From Tubiluchus corallicola (Eukaryota > Animalia > Priapulida): 53,231 bases of DNA. The notes under the pieces are model-generated. The model made no database searches, was not told the origin of the DNA, and worked only from the letters and a program-made list of their open reading frames with translations. Shown one piece after another: positions 1 through 53,231 of the stretch; within the stretch, counting starts at the first letter, position 1; each line of letters opens with the position of its first letter. The position numbers were made by a program, and so were the translations under genes. The stretch lies in the NCBI GenBank assembly GCA_030141605.1, contig JAQGDQ010001236.1:1-53231 (forward strand), read 5' to 3'.

Positions 1-164
<164 letters not shown>

Positions 165-264
165 TTAATAAGCAAAGCTATATAAAAATGCTGTTTCAGT
201 ATTTTTTTACTAAATATTTGTAAGAATAGGAGTAGGAATATAAATATGTCATATTTTTTGGCTA

Positions 265-1416
265 TTATTTATTTGTTTTCTTTAAATGGGTTTGATAAAT
301 ACAACTGTGTTTATATTCTTCGTTGGGATTTAAGAGAACCGTTGGAAAACTTGGAAAATTTGGGGAGTCAGGGAAGTGTTGGGTTTCTAAACAAAATGCC
401 GAACGGTACTCATACTTTTTGTTTCCTTTTCCTACATCATTGCCTTTTATGAAATTTCCACCGTAGAACTGCATACCTGGTTGAGTAGTAAAAACATCCA
501 TTTGTATTCCACTATTTTCAGAGTATATACTAGATGCTAAACTTAGCTCATTGTCGTTTTTGTCTAGTACCCAATTGTGGTCATACCCCAGCCCATACTT
601 TAATTGCGAGAAATCATTATTTATTCTATCCCCAATTCGCGTAAATACTCTAAAATCCATAGGGGTATTTTCAACTGAGGAAATTTTACCTGTAGGTATT
701 AGATTTTCATTTATAGGTGTATAGTTTTTGGCATTAATCATTAGCATATGATTATTGATAGTGCCACTGCCAGCTCCGTCCAAATTGAAGAAAGAATGAT
801 GAGTTAAATTTATAATTGTTGGTTTGTCCGTTACACCCGAATACTCTACTTTGAATTCATTTTTATCGTTAAGAGAGTAAATCATCTTAATATTAAGATT
901 TCCGGGATAACCCTCTTCCATATCCTTAGATAAATATGAAAATTCAATAGTGTTTTTATTTTTTTGAACAGCATCCCAAACAACATCGTTGTATCCTACA
1001 TTACCACCATGCAAATGATTCTCTCCATTGTTAGTTGCCAAAGTGTATTCTTTGCCATTTAAACTAAATTTGCCTTTAGCAATTCTATTTGCATACCGCC
1101 CAACGACAGAGCCAAAATACCTTTCATTTGCATTGATATAGTCGTCTATATTATCGAACCCACATACAATGTCCACAAGATTTCCCTCCTTATCAGGTAC
1201 TAAGTAAGAAACAACTCTAGCCCCGTAGTTTGTAACAATAAGTTCTACTTCGTTTTTGTTACTTAGTTTAAAAATTTTTACAGACTTCCCATCAATAGTT
1301 TTTTCAAAATTCTCTGGCTTTATTCCTGCTTTATTCTCAAACTTATTGTCGTGAACACACTTTACATTTAAAGCTATTAGAATCATTATGAAAATTTTTA
1401 CAAAAGTATTAGTCAT
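265..1416 (-). CDS. galM: Aldose 1-epimerase (galactose mutarotase) with N-terminal signal/lipoprotein-like peptide
   Basis: Motifs GRYANRIAKG, NHLHGG, NLTHHSFFNL, GYDHNW, FCLETQHFPDSPN. Confidence 0.95.
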   Translation of the reverse strand: MTNTFVKIFIMILIALNVKCVHDNKFENKAGIKPENFEKTIDGKSVKIFKLSNKNEVELIVTNYGARVVSYLVPDKEGNLVDIVCGFDNIDDYINANERYFGSVVGRYANRIAKGKFSLNGKEYTLATNNGENHLHGGNVGYNDVVWDAVQKNKNTIEFSYLSKDMEEGYPGNLNIKMIYSLNDKNEFKVEYSGVTDKPTIINLTHHSFFNLDGAGSGTINNHMLMINAKNYTPINENLIPTGKISSVENTPMDFRVFTRIGDRINNDFSQLKYGLGYDHNWVLDKNDNELSLASSIYSENSGIQMDVFTTQPGMQFYGGNFIKGNDVGKGNKKYEYRSAFCLETQHFPDSPNFPSFPTVLLNPNEEYKHSCIYQTHLKKTNK

Positions 1417-1643
1417 ATTTTTAAATATTATTTCAAAAAGAATTGGTTAAAAAAATCTATTGAGCAAATATAAGAATATATTTAAGTAGATAAAGTAAAA
1501 TTGATATAATTCTATTGACACAAAAAACCACAAGATTTTCTTGTGGTTTTTTTAAAGATACCTTTCGCAGTTGCGATGGGAATAAAAATGTTCTTATTTT
1601 AATTGTAAAGACAATTCGTAAATTTAAGTCTCTTACATACTCA

Positions 1644-3707
1644 TTACTTTTTATCTATCAACTCTACACTACGTTTCAAGAACTTTGTAAGTTCCTCACC
1701 TTGTAGCATATTGTTGGAGAGTAGAGCTATATCTACCAGTTGTTTTACTATCTTATTCTTTTTTCCATACTCTTTCAAGGTTGTTTCTTTTTGGGCTTTA
1801 GTATCCTGTATTTTTTTGTCTACTTCTGCCATTTTGTCCTTGTCTTTTTGAGCTATTTCTTCTTCTTTTTTACCTTCTTTAGCTTTTTCAAGCTCTGCTT
1901 TTTCATCTTCCAAAGGCTTTAGCTCGGCAGTTATTACTTCTATTTCTTTGCCTACTTTTTCGTCTTTGTCAGTTAGTATTTGATTAACCAATGGATGATT
2001 TGCATTTACTACAAGGTTGTAACTATCAGGCATTTGTCCATAAAAATTCATACCTCCTCCTCCACTAGTTTGCATATCTTTCATTCTACGCATAAACTCT
2101 TGCTGTGTTACCAGCACAGGCAGGGCTTCTTCGCTCATAGGTTGAAAACTTACTACAAAGTTTTTTTTGTCATCGTTGGGCAATTGCGAACTAAACACAG
2201 GCGTGAGGTCAGTTTGTTGTTCAGCAGTTAGTTTCGATTCTATTTTTTCATCTTTTTCTATTAACTTATCTACTGTATCTGCGTCTACTCTTACAAAATG
2301 TGTTTCTTTTAATTTTTGCTCTAAGTGATTTACAAAATGGGTGTCAAAATGTCCATCCATCAACAATACATCATAGCCTTTAGACTTTGCAGCCTCTATA
2401 AAGCTATATTGTTTGTCTCTATCAGTAGCATACAAATATACCGTTTTGTTGTTCTTATCAGTTTGGTTTTCCTTTACCAATGTAGCATATTCTTCGAAAG
2501 TAAAGTATTTTCCATCAGTGTTTTTGAACAAGAAAAATTTTTCTGCTCTTTCATAGAATTTTTCTTCTGTGAGCATACCATATTCTATGAATAGTTTCAA
2601 GTCGTCCCATTTTTCTTCAAATTGCTTGCGATCTTTTTTAAAAATATCGTTCAGCCTGTCTGCTACTTTTTTAGTAATATGGCTAGATATCTTTTTTACA
2701 TTGCTATCGCTTTGTAAATAAGAGCGCGATACGTTGAGCGGAATATCTGGCGAGTCCAACACACCGTGTAGCAAGGTCAAAAACTCAGGAACAATGCCTT
2801 CTACAGAATCAGTAACAAACACTTGATTGCAATAGAGTTGTATCTTGTTCTTTTGTACCTGTATATTCTCCTTGATACGCGGGAAGTAAAGTATCCCTGT
2901 AAGGTTGAATGGGTAATCTACGTTGAGGTGAATGTTGAACAAAGGCTCTTCTGACATAGGATAGAGGTCGTTGTAAAACTTATTGTAGTCTTCATCCTTT
3001 AAGTCAGCAGGCTTTTTAGTCCAAGCAGGGTTGGTGTCGTTGATAATATTTGGTTCGTCCAATTCTACCTCTTTACCATCCTTCCATTCTGTTTTTTTGC
3101 CAAAAATTATTTCTACAGGCAAGAACTTACAATATTTAGAAAGTAGTTCTCGTATTTTATTATCTTCTAAAAAAGCCTCATTCTCTTTATCTATGTGTAG
3201 TACAATGTCTGTTCCATGTTCTTTTTTTGTGCTGTCTTCTATTTCATAGTTGGGGTCTCCTTTGCACGACCATTTTACAGCTTTGCTATCTTTCTTGTAG
3301 GATTTTGTAATGATTTCTACCTTTTCTGCCACCATAAACGAAGAATAAAAACCCAGTCCAAAGTGTCCTATAATAGCCTGCTTATTGTCTTTATATTTGT
3401 CTAAAAACTCCTCTGCTCCTGAGAATGCTATTTGGTTAATGTATTTCTCTATTTCTTCAGCAGTCATACCTATACCTCTGTCTGATATAGTAATAGTTTT
3501 TTCTTTCTTATTGGCTTTCACCTCTACACGAAGCTCGCCAAGTTCGCCCTTGAAATCACCAACAGATGCTAAAGTTCTTAGCTTTTGGCTTGCATCTACA
3601 GCGTTGGAAACCAATTCGCGTAGAAAGATTTCGTGGTCAGAGTATAAGAATTTTTTGATTATTGGGAAGATGTTTTCGGACGTTACTCCTATATTTCCTT
3701 TTGACAT
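1644..3707 (-). CDS. htpG: Molecular chaperone HtpG (Hsp90)
   Basis: FLRELVSNAVDA, DRGIGMT, IGHFGLGFYS, DIPLNVSRSYLQ motifs; Bacteroidota-type N-terminus. Confidence 0.97.
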   Translation of the reverse strand: MSKGNIGVTSENIFPIIKKFLYSDHEIFLRELVSNAVDASQKLRTLASVGDFKGELGELRVEVKANKKEKTITISDRGIGMTAEEIEKYINQIAFSGAEEFLDKYKDNKQAIIGHFGLGFYSSFMVAEKVEIITKSYKKDSKAVKWSCKGDPNYEIEDSTKKEHGTDIVLHIDKENEAFLEDNKIRELLSKYCKFLPVEIIFGKKTEWKDGKEVELDEPNIINDTNPAWTKKPADLKDEDYNKFYNDLYPMSEEPLFNIHLNVDYPFNLTGILYFPRIKENIQVQKNKIQLYCNQVFVTDSVEGIVPEFLTLLHGVLDSPDIPLNVSRSYLQSDSNVKKISSHITKKVADRLNDIFKKDRKQFEEKWDDLKLFIEYGMLTEEKFYERAEKFFLFKNTDGKYFTFEEYATLVKENQTDKNNKTVYLYATDRDKQYSFIEAAKSKGYDVLLMDGHFDTHFVNHLEQKLKETHFVRVDADTVDKLIEKDEKIESKLTAEQQTDLTPVFSSQLPNDDKKNFVVSFQPMSEEALPVLVTQQEFMRRMKDMQTSGGGGMNFYGQMPDSYNLVVNANHPLVNQILTDKDEKVGKEIEVITAELKPLEDEKAELEKAKEGKKEEEIAQKDKDKMAEVDKKIQDTKAQKETTLKEYGKKNKIVKQLVDIALLSNNMLQGEELTKFLKRSVELIDKK

Positions 3708-4124
3708 AATAAATAATGTATTTTAATAATTTATATAATGAAATAATTTTATTACTTTGTTAATGAATAGTTTTTCAAATCAAGTGCCAAAAAATAAATA
3801 ATGCCAAAATGACAGTAAAAAAATGAAAATATTTTACGAATAATCAAGGATGAAAAATTTTGATAACAGCATACAAACCTATGCCAGTTTAATAAAAAAT
3901 GGAATAGCATTTGCTCTTTACTTACTGCTATTTGCAAGATTTTAAAGTTCCTTTGTGGTTCTATTTTCTATTGTAGAGTACACAAAGTTTAACACAATAG
4001 CTTGCAAGGATTAATGTAACATAATTAATATAATATAAAACTATATACTGTTGCCAAAATAAGTTTGCTTGCAACTATTTTCGGTTTTTGCATCTTAGAT
4101 ATATAGTAACGTAAAAAAAAATAA

Positions 4125-4994
4125 ATGAGAAATATTGTTATCACAGGAGTTTCCTCAGGAATAGGCTATGGAGCTTTGAAAAGATTTATAGAAAAAGATT
4201 TTCGTGTCTTTGGTAGCGTTAGAAAAGAAGAAGATGCCCAAAGGCTACAAAAAGAATTTGGAGAGAATTTTATTCCTCTGCTTTTTGATGTTACTGACCA
4301 AAAATCCATCTCTAAGAATGTGAAAATTGTTGAAGCAAAAATTGGTAATGAAGGGTTAGCAGGTTTGATAAACAACGCAGGAGTTGCCAATGGAGGGCCT
4401 TTAATGCACTACCCAGTCGAAAGTTTTAGAAAGGATATGGAGGTTTTAGTTGTTGGGCAATTGGCTGTAACACAGGCATTTCTTCCTCTTTTGGGAGCAA
4501 AAAAGAATTGTCCTTATCCTGCGGGTAGGATAATTAATATAAGTTCTGTGCGAGGAAAAATAGCCTATCCTTTTATGGGAGGCTATGTAGCAGCTAAGCA
4601 CGCACTGGAAGGGCTCTCCAAATCATTACGAATAGAGCTACAATTATATGGTATTGATGTTATTATTGTTGGAGCAGGAAAGATAGATACACTTGGCTGG
4701 GAGAAAGCTACACAGAACGTAATAGAAAATTATAAGAATACAGACTATAATAAACCATTGAGAGTTTTAGAAGAACTGTTGTCAAAGTCGTTGGACAAGA
4801 AAAGGATAATTAGCTTAGAGAAGTTTAGCCAAATACTATATAATATTTTTGAAACCAAAAACCCTAAACCAAGATATGTTATCGTGAAAAATAAATTTAA
4901 GAATTGGATAATACCAAGGTTGATGCCTGTTAGAATTATGAATAAGCTTATTGCCTCAAAACTTAATATGACGAATATAAATAGTTCAATATAA
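4125..4994 (+). CDS. Short-chain dehydrogenase/reductase
   Basis: TGVSSGIG, NNAG and YVAAK (YxxxK) motifs. Confidence 0.9.
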   Translation: MRNIVITGVSSGIGYGALKRFIEKDFRVFGSVRKEEDAQRLQKEFGENFIPLLFDVTDQKSISKNVKIVEAKIGNEGLAGLINNAGVANGGPLMHYPVESFRKDMEVLVVGQLAVTQAFLPLLGAKKNCPYPAGRIINISSVRGKIAYPFMGGYVAAKHALEGLSKSLRIELQLYGIDVIIVGAGKIDTLGWEKATQNVIENYKNTDYNKPLRVLEELLSKSLDKKRIISLEKFSQILYNIFETKNPKPRYVIVKNKFKNWIIPRLMPVRIMNKLIASKLNMTNINSSI

Positions 4995-5397
4995 TTTAAA
5001 GAGGTTTGTTCTTTTTATAAAAGATTATAAACACTATGAGGAACAAACATATCATTCATTTCCAAGTTTCTGAAAATAAATTTAGAGAAATATCTGGTCT
5101 TTTTAGCTTTGATATCAGGGGCTAAAAAACACCGCAAGTAGTATATATTTTACCTCCTACGATTAACAAAGTTTATGACAAAGTCAAAAAGGCTATGGCA
5201 AGAGAATGAGAAAGAATAAGTTTTTTTGAAGAATTTGAAATACAAAACATTCGTGAATATTATTGCCTCTTAATCAATCAATGAACAGTTTAAACTTAAC
5301 TATCGTGAAAATAATTTATATATTTGCTTGCTGAAACTAATAAAAAATTCCCCTTAAATTATTTTGAGTCATATAAACAAATATAATAAGATAAAGA

Positions 5398-6107
5398 ATG
5401 TTCAAAAATTATCCTAAAAAAAGAAAACCTCTTCCCGAAAAATTCAAAAATATTTATTCCGAATATTATAAAAAAAATAGAAATGGGCAAACTTCTGCTT
5501 CTTGGTTATCTCAAAAAATGGAAACTTGGCTACACAAAAAAGTAGCGGAAGATGTAAAAAAAAACATAATAAAACAACATTAGAAATTGGAGGAGGCACA
5601 CTAAATCACTTTGATTATGAAAAGCCTCAATATTATGATGTAATAGAACCTTTTAAAGAATTATACATTGATTCTCCACTGAAAAATAAAATTAACAAAT
5701 TTTATTCTGATGTTGAAAATATAAATGTAGCAACTAAGTATGATAGAATTATTTCAATTGCAACTCTTGAACATATTTTAGACCTGCCCAAAGTGATAGC
5801 AAAAACATGTATATTATTAGAAAAAACAGGTTCACTGCGAGTTTCAATTCCTAGTGAAGGAACTTTTCTTTGGAAATTAGGATGGCTACTCACAACGGGA
5901 CTTGAATTTAAAATTAGGTATGGGTTAGATTATGGAATATTAATAAAATACGAGCATGTTAATACAGCCAGTGAAATAGAACAGATTCTAAAATACTTTT
6001 ATAAGGATGTTAAACAATCATATTTCGGATTAAGCAAAGGTCTCTCTCTTTATCAGTTTTATAACTGTTCCAATCCCATTATAAGTAAAGCAAAACAATT
6101 TACTTGA
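5398..6107 (+). pseudogene. Class I SAM-dependent methyltransferase split by a frameshift in an A9 run (5556-5564)
   Basis: ORF 5398-5583 and ORF 5502-6107 (LEIGGG motif I, YDRIISIATLEH) join into one frame if one A is added. Confidence 0.7.
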
Positions 6108-6358
6108 AAAATAAAAAGTTATAACCACTTTTTAATATTACTCTAATAGTTATGTAAGTATCCTTATTATCACTATTAGTATTAAAACCTATGAAAAGAT
6201 AGTTGAATTAGACAAATTTAGTCAAATATTATTATAGCTTTGCCTAAAAAGCCAAATCATAGTATGTTGTTGTAAAACAAAAAAACAGCAATTAGACAAC
6301 CCAATAGCAAAAAGTACTACACTGTGCGAATCCCCAAATTTGCAACTTCTACTATTTT

Positions 6359-7105
6359 CTAAGCATCCATTCCACCTGTTACAGACAGTACCTCGCGGGT
6401 AACATACGAAGATAAGTCAGAGGCTAAGTACACAGCTGTTTTAGCTACATCTTCGGATGTCCCAGCTCGTTTTAAAGGTATTTTTTTGTTCCAGTCTTCT
6501 TTTACTGCTTCTGGTAATTTTTCAGTCATTTCAGTAGCAATAAAACCGGGGGCAATAGCATTGCATCGTATATTTCTACCTCCTAATTCTTTGGCTACTG
6601 ATTTTGTGAAACCAATGATTCCCGCCTTAGAGGCAGAGTAGTTGGCTTGTCCGGGATTGCCTCCTATGCCTACTATGGAACTAATGTTGATGATAGAACC
6701 GCTGCGTTGTTTAAGCATTGTAGTTTGCACAGCTTTAGTAAAGTTAAAAACTGATTTTAAATTGACATTGATAACTGCATCCCACTGGGCTTCTGTCATT
6801 CGCATCAGTAGTGTGTCTTGTGTGATACCTGCATTATTAACCAGTACATCTACTTGTCCAAAATCTTTGATTATTTGTTCCACCACCGTTTGTGTTTCGT
6901 CAAATTTGCTGGCATCCGAGGCGTAAGCCTTGGCTTTTACGTCAAATGCTATTAGTTCTTTTTCCGTATTTTTGGCACTATCATCTATTGTCAAATCAGT
7001 AAAGGCTATGTTAGCACCTTGTTTCGCGCACTCTAAAGCTATGGCTTTTCCTATTCCTCTGGCTCCTCCTGTAACGATAGCTACTTTTCCTTCTAATAGT
7101 TTCAT
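6359..7105 (-). CDS. fabG: 3-oxoacyl-ACP reductase
   Basis: TGGARGIG, NNAGITQDTLLMRM, GQANYSASKAG, IPLKR motifs. Confidence 0.93.
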   Translation of the reverse strand: MKLLEGKVAIVTGGARGIGKAIALECAKQGANIAFTDLTIDDSAKNTEKELIAFDVKAKAYASDASKFDETQTVVEQIIKDFGQVDVLVNNAGITQDTLLMRMTEAQWDAVINVNLKSVFNFTKAVQTTMLKQRSGSIINISSIVGIGGNPGQANYSASKAGIIGFTKSVAKELGGRNIRCNAIAPGFIATEMTEKLPEAVKEDWNKKIPLKRAGTSEDVAKTAVYLASDLSSYVTREVLSVTGGMDA

Positions 7106-7251
7106 TATTTTGTAGTTTTGAATATATTTGTATGTTACAAATGTATATTTTTTTACCTAATACTAAAAAACTAATATTTAAAAGTTTTCTCAAGTTGATA
7201 AAAAGGATGAAATAATAAAGATAAAATTTATTATTTTCAATTTTCAACTTT

Positions 7252-8436
7252 TTAATAAAGAGCTTTCTTTACTCTGCCAAATGCTTTTTCAAGATTTTCA
7301 TCAGAGGTAGCATAAGATGTTCTCAGGCAATTGGGTGCAGCGAAATCAGTGCCGGACACAATAGCCACCTGAGCTTTTTCTAAAAGATACATACTAAAAT
7401 CTTCTGCATTATTAATAGTTATGCCATTGAGAGTTTTCCCAAAAAAAGCACTCACATCAGGCAATAAATAAAATGCTCCTTCGGGCAGATAGGTTTTTAT
7501 TTCTGGTATTTCTTTGAGCAAGTCAAGGCACATATCTCTCCTCTTTTGGAATGCTTGTCGCATCGTTTCCACTTCGGGTATATCTGTTGTATAGGCTTTT
7601 AGGGTAGCCCTTTGAGCTATGGCACAAGCACCTGATGTAAATTGGGTTTGTAGTTTGGTGCATCCTTTCACTATCCATTCGGGAGCGGCGATGTAACCTA
7701 TTCGCCAACCTGTCATTGCAAAACCTTTGGACACTCCATTAGCAACTATTACTCGGTTTTTTATTTGGTCAAATTGTGCAATGCTCTCGTGCTTGCCCAC
7801 GTAGTTGAGGTATTCATATATCTCGTCCGAAATGGTATATACTTGTGGGTGCCTTTCTAAAACTTGAGCTATTTCTTTGAGTTCTTGATGCGAATAGACG
7901 CTACCTGTAGGGTTGGAGGGGGAGTTGAGCATAAGCACTTTGGTGCGTGGTGTAATAGCAGCTTCTAACTGATTGGCTGTTATCTTGTATAAGTTGTTAA
8001 TACCTGCTGTTACTGTCTTTATTTCTCCCTCTGCCACTTTCACCATATCAAAATAACTGAGCCATGCTGGTGTAGGAATGATTACCTCATCGCCTTTATT
8101 TACTAAGGTCATCAACACATTCATTATAGCTTGTTTAGTGCCTGCTGAGATGATAATCTCTTCTGCAGTATAACTAAGGTTATTTTCTTTTTTTAGTTTG
8201 TTGGCTATAGCTTTTCTTACATCTAAAAAACCGGGTATTGGAGGATAGTGTGTATAGTTATTATTGATAGCATTTATACCTGCTTGTTTGATAACTTGTG
8301 GAGTGTCAAAATCAGGCTCACCTATACTAAGATTGATAATATCAACACCTTGTGCTTGTAACTCTCTACTCTTTTGAGACATTACTATAATTTTAGAAGG
8401 CTTGATATTTTGTAATCTTTTTGATAGCTGTTCCAT
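7252..8436 (-). CDS. PLP-dependent class I/II aminotransferase (aspartate aminotransferase-like)
   Basis: GEPDFDTP, NSPSNPTG, SDEIYE, SKGFAMTGWRIG. Confidence 0.93.
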   Translation of the reverse strand: MEQLSKRLQNIKPSKIIVMSQKSRELQAQGVDIINLSIGEPDFDTPQVIKQAGINAINNNYTHYPPIPGFLDVRKAIANKLKKENNLSYTAEEIIISAGTKQAIMNVLMTLVNKGDEVIIPTPAWLSYFDMVKVAEGEIKTVTAGINNLYKITANQLEAAITPRTKVLMLNSPSNPTGSVYSHQELKEIAQVLERHPQVYTISDEIYEYLNYVGKHESIAQFDQIKNRVIVANGVSKGFAMTGWRIGYIAAPEWIVKGCTKLQTQFTSGACAIAQRATLKAYTTDIPEVETMRQAFQKRRDMCLDLLKEIPEIKTYLPEGAFYLLPDVSAFFGKTLNGITINNAEDFSMYLLEKAQVAIVSGTDFAAPNCLRTSYATSDENLEKAFGRVKKALY

Positions 8437-8518
8437 ATATTATAATGGTATTAAATGAAATTTATTTATTATTGTAGCTTGAAAAATTATTTTTTTTAAA
8501 CTCACAAATATATAGATA

Positions 8519-9055
8519 ATGAAAGAAATATTAGAAATATTAAAATATGTTTTGCCATCAGTAGTAGTTTTTTTTACTGCTTATTTCATTATCAAGTCCT
8601 TGTTGAAAAGTCATTATAAAGTGCTTAGCAGCCAACAATTTATTGAGATAAACAAAGAAAGAAGTAAACAAATAACCCCCGTTCGCCTAAGAGCTTACGA
8701 ACGCTTAATTTTATTTTTAGAACGCATTTCTCCTGACAATATGGTGTTGAGACTGAATAAGAAAGGAATGACTAATCAGCAGCTACACGCCGAATTAATA
8801 AATAATATTAGTTCAGAGTTTCACCACAATGTAGCTCAACAAGTTTATATATCTTCTGATTTGTGGCGAGTGGTAAGAAGTGCAAAAGAAAATACGGTGA
8901 AATTTTTAAATATTGTGAATGGTAAAGTGAAGCCAGATGGACCTTCTATAGGACTAAGTCAAAAGGTGTTAGAACAGGTAGTAGCTATGAAGAGAGAACT
9001 ACCTACTAAAATTGCTATTGAGGCAGTAAAAAAAGAGATAAGAGAATTGTTTTAA
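8519..9055 (+). CDS. Conserved Bacteroidota membrane-anchored hypothetical protein
   Basis: N-terminal TM helix; RLRAYERLILFLERI and EFHHNVAQQVY motifs. Confidence 0.75.
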   Translation: MKEILEILKYVLPSVVVFFTAYFIIKSLLKSHYKVLSSQQFIEINKERSKQITPVRLRAYERLILFLERISPDNMVLRLNKKGMTNQQLHAELINNISSEFHHNVAQQVYISSDLWRVVRSAKENTVKFLNIVNGKVKPDGPSIGLSQKVLEQVVAMKRELPTKIAIEAVKKEIRELF

Positions 9056-9117
9056 CCTCTTATTTTGAAAACTTCTAAAAATACGTTTTTTTTGAGAAAA
9101 GTATTAGGTTTAATCTA

Positions 9118-11205
9118 ATGATCCAAAGCATTACTATAGCCCATTCTCCATTATTTCTGTTACTATGTGTAGCACTTGCTACTTTTTTTACTTATTTACT
9201 TTATCGCAAAGAAAAAAAATTTGGCAACATTAAAAGTTGGAAATTTATTACTCTTGTTTTATTGCGTTTTTTATCTGTTTTCCTAATATCTTTACTGCTG
9301 ATTTCTCCTTTTATAGAAATCCAAAAGAAAACAATAGAACCTCCTATTATTGTTTTTGCTCAAGATAATTCGCAGTCCATTCTCAACAACAAAGACTCTC
9401 TGTATTATAGAACCACCTACCAGCAGGTAGTTTCAAATACTCTTGAACAACTCTCTAAGCGTCATACTCCTGCTCTTTACACTTTTGGTGAAGAGGTGAA
9501 AAAAGAGGGTGTTCTTTCATTTAATGAAAGAACTTCTGACTATACTCAACTATTTACAGAGTTGCAAAATAGATATGCTAATAGAAATCTTGGAGCGATT
9601 ATCATTGCAGGTGATGGTTTATACAATAAAGGCTTAGAACCTAATTATGCAATTCAGTCTATTCCTGTTCCTATTTATTCAATACTACTTGGTGATACTA
9701 CTGAAGTAAAGGATGCATCTATTGTAGAAATTAAAACTAATAAAATGACTTTTATTGGTAACAATTTCCCTGTGCAAGTGCAAATAGAAGCTAACAAACT
9801 AAAAAGTAAAACAGCCTTTTTGGAAATATATAATGGAGCTAAAAAAATTGCTCAAAAGCCTGTATTTATTGACAGTGATAACTTTTTTCAGGCTTATGAT
9901 TTCAACATAAAAGCAGAAAAGATAGGTAATAATAAATTTCAAGTCAGATTGACAGAAATAGAAAACGAGTTTTCCTACAAAAATAACCAACAGGATTTTT
10001 ACATTGAAGTTGTAGACCGTAAAACAAAAATACTTATTCTTGGTAGTTCCCCTCATCCTGATATAAAAGCCATAAAAAATACTTTGGAGAGTAGCAATTA
10101 TTTTGAGGTGGAAGTATGGGACAAGAAGAAAAGTATTCAAAATGCCTCTTACGACCTTATAATAATGCATCAAATACCTGATAAATATACTGATAACAAG
10201 GAGCTTATCAACAGTTTTATACGAAAAAAAACACCTTTACTTTTCATCTTTGGGCAGAATCTATCTTCTCAAAAATTTAACAACTTAAATATTGGAATTA
10301 CAGTACCAGTCAATAGTACTTTTACCAATGCACTGGCTAATATTAATAAACAATTTTTGCTTTTCGATGCAGATCCAAAGCTGCAAGAAACTCTCAACGT
10401 ACTCCCTCCACTTTACACATTTAGAGAAGATATACAAGCCAATGTTCCTCTTAACACTCTTATTTTTAAGAAAATAAGTGGACAGAATACACAACAGCCA
10501 CTTATAACTTTCTTTACTCGCAATCAACATAAAATAGGTATAGTAGTGGGAGAGGGGCTATGGCAATGGAAAATGCACAGTTACATTCAAATGGAAACAC
10601 ACAGTATTTTCAACAATCTTATTTATCAAATGATACAATACCTTGCTCTTAAAAACAGAAAGGAAAATATCTACTTACAATATAAAAATACTTTCAACGA
10701 AAACGAACCTATTACTATCAGTGCTGAAATATACAACCAAAGTCAAAAACTCACACCCAAAGCACAGCTTACTCTTGTTCTGAAAGATTTACAACAAAAT
10801 GAACAACAGTATTCCTTTACTCCCGTACCCGACTCCACCTATCATTTGCATATAGGCACATTACCTACTGGCAATTATTCCTTGGAAGTTGCAGCACAAC
10901 TTGGAGACAAAGTAATGAGCAGAGCAGGCTCTTTTGCTGTTGTACCATTGAACCTTGAAAGCAGAAATATTACTGCTGATGCTAATCTAATGTATAGGCT
11001 CACCAAAGGCAAGCCTGAACAATTTTATACCCCTAACAATATTAATAAAATAGTGAAGGATATAGAAACTAATCCCAACATTGCCCCCCTCTCAAAAGTA
11101 GAAAATAAAATTACTAGTATTATCAATCGTAAAGCTATCTTTTTTTTCATACTCATACTTCTTGCAGCCGAATGGTTTGTCAGAAAAATAAGCGGAGTGT
11201 ATTAA
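9118..11205 (+). CDS. Membrane protein with VWA-like domain
   Basis: Two N-terminal TM helices, DNSQS MIDAS-like motif, GDGLYN, C-terminal TM ending EWFVRK. Confidence 0.75.
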   Translation: MIQSITIAHSPLFLLLCVALATFFTYLLYRKEKKFGNIKSWKFITLVLLRFLSVFLISLLLISPFIEIQKKTIEPPIIVFAQDNSQSILNNKDSLYYRTTYQQVVSNTLEQLSKRHTPALYTFGEEVKKEGVLSFNERTSDYTQLFTELQNRYANRNLGAIIIAGDGLYNKGLEPNYAIQSIPVPIYSILLGDTTEVKDASIVEIKTNKMTFIGNNFPVQVQIEANKLKSKTAFLEIYNGAKKIAQKPVFIDSDNFFQAYDFNIKAEKIGNNKFQVRLTEIENEFSYKNNQQDFYIEVVDRKTKILILGSSPHPDIKAIKNTLESSNYFEVEVWDKKKSIQNASYDLIIMHQIPDKYTDNKELINSFIRKKTPLLFIFGQNLSSQKFNNLNIGITVPVNSTFTNALANINKQFLLFDADPKLQETLNVLPPLYTFREDIQANVPLNTLIFKKISGQNTQQPLITFFTRNQHKIGIVVGEGLWQWKMHSYIQMETHSIFNNLIYQMIQYLALKNRKENIYLQYKNTFNENEPITISAEIYNQSQKLTPKAQLTLVLKDLQQNEQQYSFTPVPDSTYHLHIGTLPTGNYSLEVAAQLGDKVMSRAGSFAVVPLNLESRNITADANLMYRLTKGKPEQFYTPNNINKIVKDIETNPNIAPLSKVENKITSIINRKAIFFFILILLAAEWFVRKISGVY

Positions 11206-11232
11206 AATAAGGTAACGTTTAATTTAAAAATT

Positions 11233-11853
11233 ATGAAACCAATAACATTCGTAGCTCTTTTTGCTTTAACATTGGGTACTTATGCACAAAGCATTAATTA
11301 CAAAAAATATGGTATAGATACAGTACAAGGAATACCCACAGGCTTACAAGAAGGAGAAAAAGCTCCTATGTTCGAAGCACAAGACCAAAATGGCAAAAAA
11401 GTGTCGTTGAAAAAACAACTCAAAAAGGGTAAAGTAGTGTTATTCTTTTATCGTGGGCATTGGTGTTCAGTGTGCAATAAACATTTAGAAAAATTTCAAA
11501 ATGACTTTTATCAGATAACTGAAAAGGGAGCAAGTGTAATTGCAGTAACACCTCAAAAAACAGAGTATATCAACAGGAGTATAAAGAAGCACAAACTTAT
11601 CTTTTCAATAGTATCTGACGAAGATTATAAAATAATGAACGACTATAAAGTAAATTTTAACCTTACCAGTTCATATGAAAGTAAAACTAAGTTGGTAGGG
11701 ATACAAGTAGCAAAATCTAATGTAGATGATGCTGCTATATTACCCATACCTGCTACTTATATTATCAACAAAAAAGGCGTTATAGAAAAAGTGTTTTTTG
11801 ACCCTAACTATAAAAATAGAGCTACTGTAGAAGACATTCTACCTTATTTATAG
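11233..11853 (+). CDS. AhpC/TSA-family peroxiredoxin-like protein with signal peptide
   Basis: FYRGHWCSVC, LPIPATYII motifs. Confidence 0.85.
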   Translation: MKPITFVALFALTLGTYAQSINYKKYGIDTVQGIPTGLQEGEKAPMFEAQDQNGKKVSLKKQLKKGKVVLFFYRGHWCSVCNKHLEKFQNDFYQITEKGASVIAVTPQKTEYINRSIKKHKLIFSIVSDEDYKIMNDYKVNFNLTSSYESKTKLVGIQVAKSNVDDAAILPIPATYIINKKGVIEKVFFDPNYKNRATVEDILPYL

Positions 11854-11880
11854 CTCTTTTGCCTAAAATCTATTAATATA

Positions 11881-12540
11881 ATGAATGAAAAAATAGAGGA
11901 TACAGACCAAAATAAGAACCAGCGAGCCAAACTTATAGAAGCAGTAAAACGAAATGGAGTAAGTAACAAAGAAATATTGGATGCTATGCTCAAAGTACCG
12001 CGTCATCTCTTCTGTCCTGAAACTTTTCGTAAATATGCTTACGATGATGCTCCACTACCTATTGAGCGAAATCAAACCATTTCCCAGCCATCTACGGTTG
12101 CTATTCAAATAATGCTTTTAGCTCCTCAAAAAGGAGAAAAAATTTTGGAAATAGGTACGGGTTCGGGCTATCAAACAGCTATCTTGGCAGAAATGGGAAT
12201 GAACATATTTACTATTGAAATTTATAAGCATCTTTATGAGGGTGCTAAAAAGTTGATTGGTGGGCTGGGCTATTCTAATATTTCATTTTTATATGCTGAT
12301 GGACGTTTGGGCTGGACAGACAAAAGCCCTTTTGACAGGATTATCATTAGTGCTGCTCCCCATAGTCCGCCAGAAAATTTATTGAAACAACTAAAAATAG
12401 GAGGTAAAATGGTATTACCCGTTGGGGATAGTATGGGACAGACGATGACCTTGATTGAAAAAATAGAAGAAAACCGTTTTAGAACCTCCTATCACGGAGC
12501 ATTTAGTTTTGTGCCCTTACTATCAGGGTTGTTTTTATAG
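11881..12540 (+). CDS. pcm: Protein-L-isoaspartate O-methyltransferase
   Basis: VPRHLF, QTISQP, LEIGTGSGYQTA, PFDRII, FSFVPL. Confidence 0.93.
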   Translation: MNEKIEDTDQNKNQRAKLIEAVKRNGVSNKEILDAMLKVPRHLFCPETFRKYAYDDAPLPIERNQTISQPSTVAIQIMLLAPQKGEKILEIGTGSGYQTAILAEMGMNIFTIEIYKHLYEGAKKLIGGLGYSNISFLYADGRLGWTDKSPFDRIIISAAPHSPPENLLKQLKIGGKMVLPVGDSMGQTMTLIEKIEENRFRTSYHGAFSFVPLLSGLFL

Positions 12541-12580
12541 TTTATCTAAGTTTTGGGAATTATATACTCAATGCCACAAT

Positions 12581-12631
12581 TATAACCGTCAAGACGAAAT
12601 GTACAAAAATTCAAGACGAAATGTACAAAAA
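12581..12631 (+). repeat. Prophage left end with two tandem putative transposase-binding sites
   Basis: TATAACCGTCAAGACGAAATGTACA; TCAAGACGAAATGTACAAAAA at 12589 and 12611 (22-bp period). Confidence 0.8.
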
Positions 12632-12730
12632 TGAGGGAGAAACTAATCGGGTAGTTTTTTAATTATTTCTATCATATTATCTTTGGCTACTTGCTTTTCT
12701 ACGAGTTTTATAATGATTGTTCCGTGTGTT

Positions 12731-12907
12731 TTAGTTTTTTTTGCTGTCTGCATCCTTAAAGGTGGTTGATTGTGAGTTTCCTCTGCCTTTTTGTTTGAGT
12801 TTTTTGATGTGTGTTTGTGGTTTTTCAAGCAAAGAAGCGTAAAAGAGGTTGCCAGCTGCAAAACCAAGCAGAAAGCCTATGAGTAATTTAAGTATTGTTG
12901 TTTTCAT
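12731..12907 (-). CDS. Small membrane-anchored phage protein (58 aa) in lysis module, possibly spanin-like
   Basis: Manual translation MKTTILKLLIGFLLGFAAGNLFYASLLEKPQ...; ATGA overlap with the holin-like gene stop. Confidence 0.5.
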   Translation of the reverse strand: MKTTILKLLIGFLLGFAAGNLFYASLLEKPQTHIKKLKQKGRGNSQSTTFKDADSKKN

Positions 12908-13152
12908 TTTTCATATTTTTTTTGTAAACTTTTCGCTCCTAACATTACGGATAGCACGCCTCCTGCGGCTCCTATGATGGCTGCTATTCCTGTGTAGTTT
13001 TCAGTATCGCAAAAGGCGATTTCAAACGCTAGGGAGAGTAGTATAAAGACAATAGCTATTGTGGTAATGAATAGCACTAAGCGGGTCATAGAAAGGCTTT
13101 GGCTATCAGGACATTCAAAGAAGGAGGCAAGTTTATAAGTTTGTTTCTTCAT
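12904..13152 (-). CDS. Putative holin
   Basis: 82 aa, two TM helices, basic C-terminus, directly downstream of the amidase. Confidence 0.65.
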   Translation of the reverse strand: MKKQTYKLASFFECPDSQSLSMTRLVLFITTIAIVFILLSLAFEIAFCDTENYTGIAAIIGAAGGVLSVMLGAKSLQKKYEK

Positions 13153-13523
13153 TTTTTTAAGAGTTTTTCAAGGTTGAACCCGGGACACATTTTGTTGCTA
13201 AATTCGTTGTGTCCGTGTATGCTTGCTTGTTTGTATTTTTTTTTGAGTTCTGTGAGTAGTCTAAATAGGTTGGTGAGCTGTGGGAGTGAAAAGCTGTCTG
13301 TGCCTACAAGGGCTATTCCTAAGGTGTTTTTGTTTTGGCCTTTGCAGTGTGCTCCTTGCTCGTTTTCTTCACGTCCTTTTTCTATTGTTCCGTCGGTGTA
13401 GATAACATAGTGGTAGCCTATCTTGCGAAAGCCCCTTTGCCTGTGCCAGCTGTCTATCTCCTCTATGGTGGTGTGTCTTCCGTTAGGGGTGGCTGTGCAG
13501 TGTACTATGAGTTTTGTTATCAT
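13149..13523 (-). CDS. N-acetylmuramoyl-L-alanine amidase endolysin (T7 lysozyme-like)
   Basis: IVHCTAT, IGYHYVI, GAHCKGQN, HGHNEFSNKMCPGF zinc-amidase motifs. Confidence 0.93.
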   Translation of the reverse strand: MITKLIVHCTATPNGRHTTIEEIDSWHRQRGFRKIGYHYVIYTDGTIEKGREENEQGAHCKGQNKNTLGIALVGTDSFSLPQLTNLFRLLTELKKKYKQASIHGHNEFSNKMCPGFNLEKLLKK

Positions 13524-13539
13524 TTTTTATTTTATATTT

Positions 13540-14043
13540 TTAGTTTTCAAATTCTAGTTCTACTAGGCCGCTGGCAGGTGTTAATGTATAGGGTTGTCCG
13601 TAGGCGGTGTATACTGTGCAGCCAAACTCCAATTCGTAAGTTAGCCAGCTGCGTGTGGGCAGTCGGTTGAAACGTGTAAGGTAGAGCTGTGAGTGGCAGG
13701 TGTTGGCGGTGCCTCCTATGGTTTCGTATATAACTTGCAACTTGTCGAGATGTTCTAAGGCTAGGTCTTGCTTTGTGCTTATGCTGCTGGCTCGTTCGTT
13801 TACATTGAAGGCTACTTTTACGTTTATAGTAAGGCTGCCTTGTTGCGTGGTGCGTCCGTTGAGTTCGAATTCCTGTCCTTTTTGTACGTCTATCAATACG
13901 GTGGGGAAGCTCACGGGTGGGTTGGTTTCTTCTTCTAGTTGTCCAAAGTCCCAATCTAAGTAATAGGCTTCTAATTTGCCATCTGTTACGGCTTTTTTTA
14001 AGTTGTTATCTATACCTGTGTATATTTGTTTTAAGAATTTCAT
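13540..14043 (-). CDS. Putative tail completion/terminator protein (Mu gp37-like)
   Basis: Position after the virion morphogenesis gene; DWDFGQLE and FPTVLID motifs. Confidence 0.55.
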   Translation of the reverse strand: MKFLKQIYTGIDNNLKKAVTDGKLEAYYLDWDFGQLEEETNPPVSFPTVLIDVQKGQEFELNGRTTQQGSLTINVKVAFNVNERASSISTKQDLALEHLDKLQVIYETIGGTANTCHSQLYLTRFNRLPTRSWLTYELEFGCTVYTAYGQPYTLTPASGLVELEFEN

Positions 14044-14048
14044 TGTTT

Positions 14049-14474
14049 TTAACTATTAATTATTTTGTTTATATCTTGTTTTATGTTGTTTATGGCTTTG
14101 TTTGCCCAGTTTTTGTGTACTCCAGCATATTGTCGTTTGGGTATGTAGGCAGAGCGTCTCCGTCCGGTACGCCCCCTTTGGTTGTGTATTTCGACATAAG
14201 GTTGGTCGCTGCTTACCACTATCTTATTGCCTTTGGGTTCTACTTTTATACTGTCGCGTAGGTCGGTTTTGTCTACTAGTAAGGGGTGTCCACGTCCTCT
14301 CTCTTTACGTGCTCTCCAGCGGCGACCTGGTGGGTCTTTTGACTTTCGAAAGTTGTCTGTTATGTTTTTTTCCATTTCAACGGCTATTATTTTTGGTGCT
14401 GTTTTTTGCAGGTATTTTTGTAGTTCGTCTCCTCTTTTTTGCCATTTTTTCTGCAATTGTTTTGCTGTGCTCAT
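14049..14474 (-). CDS. Phage virion morphogenesis protein (Mu gpG-like)
   Basis: W..RK, LVDKTDLRDSI, PYVEIHNQ, IPKRQYAG motifs. Confidence 0.8.
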   Translation of the reverse strand: MSTAKQLQKKWQKRGDELQKYLQKTAPKIIAVEMEKNITDNFRKSKDPPGRRWRARKERGRGHPLLVDKTDLRDSIKVEPKGNKIVVSSDQPYVEIHNQRGRTGRRRSAYIPKRQYAGVHKNWANKAINNIKQDINKIINS

Positions 14475-14576
14475 TATTTCGTATTATATTTGTATCTTAT
14501 CGCGGTTTTGGCTCATAGGCCTACCAAGATAGACAGGGGATTGCTTCGGCGTCCCCATTTTTATTTTGCCAAGTCT

Positions 14577-15042
14577 TTAAACATACTTACGCCATTGCTC
14601 ACCAATAAAAATATGTACAACGTTTATATTGGCTTTGGGTTTGCGTTTGGCGACTTCTTTTAATTGTCCTTTTGCACGTTCAAAAGTCATCTCGTTGCTG
14701 GTTATTTTAATGCTTACGTCTATTTTGTTTTTGCTTTTTTGAGCTTGTTTAAATTCGTTAAGTCTGTTAAACACTACTGCATCTATGTGTTTTACTCCGT
14801 GTAGGCATTCGTTGGGCAGAAATTCTACGAGGTGGCCGCTATGTTTTTTCAAATGTTTTACGGTCTATTTCACCCGCCTTTAAACTGCCTTTAAACAGCC
14901 TTGCAATAGTGTTGTCTATTTCTTTTTGTAGGTTGGGTAGTATTACATCGTTTGTTAGTTGTTGGTAGTGTTTGTTGTATAATTTGTGTAGTGCTGTAAA
15001 GTGTTGTTTTGCTGCCCCGCTTTTAATTACGGGGCTTAGTCG
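14577..15042 (-). pseudogene. Internally deleted MuF (gp30-like) gene: N-terminal 67 codons (15042-14839) plus an out-of-frame C-terminal nuclease/toxin-like stub (14852-14577)
   Basis: Occupies the MuF slot between portal and gpG; frame -1 to the portal reads RLSPVIKSG...IARLFKGSLKAGEIDRKTFEKT*; the stub has a PD-(D/E)XK-like HIDAVV..NEFK pattern; no MuF core. Confidence 0.55.
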
Positions 15043-15048
15043 AAAAAA
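15014..15048 (-). promoter_or_regulatory. Putative programmed -1 ribosomal frameshift signal at the portal 3' end
   Basis: mRNA U_UUU_UUC (15048-15042), 6-nt spacer containing the stop, then hairpin GCCCCG-10 nt-CGGGGC. Confidence 0.65.
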
Positions 15049-16304
15049 GATTTAAGGTTCAATGGGTTTTCTTTTGTTCTGCGTGGTGTTAGCGTATCTT
15101 CTTCGTTTTCTGGTGTATTGCGTTTGTAGCGTTCGTAGAGTTCTTCTTTGGAGAGCGGTACTCCCATATTTAGGAGTGTTTCATCTACCTTTATATGTTC
15201 TTCTGTGCTATGTGTGTTTACTTCTTTAAACTGGAACTCACCTTGTAAGTTCCATTTTGTACGGTTGAGTATAGGTAGTAGTTGGTTGTTGAGTGTGCGT
15301 ATTACCAATTGTCTGTCTTTGGCGTTGAGCTGTTGGCTTACATCTCCGTGTATTCGTGCCTGTGCGTAGCCAGAGTTGCGGCTGTCGAGCGTGGTCATAC
15401 TTTCGCCTAGTATACGTATGGCCATACGTTCCATCAGTCGCTTGTCGAGGGTGTCGTAAGTTCCATTAGCACTGCCTGAGCCGCTGCCTGCTCCTGCATA
15501 CATTATTTCTACGTCTTTGTCGGTTATAAGTGTTGCTCCTGCTCCTGCTTCTTCTATTTGTTCTTTTATCTTCTCTCTTTCGTCTTCATTGTCTACTTTT
15601 ATGTGTTTTTCGGGCATTCCGTAGGTTTCGTTGCTTTCGCCCCAGTCGCCTATGTTGTTTTCCATACGTATAGATAGTTTGCTTGCTTGTAGGTAAGCTC
15701 CCAAGCTGTATGGGTCGCCTGCGGCTATTGTGTTGTTGCTTTGTGGTGGTGTCAGGTAGCTTAAGCCTGTTGTGCTATAAGGGTCTTTTACTACTATGCC
15801 AAGCTCTGGTTTTACGTGTGAGCGAGGTATAAGTACAGCACTGCCTTCTTCTATGTTGTTGGGCTTGGGTGCTGTTACTTCTATAAGACTATATCCAAAT
15901 AGTTCGCTGTTGATGGTTTCTTTTAATATAGTGGTGAAATAATCGGTATCGAACATAGGGGCTATGTCTTCGTTCTCCGTGCCGTCTTGGTTTTTAAATA
16001 TTATGGGTGTGTTGAGTATGGGCATACGTCGTTTGTCTGACAGTGATGCTAAGAAGTCGTCTTTGCTTAGTACATCCCAGTATAGTTCGTAGAGTAGTTT
16101 TCGGGTCTTGGTTTCTCCGCAGGCGTGGTCGCGTGCAGCCTTCCAGTCTTGCATATCGCGACGGCGTTTGCTAAATGTAGTAAGGTTGATGTATTTAATG
16201 AGGGTGTTTTCTGCGTTTTCGCCCCGTGTTATAGTTACCCTGCCTGTGTTGAGTTTAGCAGGTGTTACGGGTTTTTTCCTCCATTTTTTTAGAAAGTTAA
16301 ACAT
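15036..16304 (-). CDS. Portal protein (Mu gp29/DUF935-like)
   Basis: LYELYWDVL, LFGYSLIE, ETYGMP, ILGESMTT, GYAQARIH motifs; 422 aa. Confidence 0.85.
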   Translation of the reverse strand: MFNFLKKWRKKPVTPAKLNTGRVTITRGENAENTLIKYINLTTFSKRRRDMQDWKAARDHACGETKTRKLLYELYWDVLSKDDFLASLSDKRRMPILNTPIIFKNQDGTENEDIAPMFDTDYFTTILKETINSELFGYSLIEVTAPKPNNIEEGSAVLIPRSHVKPELGIVVKDPYSTTGLSYLTPPQSNNTIAAGDPYSLGAYLQASKLSIRMENNIGDWGESNETYGMPEKHIKVDNEDEREKIKEQIEEAGAGATLITDKDVEIMYAGAGSGSGSANGTYDTLDKRLMERMAIRILGESMTTLDSRNSGYAQARIHGDVSQQLNAKDRQLVIRTLNNQLLPILNRTKWNLQGEFQFKEVNTHSTEEHIKVDETLLNMGVPLSKEELYERYKRNTPENEEDTLTPRRTKENPLNLKSFFD

Positions 16305-16713
16305 AGTTGTCTCTTTTAATGGTGTTGCGGCTTACTATTTGTGTTTTCACCTCTGCTGTGTCTTCTCTGCGTTCCAAATCAGGATATATACCACTGGTTT
16401 GTGCTCCTTTTAGCCATTCAATAGCTCTTTTGTAACGGTTTTCACGGTCTACAATATCCTGCCCTGCCTGTTCTCGGCTTACGATAATGTATATGGCTAT
16501 ATCGGCTACTAAACTCACGAGTAGTTGGTGGCGGTCTGTGTCTGTCTTTGCAAATATGGTTTCTGTATCGTAGCTGTCGAATAGGTAGGTGGTGGCTTCG
16601 CTTTGTGCAGAGTCAATGGCTGCGTCTATGATGGTGTCGTCGCCCCGTGTTATTTGGTTTAGTTCGTCTACTAGTATTTGTTTTGTTATGTCTGTTTTTG
16701 TGATGAAAGCCAT
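16297..16713 (-). CDS. Head-tail adapter (Mu gp36/DUF1320-like)
   Basis: AIDSAQSEATTYL..YD, DIAIY, RYKRAIEWLK motifs. Confidence 0.8.
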   Translation of the reverse strand: MAFITKTDITKQILVDELNQITRGDDTIIDAAIDSAQSEATTYLFDSYDTETIFAKTDTDRHQLLVSLVADIAIYIIVSREQAGQDIVDRENRYKRAIEWLKGAQTSGIYPDLERREDTAEVKTQIVSRNTIKRDNYV

Positions 16714-17190
16714 TTTTATTTATGTTTTTTTACTTCTTCTTTTTTTATGTTCTTTCTTATGTTCTTTCTTTATGTTCTTTTCTTTATGTTCTTTGGCTTG
16801 ACCCAAAGAACCAAAGGTCAAGCCTGTAAATTCTTTTGATGAAAAACTAAGCTGTCGGCTACGCTATCTTCTCAAAACTCGCCTTTTTACAAAAGGCTCA
16901 AACAGTGAGAAGATTTTTCGCTCCGCCTTTCGCTGTTTTTCTATCAAAAGCCTTTAAGGGCGGTCGTATTCTGCTACGCAGAATTGGCAATTTCTCTGTT
17001 TCTCTTTTATCTTCTCTCTTTTATCTGTTATCTTTTATCTTTTAAGGGCGGTCGTATTCTGCTTCGCAGAATTGGCAATTTCTCTGTTTCTCTTTTATCT
17101 TTTATCTATTATCTTATTAAATCTTTTATCTATTATCTATTATCTTATTAAATCTATTATCTTATTAAATCTATTATCTTATTAAATCTT
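16714..17190 (+). repeat. Composite intergenic repeat: structured element variant A, ATTCTGC-N3-GCAGAAT hairpins and TTATC-type simple repeats
   Basis: TTCTTTGG-CTTGAC-CCAAAGAA...TCAAG followed by GCCTGTAAA...TTTAAGGGC long hairpin; near-identical copies at ~43280, ~45895, ~46245. Confidence 0.9.
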
Positions 17191-17851
17191 AAGCAGAGTT
17201 ATTACTTGTATTGTTGTCTATTTTTGTAAGTACAAAGTCTTCGTCGCTTGTGAGTTTCATTGTATAGGCTTGTGCGTGTTGTACTCCTTCCATTTGTGGG
17301 AAGCTAACATCGGTAATTACTACGCTGGTGATGTTAAGCAGCTCGCAGATTGGGTTGGTTATGCTAAGGCTGCCCTCTATAGCTGTTCTGTCGAATAACT
17401 CGCGTATGGCTCTGACTTCTTCTCGTGGGTAGCGTATAGGGTTGAAGGGATAGATTGCTATGCCTTTGATTTCTATCTGCCAATCGGTCTGTCCTATTAT
17501 TTCTTTTACACTACCAGCTCTACGTGTTCCCGTGAGTTGTGTACTGACTATTTCATTGCGTTTGCTAAACGAAATAAGCGGTTCGTTAGGTAGTTGTAGG
17601 TCGCCTATCTTTACGGGTGCAAATAGCTGAACACCGTTGAATGTAGTAGAGTCAAAAGCTGAAAGGTCAAAGCCTGTGTAGCCATTTGTTTCGTAATTTG
17701 GGAATAGCTCATCTTCTTTTTTAGGTTTTACAATAAGGCTTTGTATTCTATCCACTAAGTCGGTTTGCAACTTTCCGTAAGTAGCTCCAAAAAACTTAGC
17801 ATATAATACGCTTAGTCCTATTACGTTTTTATCTGGTGGGCGTATGGTCAT
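17189..17851 (-). CDS. Post-tape-measure tail protein (DUF6046-like, tube initiator/DNA circularisation type)
   Basis: LPNEPLIS, GSVKEIIG.DWQIEIKG, QAYTMKLTSD; follows the tape measure gene. Confidence 0.65.
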   Translation of the reverse strand: MTIRPPDKNVIGLSVLYAKFFGATYGKLQTDLVDRIQSLIVKPKKEDELFPNYETNGYTGFDLSAFDSTTFNGVQLFAPVKIGDLQLPNEPLISFSKRNEIVSTQLTGTRRAGSVKEIIGQTDWQIEIKGIAIYPFNPIRYPREEVRAIRELFDRTAIEGSLSITNPICELLNITSVVITDVSFPQMEGVQHAQAYTMKLTSDEDFVLTKIDNNTSNNSA

Positions 17852-17927
17852 TTTAGTAAGTTAAAAATTAAAAGTTAAAAGTTAAAAAATGAAAGCAGTT
17901 TTTCTCTTTTCTCTCTTATCTTTTATC

Positions 17928-19805
17928 TTAATTAGTGGTTTGTATTTGGTTAATACCGTTAAGTGTTTCTATCAATGTCTGCTCTATCTTTTCTCGCATT
18001 TCTTCTACTCCTTCTGATAGTGTTTGGGGTAGTATTTTTAGTTCGTTTACTAGGTTATTGATGCTTACGTTTATGTTTGTTGTTTTTTTGCCTCCTCCTG
18101 TTATGGCTTCTATGCCACTTTGTACAGTAGTAGGTGTGGTTGTTGCCGTTTCAGCGGCGGCGGCGGTTCCTTCTTTGAAAACGTCAGGAACGTTGGCTTC
18201 CTTTTCTTCTTCCGTTTTTGCTTCCTTTTTTGCTTCCGCTTCTACATCGACACCCAATTTTTCCCGCATATTTTTTATAAACCCCTCGCCCTTGGCAGCC
18301 AATTTTCCCAAGCCCGGGACTCGTGCCAAGAGCCCTAATAGCCTTTGCACAGGTTCTAACATAGCATCTAAGATGGCGATGCCTATCTGTTTTATCCCAG
18401 CCAAAATGCCCCCGTCGGTAAAGGCTTTTTTAATTTTGTCCCAATTTCGCCGAAAGGATTGAATCAGTGAAATTATGAATCCCAAAGGACCCATAAAAAC
18501 CGTCAGGGCAGCACCCCAGCTATCCCATTTTTTTATGATTAAAACTACAACGGCAATTAAAGCCGTAATAGCTGCGATGACCAAGCCTACTGGGTTAGCA
18601 TTCAGAGCTATGTTGAGCAACCACTGTGCGGCTGTCCAAAGTTTGGTTACACCTGCCACAAGTAGCGTCCACTTGTGCTGCAATTTAGCCAGTAGTAGCT
18701 GCCTGCCTTGTGCGGCGGCGATGGTGTTTAGAATAGGTGCTATAATTTTATAGCCCTTCCATGCCAAAAAAAGTTTAAACGCAATGGGTATTATCCTTTT
18801 CATTTGCTCTGCGTTTTCTGAAAAGAAAGTAGCTATTTTAGCTATTTCTTGCCCCAAGGGTTTCAAAACGGGCATCAGCCCTTCTACGAGGCTTTCTTGA
18901 ATATCACCGATTGTATTCTGGAACTGCACCATAGCCCCTACATCGGTCTGAGCCAATGCCTCTGCTGTGCCTCCATATTGTTTTTCTAATTCTTCTAAGA
19001 CAATAGTTTGAGCTTGTGCTATCTGGTTGCTTTCGCTGAGGTTTTTAATAAGTTCTTTTTGTTCCGTTGAAAATTGAATGCCTGCCCTAGATAATGCTGA
19101 TAAGTTTTTGACGGGGTCGTTAAGAGCTTTACCCAGCATAATAGAGGTGCTGCGAAGGTCTTCGCTCGTGGCCTTTGTGCCTTTAAGTTTAGATGTAACA
19201 TCTAAGACGGTTTTTTGCACACGGTCGAACTGGCTGCCTGTTATGTTTGTGAAAGTAAGCATCTGTGCCGTAACACCTTGTAAAATGGCCTCATCTCCAA
19301 AAATTGTTTTAGATTGCAGTTGCGAGGCTTGCTTTTTCAAGTTTTCAAGCGAACGCCCTGCTGCTTGATTTGTGCTGGTTAATCCTGCTTTAACATTAGC
19401 CACAGCACTGACTTGTTCCCCGTATTTTTTCCAGCTATCGCGGGCGATAATCAGCCCAGAAGCTACACCAATAAAGCCACCAAGCCCTGACGTCATTTGT
19501 CTTAGTCTAGTAATAGTCGATTGTGGCGGTAGATTTTTTAATCTAGTTAATTGCTTTTCCGTTTTGCGAATTTCAAGATTGAACTTTGTAATTTTTCCGT
19601 GCGTAAACGCCTTATCCCTTTTCACGCTTAGCTCTTCTAACTTTGTCTGGAGCTTAGTTATCGGGGTTGTTGTTTTAGTTATTTTGTTTTGAAAAACCGT
19701 TGTTTTCTTAGATATACTGCCCAGTCCAGATTCTACAGACTTTTGTAGTTTGCGAAACTTTGGACTTACCGAATCTTTTATATCTATACTTAGAACATCG
19801 GCCAT
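17928..19805 (-). CDS. Tail tape measure protein
   Basis: Helical Ala/Gly-rich; LGKALNDPV, QWLLNIALNANPVGLVIAAI; follows the tail chaperone. Confidence 0.9.
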   Translation of the reverse strand: MADVLSIDIKDSVSPKFRKLQKSVESGLGSISKKTTVFQNKITKTTTPITKLQTKLEELSVKRDKAFTHGKITKFNLEIRKTEKQLTRLKNLPPQSTITRLRQMTSGLGGFIGVASGLIIARDSWKKYGEQVSAVANVKAGLTSTNQAAGRSLENLKKQASQLQSKTIFGDEAILQGVTAQMLTFTNITGSQFDRVQKTVLDVTSKLKGTKATSEDLRSTSIMLGKALNDPVKNLSALSRAGIQFSTEQKELIKNLSESNQIAQAQTIVLEELEKQYGGTAEALAQTDVGAMVQFQNTIGDIQESLVEGLMPVLKPLGQEIAKIATFFSENAEQMKRIIPIAFKLFLAWKGYKIIAPILNTIAAAQGRQLLLAKLQHKWTLLVAGVTKLWTAAQWLLNIALNANPVGLVIAAITALIAVVVLIIKKWDSWGAALTVFMGPLGFIISLIQSFRRNWDKIKKAFTDGGILAGIKQIGIAILDAMLEPVQRLLGLLARVPGLGKLAAKGEGFIKNMREKLGVDVEAEAKKEAKTEEEKEANVPDVFKEGTAAAAETATTTPTTVQSGIEAITGGGKKTTNINVSINNLVNELKILPQTLSEGVEEMREKIEQTLIETLNGINQIQTTN

Positions 19806-19815
19806 TTTTTAACAA

Positions 19816-19983
19816 TTACTTTGTTTTTGTTTCTTGTTTTAGAATGTGTTGTAGTTGGGCGAAACGCAATGCCCATTCGTTATCACTAAAATTATCCGTG
19901 CTAGTGTGTAGATGTCGTCGCATAAGGGTGTCTACATAGAGCAGCCAATTTTCCTGTGGCGTACCCTTATACGACCTTACAGC
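19816..19983 (-). CDS. Tail assembly chaperone frameshift extension (gpT-like, 55 codons)
   Basis: Open in the -1 frame after G_GUA_AAG: AVRSYKGTPQENWLLYVDTLMRRHLHTSTDNFSDNEWALRFAQLQHILKQETKTK*. Confidence 0.7.
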   Translation of the reverse strand, partial: AVRSYKGTPQENWLLYVDTLMRRHLHTSTDNFSDNEWALRFAQLQHILKQETKTK

Positions 19984-20270
19984 TTTACCAACTGCCCCTC
20001 GCGAACATTAATCATTTCTTGGACTGCTCCTACTGATGCGAGATGTAGCTCTGCATCTTGTTTAAAAGATTCATCGCCTGCTACAAAACATTTTTTGATA
20101 ACAAACATAGTAGTGTTGAGCGGGTCTTGGCTCATATTGGCAACAACATAAGCGAGTGTTTGCCTATCCATCTTCCTTAAGATACACCATTTTTCTTCTA
20201 CCTCTATTTTAAATATTTCACTGTGCTTTTCTTTGAGCTTTTCTATTTGCTCTTTAGTGGGTTGTTTCAT
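19977..20270 (-). CDS. Tail assembly chaperone (gpG-like)
   Basis: 97 aa between tube and tape measure; ends LVKL at the slippery site. Confidence 0.8.
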   Translation of the reverse strand: MKQPTKEQIEKLKEKHSEIFKIEVEEKWCILRKMDRQTLAYVVANMSQDPLNTTMFVIKKCFVAGDESFKQDAELHLASVGAVQEMINVREGQLVKL

Positions 20271-20305
20271 TTCAATTATTAGTTATTAGTTATCATTAAG
20301 TGCAA

Positions 20306-20734
20306 TTATACTTGTTTGACTTCAATTGCTTTAAAATTTAGCTCGATTTCCATATTTAGGTCGCCTTGCTCCATACCCTCTTCGTAGCTTTCAAATTCAA
20401 CTCCTTTGATGATTTTAGAAAGTGGGGTTCCTGTTTCCCCATTGCCGGGCACGTAGGCAACTGCTATGTCCCACTGTGCTTGGGTAAGTTCTTGAAAACC
20501 TGCTGCGTTTGAAGCGGAGATAATAAATTCCAGCTCGCTTTGCAAAAGTGTAATGCTGCCTTCTACTGATATATTACCGCTTTGTATTGCTAAGGGTCGG
20601 TTTCCTACGCCGCGTAAATAGTCTTTTTCCTGTGAAGTAGTGTATTTTACGCCTCTAATACCTACTATATCTCTCGTGCCAAGTACTACTGTAACATTAG
20701 CCCAAGCGTACTGTTTACTATTAAATGCTGCCAT
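20306..20734 (-). CDS. Tail tube protein
   Basis: FNSKQYAWANV, GSITLLQSE, EGMEQGDLNMEIEL; follows the sheath gene. Confidence 0.85.
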   Translation of the reverse strand: MAAFNSKQYAWANVTVVLGTRDIVGIRGVKYTTSQEKDYLRGVGNRPLAIQSGNISVEGSITLLQSELEFIISASNAAGFQELTQAQWDIAVAYVPGNGETGTPLSKIIKGVEFESYEEGMEQGDLNMEIELNFKAIEVKQV

Positions 20735-20809
20735 AATTTTAGTAAGTTAAAAGTTATAAGATAAAAGATAAAAACTGTTTTTATCTTTTATCTCTTAGTT
20801 TTTAGTTTA

Positions 20810-22024
20810 TTAAAGTTCGAATCCTAAATCTACAGTTATAAATTGTGTGTAGCCAACGGGACGTCCAAATAGCTGTATGCGTACTTCGCCTGTGCTTACT
20901 ACGTTTTGGCTGGGGTCTACATCAGCCCTTACAGCTGATAGCTCGCCCGGGACTACCATTGTTTGCTCAATAGCACGTTCTACCCGTGCTTTGATGTCGG
21001 CTGCTACGGCATCGGGCAATGTTCCGCCTTCTGCTGTAAGTATTTCATCGTTCAAATCTCGCACATAAGTATCGTAAGCGATGATTATCATCTTTTTGAT
21101 GACACGATGGCGTGCTATGATGTTGTAGTCGTCGCTTGCTCCAGTAGCAGTAGGGTCGTCAGAGAAGAAGAAGCCGCCCAGTCGTGGTATGGTGCGTAGT
21201 GTTACAAAACCTGCATCGTGTATAAGTTCTTGGTAAGCTTGCGACTGTTCTTCTACTGGTGTTGAGCTGTTGTAGTAAGCTGTGGTGATAGGCAAAGCTC
21301 CATCCTGCACACGGCTGATTTTACGCTGCACGGGTATAGCTGCCAAGCGTCCAAGAGCCAATGCCACAGAAGCACTATCGTCATCCTTGCTCCCACCTAA
21401 TACAATAGAGCAGTGGTTTTCTGTTTGTTGCTTGAGGTTTTTGAGGTTGGCAGGTGTGCCGTCGAAACTTCTGCCTTCTATGAGTATCTGTACTGGTTGA
21501 GGTATAGCTTGGTATTGATTGGCTAATGCTTGCCCTGTTACCAGTGCATCGTAAGCGTCTTGGTCTATACCATCGGTAACGGTAGGCGTATAGGCACTTG
21601 CTGGATTGCGAGCTACGGCCAGTAGTTTAATGGTGTCAGCAAAGTCTAATAACTTAGTAGCAAACTGATTGCCAGTATCTAGCATATCTTCGAGCGAAAC
21701 GGTGTCGGCTACAAACAGTACGTGTAGCACGGGACCAGATGCTCCTGCTGTGTCGAAAAACTCCTTAAAGTGTCTATATACATTGATAGGGTCGTAAGTT
21801 CCAATGCCGTCGGGGTCGGCGTCGTAGTCGGCTGTAATGCCTCTGTCTATTACATCTTGCAGAGAGGTGATAGTTTTAGGCGTTCCAATCGCAAATGGGT
21901 CGGTAATGCCCGTAGAGGGCAGCTCGGGTACGCTTATAATAATACCTGCCTCGCCATCGTTGAGAGGAGTTACGCCTCCTAATGCTCCATTGAGCTTGTT
22001 AATCGTTACTTTGGGAAGTGCCAT
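20810..22024 (-). CDS. Contractile tail sheath protein (DUF2586-like)
   Basis: MALPKVTI start, ALGRLAAIPVQRKISRVQDG, DDPTA, DPSQNVVSTG, RPVGY. Confidence 0.85.
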   Translation of the reverse strand: MALPKVTINKLNGALGGVTPLNDGEAGIIISVPELPSTGITDPFAIGTPKTITSLQDVIDRGITADYDADPDGIGTYDPINVYRHFKEFFDTAGASGPVLHVLFVADTVSLEDMLDTGNQFATKLLDFADTIKLLAVARNPASAYTPTVTDGIDQDAYDALVTGQALANQYQAIPQPVQILIEGRSFDGTPANLKNLKQQTENHCSIVLGGSKDDDSASVALALGRLAAIPVQRKISRVQDGALPITTAYYNSSTPVEEQSQAYQELIHDAGFVTLRTIPRLGGFFFSDDPTATGASDDYNIIARHRVIKKMIIIAYDTYVRDLNDEILTAEGGTLPDAVAADIKARVERAIEQTMVVPGELSAVRADVDPSQNVVSTGEVRIQLFGRPVGYTQFITVDLGFEL

Positions 22025-22392
22025 AATTTTTCTTTTATTTGTTCTACATATTGTAAGTTGCTAGTGCCTACTTTTATTTCTATTTCAAGGTCTTTGCAAA
22101 GAGCTTGCAATTGTGCCTGTTTGAGTGTTTCTATGTATTCTGTTCCTTTCTCCTTGCCTAATGCTTTTACTTCATCTGTATTAAGTGTCTCTATCTTTTC
22201 TTTTTTATCTTTTTTCTTTTCTCTTACAAACACTTCTACTTTTCCCTTCTGCCCTATTTTGTGAAGACCACTCTGGTGTCCTTTTGCCCCGTCTTCTGTG
22301 AGGAATGGCATACCGTCGCTTGTTATGTATACTTTATCGTAGTTTTTGTGGGTTTTTAGTATGTTGTTGGCTAATTGTTGTTTGTTATTCAT
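22006..22392 (-). CDS. Hypothetical phage protein between capsid and sheath
   Basis: 128 aa, YITSDGMPF motif; overlaps the sheath start. Confidence 0.65.
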   Translation of the reverse strand: MNNKQQLANNILKTHKNYDKVYITSDGMPFLTEDGAKGHQSGLHKIGQKGKVEVFVREKKKDKKEKIETLNTDEVKALGKEKGTEYIETLKQAQLQALCKDLEIEIKVGTSNLQYVEQIKEKLWHFPK

Positions 22393-22399
22393 AATTCAT

Positions 22400-22828
22400 A
22401 ATTTTTTAGTTTTTTTCTTTATGTTCTTTTTCTATGTTCTTTTTCTTCTTCTTTTTGTCAGTCAAAAAGAAGCAAAAACCTCCCGCTGAATAAAAATTAC
22501 GCTACCCTTTTTCGCTACTGAGAGAAGATTTTAAACTCGCCTGCGGCTCAAACAGAAAATCTTCTTTTTTCTCCTTCGCTACAAAGGGCTTAACGCTATT
22601 TTTATTAGGCGGTATCGTATTCTGCTACGCAGAATTGGTAATTTATAATTGTCGTTTTTTATCTTTTATCTTTTATCTTTTATCTTCTATCTTATTAAAT
22701 CTTTTATCTTTTATCTTTTAAGGGCGGTCGTATTCTGCTTCGCAGAATTGGTAATTTATAATTGTCGTTTTTTATCTTTTATCTTTTATCTTTTCTCTTA
22801 TTAAATCTTTTATCTTTTAACTTAAAAG
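22400..22828 (+). repeat. Composite intergenic repeat, structured element variant B
   Basis: CCGCTGAATAAAAAT...AAACTCGCCTGCGGCTCAAACAG...ATTTTTATTAGGCGG plus two ATTCTGC-N3-GCAGAAT hairpins and TTTTATC runs. Confidence 0.85.
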
Positions 22829-23794
22829 CTAAGGGGTCACCATTTTAATAATACCTATACCTTGGTTGTCGCCTACGGTTATTGTTCCAGCTGGTGCATC
22901 TATGGGGTTTGGGTTGTCTATGGTGGCTTCTCCACGTCTAGCCCTTCCGCCCATACGTACCTCGTGGCTAATCACATCGCCATAGTACTCAGCTCGTCGT
23001 TGATTATCGAAGGTTACTATATCGCCAATAGCACGTTCTACCGCCATATCGTGCCAAAAGAAGGCAGCGGGTACATCGGTAGCTATAATAGCAGCATCCG
23101 CTGGTTTTACGGCTCCGGTGTTGTCTAATATAAGTACGCGGCTACGTTCTATAATCCAAAAGCCGTGTAGGCGGGTAACTACTCCACTAGGCAGATCTAC
23201 TGTGTCGCGGTAATGGAACCTGTCTTTCATCTCCAATTTCAGCGCTTTTAGGTTGTCGGGGTCAATAGCCATATACCAGCCATCGCGTTTCCACGTTTTT
23301 TGACGTTTAGCAAAGGCTTCGGCTTCTATGATGTCGCTTTCTTGTATCCCTTTAAGCGAAACCGTTGAGCCTCCTATACTTACTGAAACCGTTGAGCCAG
23401 TAGCTTCTAACTGGTCGGCTAGGGGTAGGTTTACAGCCCAGTTGTACAGTAAGTCGTCGCCCACTATGTCGGTGAGGTTGGCTGCGTTGTCTCTTAGTAT
23501 AGATTGCCGTTTTTCGTAATTGGTCTCTGCTTCTTCTAAGTTGCGTACTAAGGTAGGGTCTACGGTGTAGCTGTCCAGTGCATAGGTAACGTCTCCATCG
23601 CCACGCCTTACCACTGTGCCGGGAAGGGTGCTACGATTTTTCACTACTGCCGAAGGGTCGCCTGCTTGGGGTATGTGTACTACTTTTCCGTTGAGTACTT
23701 CGCCCGAAGCATCCACAGAGAATTGCAGGAATTGGTTGTTATCCTCTATGTAGCCGAGTATGTCTCGACGCCAAATTTCTTGTTCTACTGCCAT
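22829..23794 (-). CDS. Major capsid protein
   Basis: VHIPQAG, VVKNRSTLP, YEKRQS, EYYGDVIS..VRMGG; directly after protease/scaffold. Confidence 0.85.
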   Translation of the reverse strand: MAVEQEIWRRDILGYIEDNNQFLQFSVDASGEVLNGKVVHIPQAGDPSAVVKNRSTLPGTVVRRGDGDVTYALDSYTVDPTLVRNLEEAETNYEKRQSILRDNAANLTDIVGDDLLYNWAVNLPLADQLEATGSTVSVSIGGSTVSLKGIQESDIIEAEAFAKRQKTWKRDGWYMAIDPDNLKALKLEMKDRFHYRDTVDLPSGVVTRLHGFWIIERSRVLILDNTGAVKPADAAIIATDVPAAFFWHDMAVERAIGDIVTFDNQRRAEYYGDVISHEVRMGGRARRGEATIDNPNPIDAPAGTITVGDNQGIGIIKMVTP

Positions 23795-23823
23795 AATTTT
23801 TTTATTTTAATTATTAATTTATT

Positions 23824-24780
23824 TTATATGTTTTGTGGTTTTGTTCCATATTCTTCTTTAAAAAGCCTTTTGTATTCTTGCGGGTTTTCTTGTTTTAACC
23901 TGTTTAGTTCTGTGGGGTTGGTTTTTGAAAGTTGCTCAAAGGTCAGTTCTGTAGTTGCGGTTGTAGTTGCGGTTTCATTCACATAATTAGCCAAGCTGCT
24001 TTTTTTGTCTTTGGTTTTAAGGTCTTTAATAACTTTTTCAAGGGCTTTTTTTTCAAATGATAGGTAAGTATCTTTGTCTGTTTCTTTTATAAAGCCTTGT
24101 TTTACCGCTTTGTCCACAAGATCCTGCTTTTCGGCAGCTTCTTGCTCTGCTATTTCGCTCTTAAGCTGTTCCAGTTCTTCAATATGTTTTTTAGAGAGCT
24201 GTACCGCATTTTCGGCGTCGTTTTTTAGTTTTTCAATAGCTGCCAATATGTCTGTCTCCGTAGCCTGACTATCTAAACCTAATGCCTTAGCTATTTCTTG
24301 TAAGTTTTCTTTTTCCATTACTTTTTTTACTTTTTGGGGTTTATTATTCAACTTGTTATTTATATAGCTCAATCGAACTATGTTTTTACTTTCTTTTTCA
24401 CTTAATTTAACAGCTTGGGGATTGGCAGGTATATCTACAATGGACACTTCCAAAATCTCGCTATCTATCCACGTTTCTACCCCATCTATGTTCTTTTTCA
24501 ACAGCGGCACTATACCTACACTAGTAGCATTGAGAAAGTCTTGGTTCCATTTTCTACTTACAACTCGTCCTGTTTCGTCTTGGGTATCGAAGACGGGGTC
24601 GGCTATTAGTTGCCCGTTTTCTATTCTTATATCCTCCCACCTACCTACTGGCGAGAGATAATCAAGATGATTGTAATACATTACGGGGTTCTTCTTGAAG
24701 TTTTCTAATTTAATGCCGCCAGTAAGTATCTTAAAACCGTGTCGGTTGATAGTTTCTGTATTTAATATGGCTGTTTTCAT
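23824..24780 (-). CDS. Prohead protease fused to scaffold
   Basis: FKKNPVMYYNH, TSVGI, EVSIVDIPANPQA; charged coiled-coil C-terminal half. Confidence 0.85.
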   Translation of the reverse strand: MKTAILNTETINRHGFKILTGGIKLENFKKNPVMYYNHLDYLSPVGRWEDIRIENGQLIADPVFDTQDETGRVVSRKWNQDFLNATSVGIVPLLKKNIDGVETWIDSEILEVSIVDIPANPQAVKLSEKESKNIVRLSYINNKLNNKPQKVKKVMEKENLQEIAKALGLDSQATETDILAAIEKLKNDAENAVQLSKKHIEELEQLKSEIAEQEAAEKQDLVDKAVKQGFIKETDKDTYLSFEKKALEKVIKDLKTKDKKSSLANYVNETATTTATTELTFEQLSKTNPTELNRLKQENPQEYKRLFKEEYGTKPQNI

Positions 24781-24910
24781 AAATAGAAGCCTATTTGATA
24801 GCTACAAAAATAGAGGATGGGTAAAACCTGTGCAAATAGTATACCGCTTAGCCGTGTACTATTTTCTAAAAAAAAAAGCACTTTGTATTTTTGACACAAA
24901 AAACAAGGCA
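24781..24910. promoter_or_regulatory. Divergent late promoter region
   Basis: Bacteroidota -7 consensus TAnnTTTG on both strands: TATTTTTG at 24886-24893 (+) and 24812-24805 (-). Confidence 0.6.
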
Positions 24911-25354
24911 ATGAAGCAAATAGCCCAAGTAAAGAAAGACTATGCCAAGACGTTATACCTCAACGGCGTTTCACAAAAAGAAATCGCAGAGCAACTACGT
25001 TTAGCAAAAAGTACTATAAACAGGTGGGTCAAGCCAAAGACAAAAGGAGGTGAGGGTTGGGGGCAGCTAAAAGCGGGTATGGTAACCTCTAAAGCTGAGA
25101 ACATAGCACGTATGCAAAACCTACTTAACGACTTGCTGGCAAGTATAGATAAAAAAGGTAAAGCAGATACAGGCGATATAGATAGTATAAGCAAACTTAC
25201 TACGGCTATCGAGCGTTTGGAAGGAGAGATAAACGTAACTACTGCAGTAAATGTAATGATTGACTTTTGCGATTATGTGCGTAAAGCAGAATTAGAGAGT
25301 GCAAAGGAAATAAGCAGCTATGCCGATAGCTATCTTAATTCGTTGGTAAAATGA
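24911..25354 (+). CDS. Terminase small subunit (HTH, Mu gp27/DUF1804-like); start reassigned to ATG 24911
   Basis: AKTLYL.G.SQKEIAEQL...TINRW HTH; overlaps the large-subunit start. Confidence 0.8.
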   Translation: MKQIAQVKKDYAKTLYLNGVSQKEIAEQLRLAKSTINRWVKPKTKGGEGWGQLKAGMVTSKAENIARMQNLLNDLLASIDKKGKADTGDIDSISKLTTAIERLEGEINVTTAVNVMIDFCDYVRKAELESAKEISSYADSYLNSLVK

Positions 25355-26868
25355 TAAAAGAAACCATTACACAAAAACGACAAGCTATAAACGACTGGGC
25401 AGACTACCGCAGTAACCTACTACGTGCTACCCCTGTACCAGTAGAAAGCAAAAAGGAACAAGAGGCACGTATAAAAGAACTACAAAAAGACCCTTTTGCA
25501 TTCTTTAAATTTTACTTTCCAAATTACTGCGACGCAGAGTTTGCCCCTTTTCAAAAAAGGTTTGTAAATAAAGTACTTGAAGAAAAGAAGCTATACATTA
25601 CCTTAGAAGTGGCGAGGGAACACGCCAAAAGTGTAATTACAAGTTTGTTCCTACCTGTCTACCTTATGTTTGGACGAAAAGAGAAACTGAATATGATACT
25701 AGCCAGCCATAGCTACGATAATGCTTTGGAACTACTTAGACCTCTTATAATAAACTTAGAAGACAACCAGCGTATCGTCAATGACTACGGGCAGCAAAAA
25801 GGAATAAGAGGCTGGGAAACGGGCAACTTCACTACCAAGGGCGGCAGTGCTTTCAGAGCTATTGGAGCAGGGCAAAGCCCACGAGGCAAACGCAGCGAAG
25901 AGCTAAGACCTAACTATATAGTGGTAGATGATATAGACCACGACGAGGATTTTTACAATCCTGACCGTAGCATTAAAAAATTTAAATGGGTAAGTGATGC
26001 ACTGTTTCCAGCAATGAGTGTAAAAGGGACAAAGAGATTTATAGTAACGGGCAACCGCATAAGCGATAGCGGAGTAGTGGCACAAAGTGCTGCATTTGCC
26101 GACAAGCATTACAAAGTAAACATACTGGACAGTAAAGGACAGCCTACGTGGAAGGAGCGATATAGCCTTTCGCACGTTAATTATATGCTAGGTAAAATAA
26201 GCTATGCCAGTGGACAAAGGGAGTATTTTAACAATCCAATACAAGAAGGGCTAGTGTTTAGAGATGTGCAGTTTGATAAAGTGCCTGCTTTGCGTAAATT
26301 TAAGGTGCTGATATGCTATACCGACCCTTCTTTTAAAGAGAGTAAAACAAATGATTATAAAGCTACTGCATTGGTGGGCTATAAAGATGGCAAGTACTAT
26401 GTAATAAGAGCCTTTGTAGAGCAAACTACTACGGCTAATATGCTGCAATGGTTGTACGAATTAGAAGATATGGTACCGCCAAGTGTAGCCTGCTACTTTT
26501 ATATGGAAACAAACTTTGTGCAAGATTTGGTCAAGGACAAGGTCTACGAACTATCGGTACAGCAAAATAGACCACTACATATAACGGGTGATACCCGTAA
26601 AAAGCCTAATAAATTTGCCCGCATTGAAAGCAGCCTTGAACCACTCAACAGCTCGGGTAAACTCATATTTAATGAAAAAGAGAAGAAAAACCCACATATG
26701 CAAAGGTTGGTAGAACAGTTTAAAAGCATATCGCCCAAAAGCCGTAGCCACGACGACGGACCCGATGCAGTAGAAGGGGCTGTATATATATTGAAACGCA
26801 AGCTAAAGTCAAGCAGTATAGGTACTACTGTAATGGGTGGAGCTACGAGGGGGAGGAATAAGATTTAA
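25351..26868 (+). CDS. Terminase large subunit (Mu gp28-like)
   Basis: AREHAKS Walker A variant, GQSPRG, VVDDID Walker B, YTDPS, HDDGPDAVEG nuclease motif. Confidence 0.92.
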   Translation: MIKETITQKRQAINDWADYRSNLLRATPVPVESKKEQEARIKELQKDPFAFFKFYFPNYCDAEFAPFQKRFVNKVLEEKKLYITLEVAREHAKSVITSLFLPVYLMFGRKEKLNMILASHSYDNALELLRPLIINLEDNQRIVNDYGQQKGIRGWETGNFTTKGGSAFRAIGAGQSPRGKRSEELRPNYIVVDDIDHDEDFYNPDRSIKKFKWVSDALFPAMSVKGTKRFIVTGNRISDSGVVAQSAAFADKHYKVNILDSKGQPTWKERYSLSHVNYMLGKISYASGQREYFNNPIQEGLVFRDVQFDKVPALRKFKVLICYTDPSFKESKTNDYKATALVGYKDGKYYVIRAFVEQTTTANMLQWLYELEDMVPPSVACYFYMETNFVQDLVKDKVYELSVQQNRPLHITGDTRKKPNKFARIESSLEPLNSSGKLIFNEKEKKNPHMQRLVEQFKSISPKSRSHDDGPDAVEGAVYILKRKLKSSSIGTTVMGGATRGRNKI

Positions 26869-27084
26869 TAAGATTTAATAAGATAATAGATAAAAGATTT
26901 AATAAGAGAAAAGATAAAAGATAAAAGAGAAAAACTGCTTTCATTTTTTAACTTTTAACTTTTAGTTTTTAACTTTTAACTTACTAAAAAGATAATAGAT
27001 AAAAGATTTAATAAGAGAAAAGATAAAAGATAAAAACTGCTTTCATTTTTTAACTTTTAACTTTTAGTTTTTAACTTTAATAAA
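26860..27084 (+). repeat. AAGATAA/TTTTAAC simple-repeat leader, duplicated; inverted relative to 17101-17190 and 17852-17927
   Basis: AAGATTTAATAAGATAATAGAT (26870-26891) is the reverse complement of 17169-17190; AAAAACTGCTTTCATTTTTTAACTTTTAAC occurs twice here and inverted near 17870-17900. Confidence 0.85.
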
Positions 27085-27657
27085 ATGGCAACTAAAACAA
27101 GAGAATTACAAGAACAGTTTAAGGTTTTTTCACAAAGGCAGGTGCCACGTATGGGCTACCCTTGCAAGGTAATAGCTATAAACGATGATGATACCATAGA
27201 TGTGGTAGATGATAGCGATATAGAGCTGTTTGGCGTAAGGCTACGGGCAGCAGTGGACGACAACACAAATGGAATAGTAATTAGCCCTGCCATTGATAGT
27301 TGGGTACTGGTAGCCCCGGTAGATGGACAACGCGAGGAACTATACGTAACTATGTACAGCGAAATAGATAGTGTAAGAATAGCCAAAGGAGAGAAAGGCA
27401 TAAGCATAAATGCAGAGGAAGGCACTATACAGATGAACGAAGGCAGTAATGGAGGGCTTACTATTACACCAGAACTGGTAACACAGCTTGGTCTTCTCTC
27501 CGCCAGAGTAGATACCTTAGAAAATGCTATTAAAAATGCAGCTACTGCAGCTCAAGATGGCGGCGCTACCTATAAACAAAATATGACAGATATTATAGAT
27601 GCTAATGAAGGTAAGGAAAATTTTTCAAGCATAGAAAATGAAGATATAACACATTAA
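27085..27657 (+). CDS. Putative baseplate spike (gpV/Mu gp45-like)
   Basis: OB-fold-like N-terminus (VRLRA, PAIDSWVLV, YSEID); C-terminal ENEDITH metal-tip-like end. Confidence 0.65.
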   Translation: MATKTRELQEQFKVFSQRQVPRMGYPCKVIAINDDDTIDVVDDSDIELFGVRLRAAVDDNTNGIVISPAIDSWVLVAPVDGQREELYVTMYSEIDSVRIAKGEKGISINAEEGTIQMNEGSNGGLTITPELVTQLGLLSARVDTLENAIKNAATAAQDGGATYKQNMTDIIDANEGKENFSSIENEDITH

Positions 27658-27660
27658 ATT

Positions 27661-27954
27661 ATGAAGGACTTATTTGTAGATATAAATACAGAAAACCCAG
27701 ACCTTGAGATAATCAAAGGGGATTTTAGTGTAAAGGATGGCACGGCACAGCATCAAGCCTTTTTACTGCTTGCTCGCAAAGGGGAGATACGCCCTTTTCC
27801 ACGTGTGGGGGTGGGTATAGACGACTACCTTAACAATGATAAGGGTGGTCTTGAATTTGCTATAAGAAAAGAATTTGAAAGGGACGGTATGACTATAAAA
27901 AGCCTGTCGGTGTCATCCACAGGTCAGGTAGAGGTAAATGCAAGTTATGAGTAA
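27661..27954 (+). CDS. Baseplate gp25/Mu gp46-like protein
   Basis: GDF, QHQ..LL..KGE...P.VGVGI, IRKEFERDG motifs. Confidence 0.7.
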   Translation: MKDLFVDINTENPDLEIIKGDFSVKDGTAQHQAFLLLARKGEIRPFPRVGVGIDDYLNNDKGGLEFAIRKEFERDGMTIKSLSVSSTGQVEVNASYE

Positions 27955-28970
27955 TGGCGACTTTTATATGTAACATACGGCTGGAGATAGGCAACTTTGA
28001 GCTGAACAGGGTACACGAGGTAGTAGTTGTGTCTAGCCACGACCAACTGGCTGATACTTGCACAATAAAGCTTCCCACCACAGCACGGCTGCAACAAGAA
28101 GGCAATAATACCGTGGTAGAGTTTGCTAAGGAGTTTAAAGTGGGCGATGAAGTAAAGGTGTATGCGGGCTATAATGGTGAGGAGAATATGGAATTTCAAG
28201 GCTATATAAAAAAGATAAACCTATCTACTCCGCTTGTGGTAGAGTGCGAAGATGCTACTTATTTTCTGCGAAGAAACACATTGAACAAAAGCTTTAAAAA
28301 CACAACGCTAAGCGAAATACTGAACTTTGTACTGGACGGCACGGATATAGGCTTGGTGGGTGAAGTACCAGAAATAGATTTTGAAAAGTTTGTAATAACC
28401 AAAGCATCGGCTGCCCAAGTGGTGCAGGAGTTTATAGACAAATACGGCTTATCGGCCTATATAACCCAAGGCACACAGCTCTTAGTAAACTATGCCTACA
28501 AAGAGCAACGGGGCGAAGCAGCTTACAACCTGCGTAACAACACGGTAACGGACGACCTTAAATATCAAACCAAAGAGGATATAAAGCTCAAAGTAAAAGC
28601 CACAGCCGTACTAAAAAACAACAAGCGTATAGAGGAGGAAGTAGGCGACACAGATGGCGAGCAACGTAGCTTATTTTTCTATAATATAACAGATAAGGAA
28701 ACACTAAAAAACACCGCAGAGGCAAAACTGGACAGCTTGAAATACGAAGGCTATACCGGTACAATAACAGGCTTTTTACTACCTTTTGTACAACACGGAG
28801 CGGCAGTAGAGGTGGTGGATGAAAAATACACTAATCGCGAAGGTAAATACAGAGCCGAGCAAGTAACTACTACATTAGGACGGTCGGGGTTTAGGCGTAA
28901 AGTGAAATTGGGAATATTAATTAAAAAAGAGAAAAAAGAAGGGGAAAATGGAAACACAAATAGTAATTAA
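27954..28970 (+). CDS. Baseplate hub / late control D-like protein (Mu gp44-like)
   Basis: DTCTIKLP, GDEVKVYAGY, EFQGYI, ECED, KYEGYTGTITGF, GFRRKVKLG. Confidence 0.8.
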   Translation: MATFICNIRLEIGNFELNRVHEVVVVSSHDQLADTCTIKLPTTARLQQEGNNTVVEFAKEFKVGDEVKVYAGYNGEENMEFQGYIKKINLSTPLVVECEDATYFLRRNTLNKSFKNTTLSEILNFVLDGTDIGLVGEVPEIDFEKFVITKASAAQVVQEFIDKYGLSAYITQGTQLLVNYAYKEQRGEAAYNLRNNTVTDDLKYQTKEDIKLKVKATAVLKNNKRIEEEVGDTDGEQRSLFFYNITDKETLKNTAEAKLDSLKYEGYTGTITGFLLPFVQHGAAVEVVDEKYTNREGKYRAEQVTTTLGRSGFRRKVKLGILIKKEKKEGENGNTNSN

Positions 28971-29178
28971 AAGGCAAAGTATGATAGATGCTACCATATT
29001 AGCCTATGGAGATGAATTGCAAATATTTAAACATCATTTAAATAACAATTTAACGCAGTTGCCAGCCGATTTAAACGAGGGGCAAGAACTGCAATTTGAA
29101 ATAGCTAGGGATGAATTGAGCAAAATAAATTTAAAAGTGTTGAAGGATGAGCCTAATACCTTGGCCACCAAACCTTAA
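28948..29178 (+). CDS. Small LysM/Tail-X-like baseplate protein
   Basis: QSMIDATILAYG...NN...DLNEGQEL pattern; position in the baseplate cluster. Confidence 0.55.
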   Translation: METQIVIKRQSMIDATILAYGDELQIFKHHLNNNLTQLPADLNEGQELQFEIARDELSKINLKVLKDEPNTLATKP

Positions 29179-29190
29179 ATAATTAATAAT

Positions 29191-30048
29191 ATGGCACGTA
29201 CAAAAGAAGAAATAAAACAAGTAATAATAGATAGGCTGCAAGTGTTGATACCCGAACTTACCAGCACATCGGCAACGGCTATCTACCAACTACTGGCTGA
29301 TGCATTTGCCTCGGCTACCAATAGCTTTGAGCAACTGACAGAAGTAGAGCTACAAACTATTGAAACACTACTATTTAACAACCAATACGGTACAAAGCAG
29401 CAAACCATACAGTCGCTATTAAAGTTTCAAAATGGCGATGTGTTGGAATGGGACAGTGAAACAGGTACATTTGGCTATGCGACGATAGACGAAAGCAAGC
29501 AAATAATAAAACGAGTAGCAGTAGAAGAACAAGAATCGGGCTTTTTTATCATAAAAGCAGCTAAGATAGAAAACGGCGAAATAGTAGAACTTGAAGCAGC
29601 AGAAAAAACCAATGCCGAGGCTTATTTAGACAACACGCTGCCCGTAGGCTCAGACTGGATACTGCTAAGCGAGCAAGCCGACGTGTTGGATGCTACAGTA
29701 AGTATTACCTACCGTGGCGAGTTTGGGCTGGATAATATAAAAACAGCCTTGAAAACGGCACTAGATGACTTTTTGCAGGATAATACCTCCTTAGAAAGTT
29801 TTAGCGGTACTTTCCTGCTCAACAGCTTTATAGATGCTATGCGAGAAGTAGAGGGGATAAACGATGCAGTGGTGAGCTTTCTTTCCTTTACCGATTTTAT
29901 CCCAGAAACCTCTATAATAGTAGAAACAGTGGGCGAAGATATAATTATAAAACAATCGAGCTATAAAACAGCTGCCGGCTACTTTGCCTATGCGGGTGGT
30001 ACACAGGCATTAATAGATAGCTGGACTTATAAAACAGTGGAAGAATGA
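29191..30048 (+). CDS. Baseplate J-like wedge protein
   Basis: MART..EIK, STSATAIY, KFQNGD, IIKRVAV, FIDAMREVEGI, AGY. Confidence 0.7.
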   Translation: MARTKEEIKQVIIDRLQVLIPELTSTSATAIYQLLADAFASATNSFEQLTEVELQTIETLLFNNQYGTKQQTIQSLLKFQNGDVLEWDSETGTFGYATIDESKQIIKRVAVEEQESGFFIIKAAKIENGEIVELEAAEKTNAEAYLDNTLPVGSDWILLSEQADVLDATVSITYRGEFGLDNIKTALKTALDDFLQDNTSLESFSGTFLLNSFIDAMREVEGINDAVVSFLSFTDFIPETSIIVETVGEDIIIKQSSYKTAAGYFAYAGGTQALIDSWTYKTVEE

Positions 30049-30620
30049 TGTTTTTTAATTACAAAATACCGCAATACGTAAGGGAGTACTTGGGCTTACT
30101 CTTCAACCGCGAACGACTGGGCAACTTGGCCGAAGGATTGAGCGAAGGGCTTACCAGCTACTGGGCAGATACCTATGCTATAGACTTTGAACCTGCGGGC
30201 GACATACAAACCAACCAAGACTATTATTTTACACTGGGCAGGCAGTACCTACGCTACCGTGCCAATGTAAACGGCAGTCAGTTTAGTTTAGAAAACAGTT
30301 TGAACGACCTTTTTGACTTTGCACAGCGACGTATAAGAATCCTTAACATCGCACGCCAAGAAAGTAAGATATACACAGGCTTTGAGTTTGAAAGCGACAA
30401 CGAACCTACACCCGTATTTGCAGGTTTTGAAAGTGAAGACGGCAAAGGAACAGCAGGCATATACATAGGAGCCGATGCTGGAGACAAGGTAGATGAACGA
30501 TTTGTAATAATTTTGCCTAACGACCCCGCTGTAACGGGGAGAGAGGAAGAAATACGGGCGTGGGTTGAAAGGTATAGGCCAGCAGGTAAAAACTACTATA
30601 TAATAGAAATTAATAATTAA
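30045..30620 (+). CDS. Baseplate wedge protein (gpI/Mu gp48-like)
   Basis: NGSQFSLENSLNDLFD, FVIILP, VERYRPAGKNY; precedes the fibre gene. Confidence 0.65.
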   Translation: MMFFNYKIPQYVREYLGLLFNRERLGNLAEGLSEGLTSYWADTYAIDFEPAGDIQTNQDYYFTLGRQYLRYRANVNGSQFSLENSLNDLFDFAQRRIRILNIARQESKIYTGFEFESDNEPTPVFAGFESEDGKGTAGIYIGADAGDKVDERFVIILPNDPAVTGREEEIRAWVERYRPAGKNYYIIEINN

Positions 30621-30635
30621 TAAATTTAAAACAAA

Positions 30636-32777
30636 ATGGAAAGACAAATTTTAGAAACAGGTGTACGTAGGTGGTTTGGCGAGGATTGGATAAAACTACA
30701 AGATGAAATATACAAAGCATTAGAGGAAGGCATACTAGGCAACCTCGACGACTGTATACTTAGTGGTATGGAAGTAAGCCCCAACGCTAGCAACTACGAT
30801 GTAGCACCCGGTATATGCTATGTGGGGGGTAAGATAGCTATCTACGAAGGAGCTACTAACATAACATTGCCTATTAGCTTGAAGCTAAAAGAAACACCCG
30901 CAGGCGATAGGCTGTACTTAGACGGGTCTACTAAACCAACACGCACCCACTACACAGCAGCTACCGACGGCACACTGGGCGGCAATTTGGAGATAAGCTC
31001 CACGAATGACCCACGCATACAAATACCTGCCGTAAATAGCAACGGGGAGCTGATAGGAGTAGTGAAAAGCGACAGTATATTAGAAGACGATACCAACACC
31101 TTAGCTACTAGCAAAGCTGCCTTTGAGCTTACACAGGTGGCAGCAGTCTTATCGTCGCGTATTGCCAACCTTGAAGCTTTGCAAGATGTAAGGTGCGTAG
31201 CTAAGCAAGTAGCACCGGGAGAACTGCCACTGGCCGAGACCACCATAAACTTACAGCTGTTTAGAGCTTCGGACAATACAGATGTGATAGACTTAGACGA
31301 GGTAAATAATAAGTTCTTGTTAAAAACAGAGGGCATACACGTAATATCCTACGAGGGTTCGTGGGTGAACGAAGACGGTAGCAATAGAGATATATTTATA
31401 CGCATAAGAGACGAAGGCGGAGTATTGATAGACGAAAGGAAGGTACTTATTACTGGTTCGGGAGGAGGCGACGATGGTAATGCCAATGTAACACACTCTG
31501 TAATATTGGATATTTCTACTCCCACAAAGGAGATAAGCATATCGGCAGAAGCCAGTGGCGACCAAGTAGAGCAGCAGTTTTTTAAAGCTACAGCCTCCAA
31601 GATGTCCTCTCTCTCGGGAGGTATCCCAGACCTTGACCCCAGTAGTAACGTAGAGACCGACGCAGCAGGGAGTTTGATAGCTGTAAGTAAAGAAACAGGG
31701 CATAACCTGCCCAAGAGTGACAGCCCCACACTTAACGACAGCAACACCTTAGCCACTAGTAAGGCGGTGAGGGATGCCACAAGGGGTAGCAATACCACAC
31801 AAGTACAAATAGGAGATAATGCAGAAGCCAGTGGCAGCAATTCCACCGCAGTGGGATACCAAGCAGAGGCCAGTGGTGGCAATTCCACCGCAGTGGGAGA
31901 AAGAACAGTCGCCAATGACAACAGTTGCACCGCATTGGGATATAGAGCAGAATCAACTGGCGTCCAATCCACCGCAGTTGGATACCAAGCAGCATCCAGT
32001 GGCGGCAATTCCACCGCCGTGGGAGACAGTGCAACAGCCATAGGCGGAGGAACCTCCGCACTGGGAAGAAGTGCAGCAGCCACTGGCACCTTTTCCACCG
32101 CACTGGGAAGAAATACAACAGCCACTGGCAACACATCTACCGCAGTGGGAAGCTTCGCAGCAGTCAGTAGGGACTCTTCCACCGCACTGGGAGGCGATTC
32201 AGTAGCCAGTGGCAGCAATTCCACCGCAGTGGGATCCAACGCAAATGTATCAGCAAGCAACACTATGGTGCTTGGGACATCTTCCACTACTGTTCTTTTA
32301 GGCGATGGAACAACCGTAATATCCGATAAGCGAGATAAGATAGACATAGCAGATAATGATTTGGGACTGGACTTTGTAAAACAGATAAAAACCCGCAAAT
32401 GGAGAGGCAACAATAGAGACCAATATTGGATAAAAGAAAAAGTAAAAGAAAAAAGAGAAGGAGCAGCAGAGGCAGAAGAGATAGAAGTATTCAAAACAGA
32501 CGAGAAAGGCGAGCGTGTATACGATGCTGAGGAGCACGCCAAGGGTAGCAAGGCAGGCAAACGCTGGCATCGTGGGATAATATCCCAAGAGATGTTAGAG
32601 CTCATAGATCCTATGGAATTTTCAGGGGTGAAGGATACAGAGGTAAATAATCCTGACATCAACAACCAACAAATGGGATTTTCATATAATCAGTTAATCG
32701 CTCCTATGATAAAAGCGATACAAGAATTGTCTGCAAAAGTAGAAGAGCAGCAAACACAGATAGAACAATTGGCTTGA
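30636..32777 (+). CDS. Tail fibre F1: baseplate-binding N-domain, middle beta domain, 11 YadA-like 14-aa repeats, peptidase S74-like intramolecular chaperone
   Basis: STA(V/L)G repeats; SDKRDK.DI, GLDFV, HRGIISQE, Y.QLIAPMIKAIQEL S74 motifs. Confidence 0.88.
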   Translation: MERQILETGVRRWFGEDWIKLQDEIYKALEEGILGNLDDCILSGMEVSPNASNYDVAPGICYVGGKIAIYEGATNITLPISLKLKETPAGDRLYLDGSTKPTRTHYTAATDGTLGGNLEISSTNDPRIQIPAVNSNGELIGVVKSDSILEDDTNTLATSKAAFELTQVAAVLSSRIANLEALQDVRCVAKQVAPGELPLAETTINLQLFRASDNTDVIDLDEVNNKFLLKTEGIHVISYEGSWVNEDGSNRDIFIRIRDEGGVLIDERKVLITGSGGGDDGNANVTHSVILDISTPTKEISISAEASGDQVEQQFFKATASKMSSLSGGIPDLDPSSNVETDAAGSLIAVSKETGHNLPKSDSPTLNDSNTLATSKAVRDATRGSNTTQVQIGDNAEASGSNSTAVGYQAEASGGNSTAVGERTVANDNSCTALGYRAESTGVQSTAVGYQAASSGGNSTAVGDSATAIGGGTSALGRSAAATGTFSTALGRNTTATGNTSTAVGSFAAVSRDSSTALGGDSVASGSNSTAVGSNANVSASNTMVLGTSSTTVLLGDGTTVISDKRDKIDIADNDLGLDFVKQIKTRKWRGNNRDQYWIKEKVKEKREGAAEAEEIEVFKTDEKGERVYDAEEHAKGSKAGKRWHRGIISQEMLELIDPMEFSGVKDTEVNNPDINNQQMGFSYNQLIAPMIKAIQELSAKVEEQQTQIEQLA

Positions 32778-33375
32778 TACAATTCTTTATGTTCTTTCTT
32801 TATGTTCTTTGGCTTGATACAATTCTTATGCTCTTTTGTCTTGATACAAAAGAGCCAAAAAATCAAGCCTGATTTTAAATTTCTGAACTTCTACACTTCG
32901 CTACACTAAAATGTGCTAAACTCGTTCGCTCAGTAATTCGCTCTCTCAAACAGAGCCCATTTTTACGTTTCGCTGCGTTTGAAGTTTTACGAAATTTTAA
33001 ATAGGGCGTTTGTGTTCTGCTACGCAGAATTGGTAATTTATAATTGTCGTCTTTTATCTTTTATCTGTTATCTTAAAAGCTTTTAAGGGCGTTTGTATTC
33101 TGCTTCGCAGAATTGGTAATTTATAATTGTTGTCTTTTATCTTTTATCTGTTATCTTAAAAGCTTTTAAGGGTGTTTGTATTCTGCTACGCAGAATTGGT
33201 AATTTATAATTGTCGTTTTTTATCTTTTATCTGTTATCTTAAAAGCTTTTAAGGGTGTTTGTATTCTGCTACGCAGAATTGGTAATTTATAATTGTCGTT
33301 TTTTCTCTTTTATCTGTTATCTTTTATCTTTTAAGGGCGGTCGTATTCTGCTACGCAGAATTGGTAATTTATAAT
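32778..33375 (+). repeat. Structured element variant C followed by five ~83-bp tandem units
   Basis: CTCTTTTGT-CTTGAT-ACAAAAGAG...TCAAG, GCCTGATTTTAAATTTC...GAAATTTTAAATAGGGC; units start 33004, 33087, 33170, 33253, 33335 (last truncated). Confidence 0.9.
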
Positions 33376-33807
33376 TCAGTTTAAACATACATTTAGCAGT
33401 TGTTTTTTTGTGTTGCTATTACCTTCTACGGCTTTGAATTGTTTAATGAGTTTTTGTAGTTCTTTTTTGGTGTGCTTGTGCAGTTCCTTGTGGTAAACGG
33501 AGCTTTTAATCATCCATTTGTTAAACCTATCGTAGTTTCCTTGTGATAGTTCGGGGAATAGTGCATCGGTGGCTATGGTGAGTGCTGTGCTTCGTAGTTT
33601 TTTGAGTGTTTTGTTTTTTTTGGTTTGCTTTATCTGCCCTTGTAAGCCTTTGATGATGTTTTGTAGTTCTTCTTTGGTGAGCTGCTTGATGCTTTCTACT
33701 CCGTAGTCGTCCTTTATAGCATCTTTGACTACTTGGCTGTATTCTCCACTGCCTATAATGGCGTGGAACTTCCTTATGAGTTGTGGTTTATTGGCGGTTG
33801 TTTTCAT
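33376..33807 (-). CDS. Mu GemA/gp16-like early protein
   Basis: LIRKFHA, YGVESIKQLT..EL, EL.KLIKQF; last gene of the early operon. Confidence 0.55.
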   Translation of the reverse strand: MKTTANKPQLIRKFHAIIGSGEYSQVVKDAIKDDYGVESIKQLTKEELQNIIKGLQGQIKQTKKNKTLKKLRSTALTIATDALFPELSQGNYDRFNKWMIKSSVYHKELHKHTKKELQKLIKQFKAVEGNSNTKKQLLNVCLN

Positions 33808-34042
33808 TTTTAAAATTTGTTAAAAAATCTAAAATGTCTTTTGCTTGTATGTCCACAATTTTTGCAGACACAATTTCTGCGGGAGTGTCAAATTCAATGC
33901 TTTCCACATTTTTTTTTGTGTTTCTGATATGTAGCTCAATTTTGTTGCGAGCTACTGATTTTGTTTCGGCGTAAGTTTTGTATCGTTTTTTTATGCTGTT
34001 TTCTTTGCTATGTATAATAACTGTCCAATAGTACGTATTCAT
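33788..34042 (-). CDS. Hypothetical phage early protein
   Basis: 84-aa ORF overlapping the next gene in the operon. Confidence 0.55.
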   Translation of the reverse strand: MNTYYWTVIIHSKENSIKKRYKTYAETKSVARNKIELHIRNTKKNVESIEFDTPAEIVSAKIVDIQAKDILDFLTNFKNENNRQ

Positions 34043-34102
34043 CTTTTCTCTTTTATCTCTTATCTTTTATCTTATTAAATCTTTTCTCTATTATCTATTA
34101 TC

Positions 34103-34363
34103 TTATCTAAGCTGTATTCCAGCGTATTTAGCCGCCACGTTGATAATAAGTTTGGCAGTTGGTGTGTCTTGGTTTATTCTGCCATTCAAAACAGCTGACA
34201 CTTGCGTTTGCCGGGATTTCAAATTAAAGCTTGGCAGGTGTCCAAATAATTCAACTGCTATTTTCTTTTGCCGTACTGGCTTTCGGAGTCCTTTTGGCTT
34301 TTTGAGCCCTTGCAAAATATCAGTTCGGCGTTCATATACAGCTGGTGTTTTACGTTTGTTCAC
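34103..34363 (-). CDS. Basic hypothetical protein, possible HTH
   Basis: QKKIAVEL...QTQVSAVLNGR resembles an Xre-type HTH. Confidence 0.5.
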   Translation of the reverse strand: MNKRKTPAVYERRTDILQGLKKPKGLRKPVRQKKIAVELFGHLPSFNLKSRQTQVSAVLNGRINQDTPTAKLIINVAAKYAGIQLR

Positions 34364-34386
34364 CGTTCTTTTTATTATTTGTTTGT

Positions 34387-34470
34387 GCAGTAGGCGGGAC
34401 TTGAACCTGCAATGCCTTTCTTTTGTTGTTATTATTTCATAAAGGACTTATATCTTAACCTAGCTACTGC
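34387..34470 (-). ncRNA. tRNA-like element (acceptor stem and T-arm only)
   Basis: GCAGTAG/CTACTGC 7-bp stem; GCAGG-TTCAAGT-CCCGC T-arm; no canonical D or anticodon arm. Confidence 0.45.
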
Positions 34471-34497
34471 TTTTTTTTAATTAGGAATTAGTAACTG

Positions 34498-35118
34498 TTA
34501 TACGTTGCTAAAGTTGAGTTCTATGTTTTTGTACTCTCCTGTGTTGTTTTTTACCCATATGCGTAGGTATTCTTTTGAGCTTACTACACGTATGGCTTTC
34601 TCTATCAGGTCTAAGGCTTGATGAAATTGTTCGTTTTTTATTTTGGCACGGTAACGTAAGAGAGCTGTTATTTTCTTTACGTCCAGCTTGCCACGTGAAG
34701 TTTCAAAGGCGTTCATTACTAATTGTTTTACTACTTCGTTTTCGCTGTTTATGTTGTTGCTGATGAATTGGTTGAGTAGTTTTTTGGCTTGTTCTATGAG
34801 GTTGTCGTCGAAGTCTTGTCTGTCGTTGATGCTTAGCTCGAGTTTTACATCGCGGTTGAAGCTGTAAAGTGTGTAGTTGCCTTTGCGTTGTTCTATGTTG
34901 ATACCGTTTTCTTTCATTTCTTCTAAATAGGCGTTTTGGCTTCTGTCCATTACGTATAGTTTGAACTCGCTTAGTTTTTGGGAGAGTTGTTGTGCTTCCT
35001 TTACGAATTTGGCGAGTAGTCGTTCTTTTTTCTTTTCGCTTTTTGTTACTCTGTTTATGGGTATGGCGTTTCCTTGCTCATCTTCCCATATTTTTTCTTT
35101 ACTGGTATGTAGTTTCAT
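34498..35118 (-). CDS. DUF3164-like Mu-type early protein
   Basis: KGNYTLYSF, FDD..I..AK, AFETSRGKLD, IELNFS. Confidence 0.8.
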   Translation of the reverse strand: MKLHTSKEKIWEDEQGNAIPINRVTKSEKKKERLLAKFVKEAQQLSQKLSEFKLYVMDRSQNAYLEEMKENGINIEQRKGNYTLYSFNRDVKLELSINDRQDFDDNLIEQAKKLLNQFISNNINSENEVVKQLVMNAFETSRGKLDVKKITALLRYRAKIKNEQFHQALDLIEKAIRVVSSKEYLRIWVKNNTGEYKNIELNFSNV

Positions 35119-35134
35119 AGTTATTTGTTAATTA

Positions 35135-35383
35135 TTAATTAATCATTGTAGCTATGTATGTGCCTGCTATTGCTCCGCTTGCTGCCCCAAGGGCATAAAC
35201 AATGCGTTGTAGGTCGTTGTGCATAGCCATTTTCTTTACGTTGGTAGCCCATAGGTAGCTTATGGCAAAGGAGCATATGCCTAAGCCTATCCAATGGAGG
35301 TTGGCAATAAAATAGGTGTTGCCTGCCACGAATAGTACTTGTAAAAAAGCTGTGGCAAATAGTTTACATAGTTTTTTATTCAT
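35135..35383 (-). CDS. Small multi-TM hypothetical protein
   Basis: 82 aa with about three hydrophobic helices. Confidence 0.6.
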   Translation of the reverse strand: MNKKLCKLFATAFLQVLFVAGNTYFIANLHWIGLGICSFAISYLWATNVKKMAMHNDLQRIVYALGAASGAIAGTYIATMIN

Positions 35384-35552
35384 AACTAAGTGTTTTGTAG
35401 TGTTGCCATTTGTTATAACATTTGCTGTATTGGTTTATGGCATTCAGCCATAGTGCTATGTTGTTTTTGTGGTAGTAGTGGTTTATTTCTTCTTTCCAAA
35501 AGTTGGTTAGGTATTTGTAAAACTTGCTAATTAGTTTATTGATTAGTTTCAT
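35376..35552 (-). CDS. Hypothetical 58-aa protein
   Basis: Manual translation MKLINKLISKFYKYLTNFWKEE...; fills the operon gap and overlaps the next start. Confidence 0.45.
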   Translation of the reverse strand: MKLINKLISKFYKYLTNFWKEEINHYYHKNNIALWLNAINQYSKCYNKWQHYKTLSYE

Positions 35553-35564
35553 AATTGATTAGTT

Positions 35565-35762
35565 TTATTTATTATTTAAAATTCGTTTATAGTTGATGTT
35601 TTTGTAGTTTAGCATTGTTTTATAGCTTATGAAGAATTTATCCTTTATATACATTCTCCATATACGGGTATCTGGATAATCTCTATTTTTGCTTTTAGCT
35701 TTTAAGTATGCATCCATTACCACTTGTACCCTTTTTGCATAGTTGTACTTTTTTAAGTCCAT
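35565..35762 (-). CDS. Small basic HTH-like protein, possible transcriptional activator
   Basis: IWRMYIKDKFFISYKTMLNY pattern. Confidence 0.55.
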   Translation of the reverse strand: MDLKKYNYAKRVQVVMDAYLKAKSKNRDYPDTRIWRMYIKDKFFISYKTMLNYKNINYKRILNNK

Positions 35763-35763
35763 A

Positions 35764-36357
35764 TTACATTATGTTTTTAGCTCCTTGCTCCCAAACGGTA
35801 TAGGGCTCACCTCCTCCATAGCGACTAAGGCAGTGTGCGGTATAAGATTCCACGCGTATTTTCACTGCAGCGTCGTAGCGTATGGCACTGGCTGTTCTCC
35901 CAGAAGGCGAAGCACCATCGGCGTGGGACAGCCATATGAATAAGTTTTTGGGATGGTTTTTTAACAGTTCTTTATATTGTTCGTACGAAATCTCAGCATG
36001 TTGTAGGCTGTCGGTTATTATAATTTTTGGCTTGCGTTTGCCTTGCAATAGTTTTTCAACAGCATTTAAATCGTATTTATCTAATATTACAATGTTTTTG
36101 CATCCTGCTAATTGGTTGCGTCGTGCCGCTGCTTGGAAGGAGAGTGATATACCTTCTTCTAGTGTGTTGTAGGCTACTTTAGCGAATTGTGATAGTTCTT
36201 TGGCGAGTTGGAGAGCAAAGGAGGTTTTGCCGTTGAAAGAGCTGCCCCATATAATCCAGCTACCACATAGCTCAGGCTTGCCTATGGCTCGCTTGAATGG
36301 TTCGGAGAGCTCCACGCCTTTAAACCTCCTATTTAAAAGTGTATTTACGCTTATCAT
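35764..36357 (-). CDS. RecA-like P-loop ATPase
   Basis: WGSSFNGKT Walker A, LEEG, IITDSLQ Walker B, IRYDAAVKIRV. Confidence 0.8.
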   Translation of the reverse strand: MISVNTLLNRRFKGVELSEPFKRAIGKPELCGSWIIWGSSFNGKTSFALQLAKELSQFAKVAYNTLEEGISLSFQAAARRNQLAGCKNIVILDKYDLNAVEKLLQGKRKPKIIITDSLQHAEISYEQYKELLKNHPKNLFIWLSHADGASPSGRTASAIRYDAAVKIRVESYTAHCLSRYGGGEPYTVWEQGAKNIM

Positions 36358-36360
36358 TGT

Positions 36361-37251
36361 TTAATATGCTACTATTGTTTCTTTGTTTTTTTCTTTGGTG
36401 AGTTCTATTTTTACACGTCTAAGGCTTCCGTCGGTTTGTGCATACAATTTTTTAAGGTCTTGTCTTGTCTTGTTAGCTTGTGCTATCAGGGCGACCTGTG
36501 TGTATTTAAACTGTTTTTTGTCTTCCGCCGCTATGGGTGTAATGCCTTGAAAGCGTTTGCCAAATCGCGAAAATATTTCCGTATAGCCTACTTTTTTATT
36601 ATGTATGTTGCGTTCTATCTTTACACGTAGTCCATCTGCTCCTATCATATACCAGCCAGTATTGCCTTCGGCAGCATTCCAGAGTGCTTTTAGCTCGAGG
36701 AATGCAGGGTAATTAAGGTCTCCCGCTTCGTCCAATATAATGAGGGGTGCTATGTCGGTTATTTGTAGGTAACAAATGAGGTCGGTATATACATTGTTGT
36801 ACCTTCCTTTATGCTCTACTCCAAACTCTTGAGCTATTTTACGGACTAATTGTTGTTTGGTTTTTACTTGTGAGCAGTCTATGTATACAGCGTTGCGGTT
36901 CTGTTTTGCGTACATTTTTGCGGCGTAGGTTTTGCCTATATCTGCTGTGTCGCATACAAGTGCTGATAAGGCTTGTTCTTGACAGTCTTTTAATTGCGAC
37001 GTTATGAATTTATATACGGGTGTAGCTGCAGTGTTCCATTGTATAGTTTCTTTGAGTTGTACATTGAGTCGTCGGGCAATGGCTATCCAATTAGCATCGG
37101 ATAGAATTTTATCTGTTGTCCCTTTTTTTATTTTAGAAATCTGCGAAGAGCTGATGCCTAAGGCTATGGCTTGTTTTTTAGAACTGTCGTAGTTTTGACT
37201 GTCTTTATTTACCGCCTCTATTATCTTTTTCTTTATTTTTTCTTTTATCAT
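36361..37251 (-). CDS. MuB-like AAA+ transposition ATPase
   Basis: N-terminal HTH, DTADIGKT, LIILDEAGDL, GYTEIFSRFG; follows the transposase. Confidence 0.88.
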   Translation of the reverse strand: MIKEKIKKKIIEAVNKDSQNYDSSKKQAIALGISSSQISKIKKGTTDKILSDANWIAIARRLNVQLKETIQWNTAATPVYKFITSQLKDCQEQALSALVCDTADIGKTYAAKMYAKQNRNAVYIDCSQVKTKQQLVRKIAQEFGVEHKGRYNNVYTDLICYLQITDIAPLIILDEAGDLNYPAFLELKALWNAAEGNTGWYMIGADGLRVKIERNIHNKKVGYTEIFSRFGKRFQGITPIAAEDKKQFKYTQVALIAQANKTRQDLKKLYAQTDGSLRRVKIELTKEKNKETIVAY

Positions 37252-37268
37252 AATTTAAAATTTTTAGT

Positions 37269-39275
37269 TTATATTGAATTTGCCCCTAAGGCTGCGTAAT
37301 CTTTTTCATCTATTCGCAAACTGTCTTTTTCGGTTATGGTTACTACGGTTTCTATGCTTTCTTCTTCTGTTTCTTTTAATTCTTGCAGTTTGGCTAAGTT
37401 CTTACGCTTTTCTTTGGCCATTTTGTCAAATTGTGCGTTATATGCTGCTTGTTCTTTGTAGTTGTTTTCGTCTTGCTCTGTCCATTCTGCCTTAGCACGG
37501 TTGAAGGTTTTTATCTTATCGCAGGTGTCTATTAAATTGTCGTTTTGATATATATGTATATTTGGTATTGCCCCGTCTTCCTTAGGTAGCCAATAGGCGG
37601 TTACTTTTCGGTTGTTGGGTGCTAAGCGTTCTAATGTATGGGGTGAGGATAGCCTGTATTTTTCATAGTTTACGGTACAGTAGCTGCTGCGTCTTATGCT
37701 GGTAGGGCGGCTGTAGCCAAAGTGGTAGGCTACTGCTGCTTCGTTGTAGGTGGGTAGGTTGGGGTTTATATTCTGAAAGAATACGTCTAAACGTGTAAGA
37801 TTAGGGTATTTTTTTTGATTGGTATGTAGTTGGTTGTTGTATATGTTTATAGTATCTATATCTTGGGCTTCGATAGTGTCAATGCTCTCTATCTTATATT
37901 TGTAATTGTCATTATGTTTGTCAAAAACCTTTTTGTTGTCTACTATGTTGGCGGGTAGTTTGGCGTAATGCCTGCCTGTGCGTCCAATAATATTCTTTTC
38001 TGCTCCGTATTTTTTAGTGCGTATTAAGCGTTCTGCGTATTTTTCCTGTGAATTACCGGGTTGGCACCAGTGTATTTTGGGAAAAATAGCACCTTCTTTA
38101 AAAGCACCCTCACGATAATTGCCTACGAGGTGATGCTCTACTTCCATCTCCATAGGGAAGCCTATTTTGTGCAGGTGTAGCCACGTAAACATATTACGCA
38201 TACAGTCCTCCAGTAGCTTTGCCTCTTTGTGTAAATTGTGTGCATAGCCTACTATAGCTCCGCTTACTACATCAAAGGCATAATAGGCTTTTACCTTGCC
38301 TTTTTGTGTTCTGCTCCACATAATGTCGCGGTCGTCAATGGATATTTTTGACATAGAGTACTGTGGTGCGTGGCGGTGTACGTGTGGTCGGTAGTTGTAT
38401 TTGAAGTGTTCTTGACTTTGGCGACTAAGTTCTATGGCTATTTTATTAGCTTCTTTATGATAATAGTTTTTTACAGTTGTAAGGCTGATTTTTCTGTTGT
38501 AGTCTTTTGGGTCGAAATATTCACCTGTTTTTTTATCATATACTTGATATTCGCCTGCGATGAATAGGAGGTATAGTTCGTGTACGCGTTCGGCATAAGG
38601 CTTTTCGGGTAGTGTAAATAGTGAAAGTAGTAGACGCTCTATTTGTACGGTTACTTTGCGGTTGTTTTGGTTACGATATCCACGGTGTACAAGAGCTGTG
38701 TATCCTTGTTTTTTGTATTGCAATGCTTTGTTTTTGAGGCGTCGTTCGTTGGTGGGGAGCGTGTGTGGGTATTGGTTCTTTGGTAAGGCGTTTACATAGT
38801 CTAACACGTTTTGCCAAAGGTTTGTTGTTTTTGAGGCTAAGGCTTTACGTTGTCGGCGTTTGTTGGCTACGAGGGCGAGGCAGGCGTTTAGTATTTCTGC
38901 GTTGGTACGGTATTCACGTTGTTTTTCGAAGGGCAATAAGTTGCTGCCGTTTACATAGCCGTCTAACCTGTAATTGCTGTAAAACTCACCAGCCGCGGGG
39001 TCAGGCTGTATAAGTGTAGCAAAAAAAGATAGTGTATTTTCACTGTATGGGTTGCCTAGTTGTGCTGTTATTTTATCTTTAAAACGCTCGGGGATAGTGT
39101 CGTAAGCTACCCAAGCCTTGCGTCCATTGCCGCCTTTTATTACTCTGTCTATAATGCCTCTGTTCCTACAATTATTATACTGATGCCTTGTCATAATACT
39201 CCCTTCCCCGTACAGCCACTTAGCAGCTACGCACATAGTACCTTTTATATATTGTAAGGCTTGAAGGTTTTCCAT
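37269..39275 (-). CDS. MuA-like DDE transposase
   Basis: GGNGR N-terminus, ISIDDRD, AFDVVSGAIVG, EMEVEHH, NSQEKYAE; 668 aa. Confidence 0.88.
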   Translation of the reverse strand: MENLQALQYIKGTMCVAAKWLYGEGSIMTRHQYNNCRNRGIIDRVIKGGNGRKAWVAYDTIPERFKDKITAQLGNPYSENTLSFFATLIQPDPAAGEFYSNYRLDGYVNGSNLLPFEKQREYRTNAEILNACLALVANKRRQRKALASKTTNLWQNVLDYVNALPKNQYPHTLPTNERRLKNKALQYKKQGYTALVHRGYRNQNNRKVTVQIERLLLSLFTLPEKPYAERVHELYLLFIAGEYQVYDKKTGEYFDPKDYNRKISLTTVKNYYHKEANKIAIELSRQSQEHFKYNYRPHVHRHAPQYSMSKISIDDRDIMWSRTQKGKVKAYYAFDVVSGAIVGYAHNLHKEAKLLEDCMRNMFTWLHLHKIGFPMEMEVEHHLVGNYREGAFKEGAIFPKIHWCQPGNSQEKYAERLIRTKKYGAEKNIIGRTGRHYAKLPANIVDNKKVFDKHNDNYKYKIESIDTIEAQDIDTINIYNNQLHTNQKKYPNLTRLDVFFQNINPNLPTYNEAAVAYHFGYSRPTSIRRSSYCTVNYEKYRLSSPHTLERLAPNNRKVTAYWLPKEDGAIPNIHIYQNDNLIDTCDKIKTFNRAKAEWTEQDENNYKEQAAYNAQFDKMAKEKRKNLAKLQELKETEEESIETVVTITEKDSLRIDEKDYAALGANSI

Positions 39276-39460
39276 TAAATCGCAATGTTTTTTATCACTC
39301 TATTGGCTTTTTGTTCTCGGCATTTTACAATGCGTTTATACACCTTTATTACTCTTTCGTTTTCTTTGTGGCCGTTGATTACCCTGCTTACATAACTTAA
39401 ACTGTGGCCTGTAGCTTGGGCTATTGTTGCTACATCTCCTTTTTTTAGTCCTGTTTTCAT
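39275..39460 (-). CDS. Ner/Cro-like HTH regulator
   Basis: IAQATGHSLSYVSRVING HTH; first early gene, divergent from the repressor. Confidence 0.75.
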   Translation of the reverse strand: MKTGLKKGDVATIAQATGHSLSYVSRVINGHKENERVIKVYKRIVKCREQKANRVIKNIAI

Positions 39461-39605
39461 TTTTTTACGTTATTTGTTTATATTTGCTCGTTTGACTTAA
39501 AAAAAATAAGAGGTAGTTTAGGTGCTTATTTTTATTGCAAATAGCAAATATAACTGCCAATATTCAATTATTCAAATATTTTAACTGCTTTTTTTCAATT
39601 ATTTT
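39461..39605. promoter_or_regulatory. Divergent immunity/early promoter region
   Basis: TATATTTG (TAnnTTTG) on + near 39479-39486 and on - at 39552-39545. Confidence 0.5.
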
Positions 39606-40142
39606 ATGGATGCAAAAGAAAGAATAAAACAATTTCTTGATAAACAGGGGATTACAAAGTACAGGTTTTATAAAGAAACTAAACTTTCTGATGGTTTTTT
39701 AGACAAAAAAAGCAACACCCGTATGGATATAGCTGAAAACATCCTGTTATCTTATGATATAAATCCCGAATGGTTATTAACTGGCAAGGGCGAGATGTTG
39801 AAAAGTTGTGAAAAAAAATATTTGATTGATTTGCGCGAGTTATTTACATTTGATACTTCTAAACAACCTCCTGAAGCCTTAAATGAATTGAAAAAAAAGA
39901 TCATTCAGTACATTACCAATAACTATAATGTTGGTGGAGATATTGTAGGAAAGACAAAAATAACAGGTAGTAACATAGTATCTAAATCGAAAGGAGATGT
40001 TACTATTGGTAGTTATAATATGTCTAATGATGAAAATTTGCAAGAAAAAATAAAGCATCAAACCGAAGTAATTAACCAACTCCAAGAACGACTAAAAGAT
40101 AAAGATGCTATTATTGAATTAATGAAAAAACAAGACAAGTAA
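39606..40142 (+). CDS. CI-like prophage repressor
   Basis: ERIKQF...F.KET.LS.G HTH, INPEWLLTGKGEM, coiled-coil C-terminus; no S24 domain evident. Confidence 0.8.
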   Translation: MDAKERIKQFLDKQGITKYRFYKETKLSDGFLDKKSNTRMDIAENILLSYDINPEWLLTGKGEMLKSCEKKYLIDLRELFTFDTSKQPPEALNELKKKIIQYITNNYNVGGDIVGKTKITGSNIVSKSKGDVTIGSYNMSNDENLQEKIKHQTEVINQLQERLKDKDAIIELMKKQDK

Positions 40143-40370
40143 GATAATTAGCCTCTTCTCCCTCCCTTTTATCATTACGAATTGTACAGTAGATTGTTTG
40201 CGGCTTGTGGTAGAAAACATAAGTTTCTGATATATAGGCATTTATAAAAAAGGCAGCTTTTTAAGCTGTTTTTTTGTGTCGTTTTGGGTAATTATAAGGC
40301 TAAAAAAAGGCTTTAAACAGTGTTTTTATGTCGTTTTCAAGTGGTTTAAAGCCCCTTTTTTTGGCTTAAT

Positions 40371-40407
40371 TGACACCCCAGCTGACACTCCAGCTGACAT
40401 CCCAGCT
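40371..40407 (+). repeat. Three 12-bp tandem repeats TGACAYYCCAGC near the repressor-proximal end
   Basis: TGACACCCCAGC TGACACTCCAGC TGACATCCCAGC. Confidence 0.85.
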
Positions 40408-40574
40408 ATTTTTTAGGCTGTTTTTTTGCATAAAAAAAGGGGGCTTTTTACCCCCTGTATAGGCTGTTTTTTGCCTGTATGTTACTGTGTGTTTGTATTG
40501 TGTGGCTTGTTTTAAGGCTTATTAGGCTGTTTGTATGATTTAAGTTAGCATATAGTTAGGTTCTGTTGCATAAA

Positions 40575-40690
40575 TGTACATTTCGTTTTGTTGAGCTTGT
40601 TTTTATATATAGGCTGTATCTCTTATAAAAAGTGATTTTTGCTGCTGTTTTGTTATTTGCTTATATGTACGTTTTGTTTTGTCCCTTATA
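40575..40690 (-). repeat. Prophage right end with putative transposase-binding sites
   Basis: Reverse complement of 40666-40690 is TATAAGGGACAAAACAAAACGTACA (19/25 to the left end); inner site CAAAACGAAATGTACA at 40575-40590. Confidence 0.78.
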
Positions 40691-41420
40691 AATTGTTGCC
40701 TAAAGTTTATATTAATTTTACACAAATTATTTTTCTCAAAGATTAAAAGTAGTATTTTTATATATAGCTATGTTCTAATAGTGCAATACATTTATATTAT
40801 AGTAGGATTAAGCATAAAAAAAGGTGTATTAACCGTTACTTATCTACCTTCTAAAGTATTAAAGTACTCACGACACAAAACAAACACAGCATCAGTCATA
40901 TTCAACGTTTTGTGTCGTCTTTTTTCTCCAATTTTTAAAAAAACAGGGTAATTTAGATACTATGTATCTAACCCCGTGTTTTAAAGTTTAAATGCAGAAA
41001 ATTAGAAATTTTCTGCATTTTTTTCATTTTTTTGTTTTATATCCATAATAGTTTATCTATTATTTATCTCATTCCTTTTTTCAATAGACTTATCTATATT
41101 TTCAAAATAGCTCTTAGAATTCTTTTTTGCTTTTTAATTTAATTACTTGTTATTTTATTCTTTTACTATTTGCAATTTCTTGCTTTTATGTCATCTGTCG
41201 TAGGTTTGTAAGACGTTATTTGTTTTTAATTTCTTGTAACGATTTGATTTTTTTGATTATGCTTGGTTATTAGATAAGTTGGTTCTAAACTAAAAATAAA
41301 AGATGAAATATTTAGGCGGTATGATATAATATGTTCTTAGTATTTGTTTTTAGACGGTTAATTGTCCACTAAAAGAGTATAATAATACTGAACAACCACC
41401 CTGAAAGATAGTGGTTGTTT

Positions 41421-41467
41421 TTTGTGCATTTCGCATTAAATTTCTGCACATTTCGTTTTTAGTTACA
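41421..41467 (-). mobile_element. Orphan Mu/IS21-like transposon end
   Basis: Reverse complement TGTAACTAAAAACGAAATGTGCAGAAATTTAATGCGAAATGCACAAA: two CGAAATG cores 22 bp apart, TG terminus. Confidence 0.5.
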
Positions 41468-41485
41468 AAAAAATGAAAGTTGAAA

Positions 41486-42244
41486 TTAAGACAAATTGCT
41501 TGTTCCTTTCTTTATATTGCGTTTTACGTCAATAGAGTAAGTATATCCTTCTGATACATACCACCCCTCGTTGTATTCTATAGGCTTATCGCCAATATCA
41601 TAAACCAAGCGTTTTCTATACAATACAGGGTCTCCAACATCTATGTTTAGTTTAGACGATAAAAACTTGTCAGCTATTACAGCTTTTATCTCTTCTCGTG
41701 AAAGAACTGGGATAATACCTTTCTCTTTTTCTAATTTATCATATAAAGAAATATTTTTGAGATTATCCTTATCACTTAGTCCAATCCTTGGATGAAAAAC
41801 AGACGTAAAATAAACATTCCGCCGTTTATTAAGCCCTCTAACTCTGGCTAATCTGAATAGCTCAGTACCTTCGTTTATGTTAAAAAAATACTTTTGTTCT
41901 GCAGAGGGAGGCACCCAAGAAGTTTCTACTTCTATATTTTGAAATTTTGTGCTACTATCGCCAACTTCTTGAACAAAGTCTAACCACGAATCGTGCTCAA
42001 TATTAAAATTGTGGCTTTTAACTTTTGTGCCCACTCCCTTTTTTCGTTCTAGAAGCCCTTCGAAAACAAGTGTATTTATTGCTTGACGTACCGTATTTCT
42101 TGATACTCCTGTTTTTTTAGCAATTTCATCTTCGCGAGGTATTAATTTCCCATTTTTATACTCGTCCTCTTTTATAAGGTTTCTAATGTATTTTTCTATC
42201 TGATAATGATAAGGAAGACCGCTATTTTTATCTATTATTAGCAT
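41486..42244 (-). CDS. GntR-family (HutC/UTRA) transcriptional regulator
   Basis: IPREDEIAKKTGVSRNTVRQAI..LV.EGLLERKKGVGT wHTH; UTRA-like C-terminus. Confidence 0.92.
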   Translation of the reverse strand: MLIIDKNSGLPYHYQIEKYIRNLIKEDEYKNGKLIPREDEIAKKTGVSRNTVRQAINTLVFEGLLERKKGVGTKVKSHNFNIEHDSWLDFVQEVGDSSTKFQNIEVETSWVPPSAEQKYFFNINEGTELFRLARVRGLNKRRNVYFTSVFHPRIGLSDKDNLKNISLYDKLEKEKGIIPVLSREEIKAVIADKFLSSKLNIDVGDPVLYRKRLVYDIGDKPIEYNEGWYVSEGYTYSIDVKRNIKKGTSNLS

Positions 42245-42436
42245 AATATGATATTCTTTAAGTAGTTGTTAATAGTCTGTTGCAAACATACAATATATAT
42301 ACATATTATAAATTATTTTTTTACAATCGTATAATCGCCAAAACGAATTGTATATTTTTTACACCTTTTTTTGTTTTAAAAAACGATTATTGCTGAAAGT
42401 AAATTTAATCTATTGTCTGATAAAAGAAATAATGCT

Positions 42437-42547
42437 ATGAAAAATACATTCTTAATCTTATTTTCGCTTTTAATATTTATAAGCTGCGAGAAAGAAGAAC
42501 AATTTAAGGGCGGTTGTATTCTGCTGTGCAGAATTGGTAATTTATAA
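42437..42547 (+). pseudogene. Lipoprotein gene 5' end truncated by the repeat element
   Basis: MKNTFLILFSLLIFISCEKEEQ (lipobox) runs directly into TTTAAGGGCGG repeat sequence. Confidence 0.55.
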
Positions 42548-43494
42548 TTGTTGTCTTTTCTTCTTGTTCTTTTTTTATATGTTCTTTGGCTTGACCCAAA
42601 GAACCAACCGAGCGTAGCGAGCTCGCGAGTGCCTTTGAGTATTTTAGTTGTACGAGCAAAGCTCAAGCCTGTAAATGTTTTTCTTTACGCTCTTTTTTTA
42701 TGTTCTTTGGCTTGACCCAAAGAACCAAAACTCAAGCCTGTAAATTCTTTTGATGAAAAACTAAGCTGTCGGCTACGCTATCTTCTCAAAACTCGCCTTT
42801 TTACAAAAGGCTCAAACAGAAAATCTTCTTTTTTCTCCTTCGCTACAAAGGGCTTAACGCTATTTTTATTAGGCGGTATCGTATTCTGCTTCGCAGAATT
42901 TTAATTTTGCTGTTTCTCTTTTCTCTTTTATCTTTTATCTCTTATCTTTTCTCTTATTAAATCTTTTCTCTTTTTCTGTTAAAACCCTTTAAGGGCGGTT
43001 GTATTCTGCTGTGCAGAATTGGTAATTTATAATTGTCGTCTTTTCTGTTTTGTTCTTTTTTCTATGTTCTTTGGCTTGACCCAAAGAACCAACCGAACGT
43101 AGTGAGCTCGCGAGTTCCTTTGAGTATTTTAGTTGTACGAGCAAAGGTCAAGCCTGTAAATGTTTTTTTTTATGTTCTTTGGCTTGACCCAAAGAACCAA
43201 CCGAACGTAGTGAGCTCGCGAGTTCCTTTGAGTATTTTAGTTGTACGAGCAAAGGTCAAGCCTGTAAATGTTTTTTTTTTATGTTCTTTGGCTTGACCCA
43301 AAGAACCAAAGGTCAAGCCTGTAAATTCTTTTGATGAAAAACTAAGCTGTCGGCTACGCTATCTTCTCAAAACTCGCCTTTTTACAAAAGGCTCAAACAG
43401 TGAGAAGATTTTTCGCTCCGCCTTTCGCTGTTTTTCTATCAAAAGCCTTTAAGGGCGGTCGTTTCTGCTACGCAGAATTACTAACTGTTAATTA
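42503..43494 (+). repeat. Composite repeat block: pseudoknot heads with 52-bp inserts, an A/B chimeric element and variant A
   Basis: Same motifs as 16714-17190 and 22400-22828. Confidence 0.9.
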
Positions 43495-45624
43495 CTACTT
43501 TTTCAATTGTTTTACTTCGTTAAGAAGTTTTTCTATTTGTGTTTGTTGTTTTTTTGCCTGTTTTTTCTGTTGCTCTATCTGTGTTTGCTTTTCTTCTACT
43601 TTTGTTGATAGTTCTTGTATGGCTTTTATCATAGGGGCTATGAGTTGGTCGTAGGCAAATCCCATTTCTTGGTGGTTGATGTCGGGGTTGTTCACCTCTG
43701 TGTCCTTCACACCCGAAAACACCATAGGGTCTATGAGCTTGAGCATCTCTTGGGCTACTATCCCCCTGTGCCAGCGTTTGCCTGCTTTGCTCCCCTTGGC
43801 GTGTTCCTTAGCATCGTATACACGCTCGCCTTTCTCGTCTGTTTTGAATACTTCTCTTTCTTCTGCCTCTGCTGCTCCTTCTCTTTTTTCTTTTACTTTT
43901 TCTCTTATCCAATATTGGTCTCTATTGTTGCCTCTCCATTTGCGGGTTTTTATCTGCTTTACAAAGTCCAGTCCCAGCTCATTATCGGCTATGTCTATCT
44001 TATCTCGCTCGTCGGAAGTTACCACATTACCATTGCCTAGTTTTACAGTGGTGTCAGACCTCCCAAGCACCATAGTGTAGTCTGCTGATACATTTGCATT
44101 GTATCCCAGTGCGGTGGAATAGCGGCCACTGGCTTCTGCACTTCGTCCCAGTGCGGTGGAATCGCGGCCACTGGCTGCTGCTCTGTATCCCACTGCGGTG
44201 GAAGAGTCGCCACTGGCTTCTGCACGGAATCCCAGTGCGGTGGATTGGTCACCACTGGCTTTTGCAAGTCGTCCCAGTGCGGTGGAATGGTCGCTACTGG
44301 CTGCGGCTTCGTATCCCAGTGCGGTGGAAAAGTCGCCACTGGCTGTTGCAAGTCGTCCCAGTGCGGTGGAACCGCTGCCACTGGCTTCTGCTTGGCTTCC
44401 CAGTGCGGTGGATTGGTCACCACTGGCTTCTGCATTATTTCCCAGTGCGGTGGATTGGTCACCACTGGCTTCTGCTAAGTATCCCAGTGCGGTGGAATCG
44501 CTGTGACTGGCTTTTGCTTTGTATCCCAGTGCGGTGGAATTTTCACCACTGGCTTTTGCCCAGTATCCCAGTGCGGTGGAATTGTCACCACTGACTTCTG
44601 CTAAGTCTCCCAGTGCGGTGGAATAGTCGCTTCTAGCTGATGCACCGTTTCCCAGTGCGGTGGAATAGAGGCCACTGGCTTTTGCCCAGTATCCCAGTGC
44701 GATGGAATCGCTGTGACTGGCTTTTGCTTTGTATCCCAGTGCGGTGGACCAGTCGCCACTGGCTTCTGCTTCGTTTCCCAGTGCGATGGATTGGATGCCA
44801 CTGGCTGTTGCGAGGTATCCCAGTGCGGTGGAAGAGCTGCCACTGGCTGCTGCATTATCTCCTATTTGCACCTGTATGGTAGAACTACCTCTTGTGGCAT
44901 CCCTCACTGCCTTACTAGTGGCTAAGGTGTTGCTGTCGTCAAGTGTGGGGTTGTCGCTCTTGGCGTTGGGTAAGTCACTTAGCTTGTCGTGTACCGCCTT
45001 ACTGGTGGCTAAGGTGTTGCTACTGTTTAGTGTGGTGCTGTCGCTTTTGGGTAGGTTATGCCCTGTTTCTTTGTTTACGGCTACCAAGCTACCCGTTCCG
45101 TCGGTCTCTACGTTGCTATTGGGGTCTTGTACAAGGCTTAGCCTTTCTGTTAGGGCTTGTTGGTAGCTGCGTAGGGTGCTGTTGCCATTGACATCAGGAG
45201 AGCTAAGGGTTAGGTAGTCTTCAGGGGCGTCTGGTGGGTTGCCTACTACTACGGCTTCTATTAGTTCGCTGTAGTCTTTGTTCTCGCCGTTCTGATATAC
45301 CTTTTTAGTTGGTGTTTCTTGTTTTTCAAGGTATTTGTTGGCACTCAGGTCTATGCTGCTGCCTCCTTGAAACCAGCAAAGCTTAGCATCTATTACGCAG
45401 TAGCCGCTGCCTATGTCCCACAGCCCGCCGCCTTTGTCGGTAAACTTAAAGCCGTCTATCACAAAGCCTTCTTTGCCTCGTGTGGTGTTGGGGGTGGTAT
45501 TGGCTATGGATAAAAATCTATCCCACACATCGTACACTGCATTTAGTCTTAACACATCGGCCATAAACTCGGGTCTCCCGCCGGTCTTTGCCAATATCCT
45601 TTTTCTTTCTTCTGTTTGAATCAT
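43495..45624 (-). CDS. Tail fibre F2: divergent N-domain, 19 YadA-like repeats, S74-like chaperone, short coiled coil
   Basis: Shares DPNSNVETD and KSD..L.DSNTLATSK linkers and a near-identical S74 domain with F1. Confidence 0.88.
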   Translation of the reverse strand: MIQTEERKRILAKTGGRPEFMADVLRLNAVYDVWDRFLSIANTTPNTTRGKEGFVIDGFKFTDKGGGLWDIGSGYCVIDAKLCWFQGGSSIDLSANKYLEKQETPTKKVYQNGENKDYSELIEAVVVGNPPDAPEDYLTLSSPDVNGNSTLRSYQQALTERLSLVQDPNSNVETDGTGSLVAVNKETGHNLPKSDSTTLNSSNTLATSKAVHDKLSDLPNAKSDNPTLDDSNTLATSKAVRDATRGSSTIQVQIGDNAAASGSSSTALGYLATASGIQSIALGNEAEASGDWSTALGYKAKASHSDSIALGYWAKASGLYSTALGNGASARSDYSTALGDLAEVSGDNSTALGYWAKASGENSTALGYKAKASHSDSTALGYLAEASGDQSTALGNNAEASGDQSTALGSQAEASGSGSTALGRLATASGDFSTALGYEAAASSDHSTALGRLAKASGDQSTALGFRAEASGDSSTAVGYRAAASGRDSTALGRSAEASGRYSTALGYNANVSADYTMVLGRSDTTVKLGNGNVVTSDERDKIDIADNELGLDFVKQIKTRKWRGNNRDQYWIREKVKEKREGAAEAEEREVFKTDEKGERVYDAKEHAKGSKAGKRWHRGIVAQEMLKLIDPMVFSGVKDTEVNNPDINHQEMGFAYDQLIAPMIKAIQELSTKVEEKQTQIEQQKKQAKKQQTQIEKLLNEVKQLKK

Positions 45625-45689
45625 CTTTTTTTGAATTTAAAATTTATTATATGCCTTTTTACTTATTATATTTTATTTTCAATGGTACT

Positions 45690-47730
45690 TGTGAGTTCCT
45701 TTGAAAGTGAAGTTTGTGAGCAAAGGTCAAGCCTGTAAATGCTTTTCTTTATGTTCTTTGGCTTGACCCAAAGAACCAACCGAACGTAGTGAGCTCGCGA
45801 ACTCCTTTGAGTATTGTAGTTGTATGAGCAAAAGAGCCAACCGAGCGAAGCGAGCTCGCGAACTCCTTTGAAAGCAAAGTTTGTGAGCAAAAAATCAAGC
45901 CTGTAAATTCTTTTGATGAAAAACTATGCTGTCGGCTACGCTATCTTCTCAAAACTCGCCTTTTTACAAAAGGCTCAAACAGTGAGAAGATTTTTCGCTC
46001 CGCCTTTCGCTGTTTTTCTATCAAAAGCCTTTAAGGGCTTTTGTATTCTGCTGTGCAGAATTGGTAATTTATAATTGTCGTTTTTTCTCTTTTGTTCTTT
46101 TTTTTATGTTCTTTGGTTTGATACAATTCTTATGTTCTTTTGCCTTGATGCAAAAGAACCAACCGAACGTAGTGAGCTCGCGAACTCCTTTGAAAGCAAA
46201 GTTTGTGAGCAAAACTCAAGCCTGTAAATGTTTTTCTTTACGCTCTTTTGTCTTGATACAAAAGAGCCAAAAAATCAAGCCTGTAAATTCTTTTGATGAA
46301 AAACTAAGCTGTCGGCTACGCTATCTTCTCAAAACTCGCCTTTTTACAAAAGGCTCAAACAGTGAGAAGATTTTTCGCTCCGCCTTTCGCTGTTTTTCTA
46401 TCAAAAGCCTTTAAGGGCGGTCGTATTCTGCTTCGCAGAATTGGTAATTTATAATTGTCGTCTTTTCTTCTTGTTCTTTTTTTTATGTTCTTTGGCTTGA
46501 TACAATTCTTTATGTTCTTTGGCTTGACCCAAAGAACCAACCGAACGTAGTGAGCTCGCGAGTTCCTTTGAGTATTTTAGTTGTACGAGCAACCGAACGT
46601 AGTGAGCTCGCGAGTTCCTTTGAGTATTTTAGTTGTACGAGCAACCGAACGTAGTGAGCTCGCGAGTTCCTTTGAGTATTTTAGTTGTACGAGCAAAGGT
46701 CAAGCCTGTAAATGTTTTTCTTTATGTTCTTTGGCTTGACCCAAAGAACCAACCGAACGTAGTGAGCTCGCGAGTTCCTTTGAGTATTTTAGTTGTACGA
46801 GCAACCGAACGTAGTGAGCTCGCGAGTTCCTTTGAGTATTTTAGTTGTACGAGCAACCGAACGTAGTGAGCTCGCGAGTTCCTTTGAGTATTTTAGTTGT
46901 ACGAGCAAAGGTCAAGCCTGTAAATGTTTTTCTTTATGTTCTTTGGCTTGACCCAAAGAACGAAAACTCAAGCCTGATTTTAAATTTCTGAACTTCTACA
47001 CTTCGCTACACTAAAATGTGCTAAACTCGTTCGCTCAGTAATTCGCTCTCTCAAACAGAGCCCATTTTTACGTTTCGCTGCGTTTGAAGTTTTACGAAAT
47101 TTTAAATAGGGCGGTCGTATTCTGCTTCGCAGAATTAGTAATTTATAATTGTCGTTTTTTCTCTTTTCTCTTATTAAATCTTTTATCTTTTCTATCAAAA
47201 GCCTTTAAGGGCGTTTGTATTCTGCTTCGCAGAATTAGTAATTTATAATTGTCGTCTTTTATCTTTTCTGTTTTCTCTTTTCTCTTATTAAATCTTTTAT
47301 CTTTTCTGTTAAAAGCCTTTAAGGGCGGTTGTATTCTGCTTCGCAGAATTTTAATTTTGCTGTTTCTCTTCTCTCTTTTCTCTTTTATCTCTTATCTTTT
47401 CTCTTATTAAATCTTTTCTGTTTTTCTATCAAAAGCTTTTAAGGGCGTTTGTGTTCTGCTGTGCAGAATTTTAATTTTGCTGTTTCTCTTCTCTCTTCTC
47501 TCTTCTCTCTTCTCTCTTCTCTCTTCTCTGTTTTCTCTTTTATCTCTTTTATCTCTTATCTTTTCTCTTATTAAATCTTCTCTGTTTTTCTATCAAAAGC
47601 CTTTAAGGGCGGTTGTATTCTGCTTCGCAGAATTGGTAATTTATAATTGTCGTCTCTTATCTTTTCTCTCTTATCTTTTCTCTTATTAAATCTTTTCTGT
47701 TTTTCTATCAAAAGCCTTTAAGGGCGGTTG
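45690..47730 (+). repeat. Large composite repeat block: variants A and C, tandem 52-bp units, hairpins, CTCTT microsatellite
   Basis: 52-bp units at 46539, 46591, 46643, 46751, 46803, 46855; variant C at ~46940-47112. Confidence 0.9.
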
Positions 47731-48050
47731 TTGTGTTTTTGCTTTGAGGTCTTTTGCTGCAAATAAGACGTTATTGGCTTTTATAGTTCCGTTTACGTGT
47801 AGTTTGGTTTGTAGGCTGTCAGTGCCTATATGCCTACATTACCGCTGTTTACATTGCTTATATTATCACCCGTTGTCTCCCATGTTTTTGGAGCGGCTAC
47901 CAAGCTACCCGCCTCGTCTTTCTCTACGTTGCTATTGGGGTCTTGCACAAGGCTTAGCCTTTCTGTTAGGGCTTGTTGTTAGCTGCGTAGGGTGCTGTTG
48001 CCATTTACATCAGGAGGGCTAGGGGTTAGGTAGTCCTCAGGGGCGTCCAG
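47731..48050 (-). pseudogene. Tail fibre fragment F5: end of the F2-type N-domain joined to an F3-type GIGT domain
   Basis: Translates DAPEDYLTPSPPDVNGNSTLRS*QQALTERLSLVQDPNSNVEKDEAGSLVAAPKTWETTGDNISNVNSGNVGI, with an internal stop and a frameshift. Confidence 0.75.
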
Positions 48051-48063
48051 TGTAAAATTTATT

Positions 48064-49803
48064 TTACACCCACTCAAAGCCACCGTTGCCATCGGCTGTA
48101 AGCACCTGTCCGGCTTCGCCTGTACTTCCTTTTTTATCTACTAAGCTTGTTATTTTTGTTCTGCCGCTCACTGTCAAAGTGTCTGTAGTAGGTGAGGTGC
48201 CTATGCCTATTTTCCCACTGTTTAATATTGTCAGATAATCAGTCAATCCGCTATCGGTAGATGCGTTGCCTCCCCTTATCTTTAAACTGCTGCTGGTGCC
48301 AGAGGTTTGGTAGATGTTCCACTCGCTGCTGCCATTTGAATTTCGAAGACTTATACCTCCTTCATCGTTGTTGTTTGTTCTTTGCAGCACCAAGCCCACT
48401 CCTATTCGTGGGAGGTCTCTAATGTGCAATGCAGCAGCTACACTACCTGTTGTATTTATTCCAAACTTACCCGCTGTATCAATCTCTGCTACATTACCGC
48501 CTACGTGAAGATAATTACCCTGTCCGTCGCCTATTTGAATGCGAATTATCCCTTCCTTCACGCTAAATCTAACAGACCTGTCGTTTGACTCTTGGCCGTC
48601 TCTAATAGCAAAGGTTGAAAGATCGCCTGTTGAGCCAAAGAAAGCTACTACTTGGTCGCTTCCTTCTACGTGAAGTGCTTTTACTGGTGAGCTTGTGCCT
48701 ATGCCTACATTACCGCTGTTTACATTGGTTATATTATTGCCGTTTGTCTCCCAAGTTATTGGCACTGCTACCAAGTCCCCCGCTCCGTCAGTCTCTACGT
48801 TACTACTGGGGTCAAGGGGTGGGAGGGGAGAAATATCTCCCGAGAGAGATGACATCTTGGAGGCTGTAGCTCTAAAATACTGCTGCTCTACTTGGTTGCC
48901 ACTGGCTTCTGCCGATATGCTTATCTCCTTTGTGGAAGTAGAGATATCCAACATTATAGAGTGCGTTACCTTGGCTTTGCCATCGTCGCCCGTACCCGAA
49001 CCAGTAATAAGTACCTGCCTTTCGTCTATCAATGCTCCGCCTTCGTCTCTTATGCGTATAAATATATCTCTATTGCTACCGTCTTGGTTCACCCACGAAC
49101 CCTCGTAGGATATTGCGTGCATACCCTCTGTTTTTAACAATAACTCATTATTTACCTCGTCTAAGTCTACTACATCTGTATTGTCCGAAGCTCTAAACAG
49201 CTCTAAGTTTATGGTGGTCTCGGTCTGTGGCAGTTCTCCCTGTGCTACTTGCTGAGCTACGCACCTCACATCTTGCAAAGCTTCAAGGTTGGCAATACGC
49301 GACGATAAGACTGTTGCTACTTGTGTAAGCTCAAAGGCAGCTTTGCTAGTAGCTAAGGTGTTGGTATCGTCTTCTAATATACTGTCGCTCTTGGCATTGG
49401 GTAGGTTGCTTAGCTTGTCATTTACCGCCTTACTGGTGGCTAAGGTGTTGCTGTCGTCAAGGGTGGTGCTGTCGCTTGTTCCTGTTATTAGGTTTCCATT
49501 TACTTTTACATTCCCATTCACTTCCAGTTTTTCGCTAGGTGAGCTTGTGCCTATACCTACATTATTATCGCTTTTAACTACAAGTGCGTTGTTTTTTATG
49601 TTTACTTCTCTTGTTGTTCCAAGCAGCTTGATTGTATCGTCTTGCCCTATGTTTACGTCATTGGGTGCACTGGGGGTGCTTGTGTTGAACGTTCCTGTAC
49701 CTTCTTTGTACGACTGTAAATTGCTTGTACCCCCTCCACCTGTACCGGGAGCGGTGCTATGTGCTCTGTTGAGTGTTGTAATGTCTACTTTGGGTAATGC
49801 CAC
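48064..49803 (-). CDS. Chimeric fibre-like protein F3: sheath-like first 14 aa, NVGIGT shaft motifs, F1-type middle domain, different C-terminal region, no S74
   Basis: KSDSILEDDTNTLATSK...DPSSNVETD is highly similar to F1; repeated GNVGIGTSSP; starts MALPKVDITTLNRA. Confidence 0.8.
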   Translation of the reverse strand: MALPKVDITTLNRAHSTAPGTGGGGTSNLQSYKEGTGTFNTSTPSAPNDVNIGQDDTIKLLGTTREVNIKNNALVVKSDNNVGIGTSSPSEKLEVNGNVKVNGNLITGTSDSTTLDDSNTLATSKAVNDKLSNLPNAKSDSILEDDTNTLATSKAAFELTQVATVLSSRIANLEALQDVRCVAQQVAQGELPQTETTINLELFRASDNTDVVDLDEVNNELLLKTEGMHAISYEGSWVNQDGSNRDIFIRIRDEGGALIDERQVLITGSGTGDDGKAKVTHSIMLDISTSTKEISISAEASGNQVEQQYFRATASKMSSLSGDISPLPPLDPSSNVETDGAGDLVAVPITWETNGNNITNVNSGNVGIGTSSPVKALHVEGSDQVVAFFGSTGDLSTFAIRDGQESNDRSVRFSVKEGIIRIQIGDGQGNYLHVGGNVAEIDTAGKFGINTTGSVAAALHIRDLPRIGVGLVLQRTNNNDEGGISLRNSNGSSEWNIYQTSGTSSSLKIRGGNASTDSGLTDYLTILNSGKIGIGTSPTTDTLTVSGRTKITSLVDKKGSTGEAGQVLTADGNGGFEWV

Positions 49804-49847
49804 TTTGAGTTAAAAATTAAAGGTTATTAGTTAAAAGTTATTAGTTA

Positions 49848-49996
49848 TTAGTTATTAGTTATTGATTTATCTATTAGTTTATTATAGATTTCTTCTGTGT
49901 ATTCTTTGTTAGATTTTCCTATTTTAAGGTTGCCCAGTTGTGTTGCTATTTCTATGAGTTGTTTGCTTTTAAGTGTTTTTAAATAGTCTGTTAGTT
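49848..49996 (-). pseudogene. 3' remnant of a homolog of the pre-sheath gene (22006-22392)
   Basis: DYLKTLKSKQL..IATQL..LKIGKSNKEYTEEIYNKL aligns with EYIETLKQAQLQALCKDL..IKVGTSNLQYVEQIKEKL; 5' part replaced by repeat sequence. Confidence 0.6.
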
Positions 49997-51034
49997 CTTT
50001 TTTTATGTTCTTTGGTTTGATACAATTCTTTATGTTCTTTTGCCTTGTTCTTTCTTTATGTTCTTTGGCTTGACCCAAAGAACCAAAGGTCAAGCCTGAT
50101 TTTAAATTTCTGAACTTCTACACTTCGCTACACTAAAATGTGCTAAACTCGTTCGCTCAGTAATTCGCTCTCTCAAACAGAGCCCATTTTTACGTTTCGC
50201 TGCGTTTGAAGTTTTACGAAATTTTAAATAGGGCGGTCGTATTCTGCTTCGCAGAATTGGTAATTTATAATTGTCGTCTTTTCTCTTTTCTCTCTTATCT
50301 TTTCTCTCTTATCTTTTCTCTTATTAAATCTTTCGCTGTTTTTCTATCAAAAGCCTTTAAGGGCGGTCGTATTCTGCTATGCAGAATTTTAATTTTGCTG
50401 TTTTTCTCTTCTCTTTTCTCTTTTATCTTTTATCTTTTATCTTATTAAATCTTTTCTCTTTTGTTCTTTTTTTTATGTTCTTTGGTTTGATACAATTCTT
50501 TATGTTCTTTCTTTATGTTCTTTTCTTATGTTCTTTCTTTATGTTCTTTCTTTATGTTCTTTTCTTATGTTCTTTTCTTATGTTCTTTCTTTATGTTCTT
50601 TCTTTATGTTCTTTCTTTATGTTCTTTTGCCTTGATGCAAAAGAACCAAAAGATCAAGCCTGATTTTAAATTTCTGAACTTCTACACTTCGCTACACTAA
50701 AATGTGCTAAACTCGTTCGCTCAGTAATTCGCTCTCTCAAACAGAGCCCATTTTTACGTTTCGCTGCGTTTGAAGTTTTACGAAATTTTAAATAGGGCGG
50801 TCGTATTCTGCTTCGCAGAATTTTAATTTTGCTGTTTCTCTTCTCTCTTTTATCTTTTCTCTTTTATCTTTTATCTTTTATCTTTTTCTGTTAAAAGCCT
50901 TTAAGGGCGGTCGTATTCTGCTTCGCAGAATTTTAATTTTGCTGTTTCTCTTCTATCTGTTATCTTTTATCTTTTATCTTTTATCTTTTATCTTTTAAGG
51001 GCGTTTGTATTCTGCTATGCAGAATTAGTAATTA
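49997..51034 (+). repeat. Composite repeat block: two variant C elements, TTTATGTTCTTTC tandem run, hairpins
   Basis: Variant C bodies at ~50094-50233 and ~50658-50798 match 32867-33007. Confidence 0.9.
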
Positions 51035-53231
51035 CTACTTTTTCAATTGTTTTACTTCGTTAAGAAGTTTTTCTATTTGGGTCTGTTGTTTTTTTGCTTG
51101 TGTTTGTTGTTGCTCTATCTGTGTTTGTTGTTTTTCTATTTGTGTTTGTTGTTTTTTTGCTTGTGTTTGTTGTTGCTCTATCTGTGTTTGTTGTTTTTTT
51201 GCCTGTGTTTGTTGTTGCTCTATTTGGGTCTGTTGTTTTTTTGCCTGTGTTTGTTGTTGTTGTATTTGGGTTTGTTGTTTTTCTATTTGGGTCTGTTGTT
51301 TTTTTGCTTGTGTTTGTTGTTTTTCTATTTGGGTTTGTTGTTTTTCTATTTGGGTTTGTTGTTTTTCTATTTGGGTTTGTTGTTTTTCTATTTGGGTTTG
51401 TTGTTTTTCTATTTGTGTTTGTTGTTTTTCTATTTGTGTCTGTTGTTTTTTTGCCTGTGTTTGTTGTTTTTCTATTTGTGTCTGTTGTTTTTTTGCTTGG
51501 GTTTGTTGTTGCTCTATTTGTGTTTGTTGTTGTTCTGCTTGTGTTTGTTGTTGCTCTATTTGTGTTTGTTGTTTTTCTATTTGGGTCTGTTGTTTTTTTG
51601 CTTGTGTTTGTTGTTTTTTTGCCTGTGTTTGTTGTTTTTTTGCCTGTGTTTGTTGTTGTTGTATTTGGGTTTGTCTATTTGGGTCTGTTGTTTTTCTGCC
51701 TGTGTTTGTTGTTTTTCTATTTGTGTTTGTTGTTGTTCTATTTGGGTCGATAGTTCTTGTATGGCTTTTATCATAGGGGCTATGAGTTGGTCGTAGGCAA
51801 AGCTCATTTCTTGGTGGTTGATGTCGGGGTTGTTCACCTCTGTGTCCTTCACACCCGAAAACACCATAGGGTCTATGAGCTTGAGCATCTCTTGGGCTAC
51901 TATCCCCCTGTGCCAGCGTTTGCCTGCCTTGCTCCCCTTGGCGTGCTCCTTAGCATCGTATACGCGCTCGCCTTTCTCGTCTGTTTTGAATACTTCTCTT
52001 TCTTCTGCCTCTGCTGCTCCTTCTCTTTTTTCTTTTACTTTTTCTCTTATCCAATATTGGTCTCTATTGTTGCCTCTCCATTTGCGGGTTTTTATCTGCT
52101 TTACAAAGTCCAGTCCCAGCTCATTATCGGCTATGTCTATCTTATCTCGCTCGTCGGAACTTACCGTGCTGCCATTGCCTAGTTTCACAGTAGTATTAGA
52201 GTTCCCAAGCACCATAGTGTAGTCTGCTGATACATATGAATTGTATCCCAGTGCGGTGGAATGGATGCCACTGGCTGTTGCATTGTATCCCAGTGCGGAG
52301 GAAAAGCTTCCACTGGCTTCTGTATAGTATCCCAGTGCGGTGGAATAGGTGCCACTGGCTGTTGCATTGTATCCCAGTGCGGTGGAACCGCTGCCACTGG
52401 CTTCTGCAAATCGTCCCAGTGCGGTGGAATTGCTGTTACTGGCTTCTGCAAGTATCCCAGTGCGGTGGATGTGCAGGCTTTTGCACTTGGTCCCAGTGCG
52501 GTGGAAGAGTACCTAGTGGCATCTGCCAGTTCCCACTGCGGTGGACTGGTGGCCACTGGTTGTTGCTGCTCGTCCCAGTGCGGTGGAGTGGCTGCCACTG
52601 GCTGTTGCTTAGCGTCCCATGCGGTGGAAGAGTTGCCACTGGCTTGTGCTGGCGTCCCAGTGCGGTGGATAAGTGCACTTAGGCGTTGCTTCGTTTCCCA
52701 GTGCGGTGGAATCTTGGGCACTGGCTGTTGCTTGATATCCCAGTGCGGTGGAACTGGTACCACTTGATTCGGCACTATCTCCTATTTGCACCTGTTGGGT
52801 AGAACTACCCCTTGTAGCATCCCTCAACCCCTTACTGGTGGCTAAGGTGTTGCTGTCGTTAAGCGTGGGGCTGTCGCTTTTCACTACTCCTATCAGCTCC
52901 CCGTTGCTATTTACGGCAGGTATTTGTATGCGTGGGTCATTCGTGGAGCTTATCTCCAAATTGCCGCCCAGTGTGCCGTCGGTAGCTGCTGTGTAGTGGG
53001 TGCGTGTTGGTTTAGTAGACCCGTCTAAGTACAGCCTATCGCCTGCGGGTGTTTCTTTTAGCTTCAAGCTAATAGGCAGTGTTATGTTAGTAGCTCCTTC
53101 GTAGATAGCTATCTTACCCCCCACATAGCATATACCGGGTGCTACATCGTAGTTGCTAGCGTTGGGGCTTACTTCCATACCACTAAGTATACAGTCGTCG
53201 AGGTTGCCTAGTATGCCTTCCTCTAATGCTT
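51035..53231 (-). pseudogene. Tail fibre F4 (5' end off window): F1-identical N-domain, ~14 YadA-like repeats with frameshifts, S74-like chaperone, expanded coiled coil
   Basis: 52871-53231 is the reverse complement of 30715-31075; indels in ~52430-52690 and near 51675; same KLLNEVKQLKK end as F2. Confidence 0.8.
51068..51750 (-). repeat. 21-bp (heptad) tandem repeat, ~32 copies, encoding QIEKQQT/QAKKQQT coiled coil
   Basis: Units such as CAAATAGAAAAACAACAAACA read on the minus strand. Confidence 0.9.

Follow-up and report, generated by a model that had tools for sequence, protein, structure and literature searches.

Four extra tail-fibre genes and fragments beside a Mu-like prophage consist of the same modules as the prophage fibre

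In the window, the whole stretch of 53,231 nucleotides that was analysed, a Mu-like prophage with its own tail-fibre gene (F1) is adjoined by four extra tail-fibre genes or fragments (F2, F3, F4, and F5) with modules as in F1. The explanation that we find best, and to which we would give about an even chance, is that the four are trimmed remains of related Mu-like tail operons, likely serving as passive donors for homologous recombination with resident prophage fibres.

The prophage (approximate ends 12583 to 40688, placed by Pfam and PHROG matches) encodes lysis, head, contractile tail, and baseplate proteins, MuA/MuB, and a repressor. MuA/MuB, a Mu portal, gp36, GemA, and repeated end sites (motifs at 12591, 12613, 40576, and 40667) mark it as Mu-like, i.e., transposable. 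Short-read contigs indicate a second prophage copy, with the same terminal letters followed by other DNA, and no direct repeat representing a target-site duplication is found at the inferred, approximate ends of the first. In tblastn, the MuA-like protein matches hankyphage and Peternella_1, and the host of the prophage is Bacteroidales-like. The segment from hub to terL (17087 to 26932) is inverted relative to related prophages and sits on 72-bp inverted repeats (17087 to 17155 and 26861 to 26932) of the kind found in the cassette array; the sequence also points to a probable gpF deletion. In the filtered records of short-read run X1, the depth is low over parts of the prophage.

All five fibre genes are different combinations of shared modules, as the earlier note had proposed, and its five formulas match at the DNA level, where we compared the genes by blastn and placed the linkers by motif scan. 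F1 (30636 to 32777, forward strand, 713 aa) is composed of anchor N1-L1-M-L2-L1-YadA repeats-S74, and its last codons derive from the downstream repeat. The M module is tentatively predicted to be a TNF/C1q-like knob, since confidence in the fold is low (pLDDT 50; best Foldseek E 1.2e-3, with zero matches at E <=1e-3). The scan places L1 at 31716, 52878, 49476, 45045, and 44958, with M-linked variants at 31068 and 49389; L2 at 31635, 48813, 47942, and 45126; and GIGT at 49563, 48711, 48213, and 47840. The seven L1 copies differ among themselves.

The array (42330 to 53231; 10,902 bp) comprises 6,350 bp of fibre sequence, 4,076 bp of repeat, and 476 bp of other sequence. Between it and the prophage sits a host GntR/UTRA regulator gene (41486 to 42244, reverse strand; Pfam), within an X1 contig (41335 to 42502). 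The cassettes and repeats all lie on the reverse strand, in one orientation downstream of F4. Repeat array 1 (42503 to 43493) consists of palindromic REP-like units and short tandem units, and the repeat analysis places two further arrays at 45693 to 47732 and 49991 to 51034; Rfam gives zero matches in 40000 to 53231 at E<=0.5. The earlier note had described only repeats and small phage-gene remnants between the cassettes, of which the repeats are present, but the remnants reduce to one, a pre-sheath gene end followed by a sheath start. The 3' half of this pre-sheath gene (49851 to 49991, reverse strand) aligns to the prophage gene at 22006 to 22392 (tblastn E 1.5e-4). The coreA repeat has 9 copies in the prophage, 14 in the array, and 0 in the 12.5-kb host flank, and the repeat cores are absent from 115 other loci examined.

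The cassettes are unequal. F2 (43495 to 45624, reverse strand) is an intact 709-aa fibre with its own anchor, composed of N2-L2-L1-L1-18 YadA units-S74-short coil, and its 5' end is bridged by an X1 contig (45171 to 45747). Its N2 anchor matches the HMM of the N1 family (E 3e-20); N1 and N2 belong, as divergent members, to a single anchor family that counts 269 clusters, and the array thus draws on two phage lineages or more. F5 (47765 to 48047, reverse strand) is a pseudogene fragment of N2-L2-GIGT', which retains only the 3' end of N2 and carries a nonsense codon at 47981 and a 2-nt insertion near 47830, the frameshift lying within an exact X1 contig (47735 to 47976). F3 (48064 to 49803, reverse strand; covered by contigs 48016 to 48927 and 49459 to 50041) is an anchorless open frame of 579 codons, composed of a sheath-like start-N3-L1-L1-M'-L2-GIGT domain, where the GIGT region matches Bd2133 (PDB ID 8ond, E 3e-6). 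Its first 45 nt are identical to the sheath start at 30 positions, which 300 shuffles do not reach (at most 28), and the order, pre-sheath remnant first and sheath-gene start next, is that of the prophage (22392 to 20810). Judged by its sequence, F3 is a sheath-fibre fusion. F4 (51035 to 53231, reverse strand, with its 5' end past the window end) has the prophage-type anchor and is composed of N1-L1-13 YadA units-S74-long coil of 21-nt units. As assembled, it has frameshifts in six of seven YadA units in a row, and one more in the coil; these frameshifts are clustered and due to deletions only, a pattern that resembles consensus error, and may be assembly errors. The formulas aside, the earlier gene descriptions needed amending, as they missed the truncation, nonsense codon, and insertion of F5 and the frameshifts of F4, and N3 is not an anchor domain by HMM comparison.

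The identity between the fibre genes is patchy. F1 and F4 share N1 over 361 nt at 99.7%, a match reaching the window end and forming an inverted repeat, whereas identity falls to about 79% in the distal parts of the two. F1 and F3 share L1-M-L2 (629 nt at 91%), with an exact run of 68 nt at the L1-M start, and F1 and F2 share YadA-S74 (957 nt at 80%), with exact runs of 52, 45, and 46 nt inside 147 nt despite an S74 dS of 0.52. Further matches connect F2 and F4 (1098 nt at 85%), F2 and F5 (154 nt at 93%), and F3 and F5 (L2-GIGT, 121 nt at 83%). Near-identical S74 tracts occur between paralogs, and paralog differences are clustered (permutation p 0.0002-0.012), which suggests gene conversion, uneven selection being another possible cause of such clustering. 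The S74 domains of F2 and F4 show purifying selection (dN/dS 0.2, p 0.006), which may pre-date silencing; for M, dN/dS is 0.63 and not distinguishable from 1 (p 0.21).

The M value would fit the view, which we consider unlikely, that the array is inert debris that became mosaic at an earlier time, among free phages, and has ceased to exchange modules. The pseudogene F5, the fusion F3, the probable gpF deletion, and the generality of fibre mosaicism among phages agree with this view, but the contrast between N1 and the distal parts of F1 and F4, the 68-nt run, the near-identical S74 tracts, and the different domain found after GIGT in a second study (below) speak against it.

Alternative module joins were sought in short-read contigs and found, as the earlier note had anticipated. 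Runs X1 to X3 are possibly from the source sample and hence not independent, and X4 is from another study. X1 holds three N1-L1 joins with depths of 49.7, 22.2 (the F4 join), and 82.8, compared with about 21-28 for host contigs, the depth being only a hint; the joins fall at different letters in L1 (31070, 31077, and the F1 type). The sample includes at least two phage alleles, as contigs hold a second baseplate/terminase allele. In the second study, the M-L2-GIGT path runs into unrelated sequence at 48695, giving a different domain after GIGT, the 5' junction of F3 is present at about 96% identity, and the X4 contig with N1 continues into a baseplate gene. A C-terminal module shared by the phage fibre and F3 in X4 was considered and rejected, as it was indicated by depth sums only (19.5 + 10.5 versus 33) and no N1-M join is listed.

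Several phage alleles in one sample could also produce a misassembly of phage copies and repeats, and the error-ridden look of F4, the prophage flanks without target-site duplication (at approximate ends), and the fact that none of the contigs listed spans the array would agree with that. We consider it extremely unlikely that the array is mainly such an artefact, since contigs of host-like depth bridge the GntR/array edge, the repeat/F2 junction, and M'-L2-GIGT/F5, and a second-study contig bridges the repeat, the remnant, and F3.

If the cassettes are trimmed remains acting as donors, related phages would have inserted or recombined at the site repeatedly, via repeats common to phage and array, and deletions would have taken out almost all but the fibre 3' ends. 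Through the homology of L1, L2, GIGT, YadA, and S74, host RecA-type recombination or gene conversion would then let the array and the active phage copies of one cell exchange receptor-binding modules. At 1.6-12 kb beyond the repressor/transposase end of the prophage, the array would escape packaging, so that exchange would take place in the lysogen. The stacking of remains is favoured by the anchorless sheath-start fusion F3 behind its pre-sheath remnant, by the truncated F5 with its stop and frameshift, by the repeat cores common to prophage and array and absent from the host flank, and by the prophage inversion on such repeats. A pseudogene and a sheath-fibre fusion are what deletions leave, and the decayed phage sequence of the array has its homologue in an active phage gene of that genome. 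Donor recombination is favoured by the several phage alleles and joins, the clustered differences, the exact runs, and the published exchange over stf/tfa between lambda and defective prophages (PMC3945230). Transfer from the array to virions may occur, but the conversion-like tracts are indirect and the contigs show no direct case of it. On the other side, 6,350 bp of fibre survive but only about 190 bp from other phage genes, an imbalance that random decay should not produce. The open frames of F2 and F3 (709 and 579 codons), the purifying selection on S74 of F2 and F4, and the persistence of the F3 5' junction in the second study also count against this explanation, as does the result that Pfam and PHROGs identified in the prophage no Rad52-like phage recombinase, the type that mainly drives exchange in the lambda study. 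The earlier note described a reservoir of modules reshuffled at built-in linkers, and recombination at shared linkers is supported by the three N1-L1 joins, the new post-GIGT domain, and the patchy identity; the idea of a purpose-built library is not.

It is a real, though not a probable, possibility that a tail operon continuing past the window end, part of a second prophage or a Mu-derived tailocin, has F4 as its main fibre, with F3, F5, and F2 as a maintained store of extra fibres as in xenorhabdicin loci. The common orientation downstream of F4, the X4 contig leading from N1 into a baseplate gene, and the error-like frameshifts of F4 all fit this arrangement, and two Bacteroidales genomes (G229:C71 and G101:C116) contain tail-only clusters whose anchor is of the same family. 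In xenorhabdicin loci, as many as six extra fibre genes are found and an invertase is lacking (10.1101/2025.04.19.648921). However, each of the two Bacteroidales clusters has a single fibre gene without a paralog, the F2 anchor is about as distant from N1 as the anchors of other phages, F5 shows decay, F2 and F3 have no Bacteroidota -7 promoter box upstream, and inversion within the array cannot swap cassettes of the same orientation.

The observation that no dedicated diversifying enzyme is visible in the window agrees with our searches, in which none of 50 ORFs in Pfam and 37 in PHROGs matched recombinase or reverse transcriptase (RT) families, leaving the MuA transposase as the sole integration-type enzyme. 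No constant crossover site was found, the L1 copies being variable and the joins scattered, and the window holds no RT match or template/variable repeat pair of a DGR, the variation consisting of module swaps, not adenine-specific changes. A shufflon-, invertase-, or DGR-type switching system with its enzyme outside the window, to which our enzyme search was confined, is very unlikely for these reasons, and an inversion with the two N1 copies as its endpoints would move the end of the prophage out of place, even if the 361-nt inverted repeat of F1 and F4 and the DGR of related hankyphages (PMC12135933) would suit such a system. The proposal of an undescribed dedicated system fails on the same lack of enzyme and site, on the pseudogene F5 and the fusion F3, and on related genomes, as a second fibre, and with it the cassette-plus-repeat layout, recurred in 0 of 7 related loci. 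Nor is the array undescribed in kind, since invertase-free extra fibre genes and defective-prophage fibre donors both have published precedents.

Close relatives of F1 were absent from the genome-contig and viral-contig collections, as were relatives of the prophage baseplate protein from viral contigs, and neither viral nor metagenome contigs matched the linker DNA patterns (0 matches). Protein searches gave generic YadA/S74 matches only for F1, GIGT-type matches only for F3 residues 1-380 (against shorter proteins only), and no match for F2 residues 1-200 among proteins of 389-1241 aa; a sheath query in the five nearest-match genomes (0 of 5) was uninformative. In the ESM Atlas, N2 and N3 match only unnamed viral clusters, which are leads only. 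An off-prophage fibre array in Bacteroidota was not found in full-text literature searches, which covered main texts and few of the subscription papers.

Doubtful, in our view, is a reading in which selection maintains a bank of fibre modules in the host chromosome, outside the prophage, and several Mu-like phages of the same host, or else a tailocin derived from Mu, would draw on it via gene conversion at the linkers. By analogy with antigenic variation, transposable phages would then change host range by way of silent cassettes and with no recombinase of their own kind of system needed. If maintained and used, the array would represent a third host-range route for Bacteroidota Mu-like phages, besides the hankyphage DGR and the Mu invertase, and would make the host chromosome a store of modules; if debris, it is still a clear case of repeats and multi-copy transposable prophages rearranging a genome. 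The locus would capture tail-fibre mosaicism in the making, with donors and recipients on one chromosome and breakpoints at nameable linkers.

The Mu Gin, P1 Cin, and p15B Min systems place alternative distal fibre parts on a common N-terminus and need an invertase and constant crossover sites; the fibres described here likewise have alternative distal parts and a common N-terminus, but neither invertase nor constant site was found. The hankyphages (p00), transposable Bacteroides phages, resemble the prophage as Bacteroidota Mu-like phages with a variable fibre (MuA 28% over a third of the protein, tblastn), but diversify that fibre by a DGR (PMC12135933), for which no counterpart was found in the window. 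The mosaic adhesive trimer (MAT) fibres of Bdellovibrio are chimeric trimeric fibres with S74 chaperones that act as cell-surface adhesins (PMC10769870), and the 8ond match of F3 connects to them; unlike them, F1, F2, and F4 bear a phage baseplate-anchor domain, and a host-adhesin reading was set aside because of these phage-type anchors. In kind, the array is known from lambda with its defective prophages and from the extra xenorhabdicin fibres. Lambda exchanges stf/tfa with the defective prophages Qin and Rac by homologous recombination, in which Rad52-like phage recombinases dominate (PMC3945230), and there as here chromosomal fibre remnants are homologous to the active phage fibre, and exchange (likely here) would need no site-specific enzyme, but the lambda donors are scattered, whereas four donors are stacked here in 11 kb. 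The xenorhabdicin loci (xnp1/xbp1) carry several extra fibre genes near the main fibre, some anchorless like F3 and F5, with no invertase; the genes lie within a P2-type tailocin locus, for which distal exchange and also inversion have been inferred (10.1101/2025.04.19.648921). The array differs in lying outside a full Mu-like prophage, in one orientation and between repeat arrays, and in including a full gene with a second anchor.

Pairwise blastn bears out all five module formulas that the earlier note had assigned to the fibre genes and fragments, namely N1-L1-M-L2-L1-YadA-S74 for the prophage fibre gene F1 (30636..32777, +), N2-L2-L1-L1-YadA'-S74-coil for F2 (43495..45624, -), N3-L1-L1-M'-L2-GIGT for F3 (48064..49803, -), N1-L1-YadA''-S74-long coil for F4 (51035..53231, -) and N2-L2-GIGT' for the fragment F5 (47765..48047, -). 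The N-terminus N1 is 99.7% identical between F1 and F4 across 361 nt, reaching the window end, F1 and F3 have L1-M-L2 in common (91%, 629 nt), F2 and F5 a stretch of 154 nt (93%), and F3 and F5 the L2-GIGT region (83%). YadA-S74 is common to F1, F2 and F4, with 10, 18 and 13 repeat anchors, respectively. In the array holding F2 to F5 (42330..53231; 10,902 bp), fibre sequence makes up 6,350 bp, repeats 4,076 bp and other sequence 476 bp, and there is no Rfam match.

Of five listed short-read runs, four contain the stretch, three from one sample (X1 to X3), possibly the source of the window, and one from another study (X4); the matches are to contigs, and all results are among the best matches listed. 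Contigs bridge the edge between the GntR gene and the array, the junction of repeat and F2, M'-L2-GIGT-F5 and, in X4, repeat-remnant-F3, while none among the matches listed spans the whole array; a misassembly is very improbable. Alternative module joins, which the earlier note proposed looking for, were recovered from these contigs. N1 is followed by three joins, the F1-type join (depth 49.7), the one belonging to F4 (22.2) and that of a third allele (82.8), in which the following module is not displayed, and in X4 an M-L2-GIGT path departs from the window sequence at 48695, within the GIGT motif, into 183 unrelated letters. Alternative joins at linkers therefore occur in nature. An N1 contig of X4 runs on into a diverged baseplate gene. 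Depths in X1 are about 21-36 for host and cassette contigs, 46-70 for the allele of the Mu-like prophage and about 77-115 for a second baseplate/terminase allele, hinting at several phage copies in the sample, although depth is not copy number.

Despite a dS of 0.52 in S74, F1 and F2 have exact runs of 52, 45 and 46 nt, all inside 147 nt, and differences are clustered in all four tested pairs (p 0.0002-0.012), a pattern which uneven selection could also produce. Purifying selection acts on S74 (dN/dS 0.10-0.20), and M is indistinguishable from neutral (dN/dS 0.63, p 0.21), its predicted fold being TNF/C1q knob-like at low confidence (pLDDT 50). Repeat cores are present in the prophage and the array and absent from the 12.5-kb host flank; many contigs with foreign flanks reveal further copies elsewhere.

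The cassettes differ in their state. The first 45 nt of F3 match the sheath start at 30 positions (at most 28 in 300 shuffles) behind a pre-sheath gene remnant (E 1.5e-4), the same order as in the prophage, so that F3 was most likely born by a deletion running from sheath to fibre. The F3 GIGT region matches a Bdellovibrio MAT fibre. F5 carries a stop and a frameshift, the latter within an exact short-read contig. In F4, six of seven consecutive YadA units are short by 1-6 nt and the coil lacks 7 nt at one place; these changes are deletions only, and clustered, and may reflect consensus error. A 21-nt unit recurs about 31 times in the F4 coil (51088-51732) and about 4 times in F2, giving a heptad stalk of variable length behind the S74 chaperone. 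The C-terminal coil of F2 and F4 is cut short in F1 at a 7-nt microhomology, and the final F1 codons (32769-32777) are supplied by a repeat element.

A search with F1 residues 1-370 gave 269 clusters, with an N-terminal match in 149 of the 150 listed. The HMM built from the F1 N-terminal clusters matched N2 of F2 (E 3e-20) and gave no score to F3, which lacks an anchor. Among 401 genomes sampled from the order, 10 matched the anchor alignment; two families gave 1 match in 77 genomes and 1 in 133, the sets overlapping. We examined 5-40 kb around seven strong loci from six genomes; G450 and four weak matches were set aside. The domain opens the gene after the baseplate genes in six of these loci and is thus read as the baseplate anchor, so that F2 is a whole fibre from another phage lineage. 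Each locus has one fibre and no second fibre or paralog, one contig stopping just past its fibre, and the multi-cassette layout was not found among these loci, none of which is from a close relative. Two loci in Bacteroidales genomes (G229:C71 and G101:C116), syntenic from sheath to fibre, are tail-only and flanked by host genes, with no head or transposase in the DNA fetched, and are candidate Mu-derived tailocins.

The host is Bacteroidales-like, its best HtpG matches in the 26 of 64 parts scanned being an uncultured Bacteroidales MAG (78%) and Saccharicrinis (70-72%). A 695-aa host ORF (9118-11205) has no Pfam match at E<=0.001. The Mu-like prophage (about 12.6 to 40.7 kb), separated from the array by a host GntR gene (41486-42244), encodes amidase, Mu portal, gp36, tape measure, tube, sheath, capsid, terminase, baseplate, GemA, MuB and MuA (Pfam, PHROGs), the MuA distantly matching hankyphage and Peternella_1 transposases. 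Its hub..terL segment (17087-26932) is inverted relative to relatives, in which gp36 and portal come after terL, with 72-bp inverted repeats at the breakpoints; this inversion could be genuine or have arisen in assembly. It trades distal halves between two divergent operons while all genes remain co-oriented, and could hence be neutral or switchable. The portal-neck gap is only about 560 bp (14475-15036) versus about 2 kb in relatives; a gpF-like head morphogenesis gene seems mostly deleted there, and the prophage may thus be defective. One contig fuses the repressor control region at 39542 straight to the terminal letters of the phage and foreign flanking DNA; it probably derives from another prophage copy without the repressor gene. 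In the sample, a variant repressor allele with substituted segments (39634-40069) suggests a sister phage of different immunity, and contigs diverging at 40708 and 40929 suggest either an empty site or an alternative allele, along with a further insertion close to the end of the prophage.

The most economical account, to which we give even odds, is that related Mu-like tail operons would have left stacked remains at the array, trimmed by deletions and swapping modules with active phage copies by homologous recombination. Its main doubt is the near-exclusive survival of fibre DNA, with F2 and F3 still open, which keeps alive a less probable reading, a selected fibre store behind a tail operon past the window end. 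Less likely again is that the array is just inert debris. As the earlier note held, the window shows no dedicated diversifying enzyme: recombinase and RT families are unmatched there (50 ORFs against Pfam, 37 against PHROGs), and an enzyme located elsewhere is quite improbable. In hankyphage, packaging takes in about 30 bp of host DNA at the transposase end (PMC12135933); by analogy, the array would stay out of virions.

This is a real, unusually dense fibre-mosaic locus. Within the window it does not qualify as an invertase, shufflon or DGR system. It operates like the extra fibre genes of xenorhabdicin loci, described as lacking anchor or invertase (10.1101/2025.04.19.648921), like the Kosakonia and Pseudomonas tailocins, for which several fibre genes each are reported (PMC6629978), and like the defective prophages from which lambda is described as receiving stf/tfa regions (PMC3945230).
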